Source of the DNA: Ranitomeya imitator | Lineage: Eukaryota | Length of the DNA stretch: 64,000 nucleotides | Assembly: GCF_032444005.1 (NCBI RefSeq) | Contig: NC_091290.1 | Location: 119,908,001 to 119,972,000, forward strand | Reading direction: 5' to 3' | Shown: one piece after another, positions 1 through 64,000 of the stretch | How the letters are laid out: each line of letters opens with the position of its first letter | Position numbering within the stretch: position 1 is the first letter of the stretch | The notes under the pieces: generated by a model | Told to the model about the DNA's origin: nothing | The model's input: the letters and a program-made list of their open reading frames with translations, nothing else | Database searches by the model: none | Position numbers and translations under genes: made by a program

Positions 1-150
1 TTGGGAAAACCATCAAGATCCACTGCAAGTAGCGGATCTTGATGATTTGCCAAAGTGCATTCAGTGTGGCAGAGCCTTCCTCAGACGACCATTAATAACC
101 TCACTGATAGAATTCAAGGCTGTAAGTGTGGGGTGCTGCTCTGTAAGTGA
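1..150 (+). mobile_element. Probable Tc1/mariner transposase C-terminal remnant
   Basis: Decayed sequence resembling ..VHSVWQSLPQTTINNL.., the typical end of a Tc1 transposase; frameshifted. Confidence 0.45.
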
Positions 151-234
151 GTATCATAGTCAATTTAGAAATGAAATTAAAAAAAACAAAAAAAAAAAAA
201 AAACACCACACACACCCCACGATTGTAGCTCTCA

Positions 235-5931
<5,697 letters not shown>

Positions 5932-7058
5932 CTAGAACGTTGGACACGTCGCAGCTGCGTGATCAGGAATCCGGATTTTCTCCATCTTCTTTGTGCAGGG
6001 TGCCGAGAGGTCCGTTACCCAGAATTATCTGGGACCAGGATCCATGTCTCCAATGCAGCACTGGAAAAAAAAGAAAAAAAAAAAAAAAAAGAAGAGGGTG
6101 TCAGTCCAGGTAGCAATGAATCCAAGACAGACCTATGAACTCATGTTATGACCATTTATTGCAAAACCACCCTTTAAATGACAGCAGTGCATCATACCAT
6201 TGTCCTGACTGTGTGATGACGTAGCGGAAGGCAGAGGACGGATGAATCAGCTCAGATACCAAAGCAGCTCCCGCCACAGCACAACCAGGGGCTGACAAGG
6301 CATCAGTCATTTCCATAGGCCCTCTGACGTCAATCACAGCGGTCGCAGCTATTTTTTGGGGAGTGGTTGAATAATTCTGCAACCCATTTCCTACTTCTTT
6401 AAAGTGGATCTGTCATCAGACTTCATAATATAAACTTCATGAATTATTAAAGGGACATGATGAGCCCTCCCGGCCTCACCGACAGCTGCAGCTTGCACTG
6501 AGCAATGAGAGATCTCAGCAGCAGCAAGGAGGAGGGACACTGAGGAGCCGTCAAACAAAAGATAATACCGCCATTCCAACATGGTTCTTCAAAGGTAATA
6601 CACCTGCCTCATCAGGTTTATGATCTATATAGTGTGTGTAGTTTGTACTATATAAAGGGTGTTTACATTTCAGTAAAAGGTAGCATTTTGCTAGAATATG
6701 CCATCACGTTCTGAAAATGGAAAAAAAAGGGAGCAAGTAAGTGTAGACCCTTCACCGTTCTTCCTTTCTAAAGGGGCTAATACGAGAAACCCAATTGCAA
6801 TTCCCTGGGAAATACCTACAGCATCAGAGGTTATGCATAGCAATATACCATCATGTGAATATCCCTTTTATATGGTAAATATAAACATCTACCCCAATCA
6901 AAAGTGCAATAAACAAGATGGGATTTTCAATTCTATGAAAAAAAAAAAAAAAAAAAAAAAAAAACTTGCATTAGAACAAGACAGACTGGAAAAACCTATA
7001 TAACCACCATCAACTATAGGAGGTCTGCAGCGGATATGTACATAAAAATGTACCTGAA

Positions 7059-7397
7059 AGGGTTATTCCCATCTTCACAGATGGATATTGTCACACAATC
7101 TTTTTTTTTTTTCTTTACAGCTGGTTGCCAAGAAGACCGACCACCTCTGCCGTCTAGATTGTAAGCGCTGAGCTGAAGCTGTGCGGGAGGTAACAGCGAT
7201 CCTGCCAACCAACTTCAAACCAGCGCTTACAATCCCACTAGAAAAGAGCTTGTAAGAACGGTGCACGATCTGCTGTCTCGCCGCAGTGGTCGGTCTCCAA
7301 GGTAACGAGCTGAAAACAAAAGAAGACAAAAATGTTAATATCTCAAGAACAGTGGAAAATTTTAATGAGAACAGTTCTACAAGATGGGAGTAACCCT
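7059..7397. mobile_element. T2/Kolobok-type MITE in RSPRY1 intron 1
   Basis: TIR AGGGTTATTCCCATCTT / AAGATGGGAGTAACCCT; flanks TGAA and TTAA. Confidence 0.7.
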
Positions 7398-7789
7398 TTA
7401 ATATATGGACAGCTCAAGTCCGGCCATTGTTAGTGCGTCCCAAGTGGTGACCCCCGTCTATAGGGCTGGATACCCACAGGGAGCCTTGTGCCATTGGTCG
7501 CCCCATACCGACCCACTAACAATGGCGGGTCCAGGTCCGGTGACGCCGTGTCGCCACGACAACTAGCAGTCGTGTCCTTACCGTGCAGTACAAGGTACAC
7601 CTGTCCGGTCAGGCCTCCACATGTGATGTCACAGCAGCACAGAGGATGATGTCCTCCTCACACCTCATCTGCAGGACAAAGAAGCAGGCGACACAATGAA
7701 GGGCTGGGCACCTGCCATGCTCTGCTGCACCCCTCCCCCCAGCTCTGGGACACATGCATGCACCGAGCAGCCTCTCACCGTTATAAGGC

Positions 7790-8075
7790 TCTCGCACTAT
7801 ACCGCGCACTTCCGGTTTCCTTCGCCTCTCTGTCTCTCTGGTGTTGAAGACAGACAAGACCAATCGTGACGACACCAGCCGGGAAGTGAGTTGTATTTTC
7901 TGCGCATGCTCACAACCTCCTTTCCCTTACGCTGATGCCGGGACGGCCATCTTTATTAAGACACGCTGCGATTGGTTAGTGTCTTCAGACAGGCATGCTC
8001 GGATTGGTTGGAAGGTGACGTCAGCGAGGATTTCATTGGTCGGTGCTATGTAGTAAGGCTGGTGTTGATTGGCTA
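7790..8075. promoter_or_regulatory. Bidirectional promoter shared by RSPRY1 (-) and PSME3IP1 (+)
   Basis: ETS/GABP ACTTCCGG 7808-7815 and CCGGGAAGT 7879-7887, NRF1-like TGCGCATGC 7901-7909, YY1-like GCCATCTT near 7946, several CCAAT boxes (7858-8074), full CRE TGACGTCA 8016-8023; lies between outward-facing first-exon donors at 7582 (-) and 8137 (+). Confidence 0.75.
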
Positions 8076-8318
8076 GAATCGCTATCAGCTATACTATAGC
8101 TTTTGCTGGAGAGAGAGCAGTGCAGAGAACGGCATCGGTAAGAAGGGGGCTGTCTGCCGGCTGTGGGGGGCTGCAGGGGTCACCTGAGGGCAGAGCAGGG
8201 ATGGGGGGGTCTGGTTTAGTAGCTATTTGTGGTCTACTGTTCTGTAACGTCACCCAGTTGGCTGCTTGTTGTAGAACTACAAGTCCCAGTAGCTGAAGCT
8301 TGGGAAAAGTTTGTTTAA

Positions 8319-8637
8319 CCCCTTAAGGACCGGACAGTTTACAGTTTTCGCTTTCTCATCTTCATCTCCGAAGAGCCGTAACTTTTTTTTTTTTCTTTGG
8401 AATTTTGACGCAATTGGTTTCCTGCTCTGGAAAATGGCGGAAATAAATCGCAATGGTGAAAAAAGAGAAAAAAAAAAACGTAATTCGGCCAAGTGGTTAA
8501 ACAGCAGTGATCGGAGGGGAAGGGGGGGCTCTGATCGCTGCTTGTATAGGCGAATACCAGCCGTAGAAAACGGGTCGGCCCCCGCCGTGTGTGCCGCCAT
8601 ACAGCAGCGTAATGCTATGTCGTTGGGCAAGAAGGGG
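8319..8637. mobile_element. piggyBac-type MITE in PSME3IP1 intron 1
   Basis: TTAA|CCCCTT ... AAGGGG|TTAA termini. Confidence 0.6.
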
Positions 8638-9041
8638 TTAAAACAAATGTGCCGGCATTGCTGCGCATCCCCAGTATGCACAGTACATGCATGGGGCACC
8701 CACAAAAAGGACGCTCCTATGCACGCCTTATTTAATAGATTTATGATCAGCACCCCCTCCCCCACTACTAGAAAAGGGGGCTCCTCATCGCATGACGAGT
8801 GGTTGGACACACACTGACCAAAGACCCCAAAAAACTAACTTGGCTGAATCCCTATAATTGGAAGGTCAGTTGATGTATTGGTTGGTAGTGCCAATTACAT
8901 GAAGTGCAATGGCATTTTAAGTGCAGAAATGGAAAAAAAAAAGTGTAAAATTTGCATTAAATATAAAGGTAAAACGCAGTAAAACAATATCTATATAATC
9001 GATATTACAATCATGGTTCTTGTTTTTCCGCAGGGTTCAGA

Positions 9042-11838
9042 ATGGACGGACATGAAGGGGATCTGGTTATGAACAAACGGTTTGTGACAGAATCCGAAAT
9101 AGAGGAAAGACGAAAAAAAAGGCAGGAGGAATGGGAAAAAGTGCGGAAGCCGGAAGACCCAGAAGGTAGAAGGGGAAGAATAACTGATTCTTGCTTTATA
9201 TGGGGGGGGGAAATAAATGTATGTTTTTACAATGACTGATATTAACCAGACATAGTCATCCATGTACCTAGATGAGAGAACCTCTGCGTTTAGCTCTGCT
9301 GTATTCTGTCCTCTGTATGTTACTGCAGGCTGCAGTTAGATGACACTGTAAAAAGGGTTAATCCCGGTGATATCTGTTCATCAGAATTCTGCCAGCACTT
9401 TAGGTGCTGGAACTTCCATCCCCTTATTTCAGAGCATACAGTACAAAACAAAAGATTGGACACACCTTCTCATTTAAAGATTTATCTGTATTTTCATGAC
9501 TGAAAATTGTACATTCACGCTGAAGGCATCAAAACTATGAATTAACACATGTGGAATCATATACTTAACAAAAAAGTGTGAAACAACTGAAAATATGTCT
9601 TATATTCTAGGTTCTTCAAAGTAGCCACCTTTTGCTTTGATGACTGCTTTGCACATTCTTGGCATTCTCTTTGATGTGTCCAAACTTTTGGTCTGTACTG
9701 TACATTACACGCACCATTGTCCAATTATTTGCCCGAGCTTTGTTTTGTTGTATGCTACTTGACAGACAGGAGAGCGGGGCTAGAGAGAGCAGGGTAGGGC
9801 TAGCTAGTCAGGGAAATCGGGGCAGGGGAGAGTGGGGCAAGGGGGAGCGGGGCAAGGGGGAGCGGGGCAGGGGAGAGCGGGGCTGGGAGAGCGGGGCAGA
9901 AGAACAAGGCAGAAGAAACCAAGACCCAACCCCACTCCCTGTAATCCGTCTCCGAGACTTTGCTGCTAGAGATAAATTACACTTCACAACAGGCAGTGAA
10001 CAGCAAGTGAGGCAGAAGTTAGAAAGCTAGTGGACAGATCCTTTTTGGGGCATTTTCCGGGTTAAATATACCATGAATGCAGATGAACTATGTATCTTAT
10101 CAAGGGAGATCACATTGACTGTAAATATGGGGAATATTTAAAATATTTTTTTTTACATTTCTCTCCATTTATAACTTTGTATGTGAATTACACTGACATT
10201 TTTTTTTTATTGATACCAGAGTGCCCAGAGGAGGTTTATGACCCACGATCTTTATATGAAAAACTTCAGGAACAGAAAGAAAAGAAACAACAGGAATTTG
10301 AAGAAAAGTTAAAATTCAGTAAGAATCTTTTCCATGTCCTGCTTTACACTGACTGTCACGTCGGTAATGGAGCGACCGCTCAGCACGTAGACCCGTTTTT
10401 TTTTTTTTTTTTGCAGAAAATATGGTCCGAGGTTTGGAAGAGGATGAATCAAACTTTCTTTCCGAAGTTTCAAGGAAACAAGAGTTGCTGGAAAAGCAAA
10501 GGAGAGATGAAGAACGAAAAGAATTAATGGAATTTAGAATATCCTTTCAGAAACGAACTGTTGAGAAAGTGACGTTAAACAACTACACTTGGTAGTGGCC
10601 ACTAAGCAATGTACGGGGCCACTGTATTCTGCCCTGTACATCGCTTATATCCTGCTAATGCCGGAGCGGATTTTAGCTGACTGTGGGGGAGTGGATTTTA
10701 GCTGACTGTGGTGGGGGTGCGGATTTTAGCTGACTGTGGTGGGGGTGCGGATTTTAGCTGACTGTGGTGGGGGTGCGGATTTTAGCTGACTGTGGTGGGG
10801 GGCCGGATTTTAGCTGACTGTGGTGGGGGGCCGGATTTTAGCTGACTGTGGTGAGGGGCCGGATTTTAGCTGACTGTGGTGGAGGGCCGGATTTTAGCTG
10901 ACTGTGGTGAGGTGATGGATTTTAGCTGACTGAGATGAGAATGAGAAATGAAATACGCCATGTATATATCTTACAACCTTTCCTCCATTGTTTCGTAAAT
11001 AATTGCTCCACTTTTAAAAACTGATTCTTAATTGTCTTGGCCCACAATGCACGGACTATAGCCAGCACATCCACAGAAAATAAGAAGAGGGAGACTGAGA
11101 AGAAGCCGCTGGCAAAACCCCCCGACACCAAGAATAAACTTTCTCAGTCCAAGTTGCTGGCAGGAGCCGTGCGACACAGAAGGTCAGCATGAATGGCTCA
11201 GTGATTATTGTTATAAGGTTTATGCCGAACCCATAAAATTGAGGGATAACGTCCTGATCCCGAGAACAGGGCTTGGGCAGTCTCCACCTTCCTTTTTAGG
11301 GGATTGGTACAGATCCTCAACAATCAGGATAGTATATCCTATCTAAACCCTTTTAGGTTTTTTTTTTTTTTTTTTATTTGCACATACCGTATTTAGGTGT
11401 AATATTGATTTTTTTTTTTTTTTTTTAGTAATTCTGAAAGCTCCAGCGCAAAGAAATTAAAAGTTGAGCATGAACAAGAAAAGTTAAAAGGTATGTCTTA
11501 TTAGCGTGGTCATTTCTGGTGTGTGCCGGGCCACTGGTGCCAGTGATTATTGGTTACTTGTATATTCGGTGTCGGCCATATTTTCAGATCTTGCATACAT
11601 ACCTTGGTGTTTTGTGTTTTCAGAGAGCCGCTCCAGCCCTGCCGACAGCTCCTCTACCACCGTTCCCCGAGTCCATTGCCCTCCAGCCTCCATCTGTATT
11701 GGAATCTTACCTGGTCTCGGCGCCTATTCAGGAAGCAGCGATTCCGAGTCCAGCTCGGACAGCGAGGCCACGATAAATAACATGGGGAAGATTGTCTCCT
11801 CTGTATTTCGCTCAGGCACGTTCCTTGATGCACCTTAA
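9042..11838 (+). CDS. PSME3IP1: PSME3-interacting protein (FAM192A/NIP30), complete, 252 aa
   Basis: Exons 9042-9165, 10220-10318, 10417-10538, 11046-11182, 11429-11490, 11624-11838 (759 nt). Peptides [36 protein letters not shown] and [24 protein letters not shown] match the family. Intron 10539-11045 is AT-AC. Probable non-coding exon-1 donor at 8137; ATTAAA at 12011 and 12020. Confidence 0.96.
9439..9700. mobile_element. Tc1-derived miniature element (internal deletion derivative)
   Basis: TA-flanked; 26-bp TIRs CAGTACAAAACAAAAGATTGGACACA and (reverse complement) CAGTACAGACCAAAAGTTTGGACACA. Confidence 0.85.
10539..11045 (+). other. U12-type (minor spliceosome) AT-AC intron of PSME3IP1
   Basis: Donor ATATCCTTTC at 10539, branch-like TTCTTAAT 11025-11032, terminal AC 11044-11045; this junction joins EFR to NART in frame and aligns with human EYR|NNL. 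Confidence 0.92.
10668..10932 (+). repeat. 28-bp minisatellite x10 inside the U12 intron
   Basis: Unit GGATTTTAGCTGACTGTGGTGGGGGTGC. Confidence 0.95.
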
Positions 11839-12150
11839 AGTGCGTCAGAAAACCAGGAATAGTTGCTCTCGGTAATCCCAGCAGCGGTGCCATCTGCTCA
11901 CATGGACACAGTCTCTGTATATAAACCGTGGAGCGCCCAGACATCATGCCCACTTACCACCCATGAGAATATCTTTCTTTTGTGCAGTGCGTTTTTAAGC
12001 TTAAAAGCTTATTAAAGCAATTAAACGTGGAGATGTGTGCTTGTGTCATCTCGACTACAAACATGGGCCATCGATTCTACAACTCCTTCACTAAATACAT
12101 CTAATAATGTTGAGATTCTTCTCCATGGTGTTACTCAAATCTGTGGTGTA

Positions 12151-12420
12151 CAGTGCCTTGAAAAAGTATTCATGCCTCCTGGGTCGTCATCCTCCATGAA
12201 TGTGAACCTACACCCTAGTCTCATAGGCTGCAAGATACTAAGCAGGATTTCCTTTTTATTTAGCTCCATCCATCTTCCCATCAGCTCTGACCAGCTTCCA
12301 TGCATCCCCAACAGCATGATGCTGCCACCACCATGTATGATGGTGGGGATGGTGTTTTAAGGGTGATATGCAGTGTTCATTTTCCACCACACATAGTGTT
12401 TTCTATTTACTCCTGAAAGG
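12151..12420 (-). mobile_element. Tc1 remnant
   Basis: TA+CAGTGCCTTGAAAAAGTATTCA terminus at 12151; reverse strand has a decayed KHGGGSIM-type and LQPMRLG segment. Confidence 0.7.
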
Positions 12421-13337
12421 ACTACTCTAGTCTCATCGGACTAGTCTTTGGCGTCATGGTCATAAGTTTATTTCAGGCCCATATTATTTATGATTTGTAT
12501 AGATTTGTCCAACACGGACGTCATTTCTAGACTTCTACCGATCCAACTCTACTTCTATTGTTATACGGATGCAAAAATGGTGTCAGAAGAGAACCCCCGG
12601 ACACTCCCTTTGCCTCCAATAATTCTGGATATTGGCATTCTTGAAAACGTCTTTGTGCAAAGTTTAACAACTTTCAAAATAGGCTTCCTTTAAAACTTTT
12701 CTTCCATTTTGCTGCTGCAAAGTGTCTGAAACTCCCTTTTATCTGGCTGAGTGCTTTGTAAAAACGTAACAAATCCATCAGATCTCCGCTCCTAGATATG
12801 ATAGCTCTCCCTTCCCTTATCTCAGTGTGAAAGATAGCAGCAAGTTGGGTTGTACACAGATCTCAAAAGCCTTAAGGGGGGGTAAAGGAAAGTATCTGAA
12901 AGAAGGGCAAAATATAGGGAAGGCACATGAAGGGGAAATAAGTGCAGGATAGAAGCTGTATGATTATTATCTACTGAAAGCTTCAACACCCTAGATGCAC
13001 GTCCAGCATGTATTACAGGGAGGGACACTCCCTCAAGAGTAAAATCTAAAACTTAACTGCATATCAGCATTATACAAGTTGGAATTAGGACAGAACAGTA
13101 ATATTATCTTTTGCATAATACTTTAAGGTAAATGTATTTGGTATAAAATGTAAGTTTATTGAAAAAGACGGTGAAATGTACACAAAGTATAGAAATATGA
13201 ATATGGTCATAATGTATCTACCTCTAATTCCTACATAGAAATATAAAATAGGTGCACGGTTTATGGACTTGGAAGTAAAACCTTTTTATCATATATGCTT
13301 GATATTTTAGGGCACCCTTTATTCTTATACCATTATT

Positions 13338-14492
13338 TTAAGGCATTGTGATGTACAACGGCAGTATAAAATCTCGTGACTTATCCTTCTGCTCTGCCTC
13401 TGAGCTCATAAACTGGTACCTAAAAGCAGCCATGGCTTCCTTACAGACGGCCTGAATTTGCCTGACTTTCGGGAAGCGAAGAACGTTCCTCCAAACTTCC
13501 GATACGTTCCGTGCATCTCTCGGAGTGGTTTCGAAGGCTTCCTTTCGTTTGCCTTGTCCGTCCCCATGAGTTATGTCGTAGATCCACTGACTAAGATGAT
13601 CCATCAATTGTAAATTTGCGAATTTATACATCTCCTCCACTTTTTCTAATGGGTTTCTCACCAGATCTTCATACCTGACCAGCATGTATTTCCCTTTCAG
13701 GAATGGAGGAGGCTTATGGGTGGCCGTCTTGTACATATTTACGTGACTCTCACAGATTTTCTGTAAAACCTCGTAGTTTGTGTCATTTATCTTCGTGCCG
13801 TTGGTGTCGAGGACGACGCCATTGTCACCCGCAAGAGCTCTCGGAGTCTGTCCGCGAGACTTCCCAACCGCTCGAGGGTCTCGGACCAAATGGAGAATTT
13901 TCAGGTTTAAGGAAGGGTCTTTGAGAAGAGGATAGAGCACCGTGATGTCCAAGAATCGAAGCTCTTTCACAACAATGTGGCTATACTTTTCACATGCCTC
14001 TTCCACTTTACTAAATGAATGGTTTCCGCAAAGTTTCCTACAAGCCGTTCCATTCGTGATGTTGGAACGAGAAAAGGAATCGCACGCGGGGGGTGAACAG
14101 AGAGCCGTGTTGGAATACCAATGGAATAGATTCCAAACTTTATTCTTAGTTTCTATGTATGTATCGAACACGGACATATCGCATTTAAAGACCGATCGGA
14201 CCATGTCCCTTACGGCCATGTGAAGAACGTGGGCACTGTAGCGCGGTAGGGACTTCCATACGTGCCAAGCCGGCTCCATCAAGTAGAAGACATCAGGGTG
14301 CTGGCTAAAAATCTGACCTAAGAAAGATGATCCAGACCTCCAGGTGGAAAGGATGAGAAGATGAACCTTCCTCGGTTGTCCTTCCGTAGTCGGTGAATTA
14401 ACGTATGATTTTTGGTGGAAATTAACCAGGAAAATGATTTGTAGGAATATTACTACAGTAATTACACAGCCCATCACCCTTATCCTGGCCAT
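13338..14492 (-). CDS. CHST6: Carbohydrate (N-acetylglucosamine 6-O) sulfotransferase, CHST5/CHST6-like, single coding exon, 384 aa
   Basis: Type II membrane anchor, 5'-PSB motif STWRSGSSF, FYLMEPAWHVW, 3'-PB motif RDPRAVxxSR, TNGT and KPPPFL features typical of CHST5/6. Start ACCATGG at 14492 follows a splice acceptor at 14512 (the ORF-track Met at 14558 is intronic). Exact paralog is uncertain. Confidence 0.9.
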   Translation of the reverse strand: MARIRVMGCVITVVIFLQIIFLVNFHQKSYVNSPTTEGQPRKVHLLILSTWRSGSSFLGQIFSQHPDVFYLMEPAWHVWKSLPRYSAHVLHMAVRDMVRSVFKCDMSVFDTYIETKNKVWNLFHWYSNTALCSPPACDSFSRSNITNGTACRKLCGNHSFSKVEEACEKYSHIVVKELRFLDITVLYPLLKDPSLNLKILHLVRDPRAVGKSRGQTPRALAGDNGVVLDTNGTKINDTNYEVLQKICESHVNMYKTATHKPPPFLKGKYMLVRYEDLVRNPLEKVEEMYKFANLQLMDHLSQWIYDITHGDGQGKRKEAFETTPRDARNVSEVWRNVLRFPKVRQIQAVCKEAMAAFRYQFMSSEAEQKDKSRDFILPLYITMP

Positions 14493-14651
14493 GGTTTCCA
14501 AATGACCTCTTACTGTAAAACAAAAAAAAAAACAACATAAATAAGCTAAATCCATCAATTAATAAAAATATATTGTAAATGACAAGTTAGAAAGGTATAC
14601 TAGATAAGTTTGTGTACTACGTTAGTGACTTACTTCTTTATTTCTTTATTT

Positions 14652-14764
14652 TTTTTATATAGCGCTAACATATTCCGCAGCGCTTTACAGTTTGCACGCA
14701 TTATCATCACTGTCCCCGATGGGGCTCACAATCTAGAATCCCTATCAGTATGTCTTTGGAATGT

Positions 14765-14795
<31 letters not shown>

Positions 14796-14926
14796 ACGCA
14801 AACACGGAGAGAACATACAAACTCTTTGCAGATGTTGTCCTGGGTGGGATTAGAACCCAGGACCCCAGCGCTGCAGTGCTATCCACTGCGCCACCGTGCT
14901 GCCCCCACTGCGCCACCGTGCTGCCC
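14652..14926 (-). mobile_element. tRNA-derived V-SINE-like element
   Basis: Minus strand A box TGGCGCAGTGG (14893-14883), B box GGTTCTAATCC (14857-14847), V-domain-like GTTCTCTCCGTGTTTGCGTGGGTTTCCTCCGG..CTCCGGTTTCCTCCCACA, LINE-type tail TGTAAAGCGCT and A-rich end. Confidence 0.85.
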
Positions 14927-15660
14927 ACTTACTAAATCAACCACTACATTTTGACACTTCTACAATCGTTACTATTGGCAAGTATCCATCCTTTTAATTA
15001 TTTTTTTTTAATATAAATTAATAGTAAATGTGAAAATAAATTAATTTGTAATATATCTTATTAAAGAAATCGGTTTCTTTCTCCTCCAGGACTGATCATT
15101 CACTCTCCATTCATGGGTAAAATATCCAGTGTATACAAGCTTTTCCATTACAGAGATAGGAGAAGACAGTTGATGCTTATAAAAGTCTATGGAGGAGGGA
15201 GGAGCTAGAGGCGGAGACAAACATTCTGCTGCAAGTTCTCCTGAAATTACAGCTACACTTAAAAAAAAAAAATTACCAGCTGTCATCTTCGACCTCAGTA
15301 CAGGGAGTCTGGTCATTCACTGAAGACAGATTGTGCAGATTTATCTCTGAATTGAGAATAAAATATCAATTCAGGTCTAAAAGAAGCTGATTTCTATAAT
15401 AAGATATGCTTATTTTCATGGGTATAATTGATTTATAACAAAACATTCCTTTTTGAAGGGAAGCTGTCAGCATGATGTAGGGGCAGAGACACTGATTCCA
15501 GTGATGTCACTTACTGGACTCTTTGGTGCAGTTTTGATAAAATCCCTGGGTTTTTTTTCTTCTGCAGACCTTGGCACTCTCCACAAGGAGAGATGGTATT
15601 CCTTAGAGTCCCATCAGAGACCTCTCATCCAGCCAAATCAGATCTTTTTTTTTTTTTTTT

Positions 15661-15703
15661 TTGCACTGAAGAGGGGCAAACACCCCGAAACATGTGTCTG
15701 TAA
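15661..15703 (+). ncRNA. Minimal type-I hammerhead ribozyme at the head of a dispersed non-coding repeat
   Basis: UUGCA/UGUAA helix I (one GU), CUGAAGA, GGGG-CAAACA-CCCC, GAAA, C-AUGU-G, GUC (cut after 15698); downstream tail (TTTGGCTTTTATCCT...) recurs near 23050, 24930 and 36765. Confidence 0.75.
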
Positions 15704-15899
15704 CTAATCTCTGGTTTGGCTTTTATCCTGATTCATGTGGCAAGGCTTGATAAAGGGTTGATATTGACCTTTAGAGTTAATACTTCTAATAGGAGGCAAC
15801 AGAGTTTAGGTCCTCTGCCTAAGTTAAGTGGACGCACATGTTTTTACATTACCACTCCACTTCTATACAGGAAATATATATATCTTGGTACCGTGTTAG

Positions 15900-16445
15900 C
15901 CAGTAGATAGAAAAATATTTAGAATTGAGAGTCCTCAGTGGTTGATACCTTTTAATGGCTAACTGAAAAGATGGTAACAAATTGCAAGCTTTCGAGACTA
16001 CACAGGTCTCTTCATCAGGCAAAGACTAAAAGAAATTCTGAAGAATCACATATTTATGCACAACATAGCATAGAAAAAAAAACATGGATACGACAGGTGA
16101 CATGAAGCAGAATTGCCATGAGTGATAAATAGTTATGTCCATAAATATCGGACCAGTTCTTAGATAAGGAATGTTTTATTGTCCTCTGGGGTCTGGTTCT
16201 GTTGTGATGACCCCTCAGTCTGAGAGGCAAGTTCCTTAGTTGATGTAAAAAGACATAAATCCATGCGACACATTCATTCCTGCACTGAGACTGTCAAAGG
16301 TCGTCATCAGTTTATACTCCCATACTCTTCTGTCTCTCTTAGATTTGAAGCTACCTTTTAACACAAGTAATTTCATGTCCATAATGTTATGATTTGGGAG
16401 ACAAAAATGTATTGCCACAGGTAGATCCATTCTTTTTCTCTTATT
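15900..16445 (-). mobile_element. 5'-truncated Penelope-like retroelement (GIY-YIG endonuclease C-terminus plus 3' pLTR)
   Basis: ORF 16538-16236 ends RMDLPVAIHFCLPNHNIMDMKLLVLKGSFKSKRDRRVWEYKLMTTFDSLSAGMN, the PVAxHF...H...E..L...GxN signature of the PLE endonuclease tail; hammerhead lies about 215 nt past the stop. Ends approximate. Confidence 0.82.
15982..16022 (-). ncRNA. Minimal hammerhead ribozyme in a Penelope-like element pLTR
   Basis: Minus strand TTGC-CTGATGA-A-GAGAC-CTGTGTA-GTCTC-GAAA-GC-TT-GCAA: 4-bp helix I, 5-bp helix II, helix III reduced to the palindrome AAGCUU. Confidence 0.78.
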
Positions 16446-16788
16446 GACTCCACTTCTAGTGTATATGAGAAATGTCACGTCATAACATGTAGCAGCTACG
16501 GGTAGGAAACAGTCTAGGGACACTGAACGTCTCTGCACTTCTCATGGCAACAAGCATGCAAACAGAAACTGGCCATATGGGAATGGTCATGTACCAGGCA
16601 GAGGACAGTGCATTAGGATCTTGCATAGATCTTCTTGTAGGAGTTCTCGGGAAAAGGAAAATAAGGACATGTACAAGAATATACCTATCTGTCCTAATAA
16701 CTGCAGGAAGTCTTAGGCCTTATTCACACGAGTACAACCTGGAATTTAACCGCATTGCATGTTGCCAACTCTATGTCATATAGCAATA

Positions 16789-16972
16789 CAGTGAGACCTC
16801 TCCTAAAGACCACCTCTCGAGAAGACCACCCCCCATCCAGACTCCATTTCCTGTAACAGATTTTCTAATTCACCATGTATTCTGTATGCGGCCCATAATC
16901 TTTGAGAAGACCGCCACCTAGAAGACCACTTTCAATTCAATTTTGGGTAGTTGTATCAAAAAGTTTCCACCG
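16789..16972. mobile_element. pogo/Tigger-like MITE
   Basis: TA|CAGTGAGACCTCT ... AAAGTTTCCACCG|TA with repeated GAAGACCAC internal motifs. Confidence 0.45.
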
Positions 16973-17049
16973 TAGTCAGTTCAAATCACCCTCTTTTCTC
17001 ACCAAATAATAATATAAAATCTTAAAAAAAAAAATCTTAAATGTTATTA

Positions 17050-17350
17050 AAATAAGATAGATGAAGAAAGAGATAGAGAAAAAGAGAGATAGAAGGTGAT
17101 AGAGTGAAATAGAGAGATAAAGAGAGATAGATAAACAGGTTAATAGATAGATGATAGATCGAGAAGATGGATAATAGATAGAAAATAGATAGATGATAGA
17201 TAAGGTAGATAATAGATAGATAATAGATGATGGCTAGATCGATAATAGACAGAAAATAGATGATAGATAGATAGATAATAAATATATAGATAATAGATAA
17301 ATAGATGATAGATAATAGAGAGGGATAAAGAGAGATAGAGAAAAGAGAGA
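17050..17350 (+). repeat. Degenerate (GATA)n microsatellite
   Basis: Runs of GATA/AGAT. Confidence 0.9.
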
Positions 17351-18294
17351 CCACTTTACAGCACCAAAGCTTGGGTCCCCATTGACTTCTATGGGGTCTG
17401 GTTCAGATTCAAGTTCGGGTAGAGTTCTTGTACAGGAACCGTACTTTGGACTAAAATTGGGTCAAATCTGATGACCCCGAACATCCACGTGTCCGGTGAT
17501 CCCTACACACAGCCCAATGATCCTTGGTCTCCCCTTCATGTTCTGACGTTTCTCCATATGGAGGGCAGGTCTACTTTTCCCACTATTATCATTTTTATAT
17601 AGACCGGCCATATAAGTGTTCCTAGATCCTGAAAGTGAGGGGTCAGGTCACCATTGTCCGCAGAGACGTGGCTTATATGATAACCAAGGACCCTCGCTTG
17701 GCTCCTTCTCCCAGGAGAGTGACAGCTTATACCTGGTCCAAGAACTCGACATAAAGGTTAATAATGAGGAGAAAAAAAACCTTAATTCGTTAACAGATTA
17801 ATTCCCCTCCCATTAAACTTATATACCATCACATTACAGAAAGGTAAAACTATGAATGACAGATACTTGTAGATGTTACTTACATTTCTAAAAAGGAAAA
17901 TCATTTGTGTGACCCAATAAATAGTAATTAATTGAATGAAGCAGGGAGCATAAATGGGATGCGTTACCTTAGATGCAGGCGTTATCAGCTCTTATAAGGA
18001 GGCATGTTTCCACCTCTGCCCAGCGCTGTACACACTGCATGAGCACAGGACATGTGCCAGACGGGCACGGTATACAGCAGGAGATGGCGGTGCGACCAGA
18101 TCACCTGTGTGACTATGTATAGATACACGGCAGCGTGTGGCAGGGGCGGTAACAAGATATGCCAGAGGGACAGATGGCAGTGTATTCCCTGTGGGCGCAG
18201 ATATAAGGATGCTGCTTTATCTTTGTCATTTGTAATATATCAGATAAATCTGCTTCTTTCACCTCCTGGATTGATCTTTCGTTCTCAATGTAAA

Positions 18295-18780
18295 TTATTC
18301 ACTGAAATATTACATCACTGCGATAAGAGATGACAGTTGCTGCTTTTAAAATTCTATGGAGGGGGAGGAGCTAGAGGCGGAGACAGAAATCCTGCAGCAA
18401 GTTCTCCTGAAACAAGTTAAAGTTCTCCATAGAACCTTATAAGCAACAACTATCATCTCCTATCTCAGTAATGAGAAAATCTGTATCACTGAGATATTAC
18501 ATTACGGAGATAGATGACAGTTGCTGCTTTTAAAATTCTATGGAGGGGGAGGAGCTAGAGGTGGAGACAGAAATTCTGCCACAAGTTCTCCTGAATCAAC
18601 ACTCACAGTTCTCCATAGAACTTTATAAGCAACAACTGTCATCTCCTATCTCAGTAGTGAGAAAATCTGTATCACTGAGATATTACATTACTGAGATAGA
18701 TGACAGTTGCTGCTTTTAAAATTCTATGGAGAGGGGAGGAGCTAGAGACAGACATTCAGCTGTAAGTTCTCCTGCAAGTT
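18295..18780. repeat. Tandem ~187-bp internally palindromic units (MITE-derived), about 2.6 copies
   Basis: GACAGTTGCTGCTTTTAAAATTCTATGGAG...CTCCATAGAA...TAAGCAACAACTRTC; related copies at 15040-15420 and 19540-19930. Confidence 0.75.
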
Positions 18781-19257
18781 AGGCAATTGTTCATACGTTT
18801 TAGTATTTGTACGTCAACACCAGGAGTGGGACAATCAGAGAAAAAGTATAATAGAAACACGTCACCACTTCTGTATTTATCACCCCCTCCTGGTTTTGGC
18901 TTACAAATACTGATGGTAAATACTGACCAAATACTGAACGTGTGAATACGACCTTATGGTTCTCCGTAGAACTTCGTGAGCACCAACTGTCAAATCTTAT
19001 TTCAGTAATTGGAAAATCTGTATTCACTGAAATTTTACCCTTGGTTTGGGAATGATCAGTCCACGAGGAGAAAGAACAAAATTTGTCTGATAAGAGATAA
19101 TGGGACAATTTATCAAAGCTTTTACGCCAGAAAATTTTCATAAAAACTTTGCGGAAAAATGTTGCAACTTTTGGCATTTTCATGCCAGTTTTGTCAAAGC
19201 TGGAGAGCAGGAATAGGGACGGCTACGGACGCTCGTCAATGTTGTTAAAAATGCTGG

Positions 19258-19426
19258 CATTTTGTACTCCAGAAATCCTACTCCAGTCCCAGAATGGTGA
19301 CATTTTGTACTCCAGAAATCCTACTCCAGTCCCAGAATGGTGGCATTTTGTACTCCAGAAATCCTACTCCAGTCCCAGAATGGTGACATTTTGTACTCCA
19401 GAAATCCTACTCCAGTCCCAGAATGG
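19258..19426 (+). repeat. 43-bp minisatellite x4
   Basis: Unit starts at 19258, 19301, 19344, 19387. Confidence 0.95.
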
Positions 19427-20504
19427 AGAAGCATGACACTCAGAAGATGCACCAAATTCTTTAAGTGCATTAAAGAGTAAATGTTTTCATTTTATTTTTC
19501 ATAAATCAGTAGGACACAAAAAATAATAAACTTTGGAATAGCTTTTATCAGAGAAATCTGCTTCTATCTCTGCAATGATTGATCATTTATTCTCAAAATT
19601 CTCAATTCACACATAAAATGTGTCTTCAGTAATTCCAGATTTCCCCATCACTGAGATATGAGATGACAGTTAGTGCTCATAATGTTCTATGGATCTTGCA
19701 GCAGAATGTTTGTTTCTGCTTCCATTTCCTCTCTCCTTCTCCCTTCTTCATAAAATATTATAAGCACCAACTGTTATCTCCCATCTCATCAATGGGAAAA
19801 TCTGTCTTCACTGAATAAAGATTTTACCCATTAATTGAAAGTAGAAGATCAATCAAGGAGGAGAAAAAAAAAGCAGATTTCTCTCATCAGAAACATTACA
19901 AAGCTGCTTATTTTCATGTGTAGCTTTGATTTATAAAATGAAACAAGAAAATTAATGTTAATCTTTAATAAATGGCTACCTATGATAAAAAAAATCTTTT
20001 TTTTTTAAAGGGAATTTGTCAGCAGATTTGTGTTATGTAATCTGACAGCAGCACAATGTAAGGGTAGAGACCCTGATTCCAGCAATGTATCACTTAGTTT
20101 ACTGGGTGCAGCAGGTGTGATAGAATCACAGTTTTCTCTGCAGCGGATCTAGCAGAGCTCTGAATGCTGAGCTCTGTATAGCCCCACCACAGCACTGATT
20201 GGCAGCTCTCTGTGTACACTGTGCATAAAGCTGCAAGGATTTATTTGGTCATAATGGGTTAAACCTTAAAAGCTAAATATTTTTTTGCATAGGGTAAACA
20301 TAAAAATGGGGTGGGGAGGTGTCCGAAATACTTTTTCTCAGCGCTGTGATTTCTTGAGGCACATGCAGAAATAGCCATGAAGCAAGCAAATACCGTGACT
20401 TTTTATGTTACTATTTTTTATTCATGCTTTCATATTTGGCAGCACTGACCGAGCACGGCTCAAATATTGTAACACTGGGGTATTATTGATCGTGGGTTCA
20501 TCTT

Positions 20505-23500
20505 CTACAGGGCCCTTTTCAGGAAATCCACCAACAAATGATGAGGAAATCCAAAATCCAGCTGGACTATTAAATAACCCTTCAAAAAAGGAAATAAAAG
20601 TTTATATGAGACAGATTCATGGCATATCATGTACGGACCAACATAACTCATTTACAGCAGTATTTATTTTTTTCTCGACCTTTCACCATATTTTTCACAT
20701 TGAGCTGAACATACAACAGAGCAGAATAAAATATATATTTTTTAATTTTGCCAATCCATTGTGGAAATATTCGACATCAAAGTATTTGACACCTAATGAG
20801 TTCATCTTAATAAAAGTTAAGTGGGTGTTATCAAAGAGTTTCCACTGGGGGCGTGTCTTTCTTCCCCCTGTATGACATTGCCCAATCATAAGCAGGCAGC
20901 AACACACAGGAGAGAAAGAACACGCCCCCACAATAGCTCAGAGCAGGTTTTTCAGTGTGTGAGGAGTAATGGCAGCCTGCTCTGATCTCACTACAGACTC
21001 TATTACATTGTGTGTCCAGTTGAACATGAAACAAATGGTGAAAGCGTCTTTAGCTTTTTTTCTTTGCATATATAATCACCATCCATATTTTTGTTGTTTA
21101 TTTCATCCCACCTCAGTCACATCTATACATTTTACCCCATTCATTGTAGCAAGTTAGGTCATGTGATCCCTAGTCTGACAACCAGTCCAGAACATGTACT
21201 AATGTGTAGACAGGAAGTCAGGAAGCAATCAGGGATATAGTAGATGGGACATGCTGAAGCTGCATCACACAGGATACACAGAGACCCATCTGAATCAGTG
21301 GAGTACGAACCCATAGACTTTTAATTGGGTGCATGCATTGCTCTGTGCACATGCTCATGCAAGAGCTGCATTTCACAGCAGTGTTTTGCTCTACTCTTGG
21401 GGTCTTGGGACCTTGACCTCCATCATATCCTAACACATATCACACTGTATAAAGTATTAAAAAATGACATGAAATGTTAGGTGACTGAAACTGCAATACC
21501 AGACAATGCCTCATGGACAATAGTGGTGCTGTTTATAAAGAAGAAAAAAATTATGTAATACATTTTATATTACATTGCACTTACCTCATGTGGGATTATT
21601 TCAGGATTTATGATTTCAAATAAATTTAGGCTTTTACTGTTCATCAGGGATGTCAAAGCCGACTCCAAACCTGCAAAAAAATACTCAAAAGATGTTAAAA
21701 AATCCACACTCCTCATCCTACAGTAACATAATGATAAGCACCATATTTTTTCTACTATTGTTCAATAGTCCCATTCATTTTACTGAGTTAATCACCATTA
21801 CTTGAAATAAATTTATTGAATATTAATGTATAATGGAAGCCAAAATATTTGCCTGACTGCCTCACTGTTTTCCAACAATAGGGCAATTTTTACATGGCAG
21901 AATTTGGCATCAAATTTTGTCAGTCCAAACTAATAGTGGGTCCAAAACACAGAAGAGGTGCAGATATATCCATCAGGATCCTTTCAACTTTTTTGTATTG
22001 TTTTTTAACACTTGTAGAAAATGCCATACATTTCATGCATTGTGTTTTTTTATTTTATTTTAGACATCTGGGTTTTTTTTCCAAGTATCTTCCTGTCGGG
22101 TGGAGAAGCCCATTGTAAAATGACCATTTGCGTTCAGGGATTTTCCCTTCAAAGATGTTAATGGGATTGTCTCACCTTCTTAAATACGGTAGGTAAAATT
22201 GATCAGTATATGTGAAAAATTACTTTGCAATTTAGTTGTTATTAAAATTAATCTCCTGTGCTCCTCCGATGCTGAAAAGGTAAAGCTGACTCATCTTGCA
22301 ACATTGGAGACTAAGCGCACAGTTCGGGACATCGGTACCATGCTGCTGGTCCAAACTGTCAATCTTCAAGAGCACACCGCTCCTGGCAAGCTGGGAGTCA
22401 GGGGAGCTGTGGGCTCCTGAAGATTCAATGTGAAACAACCCCTTTAATGGCATATCCATAGGTGTGTCACAGTTTCTACATTGGCTGTGGAAAAGTTACG
22501 CGGTGAGTGACCCCGGACTGTTACCTGACCACTCTTTTGTATCACCCCTCTGTACTACGAGCCCTCCTGGTATTTGACCCCGGACTGTTACCTGACCAAC
22601 CTTTTGTATCACCCCTGTGTATGTCGTCCAATAATTGCTAATCCAGACTTACGTTCCACTATAGCTTGAATCCCAAATTCAGACACCACAGTTTGGAGAA
22701 ATTGTTTAATCTGTTCTTCGTTCTGTAGAAGAAATATACATTTCTAGGTTATATGCTGATCCATGCAGTACTAGGTATAGTCCTATTCTATAATTAAAAT
22801 CCTGAGAACAGATCTGCGGCTAATAGAGGGTCCTTGTATAACTCACCAAACCGACATATGGACACTTAGAGAAGACAAAATTGGAAAAAAATTGTATGCA
22901 TATAAACTATCCTTCAAAAAAGGATAGTAGAAAGTTGGCTCTCTAGTGCTGCCTATAATAGGGTAATACCCTAAAAGGCTCTTATAAGCCTTGCCAATTG
23001 ACGAGGGGCAACACCTCAAAATACTGTGTCTGCAAATTGAGATATTAATTTGGCTTTTATCCTAAGTAATTGTCTAGCTGTGACTATAGTGTAGCTAGGA
23101 CTGTGGCCCCTAATTTAGTCCCTCAAGCTAAAGGGGCCCTAGGCTCTCCCTGTTCCCAGGACTACCCCTGCTGGTGGGGATGCCTGGGTCACTCAATTCC
23201 TGCATCGTACTAATCTGATCCACTCCCCCACCCAGGGAACAGGGGGCAGCAGTGAAAGGGTTAACACAGAAAAGACAGACAGGGTAAAACAGCAGCTCAG
23301 TCACACAGAACTCACACAGGAATAAACACTAAGAGTAAGAAGGCTGTGAGGCAAAGAAACTACATGAAACAACAAAGGGGAAAGAAAAGGATTATACCAA
23401 AAACCACACACAACAATCACAGAGCAACCACCTCTCCAGACCAGTGTAAGACAAGTTATAGCTGGCACTACCTGAATAGTCCAGCACACGTGCAGCGCCC

Positions 23501-26500
23501 CCACGTAAGGGCAATGGGGTACTCGGTACCGGGTCCTTCAGTTCCTTCAGCGAGGATGTCACGGTGGCCCGACCCGGCCTGTGGCCCTATGAGGGGCGCC
23601 CAAATAAAGGCAGAGTTCGTATGGAATGAGATTCGTGAGGCCACCTGTGGTATTCGGTCAGGGTGACCGACGCTGCTTAGGGGTCCGCTGGGGTGGTGTA
23701 ATGGCAGCTAGATGGTATACCTTCCCACAGGTGAAGTGTCTCCCCAGGGCTTCCCAGAGGTGTAGATGGTGATGGTGGATGATGTAAGGCGAGGTGAATA
23801 ATGAGGACACAATGGGTGCAGTCTCTTTAACTTTACTGAAGTCCAGAGTACAGGATTACAGGGTAGGCAGAGTCCAGCCAGTCTGATGACACTTCCAGAG
23901 TCTCCCTTACCAGGTGGAAATCAGTAGCTTTTCTACTAGCGCCGTGTGTTGTAGAACCTCCCTGCTGAGCAACTCGGTAAGGTCCTCACAACTCTTGCCC
24001 CCAGTTGGTATGGATAGGACTAACCCATATGACGGTGATGGCCTGAGGCTATTTTATAGGGACCCTAGAGACGCCCCTCCTCCACAATTGCCACCGTGTC
24101 TTCTTAGGTTTTTAGGTCAGACAGCCAGCTTGGAATTGACTGCCCTGCCGGTCTCTGAAGTAAAGCATAGAGTCTATTACTCCCTCGGTGTTCCGGCCAC
24201 CGGTCCGCGCTCCAGAAAGAGGCAGCCTCTCCCAGGACAGGACTCCTTCTGGTTTTCTATTCTCCTTTTGCTGTGACTTCGTGTCTCACTCCCTACAACA
24301 CAATTCTCTTTGCATCCTTTCTTAGGATGCTGCCGCATGGGTTGCAGGCGCAGCTTCGTGTACCCTCGTTCTCCTCCTCAGACCGTAGTATGGATCTGAC
24401 TGGAGATCACCCCAGCCAGCTCGACCTGGAGACCTTTCTCTCTCAGTCCCCAGCCAGGAACTCTCTAACTTTCCCTCCTGCCTCACTTCCTAACCAACCC
24501 ACCAGTTTTACCCTAATGTGAGGAGTGGCCTAGTAGATAGAATCTTTTGCTCCCCCTGGTGGACTGGAGTGTGAAGTGTAGTGTGTGTCTTGTGATACCT
24601 GGTAGGGTGAACTCCTTTGGTGCCATCAGACGTAACATCACTCCCCCTGGTGGAAGAATGACATTACTGCAACGACCAGGACTCTGGGGCGCTGCACACG
24701 TATATAGGGGAAGAGAAGAAGTGAGTGATTCTCCCACAGCATGTGACTAAGGAGTACTAACAACCTAACCCAGCAGAGATTTAACTCTCGGTAACCTATG
24801 TTTGCTTCAACACCCAAGTCTCCCTGCACTGATTACAGCCATTAGTGAAGCTACAAGAATGCTAGAACCTAGAGACCCTAATGCCGCCATCACAGTTGGC
24901 GATGTTTGCAAAATCCTCCTTGTGACAGTCATATTGCATGGCTCATTAAAGAGTCGATATTAACTTTTAGGATAATTGCTTCCAATAGGTGGCATTAAAG
25001 TTCAAGTCTTCTTAATCTCTGAAGACACAATTAGCATGTTTAGTTTTTCTCTGCACGTTTTGTTCTCGATTGACCGGTGAATAATGTCATAGGCCTTTTT
25101 CACACCCATGTATTTCATATATCTATAGTACGGATCCACAGTAGTCAAATGCGCTTATATTAAGGAGGCAATGGTCTTCCATCAGTTGAACGTATTATAG
25201 GTTGCTACTGCAGATCAGCAATATGGATGTAGAATTGAGCCGGATGCATCAAAAAAAATTTCATTAGTATTTGGATTTATGGCTATTATTTTCGGGCAAA
25301 AACAAATCTGATAAAGTGTTTTTTTTTTGTTTTGTCTCCCAATTATAGTTGGTTTAAATAAAAAAATGAACTTTACTCACCCTTCCCTGGTCCAGCACTG
25401 AGTCTCTGCCACTGCTCCCAGTGTCTGTTATAGTCACGTCGACAGCACTGAAGCCAATCAGTAAATTCAACGGCTTTGTCCAAGTTGACAGCATGAGTCA
25501 TTTATAAACTCTGAGGTCACTGTTTGGCTGCAGCGCTGTCGACATAACAGTAGCGCTGCAGACGATAACAGATACCGGGAGCAGCAGAAGACACACAGCG
25601 CTGGACCTGAGGAGGCTGCATTAGGGGTCATGTAGGAGTCTGTGTAAATCGGTCCAAACACGGACCGAAATACACGGTCTCCCAATATAACTGTCGCAGT
25701 CTCATAGACATATATGCAGCTGTCACGCTCGGGTGAGCCGCGGCCAGTCCGTATATTGGGGTCCGTGCACAGACTGATCTACACAGACGTCTACATGTGA
25801 CATAAGCTCAGTTTTCAGCCAAACTATAGCTCGAGACAGGGGGTTTTGTAGATCGGAAACTCCCTTTAATTTAGTAATTATAGATAGTAAATGGTATGTA
25901 CTCACCATAGAAACCGTTAGGGAACTTCTGACATTTTTAATAGAAACTCTGATACCAAGAAAACGAGGAAAAGAGATATTAAAGTTTGCATTTAACCATC
26001 TATTTTTAAAAATGAATAAAATTAATAAAATACTTAGAAAACCTAAGTGCTAATCAGGGGTGGCCAAAGCATTACAAGCTGCACCACATATCATTGGGGT
26101 CAGAGCTTTGTTTTCCTTACATACAGCTCCATTTTCATGATTCCGTATGAAAAATTCTGTCTCCCGACCGCAATTTGTTTAATAAAAAAAGCAAACAAAG
26201 TGTGCTTTACCCTCCTATTGTATGTGATTGTCTGCAGTGCTACAGCGCTGCAGCTAATCGGCGAGCTCAGCAGCTATAACGGCAGAAGCTGTTCGGAGCC
26301 GCTGAGCTTTGATGACTTTTGTATTCTCTTAGCAGTCCATATAGCCGCTATATGTCCCACAATTCTATCGGCATCGAGTAAGAAAAATTTGTAAATGAAC
26401 ACGTTAGATACATATTTGTATGGAAGGATCGCGGTCATTTTGTAGTCCACGAGTTGGGTACGGTACTTTGAAATTCAACTCACAGAGGATTAGACGGGTG

Positions 26501-29500
26501 CAACTTCAGTTTTTTGTCTGCATACGAGGCCTGGACGGCGGTAACCGTTTCCTGCAATAAAAAGAAACATTGATCCATTGATAGTAATTGCTTACGCCGC
26601 AATATTCCTTCTTGGCAAGAACACAATATTTTACATATCTCTCCTGATCCCCCCATACATAGGCCGAACGCGCCTATCTTCCTTGTGGGAGACCTTACCC
26701 CTCTGAAAAAGGTTTGCTTTCATTTTTTGGCTATTGTATCCTGCCTGCTTATTCATTCATGGTCCCCAGGTATTTTTCTGCTCTGCTTATTGGTAATTGA
26801 CAACTGAAAGCCTCATTAACTGACATTACATCTTTCTGAGGGTGAACAATAAAGAGCAGGGAGATTCCTAGTACTCCGCTTGGAGGGTCCACACTGCAGC
26901 AAAAAAATTAACACAATCTAACTATAAAATGCAGCAATGGTCTCTCATTTAATTGTAGGATAAGGAAACATCATCTTATATGGATTTTTAAAGAAAAACG
27001 CGACGTGTGCACATACCCTTACATTAAATATTTTACAGTGTTACACTCATTACAACTGGAGAAAGAAATAGTTTTCTATAAGTCTCCTATCAGATGACTT
27101 GAGAGTCATCTTACGGGGTTCAGTCCTTGTACTCACCGTTTCAAAATATAAATCTGATGCAGAAGTGATGCTTATATGGACCGCGACAGAAGAGGTCACC
27201 ATCGTGCCCTTTGGTGTAATTTTAATTCCAGGGGCCGTGAGACTCCACACTTTTGCAGAGATTTCGTTAGCTGCATGATTGTGGAGGATCTAAGAGACAG
27301 AATTGTTGCTTAGCCAGAGACAGAATTGTGGCAGGGCACATATCTGGCCAAGGTTACAACAGAACTTGTGTAGTACTCATGGTTCCTAAGAGCACAGTGG
27401 CTTCCATAATCCTTAAATGGAAGAAGTTTGGGACCACCAGAAGTCTTCCTAGACCTGGCCGTCCAGCCAAACTGAGCAATCGTGGGAGAAGAGCCTTGGT
27501 GAAAGAGTTAAAGAAGAATCCCAAGATCACTGTGGCTGAGAAAGTTCCACAAAGTCAACTATCACTGCAGCCCTCCACCAGTCGGGCCTTTATGGCAGAG
27601 TGGCCCAACGTAAGCCTCTCCTCAGTGCAAGACATATGAAAGCCCGCATAGAGTTTGCTAAAAATCACATGAAGGACTCCCAGACTATTAGAAATAAGAT
27701 TCTCTGGTCTGACGAGACAAAGATAGACCTTTTTGGTGATAATTCTAAGCGGTATGTGTGGAGAAAACCAGGCACTGCTCATCACCTGCCCAATATAAAC
27801 CCAACAGTGAAACATGGTGGTGGCAGCATCGTGCTATGGGGGTGTTTTTCAGCTGCAGGGACAGGACGACTGGTTGTCATAGAAGGAAACATGAATGCGG
27901 TTCAGTACAGAGATATCTTGGATGAAAATCTCTTCCAGAGTGCTCTGGACCTCAGACTTGGCCGAAGGTTCACCTTCCAACAAGACAATGACCCTAAGCA
28001 CACAGCTAAAATAACAAAGGAGTGTCTTCAGAACAACTCTGTGACCATTCTTGACTGGTTCAGCCAGAGCCCTGACCTAAACCCAATTGAGCATCTCTGG
28101 AGAGACCTGAAAATGGCTGTCCACCAACAATCACCATCCAACCTGACGGAACTGGAGAGGATCTGCAAGGAAGAATGGCAGGGGATCCCCAAATCCAGGT
28201 GTGAAAAACTTGTTGCCTCATTCCCAAGTAGACTCGTGGCTGTACTAGCTCAAAAGGTGCTTCTACTCAATACTGAGCAAAGGGTCTGAATACTTATGAC
28301 CATGTGACATTTCAGTTTTTCTTTTTTAATAAATTAGCAAAAAGTTCTACATTTCAATTTTTTCAGTCAAGATGGGGTGCAGAGTGTACATTAATGAGAA
28401 AAAAGCAACTTTTTTTTTAATTTACCAAATGGCTGCAATGACACAAAGAGTGAAAAATATAAAGGGGTCTGAATACTTTCAGTACCCACTGTATACTTGT
28501 AGAAATAGGTATTGTGAATTATTGCGCATACTTATAGTTACCTCTCGTAGGATTTCCTGATGGGATGCCTCATTATCATTCTGAAGGATATCCTGAATAC
28601 AGAAAGGTTACAGGTTTCTGTTTAATAAGCCATAAAACTGCAGAAACAGTTTTGATTCATTTTTATGTAAATTTTAATTTAGTGGTGTCTTTCCATTTTT
28701 CTCACAGGAAGAGGATTGATGCACTGCCGAGGACGATGATCTTTTGGGCAAGGCAAAAGATCATTTCACCTGACGAACAAGCATTTTGGAAATAAGTAAG
28801 TAATAAAAAGCCATGGACACGTGGAAACTGACACATGGACCAAACATTGATAACAATTGGTCTTTACCAGAACAATACCAGAAAAATCACTGAAGTCTGA
28901 ATGAGGCCTTATAACGTTAGATCTATGAGTTTCATGAAAATCTCTGTATTTCTAGGCAGATGACTATTTTAGGAGTAAATGCTCTTCAAATTTACCTTTA
29001 ACTCTTCGCCGGAAAGATTCAGTGTCAAATGCTGATTGAGAAAATATGCCAGCATTAGAGAATCCAGGACCTGCTCTGAAAACCAGAAGTAGAGCATCCT
29101 ATCGTGCTTTAGAAGCGAAGGGGAGAAGATGGAGTCATTGTAGGAAACTGTGAGATTCTTGTAGGCCAGAAAACCCTAAGGAAGAGAGGGAAGAATATTT
29201 CTTATGTCATTGAATTGTCTAGCTTTAAAAAAGTACAGTTTTATGGATTTTTTTTTAATTGTTGCTTCTCCGCTGATTCTGGAACAGTTTTACTTTTTCT
29301 TCTGTGTTCCTCCATTCAGTAATAATAAAGGTGCACATTTAATTGTGGGTGTAGCCATGTTTTGATTGGCCAGTTTCAGAGGAGAAAAAGCATCTTCGTG
29401 GGCCTACCATGTTTTGATTGGCCAGTGTCAAAGGAAAAAAGCATCTTTGTGGGCATAGCCATGTTTTGATTGGCCAGTGTCAGAGGAGAAAAAGCATCTT

Positions 29501-32500
29501 CGTGGGCGTAGCCATGTTTTGATTGGCCAATGTCAAAGGAAAAAAGGCATCTTCGTGGGCATAGCCATGTTTTGATTGGCCAGTGTCAAAGGAAAAAAGC
29601 ATCTTCGTGGGCATAGCCATGTTTTGATTGGCCAGTGTCAAAGGAAAAAAAGCATCTTCGTGGGCGTAGCCATGTTTTGATTGGCCAGTGTCAAAGGAAA
29701 AAAAGCATCTTCGTGGGCATAGCCATGTTTTGATTGGCCAGTGTCAAAGGAAAAAAGCATCTTCATGGGCATAGCTATGTTTTGATTGGCCAGTGTCAAA
29801 GGAAAAAAGCATCTTCATGGGCATAGCTATGTTTTGATTGGCCAGTGTCAAAGGAAAAAAGCATCTTCGTGGGCATAGCCATGTTTTGATTGGCCAGTGT
29901 CAGAGGAGAAAAAGCATCTTCATGGGCGTAGCCATGTTTTGATTGGCCAGTGTCAGAGGAGAAAAAGCATCTTCGTGGGCGTAGCCATGTTTTGATTGGC
30001 CAGTGTCAGAGGAGAAAAAGCATCTTCGTGGGCGTAGCCATGTTTTGATTGGCCAGTGTCAGAGGAGAAAAAGCATCTTCGTGGGCGTAGCCATGTTTTG
30101 ATTGGCCAGTGTCAAAGGAAAAAAGCATCTTCGTGGGTGTAGCCATGTTTTGATTGGCCAGTGTCAGAGGAAAAAAAAAGTAAACGCCCACAGAGAAGTT
30201 TTGTGGTTTACACCAAGTTTATTAAAGGGAAAATGTGCATCTTTAGTTCCATGGGGCATAACTTTGGAATGGATGGGCACAGAAGAAAAAGGAAAACTGT
30301 TCCAGAATCAGTGGTGCAGCGCCGATTCAAGAAGGTACTCAGTTTAAATAATAAAGAAAAATCCAATGAGAGGTCGTTTTTAAAATTCTGACTTTTTACA
30401 GCTTCACATGGGCTGTCATTTAACTTTCCAAGTCTCTAGAAATAAAAATCTACACAGTGATGTAATGATTAATCTTCTTCTTTCTTGAATTTGTATAACA
30501 AGGCAGATAAGCCTTACAGGAGTTTCTGAAAGCTAAAAGAAAACCCAGTGGGAGCTTCAATTACTGATTGAACGAACACAGGAAAAAAAACACATCTAAT
30601 GAGCGGGGAATTCCGAGATTACATTTTCCATTGACAAATTAAGATAAATACTCAAAGCAAAAATGTGGATAAAGCACACTTACTAAAAATCAGTCAGTCA
30701 GCCAGTCACCTGTGTTCTGTACGAGGCCAGATTTAAATATTGCAGATGTGGTGAAAGGGATCCTGCCGACTGATTCATTCTGCCCATGGTTTGTAATTGC
30801 AGCCAAGACCAACTTTGCAACTACGACCACGTTTCACACTGAATATCTGAACAGGGCAGATAATGCATCTAGGATGACTATTCCAAGAGGCAGGACCATG
30901 GCCGCTTCTGCACCCTCCAATCTTCTTGACTGATGGCTCTCTCCATATATACATAAACATTGGGAAAGACCTGTCAATGTAGGAGAGTGGGACTTGGAGA
31001 AAGCTTACATGGCTGCCATAATGGAGCCAGTGTCTGATTCATGCTGCTTGGTTCCTGGGAAACATGAATCATCTGCCAGGTTCCCTTTCGAGAAGTACCG
31101 TCCTCCCTCCTGGTACAGAACTATTACTATTGTGGTCTAGAAGAGTCATCACAAATTTTGGCACACAGAATAATTACTCCAAAAGAGTTTAGACTTTTCT
31201 GTATCCATGCCATTTTTTAATGTAGGAAGGGTTCGCGTAAATATTGTGACAACACTGAACCACAAGCAAACTTCCATGAGCAATCTCCTATGCTACTCTA
31301 AATTCTAGCATTAAAAAAAACAAACAAAAGTGGTGAAAAATAGGCAAATAAATAAATACATAAATAGGCATAAAAGGATACAAGGAGCGTGAGGAAAGAA
31401 CAATTGGTTTTCATAAAACAACCTGCTGTCGGGGGTAAAAGGGGTTATCCAAAACCAGAAAAACCCTTCAGGGTAGGTGCACACAATGTCTTTTAGACAC
31501 TGCTTTCCCATCGAGCGAAATGGTGGTGGTGTTTTTCCTGAATTGTCTTTTTTTGGCATTTTTGGGGCAACCACGGTGCCAGTGTTTTTTTTTTTTTTTC
31601 TTACAATAAGTATACAATAGTAAATGGCTTCCAAGTATAAGCTGTTTGACATATGGTTTTATCTCATCTTTTAACTTCTTTGCAGCTTTCAAAGTCAGAA
31701 GCGGTAAAAGGAATCTCAAAAAGACTGAACATATACACACCAAGCCGTTTTGACATTACAGTGCCTATACTCATTCTTTTTAGAATTTCAGAGGGGACCT
31801 TCCTGTATTAGACGTCATGTGCACATACCCTTAAAATATCCGTAAGGCTGTATTGAAAGTCAAAGGCCTAAAGAGTGTTCTCTTGGCTTCAGTCTGGTCA
31901 GAACACCTCAAAATCCCATAAAAAGAGTTTTTAGAAAATGTAGGAAAATTGGCTATTCCATTACCTGGGGTCCAATTAAAAAGAAAAAAAGGATATTTAA
32001 AACATATATCGTCAATATACCCTACAAAGAGGTTCTATAAAGTGTATGAAAATCAGCTATTCCATGACGTGGGGTCCAATTAAAAAGGAAAAAAGGTATA
32101 TTTAAAAGATATATCCTGTGGTCCAATTAAAAAAAAAAGGTATTTTTAAACATATATCGTCAATATACCATAAAAAGCGTGTCGGAGAATTGGCTATTCC
32201 ATTACGTCCAATTAAAAGAAAGGTAGATTTTATACATATATTTTGAATAACTATTTGTGAGAGATGCCACTATGACATCCTATAAATAGACATCTCATGT
32301 ACGTTTTTTTAATACAGTAGCTTTTTATTAGGTTTCCATCTAACAGATGCAATTGTAGCCTACCGGACTAGTCTTTAATCATAAACATACCTGACGCTGC
32401 AAGATTGAGGCAGCGTTCACATGCATACATGCTGCGACTGAACAACAGCAGCCTGGTGGTGCTGCTGTCTTTCCATTGTTTCACCTACAAAGCCTTGGGG

Positions 32501-35500
32501 CCGTTGCGATCAGTGTGTGAACGCGTCTTAAAGTTTCAGATAAAAGAAACCCCCCGAAGTGTATAGGTGATAATTATTATTTGTGGGAAAATCCCATTTA
32601 ACCTCCTAGCCCTCTTATTATCACTCACCTTGTGATGGGACTCCAGGTAGTTTTCTTTAATGACTGGGAAGTCTGTGACATCAATATTCACTCCAATATC
32701 TCCATAACTCAGAAAGTTTTCTATAAAAAGGTTTGAGAAGATATGACTCTAAAATAGTTGTAAATATTCATATAATTCGTACAATGCCCATCTATCACTG
32801 TGTTTTGTAAACCCATTAGTCTAGTTAAAGGGAATAAGTCACCATGTTTTTGATACCTGATCTGAGAGCAGCAAAATGTAAGGGCAGAGACCCTGAATCC
32901 AGCAATGTATCACTTACTGGGCTGCTTGATGTAGTTTTTTTAAAATCACTTTTATCAGTAGGAAATTATGACTACAAGACTACTTAGTCTGCTTCCAGGT
33001 AGTCCGACAACGCCCCTCACCACTGATTGGCCACTTTCTGCCTATGCACAGTGTACGCAGAAAGCTGCCAATCAGTGACGTGGGCGTGGTTATACAGGGC
33101 TCAGCATTCAGGGAACTGCTAGATCTGCAGCAGAGAAGGAAAGCATCTACAAATTGGAAAACCCCTGAAGAATGACCAGGTCACTTTTTCTAGCCACTTG
33201 GCTTTTTTGAACACCTGAAGGGGTTAAAAAGACGCTCTAGAGCCCGAACATATAAAAAGAAAATAATTTTTACATAGCAGCTCATCCTTTTGAGTGCTTC
33301 CTGAGCACTTTTTATTAAGGTGGGGTTTTTGAAGGTAAAGGGATACCGAATAGAAAAAGACGTTGCATGCACATACCATATTCAAAACCAAAAATCACAC
33401 CCATCATCTCACCCATCATTTAACATTAACATTTCTTAGAGGTGATTTTTGAAAAATCTCAGCAAATCCTGACCTAAAAAGTAAAATGGAATATAACAAA
33501 TGAAATCTTATAAAATATACCTGCTCTGTCTTGGATGAAATCAGCAAGTAGGTTTGCCACATAATTTATTTCTTTACAAATCTGAAGAGTAAAAACATGT
33601 GGAATGTGTTACTTCAATTATTCTTACAAAATCAAATTTTTTTTTTTTTAAACTTTGTCTCCCGTTGCCCTTAAGAGTTCGTATTGTTAAATCAACTTGT
33701 TTCTTTGGGAACGCTATGCAATCTATGGGCAGCATGTTATCGAGAATGAGACACTGAGCAAATGAATCTATAATTTTGGAATAGATTCAGTATGACATGT
33801 ATTTAATTAATTTACCATCCTGCTCATTCTACTCTAAGGAGTCCAGTGGGTGGTCCCATTCAGTGATCGACAGCCTTTCCTGTATGCATATCTGCCAATC
33901 ACTAAGTAGGACCACCCCTGTTCTGAGACTCCTTGGAATGCCCTAACCCTATTCAGAGAATGCCTTTGACACAACCTAGATTGCTCAGTTTTCGGCTGGG
34001 TGTTCAGTGTACCCTTGGTGTGGCCAAGAGGCACAGTGTACCGTTCCACCCACTGGTTTTGCTTGCCCCTGCCTCCTTCACGTGCAATCAACAGCACTTT
34101 CTCTGCAGATAGTGATCACTGCAGGCAAACCAGGGCTATCAATCATAAGTGATGGTGGTAGGGATATGCAAAACCAGTGGGCAAAATGGTGCACTGAGCT
34201 TCTCGGCCACACCAGGAGTGCACCGTACACTCTTATTAGCATATTTGAAAAACTTCAGTTTCTGCATAATGGAGGGATCGATTAGATCATTATAGGTGAT
34301 ATATTTATAAGGGCTATATCCCCTATAAAACATATAGGCTTACTTTTTATTGTCACCTGACAGCAGTAGGCTGCAGTCGTTTGAGAAAACTATGCCAATC
34401 CTTTTTTTGGCCACATTGTGGGATAACCTTGTTTGCATAGAAGAAAAGAACACAGAACACAAAGAACACAAAAAAACTTCTCATTAATACTGTCCAGCAA
34501 AGTTAACCTTGCCCTTATTATACCATGGGTCTAATATCTTAACCAAAACCATAAGACACCAACGTCAGGCACCAAATATCACATATATCATGAGAGAATT
34601 CTCCTCATCGCCTGGACACTAATGTGAGTCAAAGGGGAATAAGACCAAGGTTTTCATGCCTTCTCAAATTTTTCAGGACAATCTCTTATTTTTATATACC
34701 ACCCTCATAGGATTCTGCAGTATTTACCATATTGACCCAGTGTGAAATTTGTGGTGGTCTTCTATCCATCCATCTCATGGTGGTTGCCTGAGAAGAGCAA
34801 AAGGGTAGCGGGGCCGGGCTACACACCTTAGGGCGATAGTATGATCTCGATGAGGATAGCTAGGACCTCTTTCCAACAGTCCTCAATAGGAGGGCAATAC
34901 AACACCAGGTGTATAAACTCTGCCGCCTCTTCCCCACACCTATGCCAGTCTGCAGTGGTGGATCTACACATTGTATATAACCTGCTAGGAGTCAGAAACC
35001 ATTGATTGACTCTATACATTAGGACTAGCCTGTTATTAATTGCCAAGGAACATATTGTGGGGACGTCACCGCCTCGCTCCAATCCTCCTCATATAGGGAG
35101 GGTGATACTGTCCTCCATTTGGCCTCAACCAACAATAACAATGAGGGGCATCTCCCACTTAGTACCCGGTGTATAACGAGGCGATCAATCCTTGGGTCCC
35201 TGGCTCCTTAGAATGCCAAACAGGGGGTTTGAAGATACAAGATAATTCCCAATATCTGGGAACTGTGCTTTAAGGGCATGCCTTAGTAGCAGATAATGAA
35301 ATAAAGCATGTCTGAGAACTTGATAGAGCTGTATTAATCAAAGGAAACAAGAACACCCTGGATATATACCTGCACCAGAGTCTTGACCCCTAATTTCAAC
35401 CAAAACTGAGCATCTTGGGAATGTAGTAATTCGGGAAGAGCTCTGTTATGCCATGAGGGGGACTCAGATACTGTGTCCTTGAGATGAAAGCTCTGTTAGG

Positions 35501-38500
35501 TGGCTCTCCACACTTCAACCGCAAGTGTGTAAATTGGCAAGAATGAGCGTGAGTATCTGGTGCCTCCAAGACCCCCATAGACGCTGAAGACTAAACAAGT
35601 CGCAAGAATTTGGCAAATGATTTTCTGCTTTCCAGTGTTGTAGAAAGCAAAGTTGGTCATCTAAGTAGTATAAGAAGATGTGCGGGAGTGCCGCATCGGC
35701 CTCATCCCTGGTCCTCTGAGGAGTGGTCAGAATCAGCCCCATATGGAGGATGCTGAATGGGAGATGCTCATGGCAAAGACCTTCTGTGGGACGATGGAGG
35801 CTGAATGTTCCAGAACATACAGGAATTTAGGGAGGGCTATCATTTTAATGACATTGATTCTTCCAGCTATTGACAGAGGGAGGGCTCCCCATATTCGGAT
35901 TTCCACCCTCAGGTTTGGAAAAAAAAGGGGATATATTTAAATCACGAAGTTGAGTCTTTTTTTCATGTTTATATCTTAATATTTAAAGTGTGATAGTATC
36001 CGTAACCTGCAGAATTCATCCCCTACTTCCCATCCCATGGGGCTTAGAAGTGACAACATGGATTTTTGACAGTTTATGTTTAGACAGGAGAACCGGAAAA
36101 ATTCATCAATCAGATCCATTACCAGGGCAGCGTAACTCTTAGACTGGCCATAAACGGGATCCCAAGCGGTCTTCATGGGAACCCACTTTATCCCTTGTTA
36201 TCCTGCAATCTGACAGATCCTGGCCGCTAGTGGATCCATAGGTATCAGATTATGTTTAGCGAGAAAAATTAAAACTGAGCAGAAAAGTAAAAAAGGATAA
36301 AGGCAAGAATTGTATTCCTCACCTGACCTTTAAGCACAAGCTTTAAGGTGAATGAAATTAAATCTGTAAATAGTTGCTTAAACCATCCAGGCCTGCAAAA
36401 TAAAAAAATATATATATTTCTAAGAATAACAAAGTATTTTATATATGTTTTTAATAGAAATTTGATAACATCTTTGTATCTTACTGCTTGTCTCCATGAA
36501 GGTGTAAAATCAGTTCATGAAACGACAGGTAGCAGTCAGAAGTATCAGCAGCAATGCGGTTATTTCCACAAGCTGTAAAATACAAGGTCTGAAATGTAGT
36601 GCAAAATATAGTAATGCAACAGACAAAAACTGTAGAATATACGGTAATATAATAATATTATTATTATTATTATTATCAGCCACTATACAAAACTACAAAG
36701 CACTGATTAACCAATCAAAGGGCTGCCACATTCGTCACCGTGTCTGCAAACTGAGATTCTCTTTTGGCTTTTATCCTAAGTCATATTGCAAGGCTCGTTA
36801 AAGAAGCGATATTGACTTTTAGGATCGCTGCTTTCAACAGGTGTCGCTAGAGTTCTAGTTCTCTTCCTCTCTGAGTTTGCAAATTTTCCCACCTACAAAG
36901 AATGGAGAGGTCTGTCATTTTTGCAACTGTGAGAGACAGAATCTTACAAAAATCCAGAAAATCACATTGTATGATTTTTACATAATTAATTTGCATTTTA
37001 TTGCATGAAATAAGTTTTTGATACAATAGAAAAACAGAACTTAATATTTGGCACAGAAACCTTGGTTTGCAGTTACAAAGGTCAGACGTTTCCTGTAGTT
37101 CTTGACCAGGTTTGCACACACTGCAGAAGGGATTTTGGCCCCCTCCTCCATAAAGATCATCTTCAGATCTTTCAGCTTTCGGGGCTGTCGCTGAGCAACA
37201 TTGATTTTCAGCTCCCTCCAAAGATTTTCTACTTTGTTCACGTCTGGAAACTTACTAGGCCTCTCCAAGACCTTGAAATGTGTCTTACGGAGCTGTTCCT
37301 TAGTTGCCCTGGCTATCTGTTTTGGGTCATTGTCATGCTGGAAGACCCAGCCACAACCCATCTTCAATGCTCGTACTGAGGGAAGGAGGTTGTTTGCCAA
37401 AATCTCGCAATACATGACCACATCCTCCCTTCAATACAGTGCAGTCGTCCTGTCCCGTTTGCATAAAAGCACCCCCAAAGTATGATGTTTCCCCCACCAT
37501 GCTTCACAGTTGGGATGGTGTTCTGGGAGTTGTACTCATCTTTCTTCTTCCTCCAAGCACAGCAAGTGGTGTTGATACCAAAAAGTTCTATTTTGGTCTC
37601 ATCTGACCACATGATCTTTTCCCTTGCCTCCAATGGATCATCGAGATGGTTATTGGCAAACTTTTAACGGGCTTGGACATGTGCTGGTGTGAGCAGGGGG
37701 ACCTTGTGTGACCTGCAGGATTTTAATACATGATGGCGTAGTGTGTTACTAACATTTCTGTTTGAGACTGTGGTCCCAGCTCTCTTCAGGTCATTGACCA
37801 GGTCCTCCCGTGTAGTTCTGGGCTGATTCCTGAGCTTTCTCAGAATTATCCTTACCCCACCCCTCCCCCAGACGAGACCTTGCATAGAGCCCCAGACCTA
37901 GGAAGATTGACAGTCATCTCGTGTTTCTTCCAATAGTTGTGCTAATAGTTATGGTCTTCTCACGATGCTGCTTTCCTGTTGTCCTGTAGCCCATCGCAGC
38001 CTTGTGCAAGTCTACAATTTTGTCCCTGGTGTCCTTAGACGGCTCTTTGGTCTTGGCCATGGTGGAGAGGTTGGAATGTGTGGACAGGTGTCTTTCATAC
38101 AGCAGCTGTCCTGTAGCCCATCGCAGCCTTGTGCAAGTCTACAATTTTGTCCCTGGTGTCCTTAGACGGCTCTTTGGTCTTGGCCATGGTGGAGAGGTTG
38201 GAATGTGTGGACAGGTGTCTTTCATACAGGTGACGAGTACAAACGGATTCAATTAATACAGGTAATGAGTGCAGAGTAGTAGGACTTCTTAACAAAGAAC
38301 TAACAGGTCTGAGAGAGCCAGAATCCTTGCTGGTTGGTAGGTTATCAAATACTTATGCAATAAAATGCAGATTAATTACCGTATGTAAAAATCATACAAT
38401 GTGATTTTCTTTTCTTTTTTTACTATTAGATTCTGTCTCTAACAGATAAAAATTACAGACCTCGCCATTCTTTGTAGGTGGAAAAACTTGCAAAATCGGC

Positions 38501-41500
38501 ACTGTATCACATACTTATTTTCCCCACTGTATATAAATAGTATATATCAAAAAGATTAATTTAGAATAAAAATATTTACATAGATTCATTGTTACTTACT
38601 GAGTTTAGTGTTCACTTGTAAATCAATGGAGGAAAAGATTTCAAAGTCAATAGAATGTTCAACCTGAACACTAAAAATTAAATATAAGACAAAACATTAC
38701 GTACTTATATTTTGAAAATAATGCCAAATCCAATATATTATATGACATCTTAGATCAGAGATATGTTCACCTTTAAACACTGTTTTACAGGTTATGTATA
38801 ATCTACAGTATACAGAGCTTAAACACCACGGCACCGTACGAATGTAGTGGTCGCTCTCAGGTACTGCAGCTCAGCTCCCATTGAGATGAATGAGACCTGA
38901 GCTGCAGTACCGAGAATGACCACTATGCGATGCACAGAGCTGCGATATTTTGGCTCCATACATTCTGCACTTGTGCATCAGTTGACCAGTGATGGTGTCA
39001 GGTTCTGTGCCCCATAATCTAATATTTTATATATTAAACATCCTCTCCATATCATTTCTATGTATATATTTATAGAGTATATTTTATAATTTTCATATCC
39101 ACTTACAACCAGGTCCCATATCCGTAGTTCAGAGTTCCTTTGAAAGATGCGCTGACGTTTTTGATCATGATCTCCACGGCGTCATCCTCCTTCAGATCCA
39201 CTTCACTGCTTTCTATCGATAGATTACTGATCTGAATACTGAAGCAGATGCACCTTGGTCAGTGTCTGTATTATTTACCCTAAATGAGCAGCTACACCGG
39301 TCAGCAGGCTATGTCGCCTTATGCAAAGGCAGCAAATTTGTGCAAAGGTACGCTGTTCTTATAACCCAAATAATGTGTGGTTTGTCTAATAGGAGCAATC
39401 AAATATACGGCACATGGTTATGAGTATAGTGCATGAAGAGAGCGCTCCTCACACCTACTCACTGGCTACCCTTGATGCAGAGAAGCAAGGAGTCAGTCAC
39501 TGCAGAGTGGGGGTGAGCGCACCTCATCATGAATATATCAGACTTATAACTAAGAGACCAGACCTATCTCCATATATTTGGCTGGTCTGCTTTAATGCTA
39601 GCACTAGGATTTGTGATTTGCTAGTGGTGGACTTTTGTAACAGTACATCTTTATAGATTGTGTACTATATTTACTATTATTTTTATTATTATTCTATTAT
39701 AATTATTATTAATGTTGTTATTATTTTTATTATTATTTTTATTGCCATTATGTGTATTGTTATTTTTATATTTTATTATTTTTATTGTTATTATTATTAT
39801 TTGTATTATTATTATTATCGTTATTTGTATTATTTTTTTATTGTTATTATTACTGTTGTTATTATTATTATTCACTGTCAATTTTTCCACCTCACCTTCC
39901 TAGGGCCATAACTCTTTTTTTTTTGTTTGGGTCAATATGAGCTGAGCTTTTATTACTACCACATTTTGAGGTCCATATGATTTTTTTATCTCTTTTTTTT
40001 TTGCAGGGGGTGGGGGTATTTAAGTAGCCAACAATCAATTATTCTACCATTTCAGATACTTTTTCACTGTCTTCAGGTTAAAAAAATGTACTAAATAGTA
40101 TGATGTGTTATACGGGCGGACAGTAATGCATGTTCCAATACAAAATATGTTTGTTTGTTTTTTTTTAATTTTATTTATGATCTGGAAAAGGAGGGTAGAG
40201 CTTAACCTATATATACACCATACATATAGCCTAAGAAGGTCCTACAAGTTCATGGGAGTATAAATAAATTGTATAGCCAATAGAGATACTGAATTGATAA
40301 AAAAGGTACATTTTATTAACATATAAATCAGACAAAAAAACACAATTAAAAAAGGGAATCTACCGGTAAATGTAAATTTATAACTTGCATTATTTTATGA
40401 AGCAATTGTTGGATGGTATTTAGGTTACTAAATAGAATATGGCTCTATATGAAGAAATTGTGCTTCATTTTCACAATTTTTTTTTTACATGTGTAAAGAA
40501 GGTCCATATGAAATCAACAGTCCATTGCACAATGTCTCTATCTAGTGGAGTCAGATGGAAATACAATTAAAATGGAGGCATATGGGAATACAATCACAGC
40601 CCCAGAAGAATAAATATAAAGTCCAAAGTGCATTAAATTCAACCTTTAAAAAAGGGAGACAACTTCAGGTATTCAAGAGTGGAGGAACACAATGAACATT
40701 TCAGATCATGAATAAATACATCATATTTACCAGGACTTGAACCCCCTAACGCGCGTTTCGCTTTGTTGCTTCTTCAGAGAAGCTTCTCCGTGTCCCTCCA
40801 CCTTGCTGCTGAAACCTCAGCACACGCTGCAGCTGTCAGGTGGAGACCGAACACACTTGGACTAAGGCTCGCTCACTCTTTAGCTGGACTCAGAAAATGC
40901 TAATTTTAATACGAGGATTATAATAATTAAATTAAATGGCCATTCTGACTTTAATTTTCAAAGTGATGTAAATGTACCAGCCTCATCAGGTCTGTGATCT
41001 ATTTAATAATGCATGCACTGCGTATTGTCAAATCTGGAGACATTATAGTTCCTGGATGACTCATAGCCAAACATGTGGCCACTTTTTTTTGCCATAAAAG
41101 CACCACCTAAGACACTGCGCTTCTGCTAAAAATCCTGTGTCATCGCAGCCTTAGGCCCCCTTCACACGTCAGTGCCTTCAGTACGTGTGGTGACAGTTTT
41201 CACATGTGCTGGACACACTTACACATGTAGACCCATTCAAGTAAATGGGTCTGTGCACGTCAGTGTGTTTCCCGGACCGTGTGAAAAACACGTAGACATA
41301 TCCCGTTTGGCCAGCAGCACAGTCCGCATTACATCCTGCACACTGATGACATCACTAACCCCTGGGCTTGATGTCAGCAGACATAAAATGACTGACATCA
41401 ACCCCAAAACTATTACCCCACTTGCCAACGTACCAGGACAAGTGGGAAGAGCCAAGAGTAAGAGCCAGAATTGGCGCATTTTATGGATGCACCATTTCTG

Positions 41501-44500
41501 GGGTGAATGAGGGCTAGTGTTCTTAGCCTGGGAAAGGGCCAATATCCATGACCCCTTCCCAGCCTATTAATATCAGCCCGTAGCTGTCTGTTTAACCTTT
41601 GCTGTTTAGTAAAAATAGGGGGGGCCCCCTTTTTACTAACCAGTAAAGGCTAATCACACAGCTGTGAGCTGTTATTAATATGCTGGGAACCTTTTTGGGT
41701 ATTGGCCCCCTTCCAAGAATAATAACAACAGCCCCGAGCTGCTTGCTTTCCCTCAGCTGGTTAGGAAAAATAAGGGTGACCTCAAGCCATTTAAAACAAT
41801 AATTATTTAATATGCGCGATACACAGACGGTGGATGCTGACTACAACTGTCATCGCAGGGAGACCATGCGATGATGATGATGAGTGTTGTAGTTAGTGCT
41901 ATTCCCAGGAGGTGTGTACTGACTAACTGTCATCAGCGTCGCCTGGTCTCGCTGATCGCAGAGAGCATGTGACGATGGTGAGAGCTGGATTCAGCACCCG
42001 ACGCCTCAGAACCGCGTTAACTATACTGATTTTCCCTAGACACATAGACATAGATAGCACCGGAACTGTTTTTTTCCAGGACATGTGAAAGAGCCCTTAG
42101 TGTGTTGTACCCCTGGGGTGTCAAACTGCATTCCTCGAGGGCTGCAAACAGGTCATGTTTTCAGGATTTCCTTGTACTGCACAGGTGATAATTTAATCAC
42201 CAACTCATTATTTGTGTAGGTGATTAAATTATCACCTGTGCAGTACAAGGAAATCCTGAAAACATGACCTTTTTGCAGCCCTCGAGGAATGCATTTTGAC
42301 ACCCCTGTTGTACCCGGTTCATAAAATTCAACAATGCTGTCATTCTTACTTTGTTAAACCATATGTCACTTTCCCCAAAAAGCTGACAGCTTTTTCTCCC
42401 GTGATGTTAGGAAAAGAGGCATGTCTGAAAGCAGCCTGGATAACTTCAGAAGTCTTCTCATTCACTGGAAAGGCACATGAAGAAGTCAAACCATTTACTG
42501 TATAATGGCACACAGAAAAGTTTTAACACTTTAAGGAAAAAAAAATGTATGGATGGTAGCAGCACGATGGTGAGCTTGTGTAGGAACAGTTTGTAGCTGT
42601 ATTGTGGTATTATTGGTAATATTTGGCTTTGAAAAAGTGTGTTCTACTCTAGGAGTGTGGTAATATTATTCATTTTGTAGTGGAAATGGTTTTGGTTAAG
42701 GTTTAGCGGTTTTACTTTGGATCAGTATAGTGGTATCATTGGTAATGATGGTCTTTATACAGTGTGCTTTGTTTTGTAGAAGTATGGTAATAGTATTCAT
42801 TCATTAAGGAGTGGAAATGGTTGTTACCATCATGTAACGGTATTACTTCAGTCAAGTATAGTAGTATTATGGGCAATAATTGGCTTTGCACAGTGTGTTT
42901 TGTTCCGTATAAGTATGTTAATACTATTCATTATGGAGTAGAAATGGTTGTTGTTATGGTGTGGTGGCATCATTTTAATCTAGTATAGAAGTATTATTGT
43001 AATATTAGTCCTTGTACAGTGTGTAATGCTCTGTAAAAGTACGGTAATAATATTTGCTGTCTGTGTGGGGATACGGCTGTGGTTATGGTGTGGCAGTATT
43101 ATTTCATCCTGTAATAGAGGTATTATCGGTAATAGTCTGTGTAGCTTTGTGTTTTGTAGAAGTATGGTAACATTATTCATTTTATATATAGTGGACACGT
43201 TTTGGTTATGGTTTGGCGGTATTAGTTTTGCCTAGTATAGGGTATTATTGGTCAAACTGTGCTTTGTTCTGTAGTCCTGGTAATATTAATTCGCTATGTA
43301 GTGGGAATAGTTATGGTCACAGTGTGGCAATATTATTGGGAATATTGTTTTTTGTACTGTATGTGTATGTTCTCTAAAAGTATTGGTAATATAATTTCAC
43401 TAAGTAGTGGATATGATAGCGGTCACAGTATGGCGGTATTATTGGTCATTAAACTGTTTTATTCTGTAGAAGTATTGGTAATATTAATTCGCTATGTAGT
43501 GGGAATAGTTGTGGTCACAGTATGGCGGTATTATTGGTTTTTGTACTGTGTGTATGTTCTCTATAAGTATTGGTAATATTTTACAATGTAGTGGATGTGG
43601 CTGTGATCACAGTATGTCGGTAATATTTTGGCTTAGTATAGTGGTATTATTGGTGATAATGGGCTTTCTATAGCATATTGTCCCTTAGGGCTAGTTTCTC
43701 TGGTGTAAATACGTATAAATAAAATGGAGCTCACTTTCTCATGGAGTATAATGGCGCAGGGTTGATGTATGAGACATACTTGTATAAGCATTAAACACAA
43801 TCTTATCTGCAGCTTAGTGGAAACCTCCTGTGAACATAACAGGACTACACGGGGCTGTGTGCGAGCAAATATATCCTGACAATAGTATTATAGAAGTGAC
43901 TTCAATATTTGTGTACATTAATGCCTATACATTACATAATTATTATAATACGATTCTATATGTCAGGACTACGTTTCTGTGAGGTAAATTTATGAGGAAA
44001 AAGTGTCATATTTTGGACACATTAATGCCTTCTGGTCCAAAGCAGCCAAAACACAGCTTATACACAGGTGAGGTAAAATGAAAGCTGCTCTGTGGTTGGT
44101 TGCTATGGGCAACGAGGCCTGTTCTGACATATGAGGCCTAATGTTGTGGAAAAAAGATTGAGAAATCTAACTTTTTTTCCCAATGATAAAATTCAGTGAC
44201 AGAAATTTCTGTAACAAAATCTGTCTTACGCTACGTTTCCACAATGCGTTTTTTTTTTTTTTACTCTGTGTATTTTTGATAAAATGCAAGTAGCCTATTT
44301 TACTTACTGGGTGCGGAAAATCTGCAACATCAAAAGCTCATTGTGGGAACATAAGGGAATCCATCAGCAGGATTTTATACCCCAAACTATGTATATGTGC
44401 ATGTAGCCCTTTCAAAGACAAGTCCGGCAATACGGTTACATGGCTGGTCAGTTCAACCATTACTGAGAAATCAGCGTTGGTACTGATATGCAAATGAAGA

Positions 44501-45341
44501 TGAAGTGCTATGGTAGATCTGAAGCCTCTGTCACTCTAGCTCTATTCCGCACTCAAAGCTGCTTTCTCCTGCTTGACGGGATAGCCTCTATGCTGTGTGA
44601 AAGCAGGCAAAGGAGCTGTTGGTCAAACAGGAGGGGGAATAGAGCTGGAGAGACGGAGGATTCAGATCCACAAATAGCTCTTCAGCCTCATTTGCATATC
44701 TATTTAATTGCTGATTTTTAAAAAATACGATGAGCCTGCACAGAGAGTGGAGTATTGGATCAAACATATATATTGAATTTGTACAGTGGCGCGTGCATGC
44801 TCATCCAAGAACTGAGTGCTGCTGCATGCAGAAGAGAGTATCAGTGCAATATTTTGAGCTATTGGTGGTGGTCTCAGGAGCCGAATCCACACCAATTGGC
44901 AGCACATTTAGTTATGTAAAACATCTAAACAAAAAAATATATTAAAAGGATAATCAGCTATATATAATGTGATGAATCTGTACAGTGGCGCGTGCATGCT
45001 CATCCAAGAACTGAGTGCTGCTGCATGCAGAAGAGAGTATCAGTGCAATATTTTGAGCTATTGGTGGTGGTCTCAGGAGCCGAATCCACACCAATTGGCA
45101 GCACATTTAGTTATGTAAAACATCTGAACAAAAAAATATATTAAAAGGATAATCATCTATATATAATGTGATGGAGTGGAGCATGACAAGGTTCCCGAAG
45201 ATGACGCAATAACTTACACACTAATGCTGCTGGCTTTGTCACCCTGCAGACTATGCCCGTCTCTTGGGTGGATGATGGCGTAAACTCACAGGCTGATGAA
45301 ATTCTCAGAAAGTAGATTGTGACGAGGATCAGTGGCCACAT
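20505..45341 (-). CDS. CETP: Cholesteryl ester transfer protein, complete, 16 exons, 492 aa
   Basis: Exons 45341-45218, 42464-42350, 39238-39107, 38670-38600, 36572-36485, 36392-36323, 33581-33521, 32720-32629, 29175-28996, 28592-28542, 27289-27137, 26551-26484, 25948-25906, 22722-22653, 21670-21585, 20579-20505 (1479 nt, all GT-AG, phases consistent). Peptides [32 protein letters not shown] and [14 protein letters not shown]; many exon lengths (115, 71, 88, 70, 61, 92, 180, 51, 68, 86) equal those I recall for human CETP. AATAAA at 20422-20417. Exon 13 boundaries are the least certain. Confidence 0.96.
23071..24927. mobile_element. Solo LTR (about 647 bp net) interrupted by a second LTR
   Basis: TGTC...GACA termini; 5-bp TSD GTAAT (23066-23070) / GTCAT (24928-24932); flanks rejoin into the repeat seen uninterrupted at 36776-36800. 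Confidence 0.65.
23491..24696. mobile_element. Solo LTR, 1206 bp, Gypsy-like
   Basis: 11-bp inverted termini TGCAGCGCCCC...GGGGCGCTGCA and perfect 4-bp TSD CACG (23487-23490, 24697-24700); no coding remnants seen. Confidence 0.85.
27316..28491 (+). mobile_element. Tc1-family DNA transposon fossil, 5'-truncated, in CETP intron 10
   Basis: ORF 27600-28289 carries [21 protein letters not shown] and [11 protein letters not shown] (DD34E triad); N-terminal part is in another frame with an internal deletion; right end ...CCCACTG+TA at 28491. Confidence 0.92.
29351..30170 (+). repeat. 52-53-bp minisatellite x16, one CCAAT box per unit
   Basis: Unit TAGCCATGTTTTGATTGGCCAGTGTCAAAGGAAAAAAGCATCTTCGTGGGC(A/G). 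Confidence 0.95.
34440..36250 (-). mobile_element. Decayed L1-clade LINE ORF2 3' half in CETP intron 6
   Basis: Fragments [22 protein letters not shown] (late RT), GVLEAPD..(GLG.PD-like) and [25 protein letters not shown] (C-terminal Cys-His domain); many stops. Ends approximate. Confidence 0.78.
36873..38529 (-). mobile_element. Degenerate Tc1-family transposon with long TIRs in CETP intron 4
   Basis: Broken transposase pieces [43 protein letters not shown]; about 150-bp inverted arms at 36875-37023 and 38345-38490; end CCCCACTG+TA; internal 127-bp tandem duplication (37981/38108). Confidence 0.9.
39655..39875 (+). repeat. Degenerate (TAT)n microsatellite
   Basis: TAT/TTA runs with rare G or C. 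Confidence 0.9.
40743..40782 (-). ncRNA. Minimal hammerhead ribozyme motif in CETP intron 2 (sense to CETP)
   Basis: Minus strand CTTCT-CTGAAGA-A-GC-AACAAA-GC-GAAA-CGCGCG-TT-AGGGG: helix I 5 bp (2 GU), helix II only 2 bp, palindromic helix III, GUU triplet. Confidence 0.62.
41154..42096. mobile_element. Non-autonomous PIF/Harbinger-type DNA transposon
   Basis: TTA on both sides (41151-41153, 42097-42099); TIR GGCCCCCTTCACACGTC versus (reverse complement) GGGCTCTTTCACATGTC. Confidence 0.72.
42113..42307. mobile_element. hAT-type palindromic MITE
   Basis: TIR C(A/T)GGGGTGTCAAA, about 88-bp near-perfect arms, perfect 8-bp TSD TTGTACCC (42105-42112, 42308-42315). Confidence 0.88.
42590..43680 (+). 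repeat. Old degenerate ~120-bp tandem repeat in CETP intron 1
   Basis: Recurring TATTATTGGTAAT...TGTGCTTTGTT(C/T)TGTAGAAGTATGGTAATA...GTGG(A/G)AAT motifs. Confidence 0.7.
44468..44718. mobile_element. MITE-like inverted-repeat element carrying two octamer motifs
   Basis: AAATCAGC..GATATGCAAATGA and TCATTTGCATATC..GCTGATTT arms; ATGCAAAT at 44488 and ATTTGCAT at 44690. Confidence 0.5.
44781..45174 (+). repeat. Recent 199-bp tandem duplication
   Basis: GTACAGTGGCGCGTGCATGC... starts at 44781 and 44980; copies differ at only a few positions. Confidence 0.92.
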
Positions 45342-46501
45342 GGTGATGCTTCTGCACGGAGGCGGCGAGTGAGATCTGCTTCTAGTGCTCCAAAAAAAAT
45401 TACATAAAAAAAAAAAAAAAAATCACAGGAAACTACACACTTCCTTTGTGTTAGGAAGGGGCACAGGGTTATAGCCAGTTATTACAATTGCTGGAAATGG
45501 GTCACACAAAGTAACAGAATATTACACATCTGCAAAGTTTACTAAAGTTTACAAAGCAGCAAAAACTAAATGCGATTATGGTCGTGGTGCACTTACGGTC
45601 ATTTTTTTATTTTTATTTCAAAGAAAGTTCATCTAAAGGGTTTCCTAGAACTGTTGCAAAAGTCAGCAAAAACACTCCCAAAAGGTACTATTGCCAAAAA
45701 CAAAAGCCCGTGCACATAGTGATTCCAGTATATTGTGTCAAGTACCGCTCATATAACAGGGTGGTGGTCCACCTGAGGATTCTCCTATTCTCCTGTGGGC
45801 TAGTCCAAGCCTGGCTCGGAGAACAAAAGGATCAGGAATTGTAAAAATAAATAAATAAAAATAAATCAACAAAATTGTCCAATTTTAATGTGTGTGTCGG
45901 AGGTTTTTACATCACCCCTGTAGAAATGTTTAAGGCAATGTTCCCATGTGCAAAAGCACTTTTCTCCTGCACTTGTCTACTCAAAATTGCGCAATTGCAA
46001 TTTGCTTGATTGCCGCATCACCACCCCAGATTTTTTTTTTTTAAATTTGCAGTTTGTAAGAGACATTTATTTAATGCAGGAACAAAAAAAAGTTCAGTAG
46101 CATTTGGGCATTAGTTTTCATGAAATGTCAAAATGCATATTTTCTGCACAAAAAAAAAAAAAATATTGCAGGTCTCGCTCATATGTGGATTGTGTATATT
46201 TATCTTTTAGTTTGCATTAGGAATCAGTGGCACATATTGCTGATAACGAGTGGAAATCTTTGTTTTCTGTCATATTCCCATTTAGCGGAAATACTTTTTT
46301 CCTGTCCCTAGTAATTACCTTGCAAGACCCCGTCTTCCGATGTTCTTGGTGCAGCTCTGGTCGTCTTCTGCCAGTTGTCATCTGCCAGATTGGTCCGATG
46401 TTTGCTGAGTCTATGCGAGCTAGAACGTGGCTTTCAGTCTTGGCCAGGTGCAGACAATCTTTTATTCTCTCAGCTGAGAGAATTGGGTGATTATGTGGTT
46501 C

Positions 46502-49500
46502 TTTAAATCACCATTTCAAGTTTTCTGCTAATTACATTTCAGTGCACAGGGGCCAGATTGTGCATTGGGTTTTCTCCTCCTTTCTGTCATTCCCCGCCCC
46601 TCCGCCTTCGTCTGTGCTCAGCAGGTCACGGCTAAGATTTCAAACAGAGGCCGCAAATCATTCAAAGACAGGAAGCAGGCGGAGGGGGGCGGGGAATCAC
46701 AGACCGGAGGCAGGCGGAGGGGGGCGGAGAATCACAGACCGGAGGCAGGCAGAAGGGGGCGGGGAATCACAGACAGGAGGCAGGCGGAGGGGGGCGGAGA
46801 ATCACAGACAGGAGGCAGGCAGAAGGGGGCGGGGAATCACAGACAGGAGGCAGGCAGAAGGGGGCGGGGAATCACAGACAGGAGGCAGGCAGAGGGGGCG
46901 GGGAATCACAGACAGGAGGCAGGCAGAGGGGGCGGGGAATCACAGACAGGAGGCAGGCAGAGGGGGCGGGGAATCACAGACAGGAGGCAGGCAGAAGGGG
47001 GCGGGGAATCACAGACAGGAGGCAGGCGGAGGGGGGCGGAGAATCACAGACAGGAGGCAGGCAGAAGGGGGCGGGGAATCACAGACAGGAGGCAGGCAGA
47101 AGGGGGCGGGGAATCACAGACAGGAGGCAGGCAGAGGGGGCGGGGAATCACAGACAGGAGGCAGGCAGAGGGGGCGGGGAATCACAGACAGGAGGCAGGC
47201 AGAGGGGGCGGGGAATCACAGACAGGAGGCAGGCAGAAGGGGGCGGGGAATCACAGACAGGAGGCAGGCGGAGGGGGGCGGGGAATCACAGACAGGAGGC
47301 AGGCGGAGGGGGGCGGAGAATCACAGACAGGAGGCAGGCAGAGGGGGCGGGGAATCACAGACAGGAGGCAGGCAGAGGGGGGGCGGGGAATCACAGACAG
47401 GAGGCAGGCAGAGGGGGCGGGGAATCAGACAGGAGGCAGGCAGAGGGGGGCGGGGAATCACAGACACGAGGCAGGCGGAGGGGGCCGAGGAATCAGACAG
47501 GAGGCAGGCGGAGGGGACCGTGGAATCACAGACTGGAGGCAGGCGGAGGGGACCGTGGAATCACAGACTGGAGGCAGGCGGAGGGGACCGTGGAATCACA
47601 GACTGGAGGCAGGCGGAGGGGACCGTCGAATCACAGAATGGAGGCAGAGGGGCTGGGGAATCACAGACAGGAGGCAGCCGGAGGGGGGCGGGGAATCACA
47701 GACAGGAGGCAGGCAGAGGGGGTTGGGGAATCACAGACAGGAGGCAGCCGGAGGGGGGCAGGGAATCACAGACAGGAGGCAGCCGGAGAGGGGTGGGGAA
47801 TCACAGACCGGAGGCAGGCGGAGGGCGACGTGGAATCACAGACCGGAGGCAGGCGGAGGGCGACGTGGAATCACAGACAGGAGGCAGCCGGGGGGGTGGG
47901 GATTCACAGACAGGAAGCAGGGAGGGGGGGGGGGTGGAGAATCACATATAGGAGGCAGGCGGAGGGGGCGGGGAATTAGACAGGAGGCAGGCGGAGGGGG
48001 CGGGGAATCACAGACAGGAGGCAGGCAGAGGGGGCGGGGAATTAGGAGGCAGGCGGAGGGGCGGGGAATCACAGACAGAAGGCGAATCAGACACGAGGCA
48101 GGTGGAGGCAGGCGGAGAATCACAGACAGGAAGCAGGTGGAAGGAGGCAGTGAATCACAGATAGGAGACAGATGGAGGGGGTGGGGAATCACAGATAGGA
48201 GGCAGGCGGAGGGGGCGGAGAAGCACAGACACGAGGCAGGCGGAGGGGGCCGAGGAATCACAGACAGGAGGCAGGCGGAGGGGACCGGGGAATCACAGAA
48301 TGGAGGCAGGCGGAGGGGACCGTTGAATCACAGAACGGAGGCTGACAGAGGGGCCGGGGAATCACAGACAGGAGGCAGGCAGAGGGGGCGGGGAATCATA
48401 GACAGGAGGCAGGCAGAGGGGGGTGGGGAATCAGACAGGAGGCAGCTGGAGGGGGCGGAGAATCATAGACAGGAGGCAGGCAGAGGGGGCCAGGGAATCA
48501 CAGACAGGAGGCAGGCAGAGGGGGCGGGGAATCAGACAGGAGGCAGGCAGAGGGGGGCGGGGAATCACAGACAGGAGGCAGGCAGAGGGGGCGGGGAATC
48601 CCAGACAGAAGGCAGAGGGGGGCGGGGAGTCACAAACAGGAGGCAGGCAGAGGGGCGGGGAATCAGACAGGAGGCAGCTGGAGGGGGCAGGGAATCACAG
48701 ATAGGAGGCAGGCAGAGGGGGTGAGGAGGCAGGCAGAGGGGGCGGGGAATCACAGAAAGGAGGCAGGCGTAGGGGGTGGGGAATCACAGACAGGAGGCAG
48801 AGGGGCAGGGAATCAGACAGGAGGCATCCGGAGAGGGGCGGGGAATCACAGACAGAAGGCAGAGGGGGGGCGGGGAGTCACAAACAGGAGGCAGGCAGAG
48901 GGGCGGGGAATCAGACAGGAGGCATCCGGAGAGGGGCGGGGAATCACAGATAGGAGGCAGGCAGAGGGGGCGGGGAATCACAGACAGGAGGCAGGCAGAG
49001 GGGGGCGGGGAATTAGACAGGAGGCAGGCGGAGGGGGCGGGGAATCACAGACAGGAGGCAGGCAGAGGGGGCGGGGAATTAGGAGGCAGGCGGAGGGGCG
49101 GGGAATCACAGACAGAAGGCGAATCAGACACGAGGCAGGTGGAGGCAGGCGGAGAATCACAGACAGGAAGCAGGTGGAAGGAGGCAGTGAATCACAGATA
49201 GGAGACAGATGGAGGGGGTGGGGAATCACAGATAGGAGGCAGGCGGAGGGGGCGGAGAAGCACAGACACGAGGCAGGCGGAGGGGGCCGAGGAATCACAG
49301 ACAGGAGGCAGGCGGAGGGGACCGGGGAATCACAGAATGGAGGCAGGCGGAGGGGACCGTTGAATCACAGAACGGAGGCTGACAGAGGGGCCGGGGAATC
49401 ACAGACAGGAGGCAGGCAGAGGGGGCGGGGAATCATAGACAGGAGGCAGGCAGAGGGGGGTGGGGAATCAGACAGGAGGCAGCTGGAGGGGGCGGAGAAT

Positions 49501-52140
49501 CATAGACAGGAGGCAGGCAGAGGGGGCCAGGGAATCACAGACAGGAGGCAGGCAGAGGGGGCGGGGAATCAGACAGGAGGCAGGCAGAGGGGGGCGGGGA
49601 ATCACAGACAGGAGGCAGGCAGAGGGGGCGGGGAATCCCAGACAGAAGGCAGAGGGGGGCGGGGAGTCACAAACAGGAGGCAGGCAGAGGGGCGGGGAAT
49701 CAGACAGGAGGCAGCTGGAGGGGGCAGGGAATCACAGATAGGAGGCAGGCAGAGGGGGTGAGGAGGCAGGCAGAGGGGGCGGGGAATCACAGAAAGGAGG
49801 CAGGCGTAGGGGGTGGGGAATCACAGACAGGAGGCAGAGGGGCAGGGAATCAGACAGGAGGCATCCGGAGAGGGGCGGGGAATCACAGACAGAAGGCAGA
49901 GGGGGGGCGGGGAGTCACAAACAGGAGGCAGGCAGAGGGGCGGGGAATCAGACAGGAGGCATCCGGAGAGGGGCGGGGAATCACAGATAGGAGGCAGGCA
50001 GAGGGGGCGGGGAATCACAGACAGGAGGCAGGCAGAGGGGGGCGGGGAATTAGACAGGAGGCAGGCGGAGGGGGCGGGGAATCACAGACAGGAGGCAGGC
50101 AGAGGGGGCGGGGAATTAGGAGGCAGGCGGAGGGGCGGGGAATCACAGACAGAAGGCGAATCAGACACGAGGCAGGTGGAGGCAGGCGGAGAATCACAGA
50201 CAGGAAGCAGGTGGAAGGAGGCAGTGAATCACAGATAGGAGACAGATGGAGGGGGTGGGGAATCACAGATAGGAGGCAGGCGGAGGGGGCGGAGAAGCAC
50301 AGACACGAGGCAGGCGGAGGGGGCCGAGGAATCACAGACAGGAGGCAGGCGGAGGGGACCGGGGAATCACAGAATGGAGGCAGGCGGAGGGGACCGTTGA
50401 ATCACAGAACGGAGGCTGACAGAGGGGCCGGGGAATCACAGACAGGAGGCAGGCAGAGGGGGCGGGGAATCATAGACAGGAGGCAGGCAGAGGGGGGTGG
50501 GGAATCAGACAGGAGGCAGCTGGAGGGGGCGGAGAATCATAGACAGGAGGCAGGCAGAGGGGGCCAGGGAATCACAGACAGGAGGCAGGCAGAGGGGGCG
50601 GGGAATCAGACAGGAGGCAGGCAGAGGGGGGCGGGGAATCACAGACAGGAGGCAGGCAGAGGGGGCGGGGAATCCCAGACAGAAGGCAGAGGGGGGCGGG
50701 GAGTCACAAACAGGAGGCAGGCAGAGGGGCGGGGAATCAGACAGGAGGCAGCTGGAGGGGGCAGGGAATCACAGATAGGAGGCAGGCAGAGGGGGTGAGG
50801 AGGCAGGCAGAGGGGGCGGGGAATCACAGAAAGGAGGCAGGCGTAGGGGGTGGGGAATCACAGACAGGAGGCAGAGGGGCAGGGAATCAGACAGGAGGCA
50901 TCCGGAGAGGGGCGGGGAATCACAGACAGAAGGCAGAGGGGGGGCGGGGAGTCACAAACAGGAGGCAGGCAGAGGGGCGGGGAATCAGACAGGAGGCATC
51001 CGGAGAGGGGCGGGGAATCACAGATAGGAGGCAGGCAGAGGGGGCGGGGAATCACAGACAGGAGGCAGGCAGAGGGGGGCGGGGAATTAGACAGGAGGCA
51101 GCTGGAGAATCACATATAGGAGGCAGGCAGAGGGGGCGGGGAATTACACAGGAGGCAGGCAGAGGGGGGGTGGGGAATCAGACAGGAGGCAGGTGGAGGG
51201 GCAGAGGAATCACAGAAAGGAGGCAGGCAGAGGGGGCAGAGGAATCACAGAAAGGAGGCAGGCAGAGGGGGGCGGGGAATCAGACAGAAGGCAGCTGGAG
51301 GGGGGGCAAGGAATCACAGATAGGAGGCAGGCAGGGGGGGTGAGGAGGCAGGCAGAGGGGGCGGGGAATCACAGAGAGGAGGCAGGCGGAGGGGGCGGGG
51401 AATCACAGACAGGAGGCAGGCAGAGGGGCGGGGAATCAGACAGGAGGCAGCTAGAGGGGGGCGGGGAATCACAGATAGGAGGCAGGCAGAGGGGGCGGGG
51501 AATCAGACAGGAGGCATCCGGAGAGGGGCGGGGAATCACAGATAGGAGGCAGGCAGAGGGGCAGGGAATCAGACAGGAGGCAGCTAGAGGGGGGCGGGGA
51601 ATCACAGATAGGAGGCAGGCAGAGGGGGCGGGGAATCAGACAGGAGGCATCCGGAGAGGGGCGGGGAATCACAGATAGGAGGCAGGCAGAGGGGCAGGGA
51701 ATCAGACAGGAGGCATCCGGAGAGGGGCGGGGAATCACAGATAGGAGGCAGGCAGAGGGGGCGGGGAATCAGACAGGAGGCATCCGGAGAGGGGCGGGGA
51801 ATCACAGATAGGAGGCAGGCAGAGGGGCGAGGAATCAGACAGGAGGCAGCTGGAGGGGGGCGGGGAAATCACAGATAGGAGGCAGGCAGAGGGGCAGGGA
51901 ATCAGACAGGAGGCATCCGGAGAGGGGCGGGGAATCACGGATAGGAGGCAGGCAGAGGGGGCGGGGAATCACTGACAGGAGCAGACAAAGAAAGCTGGGG
52001 AAATCACAGAACGCAGGCAGGCGGAAATCACAGCCAGGAGCAGGCCGAGGAATCACAGACAGGGATGAGAAGATCCAGTGTACGGTCCGGCCCCTCTGCA
52101 CCGAAATCCAATTAGCAGAAAGCTTGAGATGGTGATTAAA
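46502..52140. mobile_element. Foldback/MITE-like element with ~100-bp terminal inverted repeats enclosing a satellite
   Basis: 46502-46606 aligns to the reverse complement of about 52044-52140 (TTTA(A)ATCACCATYTCAAGYTTTCTGCTAATT...GTGCASAGGGGCC), roughly 75-80% identical by eye. Confidence 0.7.
46670..52060 (+). repeat. 5.4-kb purine/G-rich minisatellite (30-35 bp unit GGGGAATCACAGACAGGAGGCAGGCAGAGGGGGC) with a 1037-bp higher-order repeat
   Basis: Unit directly visible, about 160 copies; the variant marker AATTAGACAG recurs at 47974, 49011, 50048 and 51085. Confidence 0.95.
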
Positions 52141-53639
52141 TAACAACAACAATGCGGATTTCTTCACCAAAGATATGAATGTACCGTAATCAGTATTACA
52201 GGCATGTCTTTCCAAAATTCATGTCGACATGTTCTCTTTAATTGACGTTAACCTGGAGAACCAGTCCGCTAATTGCTCTAGGCAGTTATTTCCATGTAGA
52301 TAAATTATAGTCTGATCTTCATGAATTTTTACAAGAAACTATGGGAGTCAATGATGAGTGAGTGCCAGGTAGGAAACCTTTCCCCTCGTCTTCCTGGGAT
52401 CCCAGGATTATGTATTGTTCTATGTTCATTGGTGGAGAATTAGTGTGCGTGGGAGGGTTGTCGATCAAGAAAGAAAAAATAAATATATAGCATGTTCTAC
52501 CTACGAGTACATTGAGTGCCGAAGACCCCGAAAACTTTAATTAGGATCAATTGGAGGAAAACCATCTCAGCTATTCAGAGGAGCAGGAGTTATAAGAGTC
52601 GCTGTCAAACTCTGACATCTCCTTATCACCTGGAGCATAAAATGACTGGTCACTACCAATGCAACAGGAAAGATCATTCTACTCTATCAGGGAGAGTCTG
52701 GTGTTCCCCTGTAATTATAAAAAAACAAACAAAAAACAAACAAACAAAAAAACACACATTGAAACTACAGCAAGATGAATCCCCAAAATGGTAACTTGTT
52801 ATTCATAGATAAAGCCAGAAACAATTTCAAATACAACCTCAATTTAAAAAAAAACAAAAAAAAACAGACAAGTTTCAGACATTACTCCTTAGGCAACGAG
52901 TAAGGACTGTCTGAAAAGTGTGAGTATGTGTTTTTTTTTTTTTTTTAAAAAACGTTCAACTTCGATTTTTTTCTGGCTTTTTCTATAAACATTAAGTTAC
53001 CATTTTAAGGATTCACCTTGCTGGAATTTACATTTTTTCTGCTATACTGCAAGACTTCCATGCAATTTTGATCTGTATTCTCTCAGGTTGGCAGATCGTC
53101 TCCTGGTTTTTTGTTCACATGTCTCCGAGCGTTCCCCAACTCCAGACTGTGTTTTCAGAAATCTACTTACTATTGCACAGGTGATCATTTCATTTCTTTT
53201 GTGATATCAAGGTAATCCTGAAGACAAAGTCTGCTGGACCTTGAAGACTGGAGTTGGAGGAACACAGTATAAGGACACAGTCAGACGGATGTATAAATCT
53301 GTATGCGATACACGCACTGGTAGGTGGCTCTCCAAACTTGCCAACCCCGCAACATTTCAGAGTAAAACATATTTGTCAGCTTCCTACCGCCTCATAGAAG
53401 CATTAATTGGATGACAGGTTCCCTTTAATATAGTGAGCACATGTATTAGCGTAACGCCAAGCATCGCAGCCCCAGGAGATCCTACATCCACGTCAATAAA
53501 CATAGCAACTAAGCACTATACAAAGCATTTCAATTTATTGAAAGTATTCATTAAAGTGCAGGCTTGTGCATAAAATATGAGCACAAAGGGAAAAAAATAT
53601 TTTGAAATGCAAAGTAGCATACCGATAATATCGAAGTCT

Positions 53640-54305
53640 GCTCCGCAGCCAACCGAGCTCATGGCAAGACTGGCCGGTATGCTAGACTGGTTATGGCAGC
53701 CGACCGAGCTCATGGCAAGACTGGCCAGTATGCCAGATGGGTTATGGCAGCCCACCGAGCTCATGGCAAAGACTGGCCAGTATGCTAGATGGGTTACGGC
53801 AGCCGGCCGAGCTCAAGGCAAGACTGGCCAGTATGCTAGATGGGTTACGACAGCTGACCGATCTCATGGCAAGACTGGCCAGTATACTAGACTGGTTACA
53901 GCAGCCGACCAAGCTTATGGCAAGACTGGCCAGTATGCTAGACTGGTTACGGCAGCCGACCGAGCTCATGGCAAGACTGGCCAGTATGCTAGACTGGTTA
54001 CGGCAGCCGACTGAGCTCAAGGCAACACTGGCCAGTATGCTAGATGGGTTACGACAGCTGACCGATCTCATGGCAAGACTGGCCAGTATACTAGACTGGT
54101 TACAGCAGCCGACCAAGCTTATGGCAAGACTGGCCAGTATACTAGACTGGTTACGGCAGCCGACCAAGCTCATGGCAAGACTGGCCAGTATGCTAGATGG
54201 GTTACGGCAGCTGAACGAGCTCATGGCAAGACTGGCCAGTAATCTAGATGGTTACGGCAGCCGACCAAGCTCAGGGCAAGACTGGCCGGTATGCTAGATG
54301 GGTTA
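53640..54305 (+). repeat. 51-bp minisatellite x13, probably in the HERPUD1 3' UTR
   Basis: Unit GGCAGCCGACCGAGCTCATGGCAAGACTGGCCAGTATGCTAGACTGGTTAC; a variant block recurs at 204-bp spacing (53811/54015). Confidence 0.95.
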
Positions 54306-54583
54306 CCGTTTGTAAACCTTAACACTACAATTAGTGTAAATTATGCAGATATTCCACAAGGAATCAAATGACATGAGCAGAGTGGGGAAAGGGGTTCTGC
54401 TCAGATTTATAGTTGCGTACACCTCTTTGGACTTGTATAAAAAGTAAGAAATCCATCTCAGATCGTCTTCCCCGAAACACTACGAAGCATCGGTCCCTTG
54501 ATCAGGCCAACGCTCGCCACGTAGAAGGTGGAAGACTAGAAGCATGCGGCTCGAAGTCCGAACGTCCATTATTGATTCTAACA

Positions 54584-57500
54584 TCACTGAACCGCGGCTG
54601 GAGGGCCTTCAGGAATCAAAGAGGCAAAAAAAGTTTTGAAAAACACCCAAGCAGTAAATACATATGAATTTGGAGGAAGAGGAGCGGCCGCGGGCTCGTT
54701 GACCACATCTTCTCTGGTGGGTTCGTTTTCCTGCAGAGAAAGAAGGCTATGGTAATCATCTACTTATCTAACAAACTATATATAATCAGAACTGAACAGG
54801 GCGCAGAAAGTAATGGGTTAATTTAAAGTAGCCCCATGACTACTGCAACCAGTTCGTAGACTCATGCCGTACTACTGGCATCACCGCAAGAATCAGCAGT
54901 GGCCAGTTCGGGGGAGCCGCCAGGGTCTCTTCACTGGATTGACAAGTATAGATTTTACACCTTGTCACGGCGGGATTGCTGCTATGCTTTTTTGATAGGA
55001 AAAGGTTTAACCAAGTACTATATACATATGCTGCTCGCTTACATTAGGGTTCATGCTCATTTTCTTTTTAGCTTACGTTTTGTTTTGTCTTTTAAATGGC
55101 CACAGTGTGAACATGCTCTTACACATTGCATTTATACCAACTTATACTCCGCCTCATTTATTTGGTCTTGCTGTAGTTTCTTGCACTTTGTACAAACAGG
55201 GGGCATGGATCCCCCTTCTGAGTTAGGCATTTCATCTATACAGCTTCCCATGGGCAGGTGTCTGAGCAGTCAGGCCCTGGTCCTGCTCTGCCCCCATCTA
55301 CACTGAAAAGGCACAGATGATTGGCCTCGGGGAGACCAAAACATTCAACACCGCGGAGACACCATCACGTGTTTCTCAACGAAGTGATTCCAGAACACTG
55401 CCCCCATCCCTTATGGGAAATATGCAGATGCATGAAAAGAAGCTGCAGAGACACCATCACATGTTTCTCGACGCAAGCAGTGAATAGCCAGGCCTTTCCC
55501 CGGGAAGGAACAACCACGGGAAGGGCAGCATCCTATGAAGGAAAGCCACCTATGCCAAGCATGGTATCCATCCACAGACAGCTGTTTCGGGCATATTTCC
55601 CATAAGGGATGGGGGCAGTGTTCTGGAATCACTGCGTTGAGAAACACGTGATGGTGTCTCCGCGGTGTTGGATGTTTTGGTCTCCCCGAGGCCAATCATC
55701 TGTGCCTTTATAGCCTTTTTACTAGGCACTGCTCCTAATAGCCAGATTCCTACTCCACACTGATGAGGGGCAAAACCCCGAAACAGCTGTCTGTGGATGG
55801 ATACCATGCTTGGCATAGGTGGCTATCCTTCATAGGATGCTGCCCTTCCCGTGGTTGTTCCTTCCCGGGGAAAGGCCTGGCTATTCACTGCTTGCGTCGA
55901 GAAACACGTGATGGTGTCTCCGCAGCTTCTTTTCATGCATCCATCTACACTGAAGTCGGCTGACACATAGAAAGGTTTAATACTAGAGGATAGGACCATC
56001 CCGATTGGGTACACTAGGTGGGATGGCTTTTTAGTTTTTTTTTTTTTTATAGCAAAGTAGTGTTAACCAAGAGCCCTGCTATTTACATGTGCTATTACTA
56101 ATCATTTACTATAGGGTATATGCTCATTTTGTTCTATCTTAGGTTTACATGTTTTAGGGAAAAAAAAAATTATGCAAGCAAAAATTAAAAATTGGAGAAG
56201 CAATTGTCCAAAGCAACAAGTTTCCAGCTTTAATTTTTAAGAAATCTTTTGAAAACTGAAAGGCAAGTATTCTACTCGTGCCTTATCCTAATGGGTTGGG
56301 AGATGCGAGTAGGGAAAGTGACTCAAAAATGTATAAGCCACTAGACAAGTCTACACCTAAGGAGCTTACCTGCAAGTTGTTGTTTGGATCTTGGTGGTTT
56401 GGGACAGGTTGTTGGACAGGGGCCGCAACTTCCTGTGGGGGTCTCTGTCTGAAGGGAAACAATCCTGCTGTGTGTCTAAAATAAAAGAATGAAATACACT
56501 TTAATCTGAGCTCTGCAGGTCCCATTAATAGATTATGGGTCTCATTTTTTGCCGTGATCGGTCACTGCTGTATAAAATAATTCTTACCCCTTCATCCAGA
56601 AGAGGATTGTGAGGTCAGACATGGAAATTGGGGGAGGCCGGGGTCACAATCACTGTTCTAGCTCATCACCAAACATGTTGGATGGGACCGAGGTCCGGGC
56701 TTTGTGAAACCGCTCATGTTCTTCCCACCAAACTCCCCCAATCCTGGACCTTGTGCTCCTAGGCACATATCTTGGTAACAGAAAATGACCTTTCCTAAAT
56801 GGTTACTACAAATCCAAAATATTTTGTGCTGAAATATTAAGATTTCCCTTCACTAGAACAATTGGACCGAGGCCGACCCCCCAAAACATCCCCTTAGCTA
56901 AATCCCTCTTCCACCAAAGTCCAGGCATTCTCCAAGACCAGACATGTGATTTGTTCCTGCACATAGTTCAATGCTGGCAGCTTTACACCACTCGCTCCAA
57001 TTGTCAGCATTGTGCTTGGTGGTGTAAGGCTGCATGCAGCTTCTAGGCCGTGGAATCCAAGTGCGATCTGCTGCTACACAGAGCAAAAATGAAAGCTACA
57101 GTCCGCTACCGATTCGTTGAAAAATTCACCCCTACTGATGTGAACACAGCCCAAGCCTCTACTCTTCCTAGCCGATTTCCATATAGGATACTCACAGGTA
57201 CATCAGGATCATGGCGCCCAGGACCATCATGAATCGGCTCAGGCTGGAGTAGAAGTAGAGGATACTGAGGAATATGGAAAAGCGTGCGGCTGTGTACACC
57301 CAGTCCAACCAGTCTCTGTTGAAGTCGTCTTCTTCCTCCACCAGGCCTCCTTGAGCATTCATCCGCAGGTTTGGATTAGCTACTGGATTAACTGCAGCGG
57401 GAGCTTCTGGATTGGGAGCCTGGTTGGCAGCAGGGAAAGGATGGGGCAAAGGGTCCGGAGCAGCAGGTGGCACAACTGGTAGCTCCTGTCTTCTCTGGGA

Positions 57501-60217
57501 AGGAGGACTGGTGGCCGTAGCAGCGGCGGCAGCATAGCTATAGGGCAAGGACAAAAAGTTACAAAAAAAGCACAAGTAATCTCACAAAAGTAAACTTAAA
57601 GCAATTAACCCCCTCTCCCACCTTGGGCAAAAACCCCAATTATAAAGCAAACTACCGCATGGATGCCACCATCAGATATACAGGTACTTACTACTGCATA
57701 TAGTACTGTCTGGCGTACATCTGCTGCAGCCATATGATCTGCTGCGGGCTGTACACCGAGAACGGGGAGAAAGAAGAAGCATTTACGTCTTCAGAGCTTT
57801 AAAGAAAAGAGAAGTTGATATTAATCTCTAATAAGACGTAGCAGTAATCTGAGCAATAATCTGCGTCACCGGTATGTGTCATAAGTACCCGGGTGTGTCT
57901 ATTTGTGCCGCGGGAGAACTCTGTGGGACGATCCGCTGTCTGATGCCGTCCGCCGGAGGAGCGGAGGGGCTGGGTGAGCCATGCCCCTCCGTGCCCGCTG
58001 TAGGCTGCTGTTTGCTTTCCTGAGTCTGAAAGCAATTAAGGTAATTAGCGAAAAAGTCCAGTGACATTAGGGGATTTTACACTAACAACTAGTGCAACCT
58101 ATTAGGCAAATCTGGATCTTTGTCCCAAGCAAAGCCGAACGGCACTAAACAGAATTTAAGCGTGGCCGTCATTTCACAATAAGCTGTAACAATCATTCTG
58201 GCTATTATAGGACTTGTATCCTGCCGTTTGTCCGGGGCTAGAGAGTGGAATTTAGCTGCTATAATGTCTTCTATACAGAGCACATAGACATCTGCTCTCC
58301 TGTGTGTATATAGCACAGTACAGATAGCATAATACACAAGGACTGAACTGTGTAGCTGTGAATCCCCGCACCGCGTAGCTGCCAATCCTCGCCACCGCAC
58401 AGCTGCCAGTCCCCGCCACCGCACAGCTGCCATTACCCGCCACCGCGTAAGCTGAAAAATCCCACATTGTGTAAGCTGCAAATCCCCCACTGTGTAAGCT
58501 GCAAATCCCACACTGTGTAGCTGTGAATCCTGCACTGAAGAAGACACTTGGTAGAATTTGCAGCGCGGTCTTCCTCCCCCTCCGTATAGTTCAGTTGACC
58601 ATCGCACGTGTCACCCCATCCTCAGGGTTCTGGGATTACACTGTGCCATTGGGTTGATATGCACCTGGGTATCTAATAAGGTGCTTAGAACTGCACTACG
58701 TTTTACAGAATGAAGGATTTAAGAAATAAATAAGAATAATCACATTACCTGGTTGTGCACAGCACTTCTAATGGAGCAGACAAGGTGCAATACATGCCGG
58801 ACTTCCTGCAAACCAAAAACAAACAGGACTACATGAACAGCGCCTGATTGAATGAAGTGGCGCCGACAGCAACGCCCGGGCAGCAGATCTTTACCTTGGA
58901 CAGGACCTCATCCAGCTTCAGATGGTCGGGAAGGAGCTTTCCCGAATAGATCAGGCGCTGTTCTTGTTCCATCTGCAGATCGAAAAAAAAAAAAAGAACA
59001 GATGTCAGTTTTGTACCAGCGACGAAGTGTAACTTACAGCACAGGAGGGGCACGGATCTCCGGGAGCTTGTGTAGCTAAGCCGGCAGATTCCCTACTATG
59101 AGGGGCTCTGATCCAAAAATTCATAAGGCGAAGGTTTCACATTGCCCAGGGCTGATCCTCATGGGGTGCTCCCAGTCTGTGTCATGTAGACTCCTGGCAT
59201 CATGGCTGCCATCGCTGATCAGTGTCGCCAACAGTACAGCATGTGACCAAGACGGGGGGCGACAGGGTCAGCAACATGCACATGTATTTACAAAGTTGCC
59301 AAATGTTAGATCCATAGACATGAAGAAACCGAAGATCTGTGGCTTATAGGCTCTGAAGACTGATTTGGGGGATTTCCTGAAAGAAAGTCCGGCAGCCATA
59401 TGTCGCCCTATTGCCCCGTGCATGGATGATCACAATACCGGGGGCATTTGGCTCTCTTCACCATCACCTAACAGGACAAACTGATGATCGGGCAATGACG
59501 TGGCTTCTGTGTGTTACATAGCCGGCACCAGATGCCACCCATGTAGCTCAAACCCCCATAGCCGGCACCAGATGCCCCCTAGCTAGCTCAGACCCCCATA
59601 GCCGGCATCAGATGCCCCCCAGCTAGCTCAGACCTTCATAGCCAGCACGAGATTCCACCCAGCTAGCTCAGACCTTCATAGCCAGCACCAGATGCCACCC
59701 AGCTAGCTCAGACCCCCATAGCCGGCACCAGATGCCCCCCAGCTAGCTCAGACCCCCATAGCCGGCACCAGATGCCCCCCAGCTAGCTCAGACCCCCATA
59801 GCCAGCACCAGATGCCCCCCAGCTAGCTCAGACCCCCATAGCTGGCACCAGATGCCACCCAGCTAGTACAGACCCCCATAGCCGGCACCAGATGCCACCC
59901 AGCTAGCTCAGACCCCCATAACCGGCACCAGATGCCCCCCAGCTAGCTCAGACCCCCATAGCCAGCACCAGATGCCCCCCAGCTAGCTCAGATCCCCATA
60001 GCTGGCACCAGATGCCACCCTGCTAGCTCAGACCCCCATAGCCGGCACCAGATGCCCCCCAGCTAGCTCAGACCCCCAAAAGCTAACACCCTAAATGCCA
60101 TGGAATACAGTGACAGTGACATTTAAAGGGACCCCATTTGGTGCTGATCTGTCGCCTATTGGAGCCCACTCCCAGCGTCCGCCATGTTACTGCAATAGTA
60201 CAAGGAACCAATTAAAA

Positions 60218-60271
<54 letters not shown>

Positions 60272-60729
60272 ATATCCACTCTTTTGCCCAAACAGTAAAA
60301 AAAAAAAAAATCACCCAGTAAGAAAGGGGTTAAAGGACGGTTGTGAATAGTTGTCACTGCAGTGGCTGATAACAGAGAGCACTAGATAGCTCAGTGTCAG
60401 GGCCGAGCTGCACAACAGCTGGTGAAGTCCTCAGCAGCAGTTTACGTGTACAGAAGCTTTGCTGAGACGTATAGTCCTACGGTCACGTGACTCTTGGGGT
60501 CCAGGGGCTATATCGCGATAGCACTGATGTAATCAAATCCCCAGGGGGAGGGGTCTTGTACGGTGGGGGGTGGGGAGGGCAGTTCCGTTCCTACCGGATG
60601 TCCGGGCAGCTCCCGTCTCAACTGCGACTTTAGATTCCGCACAGTAAAGCTGCGCGGAGCCGTCATCTCCCGCTCCTCCTGCTTTAGGCTGGGGCTGCGG
60701 ATCACCAGCGTCACTTCTCCGTCCGCCAT
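54584..60729 (-). CDS. HERPUD1: Homocysteine-responsive ER-resident ubiquitin-like domain protein 1 (HERP), complete, 8 exons, 368 aa
   Basis: Exons 60729-60595, 58972-58895, 58805-58749, 58025-57889, 57796-57692, 57537-57196, 56475-56370, 54730-54584 (1107 nt). UBL motif QRLIYSGKLL, QQMYARQYYMQY, NRDWLDW, TAWVFFKTFFASLIPEGPP. Assigned to HERPUD1 rather than HERPUD2 by adjacency to CETP. First canonical AATAAA downstream of the stop is at 53539-53534. Confidence 0.95.
55308..55940 (+). mobile_element. Retrozyme/Penelope-pLTR-like non-coding retroelement insertion with an inverted segment
   Basis: Flanked by a 14-bp direct repeat CCATCTACACTGAA (55294-55307, 55941-55954); internal arrangement A(55307-55425) B(55427-55591) A'(55591-55709) spacer B'(55777-55941); contains a hammerhead. 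Confidence 0.75.
55754..55797 (+). ncRNA. Minimal type-I hammerhead ribozyme
   Basis: Helix I UCCACA/UGUGGA, core CUGAUGA 55760-55766, helix II GGGG-CAAAA-CCCC, GAAA 55780-55783, palindromic helix III CAGCUG, cleavage triplet GUC (cut after 55791). Confidence 0.88.
58330..58530 (+). repeat. Short ~22-bp tandem repeats in HERPUD1 intron 3
   Basis: GCCACCGCACAGCTGCCA and TGTGTAAGCTGCAAATCCC units. Confidence 0.75.
59517..60080 (+). repeat. 40-bp minisatellite x14 in HERPUD1 intron 1
   Basis: Unit CATAGCCGGCACCAGATGCCCCCCAGCTAGCTCAGACCCC. Confidence 0.95.
60218..60269 (+). repeat. (TA)n microsatellite
   Basis: About 26 uninterrupted TA units. Confidence 0.95.
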
Positions 60730-60837
60730 CCTGGATCACAGACGCGCCACTTCCGGCCAACAAGCCTTTACACTCACTAGTGCCCTTTTACGCTCAGACA
60801 AGGCAAGGTGTATGTGAACGCGGAGCGAGTGCGCTCT

Positions 60838-61020
60838 GACTTATATAGCCACGTTCTGGTAACCATAACAGTGTGTGTCCGGCGTGGATTGGTCGCCTGT
60901 TGGTCTCGTGGCCAGACGTGTACCAACCAGTGAGGGGAGATTTGACAGTAGGCGGGGCGTGTCTGATGCAATCTGTAGGAAAATTCCTGAGGCGCTGCGC
61001 TAGTCTTTACGCATGCGCGG
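60838..61020 (-). promoter_or_regulatory. HERPUD1 ER-stress-responsive promoter
   Basis: TATATAA 60847-60841; CCAAT/CCACG cluster 60883-60911; ERSE-II-like GTTGG-T-ACACG about 60926-60916; GC box 60951-60960; perfect C/EBP-ATF (CARE/AARE) element TGATGCAAT 60964-60972; NRF1-like GCATGCGC 61011-61018. Confidence 0.75.
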
Positions 61021-61449
61021 TGTGAGTGAGTGACTGTTGCGCGGCCATGTTGGATTTGGTTATTTACAGTGTTCTGACCTCTGGAGATCAGTGAGGAATT
61101 CGGAGCTGCTGCATACAGAAGCACATACAGAATGAAGCAGGAGGCTGCTCACAAAACATGGTGCAACTAAAACACTAATAATGTTAATAAAAGGGGTATT
61201 CTAACCTAAAACAGTCACCCAGCATTGGGGCTTCGGGTCTGTTATTGTCTGCAGGGCTGACATCACGTCAACAACGCTGCAGTCAATCACTGGGCTCAGC
61301 GGTTCTGTCCTGAGTTGACAGTACAAGTGGCAAAGCTCACCGACTGGCTGCAGTGCTGATGGCTCCTCAACAGCGCTGCAGCCAATCAGACATTGAGAAC
61401 AGCAGCAGCGACTCAGCGCTGGATCCAGGACCCATCACCCATTGTAGAT

Positions 61450-62200
61450 ACCAAACAATAATGTCCCCATCCTGAGCCTCTTCATCGTATAATATGCCCC
61501 TTCCAATAATAATGCCCCCATTCTCAGGGCCTTTTACAGTAATACCCACCATGTTGTGCCGCTTCCAATAATGTCCCCCATTCTGGGCCCTATCTGGTAA
61601 TAATGTTCTCCAGTCCTGGGCCCCTTCCAGTAATAATATCCCCCATTCTGGGCCCTTTCTGGTAGTGTCCCCCATTATGTGCCCCTTCCAATAATAGCGT
61701 CCCCCATTCTGGGCCCTTTCCGGTAATGTTCAAACTTCTGGCCCCCTTGGTGGTATAATGTCCCCCAACCTAGGCCCCTTCCAGTAATAATGTCCCCCAT
61801 TCTGTGCCCCTTCCAATAATAATGTTCCACATCCTGTACCTCTTCTGGTAATAATTTCCCTAATCCTGGCTCACTTCCTGTAATAATGTCTCCATCCTAA
61901 CCCCCTTACTGCTATATCCCCATCCTGATATAATGTCCCCCAACGTGGGCCCCTTCCAGTAATAATGTCCCCCATTCTGTGCCCCTTCCAATAATAATGT
62001 TCCACATCCTGTGCCTCTTCGGGTAGTAATTTCCCTCATCCTGGCTCACTTCCTGTAATAATGTCTCCATCCTAACCCCCTTACTGCTGTATCCCCATCC
62101 TGATATAATGTCCGCCTACCTGGGCTCCTTTCATTAATTAGTAATAACGGGCCCTTCCTGGCGTAATGTCCCCATCCTGTAATAATACTCCCATTCTGCC
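61450..62200 (+). repeat. Degenerate ~40-bp tandem repeats upstream of HERPUD1
   Basis: Recurring GCCCCTTCCARTAATAATGTCCCCCATTCTG. Confidence 0.8.
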
Positions 62201-63219
62201 ACATGTAAGAAAATCCCAATTCTCCTCGCCTTCCCCTGCCCCCATGGCGCACAGCTTCCTCTTCTATAGCCGACATATTGGCCAGCAGCTGATCTCGGCA
62301 TGGCTGCTGTGGGCGATTCCTGACGTCACCGTCATCAGGTGGCCTGTGATGTGCTGCTGTCATTTATTGAGGTGCAGGGACCCGGGAACCTCCAAATTGT
62401 TCGCTTACAGGCTATAGGTGAAGACTATTTTGCACGTTTTGTTAATTAGACTGAGACACCCATTGAGATCTGGTTCCAGCAGGTGCTGATGACAGTTATG
62501 TAAAGTATTGCAGCGCGGTCTCCGGGGAGTCCTCCTAGAGCTCGCCTGGTGTAACAGGCAGCAGACCAAGTGCAAGAATAGCACAGAGCGCCGGAAAAAG
62601 ACATTGCTGATAACAGAGAACAATAGCCCGCACTCACCCTCCTCATCGCAGTTCTGCATCGAGGCATTGCGGGGAATGGGTTCACTTTTCACAAATTACT
62701 GGAGGGAGAAGCTACACTGACTCTTTATACACAACGCATTTTCATTAAGAGGCATACGTTTGGGTCATTAACGAATCAGGGCCCCCACCAATTGCATTTA
62801 ATTTTATTTTTTTTAAGTCAAATTTTTTTTTTTGAGTTTTGTTTTTTTGTTGACGTTTTTTGTGCCAAATACGTAAAAATGTCCCACGCGATTCATGAAT
62901 TTTGTGCAAATCCCATAATTGGCTTTTTCTGCCTTAAAACATTTTTGCAACTTTTAAGGTCAAAAAGTCACAGAGTTTGCAGAATTTAAAAAAAAAGAAA
63001 AGAAAATGAGCCATTTTGCTCTTAAGCAGGTAAAATGTCAGTGCTGTGTACTTTAGATGTGACTGCAGATGTTCTGGCTGCATGACCTCTAGTTTCAGAA
63101 CTGGCAATTTTTAGATGTGGTATTTTGTCACGGCCGGCTGTTACCAAGTGTGAAACTTGTGCTTTAAGTTTTGTCTTAAGCCTGTGAAATGCTGCGCGGC
63201 GGGGCCAACGTCTGGTGAT

Positions 63220-64000
63220 GACTCGGCCATTGGGGAATATTCCACTTGGGTCAATGTTCTGTCCTGTGATGCTCAGTCCAATCAACCTTGTTGCATTTGG
63301 TTGAATCTGAGCAAAGTATCGTCCTGTATGCTTCAGAATTCATCCGGCTGCTTCTGTTTTCAGTCACATCATCAATAATCACTAGTGACTCGGTGCCATT
63401 GGAAGCCATGCATGTCCGCACCATCATATGGCCTCCACTATGCTTCACAGGGGATGTGCTGTTCTTTGGATCGTGAGCCATTCCAAGCCTTCTCTGTACT
63501 ATTTTCTAAACATCATTCTGGCACAGGTTGATCATCGTTTCATCTGTCCATAGAATGGTTTTCCAGAACTGGACGGCTTTTGTTTTTGGCAAACTCTAAT
63601 CTGGCACTAATTTTAAGGCTGATTAAAGGTTTGTACCTTGTAGTGACCCCTCTGTATTTGCGCTCATGAAGTCTCTTTATGTTAGACTTAGATAGTGAAA
63701 CACCTACTTCCTGGAGAGTGTCCTTTACTTGGGGGGGATGTTGTGGAGGGATGTTCTTCACCAGGGAAAGGATTCTGTGATCATCCACCACTGTTGTATT
63801 CCATGGAGGTCCAGGCCTTTTTAAGTTCTTCTTTCTTTTTGCAGTACGTACCAAACTGATGAGTTGCCCACTCCTAATATTTCTGCTATTTCTGTGATGG
63901 ATTGCTCCTTTTTTTCTAGCCTAATGATGATTTGTTTCTCTTCCATTGAGAGCTCTTTTGACAGCATGTTGTGGGTTCACAGCAACAGCTTCCAAATGCA
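63220..64000 (-). mobile_element. Tc1 transposase fossil, continues past the window end
   Basis: ORF fragments VKHSGGHMMV..CMASNGT, RKYRGVTTRYKPLISLK..RLEFAK and a decayed W(T)DET motif. Confidence 0.82.

What the first reader, a model, noticed from the sequence alone, without database searches (positions are those of the whole stretch)
46502..52140. A 5.4-kb satellite grown inside one arm of a foldback-like transposon
The array is enclosed by ~100-bp inverted repeats. The left repeat ends in one inverted copy of the satellite monomer (CTGTCATTCCCCGCCCCTCCGCC, 46584-46606), while the right repeat grades into about 160 direct copies. The monomer therefore looks like a subterminal repeat of the element that amplified on one side only: a snapshot of satellite birth from a DNA transposon. 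It sits about 1.2 kb upstream of the CETP start codon.
Basis: partly seen in the sequence, partly recalled or inferred. Interest (0 to 1): 0.7.

Follow-up and report, generated by a model that had tools for sequence, protein, structure and literature searches.

The report
Hairpin-element minisatellite upstream of frog CETP
A 5.4-kb tandem repeat just upstream of a poison frog's CETP gene grew from a short motif belonging to one arm of a small hairpin-shaped, transposon-like element; this route to new repeats is already known from frogs and flies, and I could not prove that this element ever moved.

Summary
A 35-bp, G-rich minisatellite (about 157 units, 46656-52062) lies between two inverted arms of about 100 bp (46503-46603 and 52037-52140; 80 matches, 18 mismatches, 3 gap columns). 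The left arm ends in one inverted unit. The right arm runs in register into the array through three decayed 24-35-bp units. So the repeat unit is part of the arm sequence, and it expanded on one side only.

The array is layered: a 242-bp higher-order repeat, three mismatch-free 1037-bp copies, and a 133-bp higher-order repeat. The frame is old (arms 18% diverged) and the growth is very young.

The element starts 1162 bp upstream of the CETP start codon (45341, minus strand), between HERPUD1 and CETP.

The transposon reading is plausible but not proven:
- No second copy turned up in the window or in any collection I could reach.
- The candidate target-site duplication (TAA, TTAA or TTAAA) lies in a near-palindromic TTTAAA, so it may simply be part of the inverted repeat.

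The kind is known (Xstir/Xmix and miDNA4 in Xenopus, Tetris in Drosophila). Earlier notes of this scan describe similar transposon-born minisatellites elsewhere in this genome. Interest is low to moderate.

The parts
46503..46603 (+). Left inverted arm (candidate left terminal inverted repeat).
   Evidence: Pairs with 52037-52140: 80 matches, 18 mismatches (12 transitions, 6 transversions), 3 gap columns. No shuffle out of 500 reached the score.
46576..46617 (-). One inverted copy of the repeat unit plus a partial second, forming the inner end of the left arm.
   Evidence: It is the only minus-strand match to the unit core in the window. It is 88-93% identical to array units.
46618..46655 (.). 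Short unique centre between the inverted unit and the first direct unit; it would be the hairpin apex.
   Evidence: Sequence read. No significant pairing with the right side. It forms the loop in the fold of the hypothetical unexpanded form.
46656..47455 (+). Array zone A: near-consensus 34-36-bp units after a decayed first unit, organised as a 242-bp (7-unit) higher-order repeat.
   Evidence: Unit list. Best lag is 242 bp, with a 299-bp exact repeat from 46741-47039 to 46983-47281.
47456..47963 (+). Array zone B: more varied 30-35-bp units.
47964..51101 (+). Array zone C: 3.03 tandem copies of a 1037-bp higher-order unit (about 30 units each) with no mismatch.
   Evidence: Identity at lag 1037 is 1.000 over 2101 positions.
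51102..51342 (+). Array zone D: short varied stretch.
51343..51966 (+). Array zone E: alternating 33- and 34-bp units, seen as a 67-bp dimer and a 133-bp higher-order repeat.
   Evidence: Tandem Repeats Finder gives period 67, 9.5 copies, 91% matches. Identity at lag 133 is 0.853.
51967..52062 (+). Array zone F: three decayed units (35, 24 and 25 bp) and a last partial unit that overlaps the inner end of the right arm. This is the oldest edge of the array.
   Evidence: Unit list. Only 68-74% identical to array units.
52037..52140 (-). Right inverted arm (candidate right terminal inverted repeat).
46503..46507 (.). Left candidate target-site duplication: TAA at 46504-46506, TTAA at 46503-46506 or TTAAA at 46503-46507.
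   Evidence: Read. It lies in a near-palindromic TTTAAA, so it may be part of the inverted repeat instead.
52136..52140 (.). Right candidate target-site duplication: TAA at 52137-52139, TTAA at 52136-52139 or TTAAA at 52136-52140.
   Evidence: Read. The same caveat applies.
45213..45341 (-). CETP exon 1; the element starts 1162 bp upstream of its ATG.
   Evidence: Open frame. tblastn with dendrobatid CETP proteins places residues 1-43 at 45341-45213, 88-91% identical.

Best explanation
This is an old, small, non-coding element shaped like a hairpin. It has two arms of about 100 bp, each carrying at its inner end short repeats of roughly 25-28 bp, around a centre of about 40 bp. It sits in the HERPUD1-CETP intergenic region of a dendrobatid frog. 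Most likely it is a non-autonomous DNA transposon (a MITE or foldback-like element) that inserted at a TAA/TTAA-type site.

The inner repeats of the right arm then multiplied by replication slippage and unequal exchange between sister chromatids or homologues. The result is a 5.4-kb, roughly 157-unit minisatellite. The unit lengthened to 33-35 bp, and blocks of 7, 4 and about 30 units were copied again as higher-order repeats. The latest step made three identical 1037-bp copies.

Shown: the anatomy, the unit belonging to the arm, the one-sided growth, and the layered recent amplification. Inferred: that the element was mobile, the target-site duplication, and the slippage or unequal-exchange mechanism. 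No effect on CETP is shown.
For: The inverted arms are significant and their outer boundary falls within about 10 bp. The inverted unit is contiguous with the left arm and the array is in register with the right arm.

The hypothetical unexpanded form, 268 nt, folds into an almost complete hairpin as DNA (-66 kcal/mol, z = -8.8 against shuffles).

The flanks can be read as a TAA or TTAAA duplication.

Decayed units sit at both array edges, and homogeneous units and exact higher-order copies sit inside. That pattern is the known signature of unequal exchange in tandem arrays.

The same window holds a second minisatellite bounded by unrelated inverted arms (29251-29317 / 30267-30333 around the 53-bp array 29345-30176). 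It also holds a 270-bp hairpin element at 52762-53029. Small hairpin elements, with and without arrays, are therefore common here.

Published precedents in frogs and flies: Xstir/Xmix and miDNA4 (PMC12628747, PMC6004289) and Tetris (PMC4079207).
Against: No second copy of the arms was found anywhere I could search. These searches cover the window but not the rest of the frog genome, so the blank is weak evidence.

The candidate target-site duplication lies in a near-palindromic TTTAAA and could be part of the inverted repeat.

The termini fit neither Kolobok/T2-MITE (AGGRR after TTAA) nor, from general knowledge, piggyBac (CCC...GGG).

The arms differ by 18%, with only 3 of 18 differences being CpG transitions. 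That is old for a lineage-specific insertion, unless the arms were already imperfect when the element inserted.
Confidence: 0.6

Rival explanations
1. A local inverted duplication, not a transposon. A minisatellite already existed here. A fold-back or template-switch repair event copied its right edge (about one unit plus about 78 bp of flank) in inverted orientation to the other side of the array. The arms would be unique to this locus.
For: No other copy of the arms was found. The apparent target-site duplication is explained by the near-palindromic TTTAAA without any transposition. The arm includes array-edge sequence, as this model needs.
Against: The arms would have been identical at birth. 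Their 18% divergence then makes the event very old, on the order of 100 million years at about 1e-9 substitutions per site per year, a rate taken from general knowledge. Yet both arms still end within about 10 bp of each other. The left arm is separated from the direct array by a unique centre of about 40 bp, which a simple fold-back of the edge does not predict. A second, unrelated array bounded by inverted arms in the same window fits a class of elements better than repeated accidents.
Confidence: 0.22
2. Two independent insertions of one dispersed repeat, in opposite orientation, each carrying the unit at one end. The array grew from the right-hand copy. The pair is not one element.
For: The arms share only about 100 bp and differ by 18%. 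No unambiguous common target-site duplication ties the two ends together.
Against: Both copies would have to be cut at the same inner and outer points and lie about 40 bp apart before the expansion. The unexpanded form folds as one tidy hairpin. There are no solo copies in the window.
Confidence: 0.1
3. The array is kept for a function. It would be a block of GC boxes (86 perfect GGGGCGGGG, the Sp1/KLF consensus by general knowledge) acting as a promoter-proximal regulatory or unmethylated island for CETP or HERPUD1. Its origin in a repeat element would be incidental.
For: It lies 1.2-6.8 kb upstream of CETP. It is 65% G+C and holds 195 CpG, 86 perfect GC boxes and 102 CAGAC motifs.
Against: CpG observed/expected is only 0.44. 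Three identical 1037-bp copies and variable unit lengths show rapid neutral turnover. Earlier notes of this scan list many similar large minisatellites near other promoters in this genome. No expression, binding or conservation data could be obtained.
Confidence: 0.06

Closest known systems
Xstir / Xmix (T2-MITE, Kolobok-related) of Xenopus
   Same: A frog MITE whose internal segment was amplified into tandem arrays. MITE-only, array-only and composite forms are described (PMC12628747; PMC6004289).
   Different: T2-MITEs have a TTAA target and a terminal AGGRR motif. Here the ends read (A)TCACCAT. Xstir is a high-copy dispersed family, whereas only one locus is known here. Here the amplified piece is the repeat at the inner end of one arm.
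miDNA4 (Tc1/mariner MITE with an internal satellite) of Xenopus
   Same: A MITE that carries a repeat present either as a single unit or as an array of variable copy number. It has been proposed to decay into satellite arrays that lack inverted ends (PMC12628747).
   Different: miDNA4 is thought to have captured a pre-existing repeat in its interior, and it has TA-type Tc1/mariner ends. Here the unit is present in both arms in mirror orientation, and no TA duplication fits.
Tetris, a foldback transposon of Drosophila virilis
   Same: A non-autonomous foldback-like element whose arm-internal tandem repeats served as building blocks for kb-size arrays (PMC4079207).
   Different: Tetris repeats are about 220 bp, occur in both arms and spread as satellite-like arrays in beta-heterochromatin. 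Here the unit is 35 bp, only one arm grew, and the locus is euchromatic and intergenic.
DTC84 / pearl-type tandem-repeat-containing MITEs of bivalves
   Same: Short inverted-repeat flanks form a 'cassette' around a central array of variable copy number (PMC3879986).
   Different: Those carry up to about five core repeats of a longer unit, have an AA duplication and are high-copy. Here there are about 157 units at one locus.
Ordinary promoter-proximal minisatellites (VNTRs)
   Same: Unit size, kb length, higher-order structure, G-rich strand bias, and decayed edges around a homogeneous core.
   Different: This array is framed by inverted arms that contain the founding unit, so its seed can be read directly.

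Membership tests
MITE / non-autonomous DNA transposon | Terminal inverted repeats | tested here: met
   Arms of about 100 bp, 80 of 98 aligned positions identical, E 4e-19, no shuffle out of 500 as good.
MITE / non-autonomous DNA transposon | Target-site duplication directly outside the terminal repeats | tested here: inconclusive
   TAA/TAA, TTAAA/TTAAA, or TTAA with a one-base offset all fit. All lie in a near-palindromic TTTAAA that can equally be read as part of the inverted repeat.
MITE / non-autonomous DNA transposon | Multiple dispersed copies in the genome | not testable with these tools
   None in the 64-kb window, even with a profile of the arms.
MITE / non-autonomous DNA transposon | Small and non-coding | tested here: met
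   The inferred unexpanded form is about 268 bp. Open frames across the array and arm have no Pfam match and no homologues. Unit lengths of 33-36 bp keep no reading frame.
Foldback (FB-type) elements | Long arms built mostly of tandem subrepeats on both sides | tested here: not met
   The left arm has one unit plus a fragment. Only the right side is repetitive.
Kolobok / T2-MITE | TTAA target plus terminal AGGRR (or AG/RR) | tested here: not met
   TTAA is possible only with a one-base offset between the two ends. The termini read ATCACC/TCACC, not AGG.
piggyBac | TTAA target with CCC...GGG termini (general knowledge) | tested here: not met
   The termini read (A)TCACCAT...ATGGTGA(T).
PIF/Harbinger-derived (Tourist-like) MITE | 3-bp TAA/TTA duplication (general knowledge) | tested here: inconclusive
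   TAA fits on both sides with symmetric ATCACC...GGTGAT ends, but this is not unique evidence. No transposase partner or family consensus was available to compare.
Minisatellite (VNTR) | Head-to-tail units of 10-100 bp, kb-size array, one orientation | tested here: met
   35-bp period, 157 copies, 5.4 kb, all direct units on the + strand.

The most novel reading that the evidence does not exclude
The hairpin itself may nucleate the array. Here the array begins at the apex of the foldback and is most homogeneous on the apex side. A second, unrelated array bounded by inverted arms in the same window also sits between its arms. If stalled replication at such hairpins drives slippage between the inner-arm repeats, small foldback elements would be a general seeding device for the many kb-size minisatellites of large frog genomes. 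Some of these land next to promoters: this one places 86 perfect Sp1/KLF-type GC boxes 1.2 kb from CETP.
Probability: 0.15. Interest if true: 0.55.

Novelty: new member of a known kind. Interest (0 to 1): 0.3.

Why it matters
It is a clean single-locus example in which the seed of a large minisatellite can still be read. The founding unit survives, inverted, in the opposite arm. Decayed early units survive next to the right arm. The latest growth steps, three identical 1037-bp blocks, are still visible.

This helps explain how repeat-rich frog genomes generate kb-size arrays. It also gives a natural length-variable block of GC boxes next to a lipid-transfer gene, which could be tested for an effect on expression. 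It does not change what is known about transposon-to-satellite transitions.

Tried and rejected
Copy number, population length variation and RNA evidence are all missing.

2. Orthologous loci: I found frog CETP proteins by searching one exon by reference and then full-length hits.

3. Protein-level search with the 126-aa open frame across the right arm: no hit.

4. Exact-pattern scans with the conserved outer arm: metagenome contigs gave 0 hits, then one 22-bp chance hit (L001) that does not extend. Prokaryote genome contigs gave 0. None of these collections holds frog genomes, so the blanks mean little.

5. Rfam: no RNA family in 45000-54500.

6. Earlier-findings look-ups by sequence and by relatives: blank.

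7. Extension of the arms inward and outward: not significant.

8. A coding reading of the long open frames: rejected. There is no Pfam match, the unit lengths are not multiples of three, and the frames stay open only because T is 5% of the + strand.

9. A canonical G-quadruplex array: rejected. Only one motif has loops of 7 nt or less; 64 appear only if loops up to 30 nt are allowed.
Full report
**What is there**

Tandem Repeats Finder reports one array at 46662-51981 with period 35 and 157.4 copies. Splitting it at the AATCA anchor of each unit places the first recognisable unit at 46656 and the last partial one at 52051-52062. The array is therefore 5407 bp.

A 25-nt core of the unit matches 98 times in the window with up to 3 mismatches, against 0 expected by chance. 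97 matches are on the + strand. The only - strand match is at 46576-46600. The + strand of the array is 49% G, 29% A, 17% C and 5% T. G+C is 65%, there are 195 CpG (observed/expected 0.44) and 86 perfect GGGGCGGGG.

**The arms**

The repeat finder pairs 46503-46580 with 52063-52140 (78 nt, 81% complementary). With gaps, the pairing runs from 46503 to about 46603 on the left and from 52140 to 52037 on the right. It has 80 matches, 18 mismatches (12 transitions and 6 transversions, of which 3 are CpG transitions) and 3 gap columns. BLAST gives E 4e-19, and no shuffle out of 500 reached the score.

Extension further inward (p about 0.1) or outward (p about 0.38) is not significant. A 9-bp outward extension to 46494/52148 appears under one scoring scheme but is marginal.

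**The unit belongs to the arm**

The inner 25-40 bp of the left arm (46576-46617) is an inverted unit plus a fragment, 88-93% identical to array units. On the right, the array runs in register through three decayed units (51967, 35 bp; 52002, 24 bp; 52026, 25 bp). It ends in a final partial unit at 52051, which is already part of the inverted repeat.

Between the inverted unit and the first direct unit lies a unique centre of about 40 bp (46618-46655).

If the array is removed, the remaining 268 nt fold as single-stranded DNA into an almost complete hairpin (-66 kcal/mol, z = -8.8 against shuffles). This joined form is hypothetical. I built it in a script from two window stretches.

**How the array grew**

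The array has zones:
- **Zone A (46656-47455):** near-consensus 34-36-bp units in a 242-bp, 7-unit higher-order repeat, with 299 bp repeated exactly.
- **Zone B (47456-47963):** varied units.
- **Zone C (47964-51101):** 3.03 copies of a 1037-bp block of about 30 units, without a single mismatch.
- **Zone D (51102-51342):** a short varied stretch.
- **Zone E (51343-51966):** alternating 33- and 34-bp units with a 133-bp higher-order period.
- **Zone F (51967-52062):** the decayed short units next to the right arm.

Decayed edges, a homogeneous interior and nested exact higher-order copies are the classic picture of replication slippage and unequal exchange. That mechanism rests on established knowledge, not on a test here.

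The short edge units (24-25 bp) and the roughly 27-bp unit of the left arm suggest that the founding repeat was shorter than today's 33-35-bp unit. This is an inference.

The frame is old, since the arms are 18% diverged. If the arms were identical at birth and evolved at about 1e-9 per site per year (general knowledge), they would be on the order of 100 million years old. This is an upper bound, because MITE arms are often imperfect at insertion. The last growth steps are very recent, as the zero mismatches among the 1037-bp copies show.

**Setting**

CETP lies on the minus strand. Exon 1 begins at 45341. tblastn with CETP of Phyllobates terribilis, Dendrobates tinctorius, Anomaloglossus, Bufo and Mixophyes finds 13-15 exons from 45341 down to about 20508, at 85, 87, 80, 75 and 70% identity respectively. 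The window therefore comes from a dendrobatid that is neither of the two sequenced ones; earlier notes call it the mimic poison frog.

HERPUD1 is also on the minus strand, further right. The element thus lies in the HERPUD1-CETP intergenic region, 1162 bp upstream of the CETP ATG. On the CETP sense strand the array is C-rich.

**Is it a transposon?**

This is the weak point. The ends can be read in three self-consistent ways:
- a 3-bp TAA duplication with ends ATCACC...GGTGAT;
- a 5-bp TTAAA duplication with ends TCACC...GGTGA;
- TTAA with a one-base offset between the two ends.

All three sit in a near-palindromic TTTAAA, which reads alike on both sides of any inverted repeat. The duplication is therefore not independent evidence.

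The ends do not fit Kolobok/T2-MITE (TTAA plus AGGRR, PMC6004289) or piggyBac (general knowledge). TAA would fit PIF/Harbinger-type MITEs, but nothing else ties the element to that superfamily.

No other copy of the arms exists in the window, even with a two-sequence profile run with all filters off. At a genome size of several gigabases this says little unless the family has well over 100,000 copies.

**Routes that were closed**

By then I had identified dendrobatid CETP proteins by an exon-by-reference search. I left out the step of joining the exons into a spliced model.
- A protein search with the open frame across the right arm was blank.
- Pattern scans of metagenome and prokaryote contigs gave only one 22-bp chance match.
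- Rfam and Pfam found nothing.
- Look-ups in the scan's own notes by sequence and by relatives were blank.

**Context that favours a mobile-element origin**

Of five other arrays in the window that I checked for flanking inverted repeats, one has them: the 53-bp array at 29345-30176 in a CETP intron. It lies between unrelated inverted arms (29251-29317 / 30267-30333, 67 nt, 82%, with weaker pairing further out). A 270-bp self-complementary element lies at 52762-53029, 620 bp to the right of the element studied here.

Earlier notes of this scan, which I did not test, describe similar cases on other pieces of this genome. They include a Tc1 terminal-repeat piece grown into a 3-kb minisatellite with the ancestral unit kept in the other terminal repeat, a 7-kb element with terminal inverted repeats carrying a minisatellite, and foldback elements with satellite arms. 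The scan has therefore met this kind before, though not this sequence.

**Comparison with what is known**

Growth of tandem arrays from the interior or arms of MITEs and foldback elements is well described:
- Xstir/Xmix and miDNA4 in Xenopus (reviewed in PMC12628747; PMC6004289);
- Tetris in Drosophila virilis (PMC4079207);
- DTC84 and pearl-type elements in bivalves (PMC3879986).

This locus works like those. It cannot be filed in any of those families, and it fails the tests for the FB type (repeats on one side only), Kolobok/T2 and piggyBac. Its particular features are the strictly one-sided growth, the mirror copy of the founding unit in the other arm, and its position next to a gene start.

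**Function**

Nothing shows a function. The GC-box content and the closeness to CETP allow a regulatory reading. Against it stand the low CpG ratio, the rapid turnover, and the many comparable arrays near other promoters in this genome. These point to a tolerated by-product.

**Verdict**

My estimates are:
- about 0.6 for a transposon-like hairpin element with one-sided expansion of its inner-arm repeat;
- about 0.22 for a local inverted duplication;
- about 0.1 for two separate insertions;
- about 0.06 for a maintained regulatory array.

It is a new member of a known kind, and interest is 0.3.

Noticed in passing
window 29224-30385: A second minisatellite framed by inverted arms. The 53-bp array (15.8 copies, with a 158-bp higher-order period) at 29345-30176 in a CETP intron lies between arms 29251-29317 and 30267-30333 (67 nt, 82%), with weaker pairing at 29224-29257 / 30352-30385. 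These arms are unrelated to those of the element studied here.
   Followed up: partly
window 52762-53029: A self-complementary stretch of about 270 bp (73% over 276 columns, E 1e-38). It is a small hairpin, MITE-like element 620 bp right of the studied element, about the size inferred for the studied element's unexpanded form. It has no detectable sequence similarity to the arms.
   Followed up: partly
window 46464-46483: A perfect 20-bp palindrome (centre CAGCTG) 20 bp outside the left end of the element. Its meaning is unknown.
   Followed up: no
window 44774-45173: A 199-bp tandem duplication (2.0 copies, 98% identical) in CETP intron 1, starting about 40 bp downstream of exon 1.
   Followed up: no
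window 53645-54306: A 51-bp minisatellite (13 copies, 88% matches) between the element and the 3' end of HERPUD1. No flanking inverted repeat was found.
   Followed up: partly
window 37044-38352 and 63540-63967: Tc1/mariner-like transposase open frames on the minus strand: one in a CETP intron and one near the right end of the window. A 127-bp exact duplication lies at 37980-38229.
   Followed up: no
window 59517-60078 and 61495-62138: Further minisatellites (40 bp, 14 copies; 32/61/175-bp compound) near the 5' part of HERPUD1. The window as a whole is unusually rich in kb-size tandem arrays.
   Followed up: no

What the first reader, a model, noticed from the sequence alone, without database searches (positions are those of the whole stretch)
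55294..55954. Retrozyme-like hammerhead element inserted as a single TSD-bounded event in HERPUD1 intron 7
A 633-bp non-coding insert is flanked by a perfect 14-bp TSD and contains a textbook minimal type-I hammerhead (6-bp helix I, CUGAUGA, 4-bp helix II, GAAA, palindromic CAGCUG, GUC). The forward part (A'-spacer-B', about 350 nt) is preceded by an inverted part that reads B' then A' on the other strand. This shows that the end of the unit joins its own start, as expected for a tandem or circular ~350-nt template. That fits the non-LTR retrozyme model (ribozyme-processed circular RNAs mobilised by Penelope-like machinery), and a PLE fragment occurs in the same window. The specific family may be undescribed.
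Basis: partly seen in the sequence, partly recalled or inferred. Interest (0 to 1): 0.85.

Follow-up and report, generated by a model that had tools for sequence, protein, structure and literature searches.

The report
Hammerhead retrozyme copy in frog intron
A 633-bp insert in the last intron of the poison frog HERPUD1 gene is a dead copy of a small non-coding mobile element that carries a hammerhead ribozyme; this kind is already known from amphibians, but the layout of this copy shows how it was pasted in.

Summary
A perfect 14-bp duplication (55294-55307 and 55941-55954) brackets a 633-bp insert. The insert is an inverted partial copy that reads B' then A', followed by one forward unit A'-spacer-B'. 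The arms are 98% identical. The forward unit carries a complete type-I hammerhead (55754-55797, cut site 55791/55792). That motif matches Rfam RF00163 over its full length but below threshold. Two copies co-fold into a double hammerhead.

The window comes from the frog Ranitomeya imitator. The insert lies antisense in the last HERPUD1 intron.

The best reading is one insertion of a ~352-nt non-coding hammerhead retroelement of the non-LTR retrozyme type, which depends on Penelope-like elements (PLEs). Both ends of a staggered DNA break primed reverse transcription on sense RNA. That explains the inverted-plus-forward layout, which is a published PLE hallmark. The forward copy is almost exactly one unit long, and the inverted copy crosses the unit's end-to-start junction. 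Both facts fit a tandem or circular template, but a linear leader RNA plus a template jump fits as well.

I could not test copy number, tandem arrays, circular RNA or cleavage. No coding PLE was found in the window. This is a new member of a known kind and of modest interest.

The parts
55294..55307 (.). Left copy of the 14-bp target-site duplication CCATCTACACTGAA.
   Evidence: It is 14/14 identical to 55941-55954, and the next bases outward differ.
55308..55425 (-). Inverted copy of unit positions 1-118/119 (A'). It includes an inverted copy of the 31-nt hairpin motif (55353-55381).
   Evidence: It is 98% complementary to 55591-55709, with 2 mismatches.
55426..55426 (-). Single junction base between the end of B' and the start of A' in the inverted copy. 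Read on the minus strand the junction is ...CATGCAT-C-T-GCATATT...
   Evidence: This is the only place where the end of the unit is seen joined to its start.
55427..55590 (-). Inverted copy of unit positions 187-351 (B'). It starts inside the 3' strand of hammerhead helix II, so it holds only the 3' half of the ribozyme. It lacks the 67-nt spacer.
   Evidence: It is 98% complementary to 55777-55941, with 3 mismatches, 2 of them CpG to TpG.
55591..55940 (+). Forward copy: one almost exact full unit (350 of ~352 nt), made of A' 55591-55709, spacer 55710-55776 and B' 55777-55940.
   Evidence: The circular fold of the unit is -129.7 kcal/mol against -108.8 +/- 5.2 for shuffles (z = -4.0, 0 of 200).
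55754..55797 (+). Type-I hammerhead ribozyme. The predicted cleavage and ligation site lies between 55791 and 55792. Helix I can be extended by 55748-55750 pairing with 55799-55801 across a UAC/U internal loop.
   Evidence: descriptor. Rfam RF00163, model positions 1-45 of 45, 20.0 bits, E = 0.006 in an 81-nt search; the dimer MFE is the double hammerhead at -36.3 kcal/mol, and the monomer MFE is a non-ribozyme fold..
55633..55663 (+). First copy of a 31-nt hairpin motif (TGCGTTGAGAAACACGTGATGGTGTCTCCGC). It lies 46 nt upstream of the unit position at which the inverted copy begins.
   Evidence: It is 97% identical to the second copy while the flanking sequence is unrelated. Both copies fold as the same stem-loop.
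55893..55923 (+). Second copy of the 31-nt hairpin motif. It lies 17 nt upstream of the 3' end of the forward copy. I infer it could be an RT recognition or initiation signal; this is not tested.
   Evidence: The analogy is to the stem-loop where RT initiates in the Anolis PLE (PMC11167929).
55763..55939 (+). A 59-codon open frame starting at the AUG inside CUGAUGA. This is the position of the ORF start in the Anolis PLE, but the frame is not significantly open and has no homologues.
   Evidence: 14% of shuffles are equally open; only spurious repeat proteins among 1.84 billion representatives.
55941..55954 (.). Right copy of the 14-bp target-site duplication.

Best explanation
The insert is one retrotransposition event of a ~352-nt non-coding element that carries a hammerhead. 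The element is of the metazoan non-LTR retrozyme type, which is thought to derive from Penelope-like elements (PLEs) and to be moved by their RT-endonuclease.

**Shown by the sequence**
- A 14-bp staggered break was filled in, giving a perfect TSD.
- The right part is a sense copy of one unit. Its 3' end lies 149 nt downstream of the ribozyme cut site.
- The left part is an antisense copy. It starts at unit position 119, runs through position 1, crosses directly (plus one base) to position 351, and stops at 187 inside the GC-rich helix II.
- There is no poly(A) tail and there are no terminal inverted repeats.

**Inferred mechanism**
- Both 3'-OH ends of the break primed cDNA synthesis on sense RNA (twin priming), as the Anolis PLE enzyme does in vitro.
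- The bottom strand started at an internal RT start site (position ~351) and copied one unit.
- The top strand started at position 119 and copied across the unit junction.
- The two cDNAs were joined at 55590/55591.
- The template therefore had end joined to start, as in a multi-unit transcript of a tandem array or a ribozyme-processed, ligated circle. A forward copy of just one unit is what a single round on a circle would give.

**What this copy can do now**
- It is a dead-end monomer. It has one complete ribozyme, and that ribozyme's helix III is only 2 bp plus a palindromic loop, so it should need a second copy to cleave.
- It lies antisense to HERPUD1, so the host pre-mRNA carries no sense ribozyme.
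- Arm divergence of 1.8% suggests an age of roughly 2-9 million years at 1-3 x 10^-9 substitutions per site per year.
For: **Anatomy**
- TSD, arms and junction.
- Ribozyme core and helices. Three motifs in the window against none in 200 simulations.
- Full-length sub-threshold match to Rfam RF00163, whose consensus has the same loop-free palindromic helix III.

**RNA folding**
- Two copies fold into the double hammerhead with an 8-bp intermolecular helix III, at -36.3 kcal/mol against 2 x -15.4 for the monomers. The monomer MFE disrupts the catalytic core.
- The unit RNA is unusually stable (z = -4.0).

**No coding capacity**
- No significant coding potential and no protein homologues.

**Related ribozymes elsewhere**
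- Twelve distinct metagenome hammerheads with the same core and helix II have a 6-bp helix I that covaries and different palindromes in helix III.

**Host and location**
- The host is Ranitomeya imitator.

**Literature**
- Amphibian retrozyme units are 330-350 nt, carry dimer-dependent type-I hammerheads and have TSDs longer than 4 bp (PMC7229834).
- Vertebrate retrozymes are related to PLE pLTRs, and all seven amphibians sampled carry them (10.64898/2026.07.22.740005).
- PLE insertions often carry an adjacent inverted 5'-truncated copy (PMC8557442).
- PLE RT initiates internally, downstream of the hammerhead, at a site not homologous to the target. The enzyme nicks and extends both strands, and ribozyme cleavage is not needed for insertion (PMC11167929).
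Against: - Only one locus was seen. No other copy of the unit exists in the 64-kb window, in 41 metagenome loci or in the protein libraries. Family status, tandem arrays and circular RNA are therefore untested.
- The locus fails the working definition of an active retrozyme, which needs at least 2 tandem units with complete hammerheads. TRF finds no array here.
- The unit's GC content of 51.7% is above the <45-50% reported for metazoan retrozymes.
- The target is not AT-rich (43% AT), unlike the preference reported for the Anolis PLE.
- Neither insert end coincides with the ribozyme cut site, so ribozyme processing of the template is not required by the data.
- The Rfam score is below the gathering threshold.
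- No RT or GIY-YIG coding sequence could be confirmed in the window.
Confidence: 0.6

Rival explanations
1. This is a leader-only copy of an autonomous Penelope-like element, not a separate non-autonomous family. On this reading position 1 is the transcription start in the pLTR and position ~351 is the internal RT start site just inside the ORF. The forward copy is a full cDNA of that 5' leader. The junction in the inverted copy arose when the second RT reached the RNA 5' end, added one untemplated base, and jumped to the RT start site of the same or another RNA. No tandem or circular 352-nt template is needed.
For: - In the Anolis PLE the ORF starts in the hammerhead, the cut site is 26 nt after the start codon, and RT starts 111-118 nt into the ORF. 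Here an AUG lies inside CUGAUGA, the cut site is 29 nt after it, the frame stays open to the insert end, and the 3' end is 178 nt after it.
- One extra base sits at the junction.
- The inverted-plus-forward layout is a PLE hallmark.
- Most PLE insertions are heavily 5'-truncated and retain a single terminal repeat.
- RepeatMasker reported about 60,000 Penelope fragments in this species (that paper is marked retracted).
Against: - The open frame is not significant (14% of shuffles).
- The 59-aa product has no true homologue among 1.84 billion representatives.
- The ribozyme has the canonical retrozyme-type build (6-bp helix I, 4-bp helix II, no bulge after A9). It is not the PLE 'min-HHR' with a long helix II and short helix I.
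- The unit length matches amphibian retrozymes.
- In the junction the frame stops after 6 codons.
Confidence: 0.25
2. A retrozyme or satellite transcript was mobilised by a LINE reverse transcriptase (L1, L2 or CR1), with classic twin priming producing the inversion.
For: - The twin-priming geometry and a 14-bp TSD are typical of L1 (my own knowledge of L1 inversions).
- LINEs make up about 10% of this genome (retracted paper).
Against: - There is no poly(A) or A-rich tail and no microsatellite at the 3' end.
- The hammerhead link to PLEs and the shared distribution of PLEs and retrozymes point to PLEs.
Confidence: 0.08
3. This was a DNA-level event: a fragment or extrachromosomal circle from a hammerhead satellite array was captured at a double-strand break, with a fold-back duplication. 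No reverse transcription was involved at this site.
For: - The unit junction is compatible with circular DNA excised from a tandem array.
- Satellite and transposon interplay is discussed for these repeats.
Against: - A perfect 14-bp TSD at both borders points to a staggered endonuclease cut that was filled in.
- The two segments have ordered, strand-specific start points, each downstream of a copy of the same 31-nt hairpin.
- There are no terminal inverted repeats, so this is not a MITE or DNA transposon.
Confidence: 0.04

Closest known systems
Amphibian non-LTR retrozymes: axolotl Rtz330/Rtz353, newt satellite 2 and the Xenopus families (Cervera & de la Pena 2020, PMC7229834; Li, Clavereau & Pollet 2026, bioRxiv 10.64898/2026.07.22.740005)
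   Same: - Non-coding unit of ~330-350 nt with one type-I hammerhead per unit.
- Weak helix III with a palindromic loop, so the ribozyme should act as a dimer.
- Highly self-paired RNA.
- TSD longer than 4 bp.
- The end of the unit is joined to its start.
- An amphibian host that also carries PLEs.
   Different: - Here there is a single unit plus an inverted partial copy, not a head-to-tail array.
- GC content is 52% rather than below 45-50%.
- By eye, the sequence outside the ribozyme is unrelated to the axolotl units.
- An inverted companion copy is not mentioned for retrozymes in either paper.
Penelope-like element insertions (pLTR, 'tail' and adjacent inverted 5'-truncated copy; Craig et al. 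2021, PMC8557442; Frangieh et al. 2024, PMC11167929)
   Same: - Inverted truncated copy directly upstream of a forward copy, inside one TSD.
- The hammerhead lies upstream of the 3' end.
- The 3' end lies ~150 nt beyond the cut site, as expected for internal RT initiation.
- There is no homology between the target and the RNA start site.
- An AUG lies inside CUGAUGA.
   Different: - There is no RT/GIY-YIG ORF.
- The unit closes on itself after 352 nt.
- The ribozyme is the canonical type-I build, not the PLE minimal variant.
- The target is not AT-rich.
Rfam RF00163 Hammerhead_1 (type I)
   Same: - Full-length alignment to model positions 1-45.
- Complete catalytic core.
- 6-bp helix I and 4-bp helix II with a CAAA-rich loop.
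- 8-nt palindromic helix III without a loop.
   Different: - The score is 20.0 bits, below the gathering score of 34.
- Helix II is GGGG/CCCC instead of GUCC/GGAC.
- The loop is one base shorter.
L1 twin-priming inversions
   Same: The 5' part is inverted relative to the 3' part within one TSD, explained by both ends of a staggered break priming on one RNA.
   Different: - There is no poly(A) tail.
- The template repeats itself, since the junction crosses unit end to start.
- The ribozyme-bearing RNA points to PLE rather than LINE machinery.

Membership tests
Hammerhead ribozyme, type I (Rfam RF00163) | Complete conserved core: C3-U4-G5-A6-N7-G8-A9, G12-A13-A14, A15.1/U16.1 and H17 | tested here: met
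   CTGATGA at 55760-55766, GAA at 55780-55782, A at 55783, T at 55790, C at 55791.
Hammerhead ribozyme, type I (Rfam RF00163) | Three helices with helix I open (type-I topology) | tested here: met
   6-bp helix I, 4-bp helix II, and a helix III of 2 bp plus an AGCU loop (8 bp in a dimer).
Hammerhead ribozyme, type I (Rfam RF00163) | Score at or above Rfam's gathering threshold | tested here: not met
   20.0 bits against 34. Nothing was reported in the whole-window or 851-nt searches.
Hammerhead ribozyme, type I (Rfam RF00163) | Loop 1 / loop 2 tertiary contact of canonical type-I motifs | tested here: inconclusive
   A UAC/U internal loop closed by UCC/GGA (55748-55753 and 55798-55801) and a CAAAA loop 2 are present. 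Their likeness to the Schistosoma-type contact rests on my recollection only.
Hammerhead ribozyme, type I (Rfam RF00163) | Self-cleavage after H17 | not testable with these tools
   Needs in vitro transcription of monomer and dimer. Only 1 of 9 Xenopus dimers cleaved in Li et al..
Metazoan non-LTR retrozyme | Short non-coding unit (about 170-400 nt) with one type-I hammerhead | tested here: met
   The unit is ~352 nt. The longest sense ORF in a tandem context is 71 codons, it has no homologues, and the frame is not significantly open.
Metazoan non-LTR retrozyme | Head-to-tail tandem units, with at least 2 consecutive complete hammerheads for an 'active' retrozyme | tested here: not met
   This locus has one complete ribozyme and no tandem array. 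A head-to-tail junction is present only inside the inverted partial copy. The rest of the genome could not be searched.
Metazoan non-LTR retrozyme | Expressed as linear and circular RNA of unit length | not testable with these tools
   No transcriptome access.
Metazoan non-LTR retrozyme | Highly self-paired RNA | tested here: met
   The circular MFE is -129.7 kcal/mol, with 68% of bases paired and z = -4.0 against 200 dinucleotide shuffles.
Metazoan non-LTR retrozyme | Low GC content (<45-50%) | tested here: not met
   The unit's GC content is 51.7%. This is a descriptive trait rather than a strict criterion.
Metazoan non-LTR retrozyme | TSD longer than the 4 bp of plant LTR retrozymes; no LTR, PBS or PPT | tested here: met
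   The TSD is 14 bp and the insert has no direct terminal repeats.
Penelope-like element (autonomous copy or its truncated insertion) | ORF with a telomerase-like RT and a GIY-YIG endonuclease | tested here: not met
   The insert has none. No YxDD motif with a clean context exists in the window. The candidate ORF 16236-16538 has no Pfam, PDB or homologue support.
Penelope-like element (autonomous copy or its truncated insertion) | Complex insertion: an inverted 5'-truncated copy adjacent to the forward copy | tested here: met
   compared with the description in PMC8557442.
Penelope-like element (autonomous copy or its truncated insertion) | 3' end set by internal RT initiation downstream of the hammerhead, with no homology to the target | tested here: inconclusive
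   The 3' end lies 149 nt past the cut site, with only 1 nt of microhomology at each border. This is consistent with PMC11167929, but it rests on a single copy.
Penelope-like element (autonomous copy or its truncated insertion) | Minimal hammerhead typical of metazoan PLE pLTRs (long helix II, short helix I, extra base after A9, no loop 3) | tested here: not met
   The ribozyme here is canonical. A true PLE-type motif does exist elsewhere in the window, at 15982-16022 on the minus strand.

The most novel reading that the evidence does not exclude
The locus is a molecular fossil of a circular hammerhead RNA being copied by PLE machinery. Two features together would show this: a PLE-specific insertion signature (both DNA ends primed, with an inverted copy next to the forward copy), and a forward cDNA that stops after exactly one turn of a ~352-nt circle while the second cDNA runs across the ligation-independent unit junction. 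If so, this would be the first structural evidence, from a single insertion, that retrozyme circles are templates for Penelope-like RT-endonucleases. It would also suggest that the duplicated 31-nt hairpin marks the two RT start sites.
Probability: 0.3. Interest if true: 0.55.

Novelty: new member of a known kind. Interest (0 to 1): 0.35.

Why it matters
Non-LTR retrozymes are inferred to be moved by Penelope-like elements mainly because the two co-occur and because retrozymes resemble PLE pLTRs. How they insert is still open.

A clean, TSD-bounded copy that shows the PLE-style inverted-plus-forward layout, a unit-length forward cDNA and a read-through of the unit junction is a small piece of direct structural evidence for that link. 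It also gives a concrete, testable family in a frog with a chromosome-level assembly.

For the host gene it is most likely neutral. The insert is antisense and intronic, and the pre-mRNA carries no sense ribozyme.

Tried and rejected
**Searches that found nothing useful**
- Rfam at the gathering threshold on the whole window, and at E<=10 on 851 nt, gave no hammerhead. The match appears only in an 81-nt search.
- I looked for other copies through spurious ORFs. The antisense 94-aa ORF had no candidates in the search for homologous proteins. The sense 59-aa ORF, searched against 1.84 billion representatives, gave only unrelated repeat proteins.
- A metagenome scan with the ribozyme core pattern returned 41 loci, but similarity stops at the ribozyme. 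It was useful only for comparing ribozyme architecture.
- The assembly that holds the window (GCA_032444005.1) was identified, but its DNA cannot be fetched.

**Checks on the PLE fragment said to be in the window**
- ORF 16236-16538 (-) looked GIY-YIG-like by eye, but it has no Pfam, PDB or homologue hit.
- No RT motif was found in the window.
- There is no inverted repeat around the second hammerhead and no informative repeats at 14.9-17.1 kb.

**Readings considered and rejected**
- MITE or DNA transposon: rejected, because the two insert termini are not inverted repeats of each other.
- Coding reading of B': rejected as unsupported.

- I did not align the unit to the axolotl Rtz330/Rtz353 units. 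They appear only as text in a supplement and have no reference id.
Full report
**1. What is there**

CCATCTACACTGAA occurs at 55294-55307 and again at 55941-55954. It sits exactly at the two borders of a 633-bp block, and the bases just outside the two copies differ.

The block has two parts:
- **Right part (55591-55940).** This is a forward unit made of A' (55591-55709), a 67-nt spacer (55710-55776) and B' (55777-55940).
- **Left part.** This is the reverse complement of A' (55307-55425) followed by the reverse complement of B' (55427-55591). Read on the minus strand it gives B', then one base, then A': ...CATGCAT-C-T-GCATATT...

The arms are 119 and 165 nt long and 98% complementary. They differ at five positions, two of them CpG to TpG.

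The forward copy begins at the same unit position that follows B' in the inverted copy. It ends at the position that precedes A' there. So the forward copy is 350 of about 352 nt of one unit.

The two insert termini are not inverted repeats of each other, and there is no A-rich tail.

**2. The ribozyme**

On the + strand, 55754-55797 holds a complete hammerhead:
- helix I TCCACA/TGTGGA
- CUGAUGA
- helix II GGGG/CCCC with loop CAAAA
- GAA
- the palindrome ACAGCUGU
- C17 at 55791

Evidence that the motif is real:
- My descriptor finds three such motifs in the window and none in 200 Markov simulations.
- Rfam gave nothing for the whole window or for 851 nt. In an 81-nt search RF00163 aligns over its full length at 20.0 bits, below the cut-off of 34. 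Its consensus has the same loop-free palindromic helix III.
- The monomer's best fold destroys the core. Two copies fold best as a double hammerhead with an 8-bp intermolecular helix III: -36.3 kcal/mol against 2 x -15.4.

With 6-bp and 4-bp helices I and II and a 2-bp helix III under a palindromic tetraloop, this is the 'canonical' metazoan type-I build described in PMC4209133. It resembles axolotl HHR_Amex2. It is not the 'minimal' PLE variant.

Twelve distinct metagenome hammerheads with the same core and helix II show the same build. Their helix I covaries and their helix III carries different palindromes.

**3. Context**

An intact sulfotransferase ORF in the window is identical to a gene on a 158-Mb contig of GCA_032444005.1. 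Two papers name that assembly as Ranitomeya imitator aRanImi1.

HERPUD exons lie on the minus strand:
- the UBL exon near 58.9 kb, which matches the PDB HERPUD2 and HERPUD1 UBL domains
- the transmembrane exon at 57192-57575
- an exon near 56.4 kb
- the last exon ending near 54.6 kb

The insert therefore lies in the last intron. That is consistent with 'intron 7' if the frog gene has eight exons. The ribozyme strand is antisense to the gene.

**4. Attempts to find relatives**

- No other copy of the unit exists in the window.
- The frog assembly cannot be read with these tools.
- Searches through spurious ORFs found nothing real.
- The metagenome loci share only the ribozyme.
- Copy number, tandem arrays and expression therefore remain untested.
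- The unit RNA is unusually stable as a circle (z = -4.0).
- The frame that opens at the AUG inside CUGAUGA runs to the insert end, but 14% of shuffles do the same.

**5. Mechanism**

The antisense left part must have been copied from sense RNA. The geometry is therefore twin priming:
- The bottom-strand end primed at unit position ~351 and copied down to position 1.
- The top-strand end primed at position 119, copied through 1 into 351, and stopped at 187 inside helix II.

The published biochemistry of an Anolis PLE fits this:
- The enzyme nicks and extends both strands.
- RT starts internally, downstream of the hammerhead.
- The start site has no homology to the target.
- Ribozyme cleavage is not needed for insertion.

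PLE insertions are described as often carrying an adjacent inverted 5'-truncated copy. Vertebrate retrozymes are reported to be relatives of PLE pLTRs and to be present in all sampled amphibians.

Each of the two start points lies downstream of a copy of the same 31-nt hairpin, by 46 and 17 nt. That this hairpin guides initiation is my inference.

**6. What remains open**

The junction and the one-unit forward copy fit a tandem transcript or a circle. They also fit a linear RNA running from a fixed 5' end to the RT start site, followed by a template jump with one untemplated base. That alternative would make this the leader of a coding PLE.

Evidence leaning to the retrozyme reading:
- the canonical ribozyme build
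- the unit length
- the lack of any coding signal

Evidence leaning the other way:
- the AUG-in-ribozyme layout
- the frequency of truncated PLE copies

The 'PLE fragment' in the window could not be confirmed as protein. There are, however, two further hammerheads:
- a canonical one at 15660-15704 (+), scoring 23.9 bits
- a PLE-type minimal one at 15982-16022 (-), with no Rfam hit

**7. Verdict**

This is a new member, possibly an undescribed family, of a known kind. Its main value is as a clean example of PLE-style insertion architecture in a retrozyme-like element.

Noticed in passing
window 15660-15704 (+): A second canonical type-I hammerhead (CTGAAGAGGGGCAAACACCCCGAAACATGTGTC). It has the same GGGG/CCCC helix II as the finding's ribozyme. 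It gives a full-length sub-threshold Rfam RF00163 match (23.9 bits) and is preceded by a run of 18 T. Its flanks are unrelated to the 352-nt unit, and there is no inverted companion copy.
   Followed up: partly
window 15982-16022 (-): A PLE-type minimal hammerhead: an extra A after CUGAUGA, a 5-bp helix II, an AGCU helix III and a 4-bp helix I. Rfam gives no hit. It lies about 210 nt downstream of ORF 16236-16538 (-). That ORF looked like the end of a GIY-YIG endonuclease by eye, but it has no Pfam, PDB or homologue support.
   Followed up: partly
window 46662-51981: A 5.3-kb GC-rich (65%) tandem array with a 35-bp period, strongly G- and A-skewed. It produces long false ORFs of up to 719 aa.
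   Followed up: no
window 13341-14492 (-): An intact single-exon carbohydrate sulfotransferase gene (Pfam Sulfotransfer_1). It is identical to a gene called in GCA_032444005.1, and this match identified the organism as Ranitomeya imitator.
   Followed up: yes
window 27328-28289 (+), 37041-37421 (-), 63540-63854 (-): Tc1/mariner transposase remnants. Pfam DDE_3 and HTH_Tnp_Tc3_2 hit the first one; the other two were recognised by eye only.
   Followed up: partly
window 55307-55941: In the HERPUD1 pre-mRNA the insert provides two alternative long double-stranded regions (119 bp or 165 bp, 98% paired). They cannot both form at once. These could be substrates for RNA editing or Dicer.
   Followed up: no
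L001:439-1089, L023:325-929, L033:171-794 (Trout Bog Lake metagenome contigs): Tandem hammerheads 580-626 nt apart, with a 6-bp helix I and a palindromic ACCGGT or ACTAGT helix III. These are retrozyme-like tandem repeats from an unknown freshwater organism.
   Followed up: partly
window 53645-54306 and 59517-60078: Tandem arrays with 51-bp and 40-bp periods next to or within the HERPUD gene region. The first lies just downstream of the last exon.
   Followed up: no
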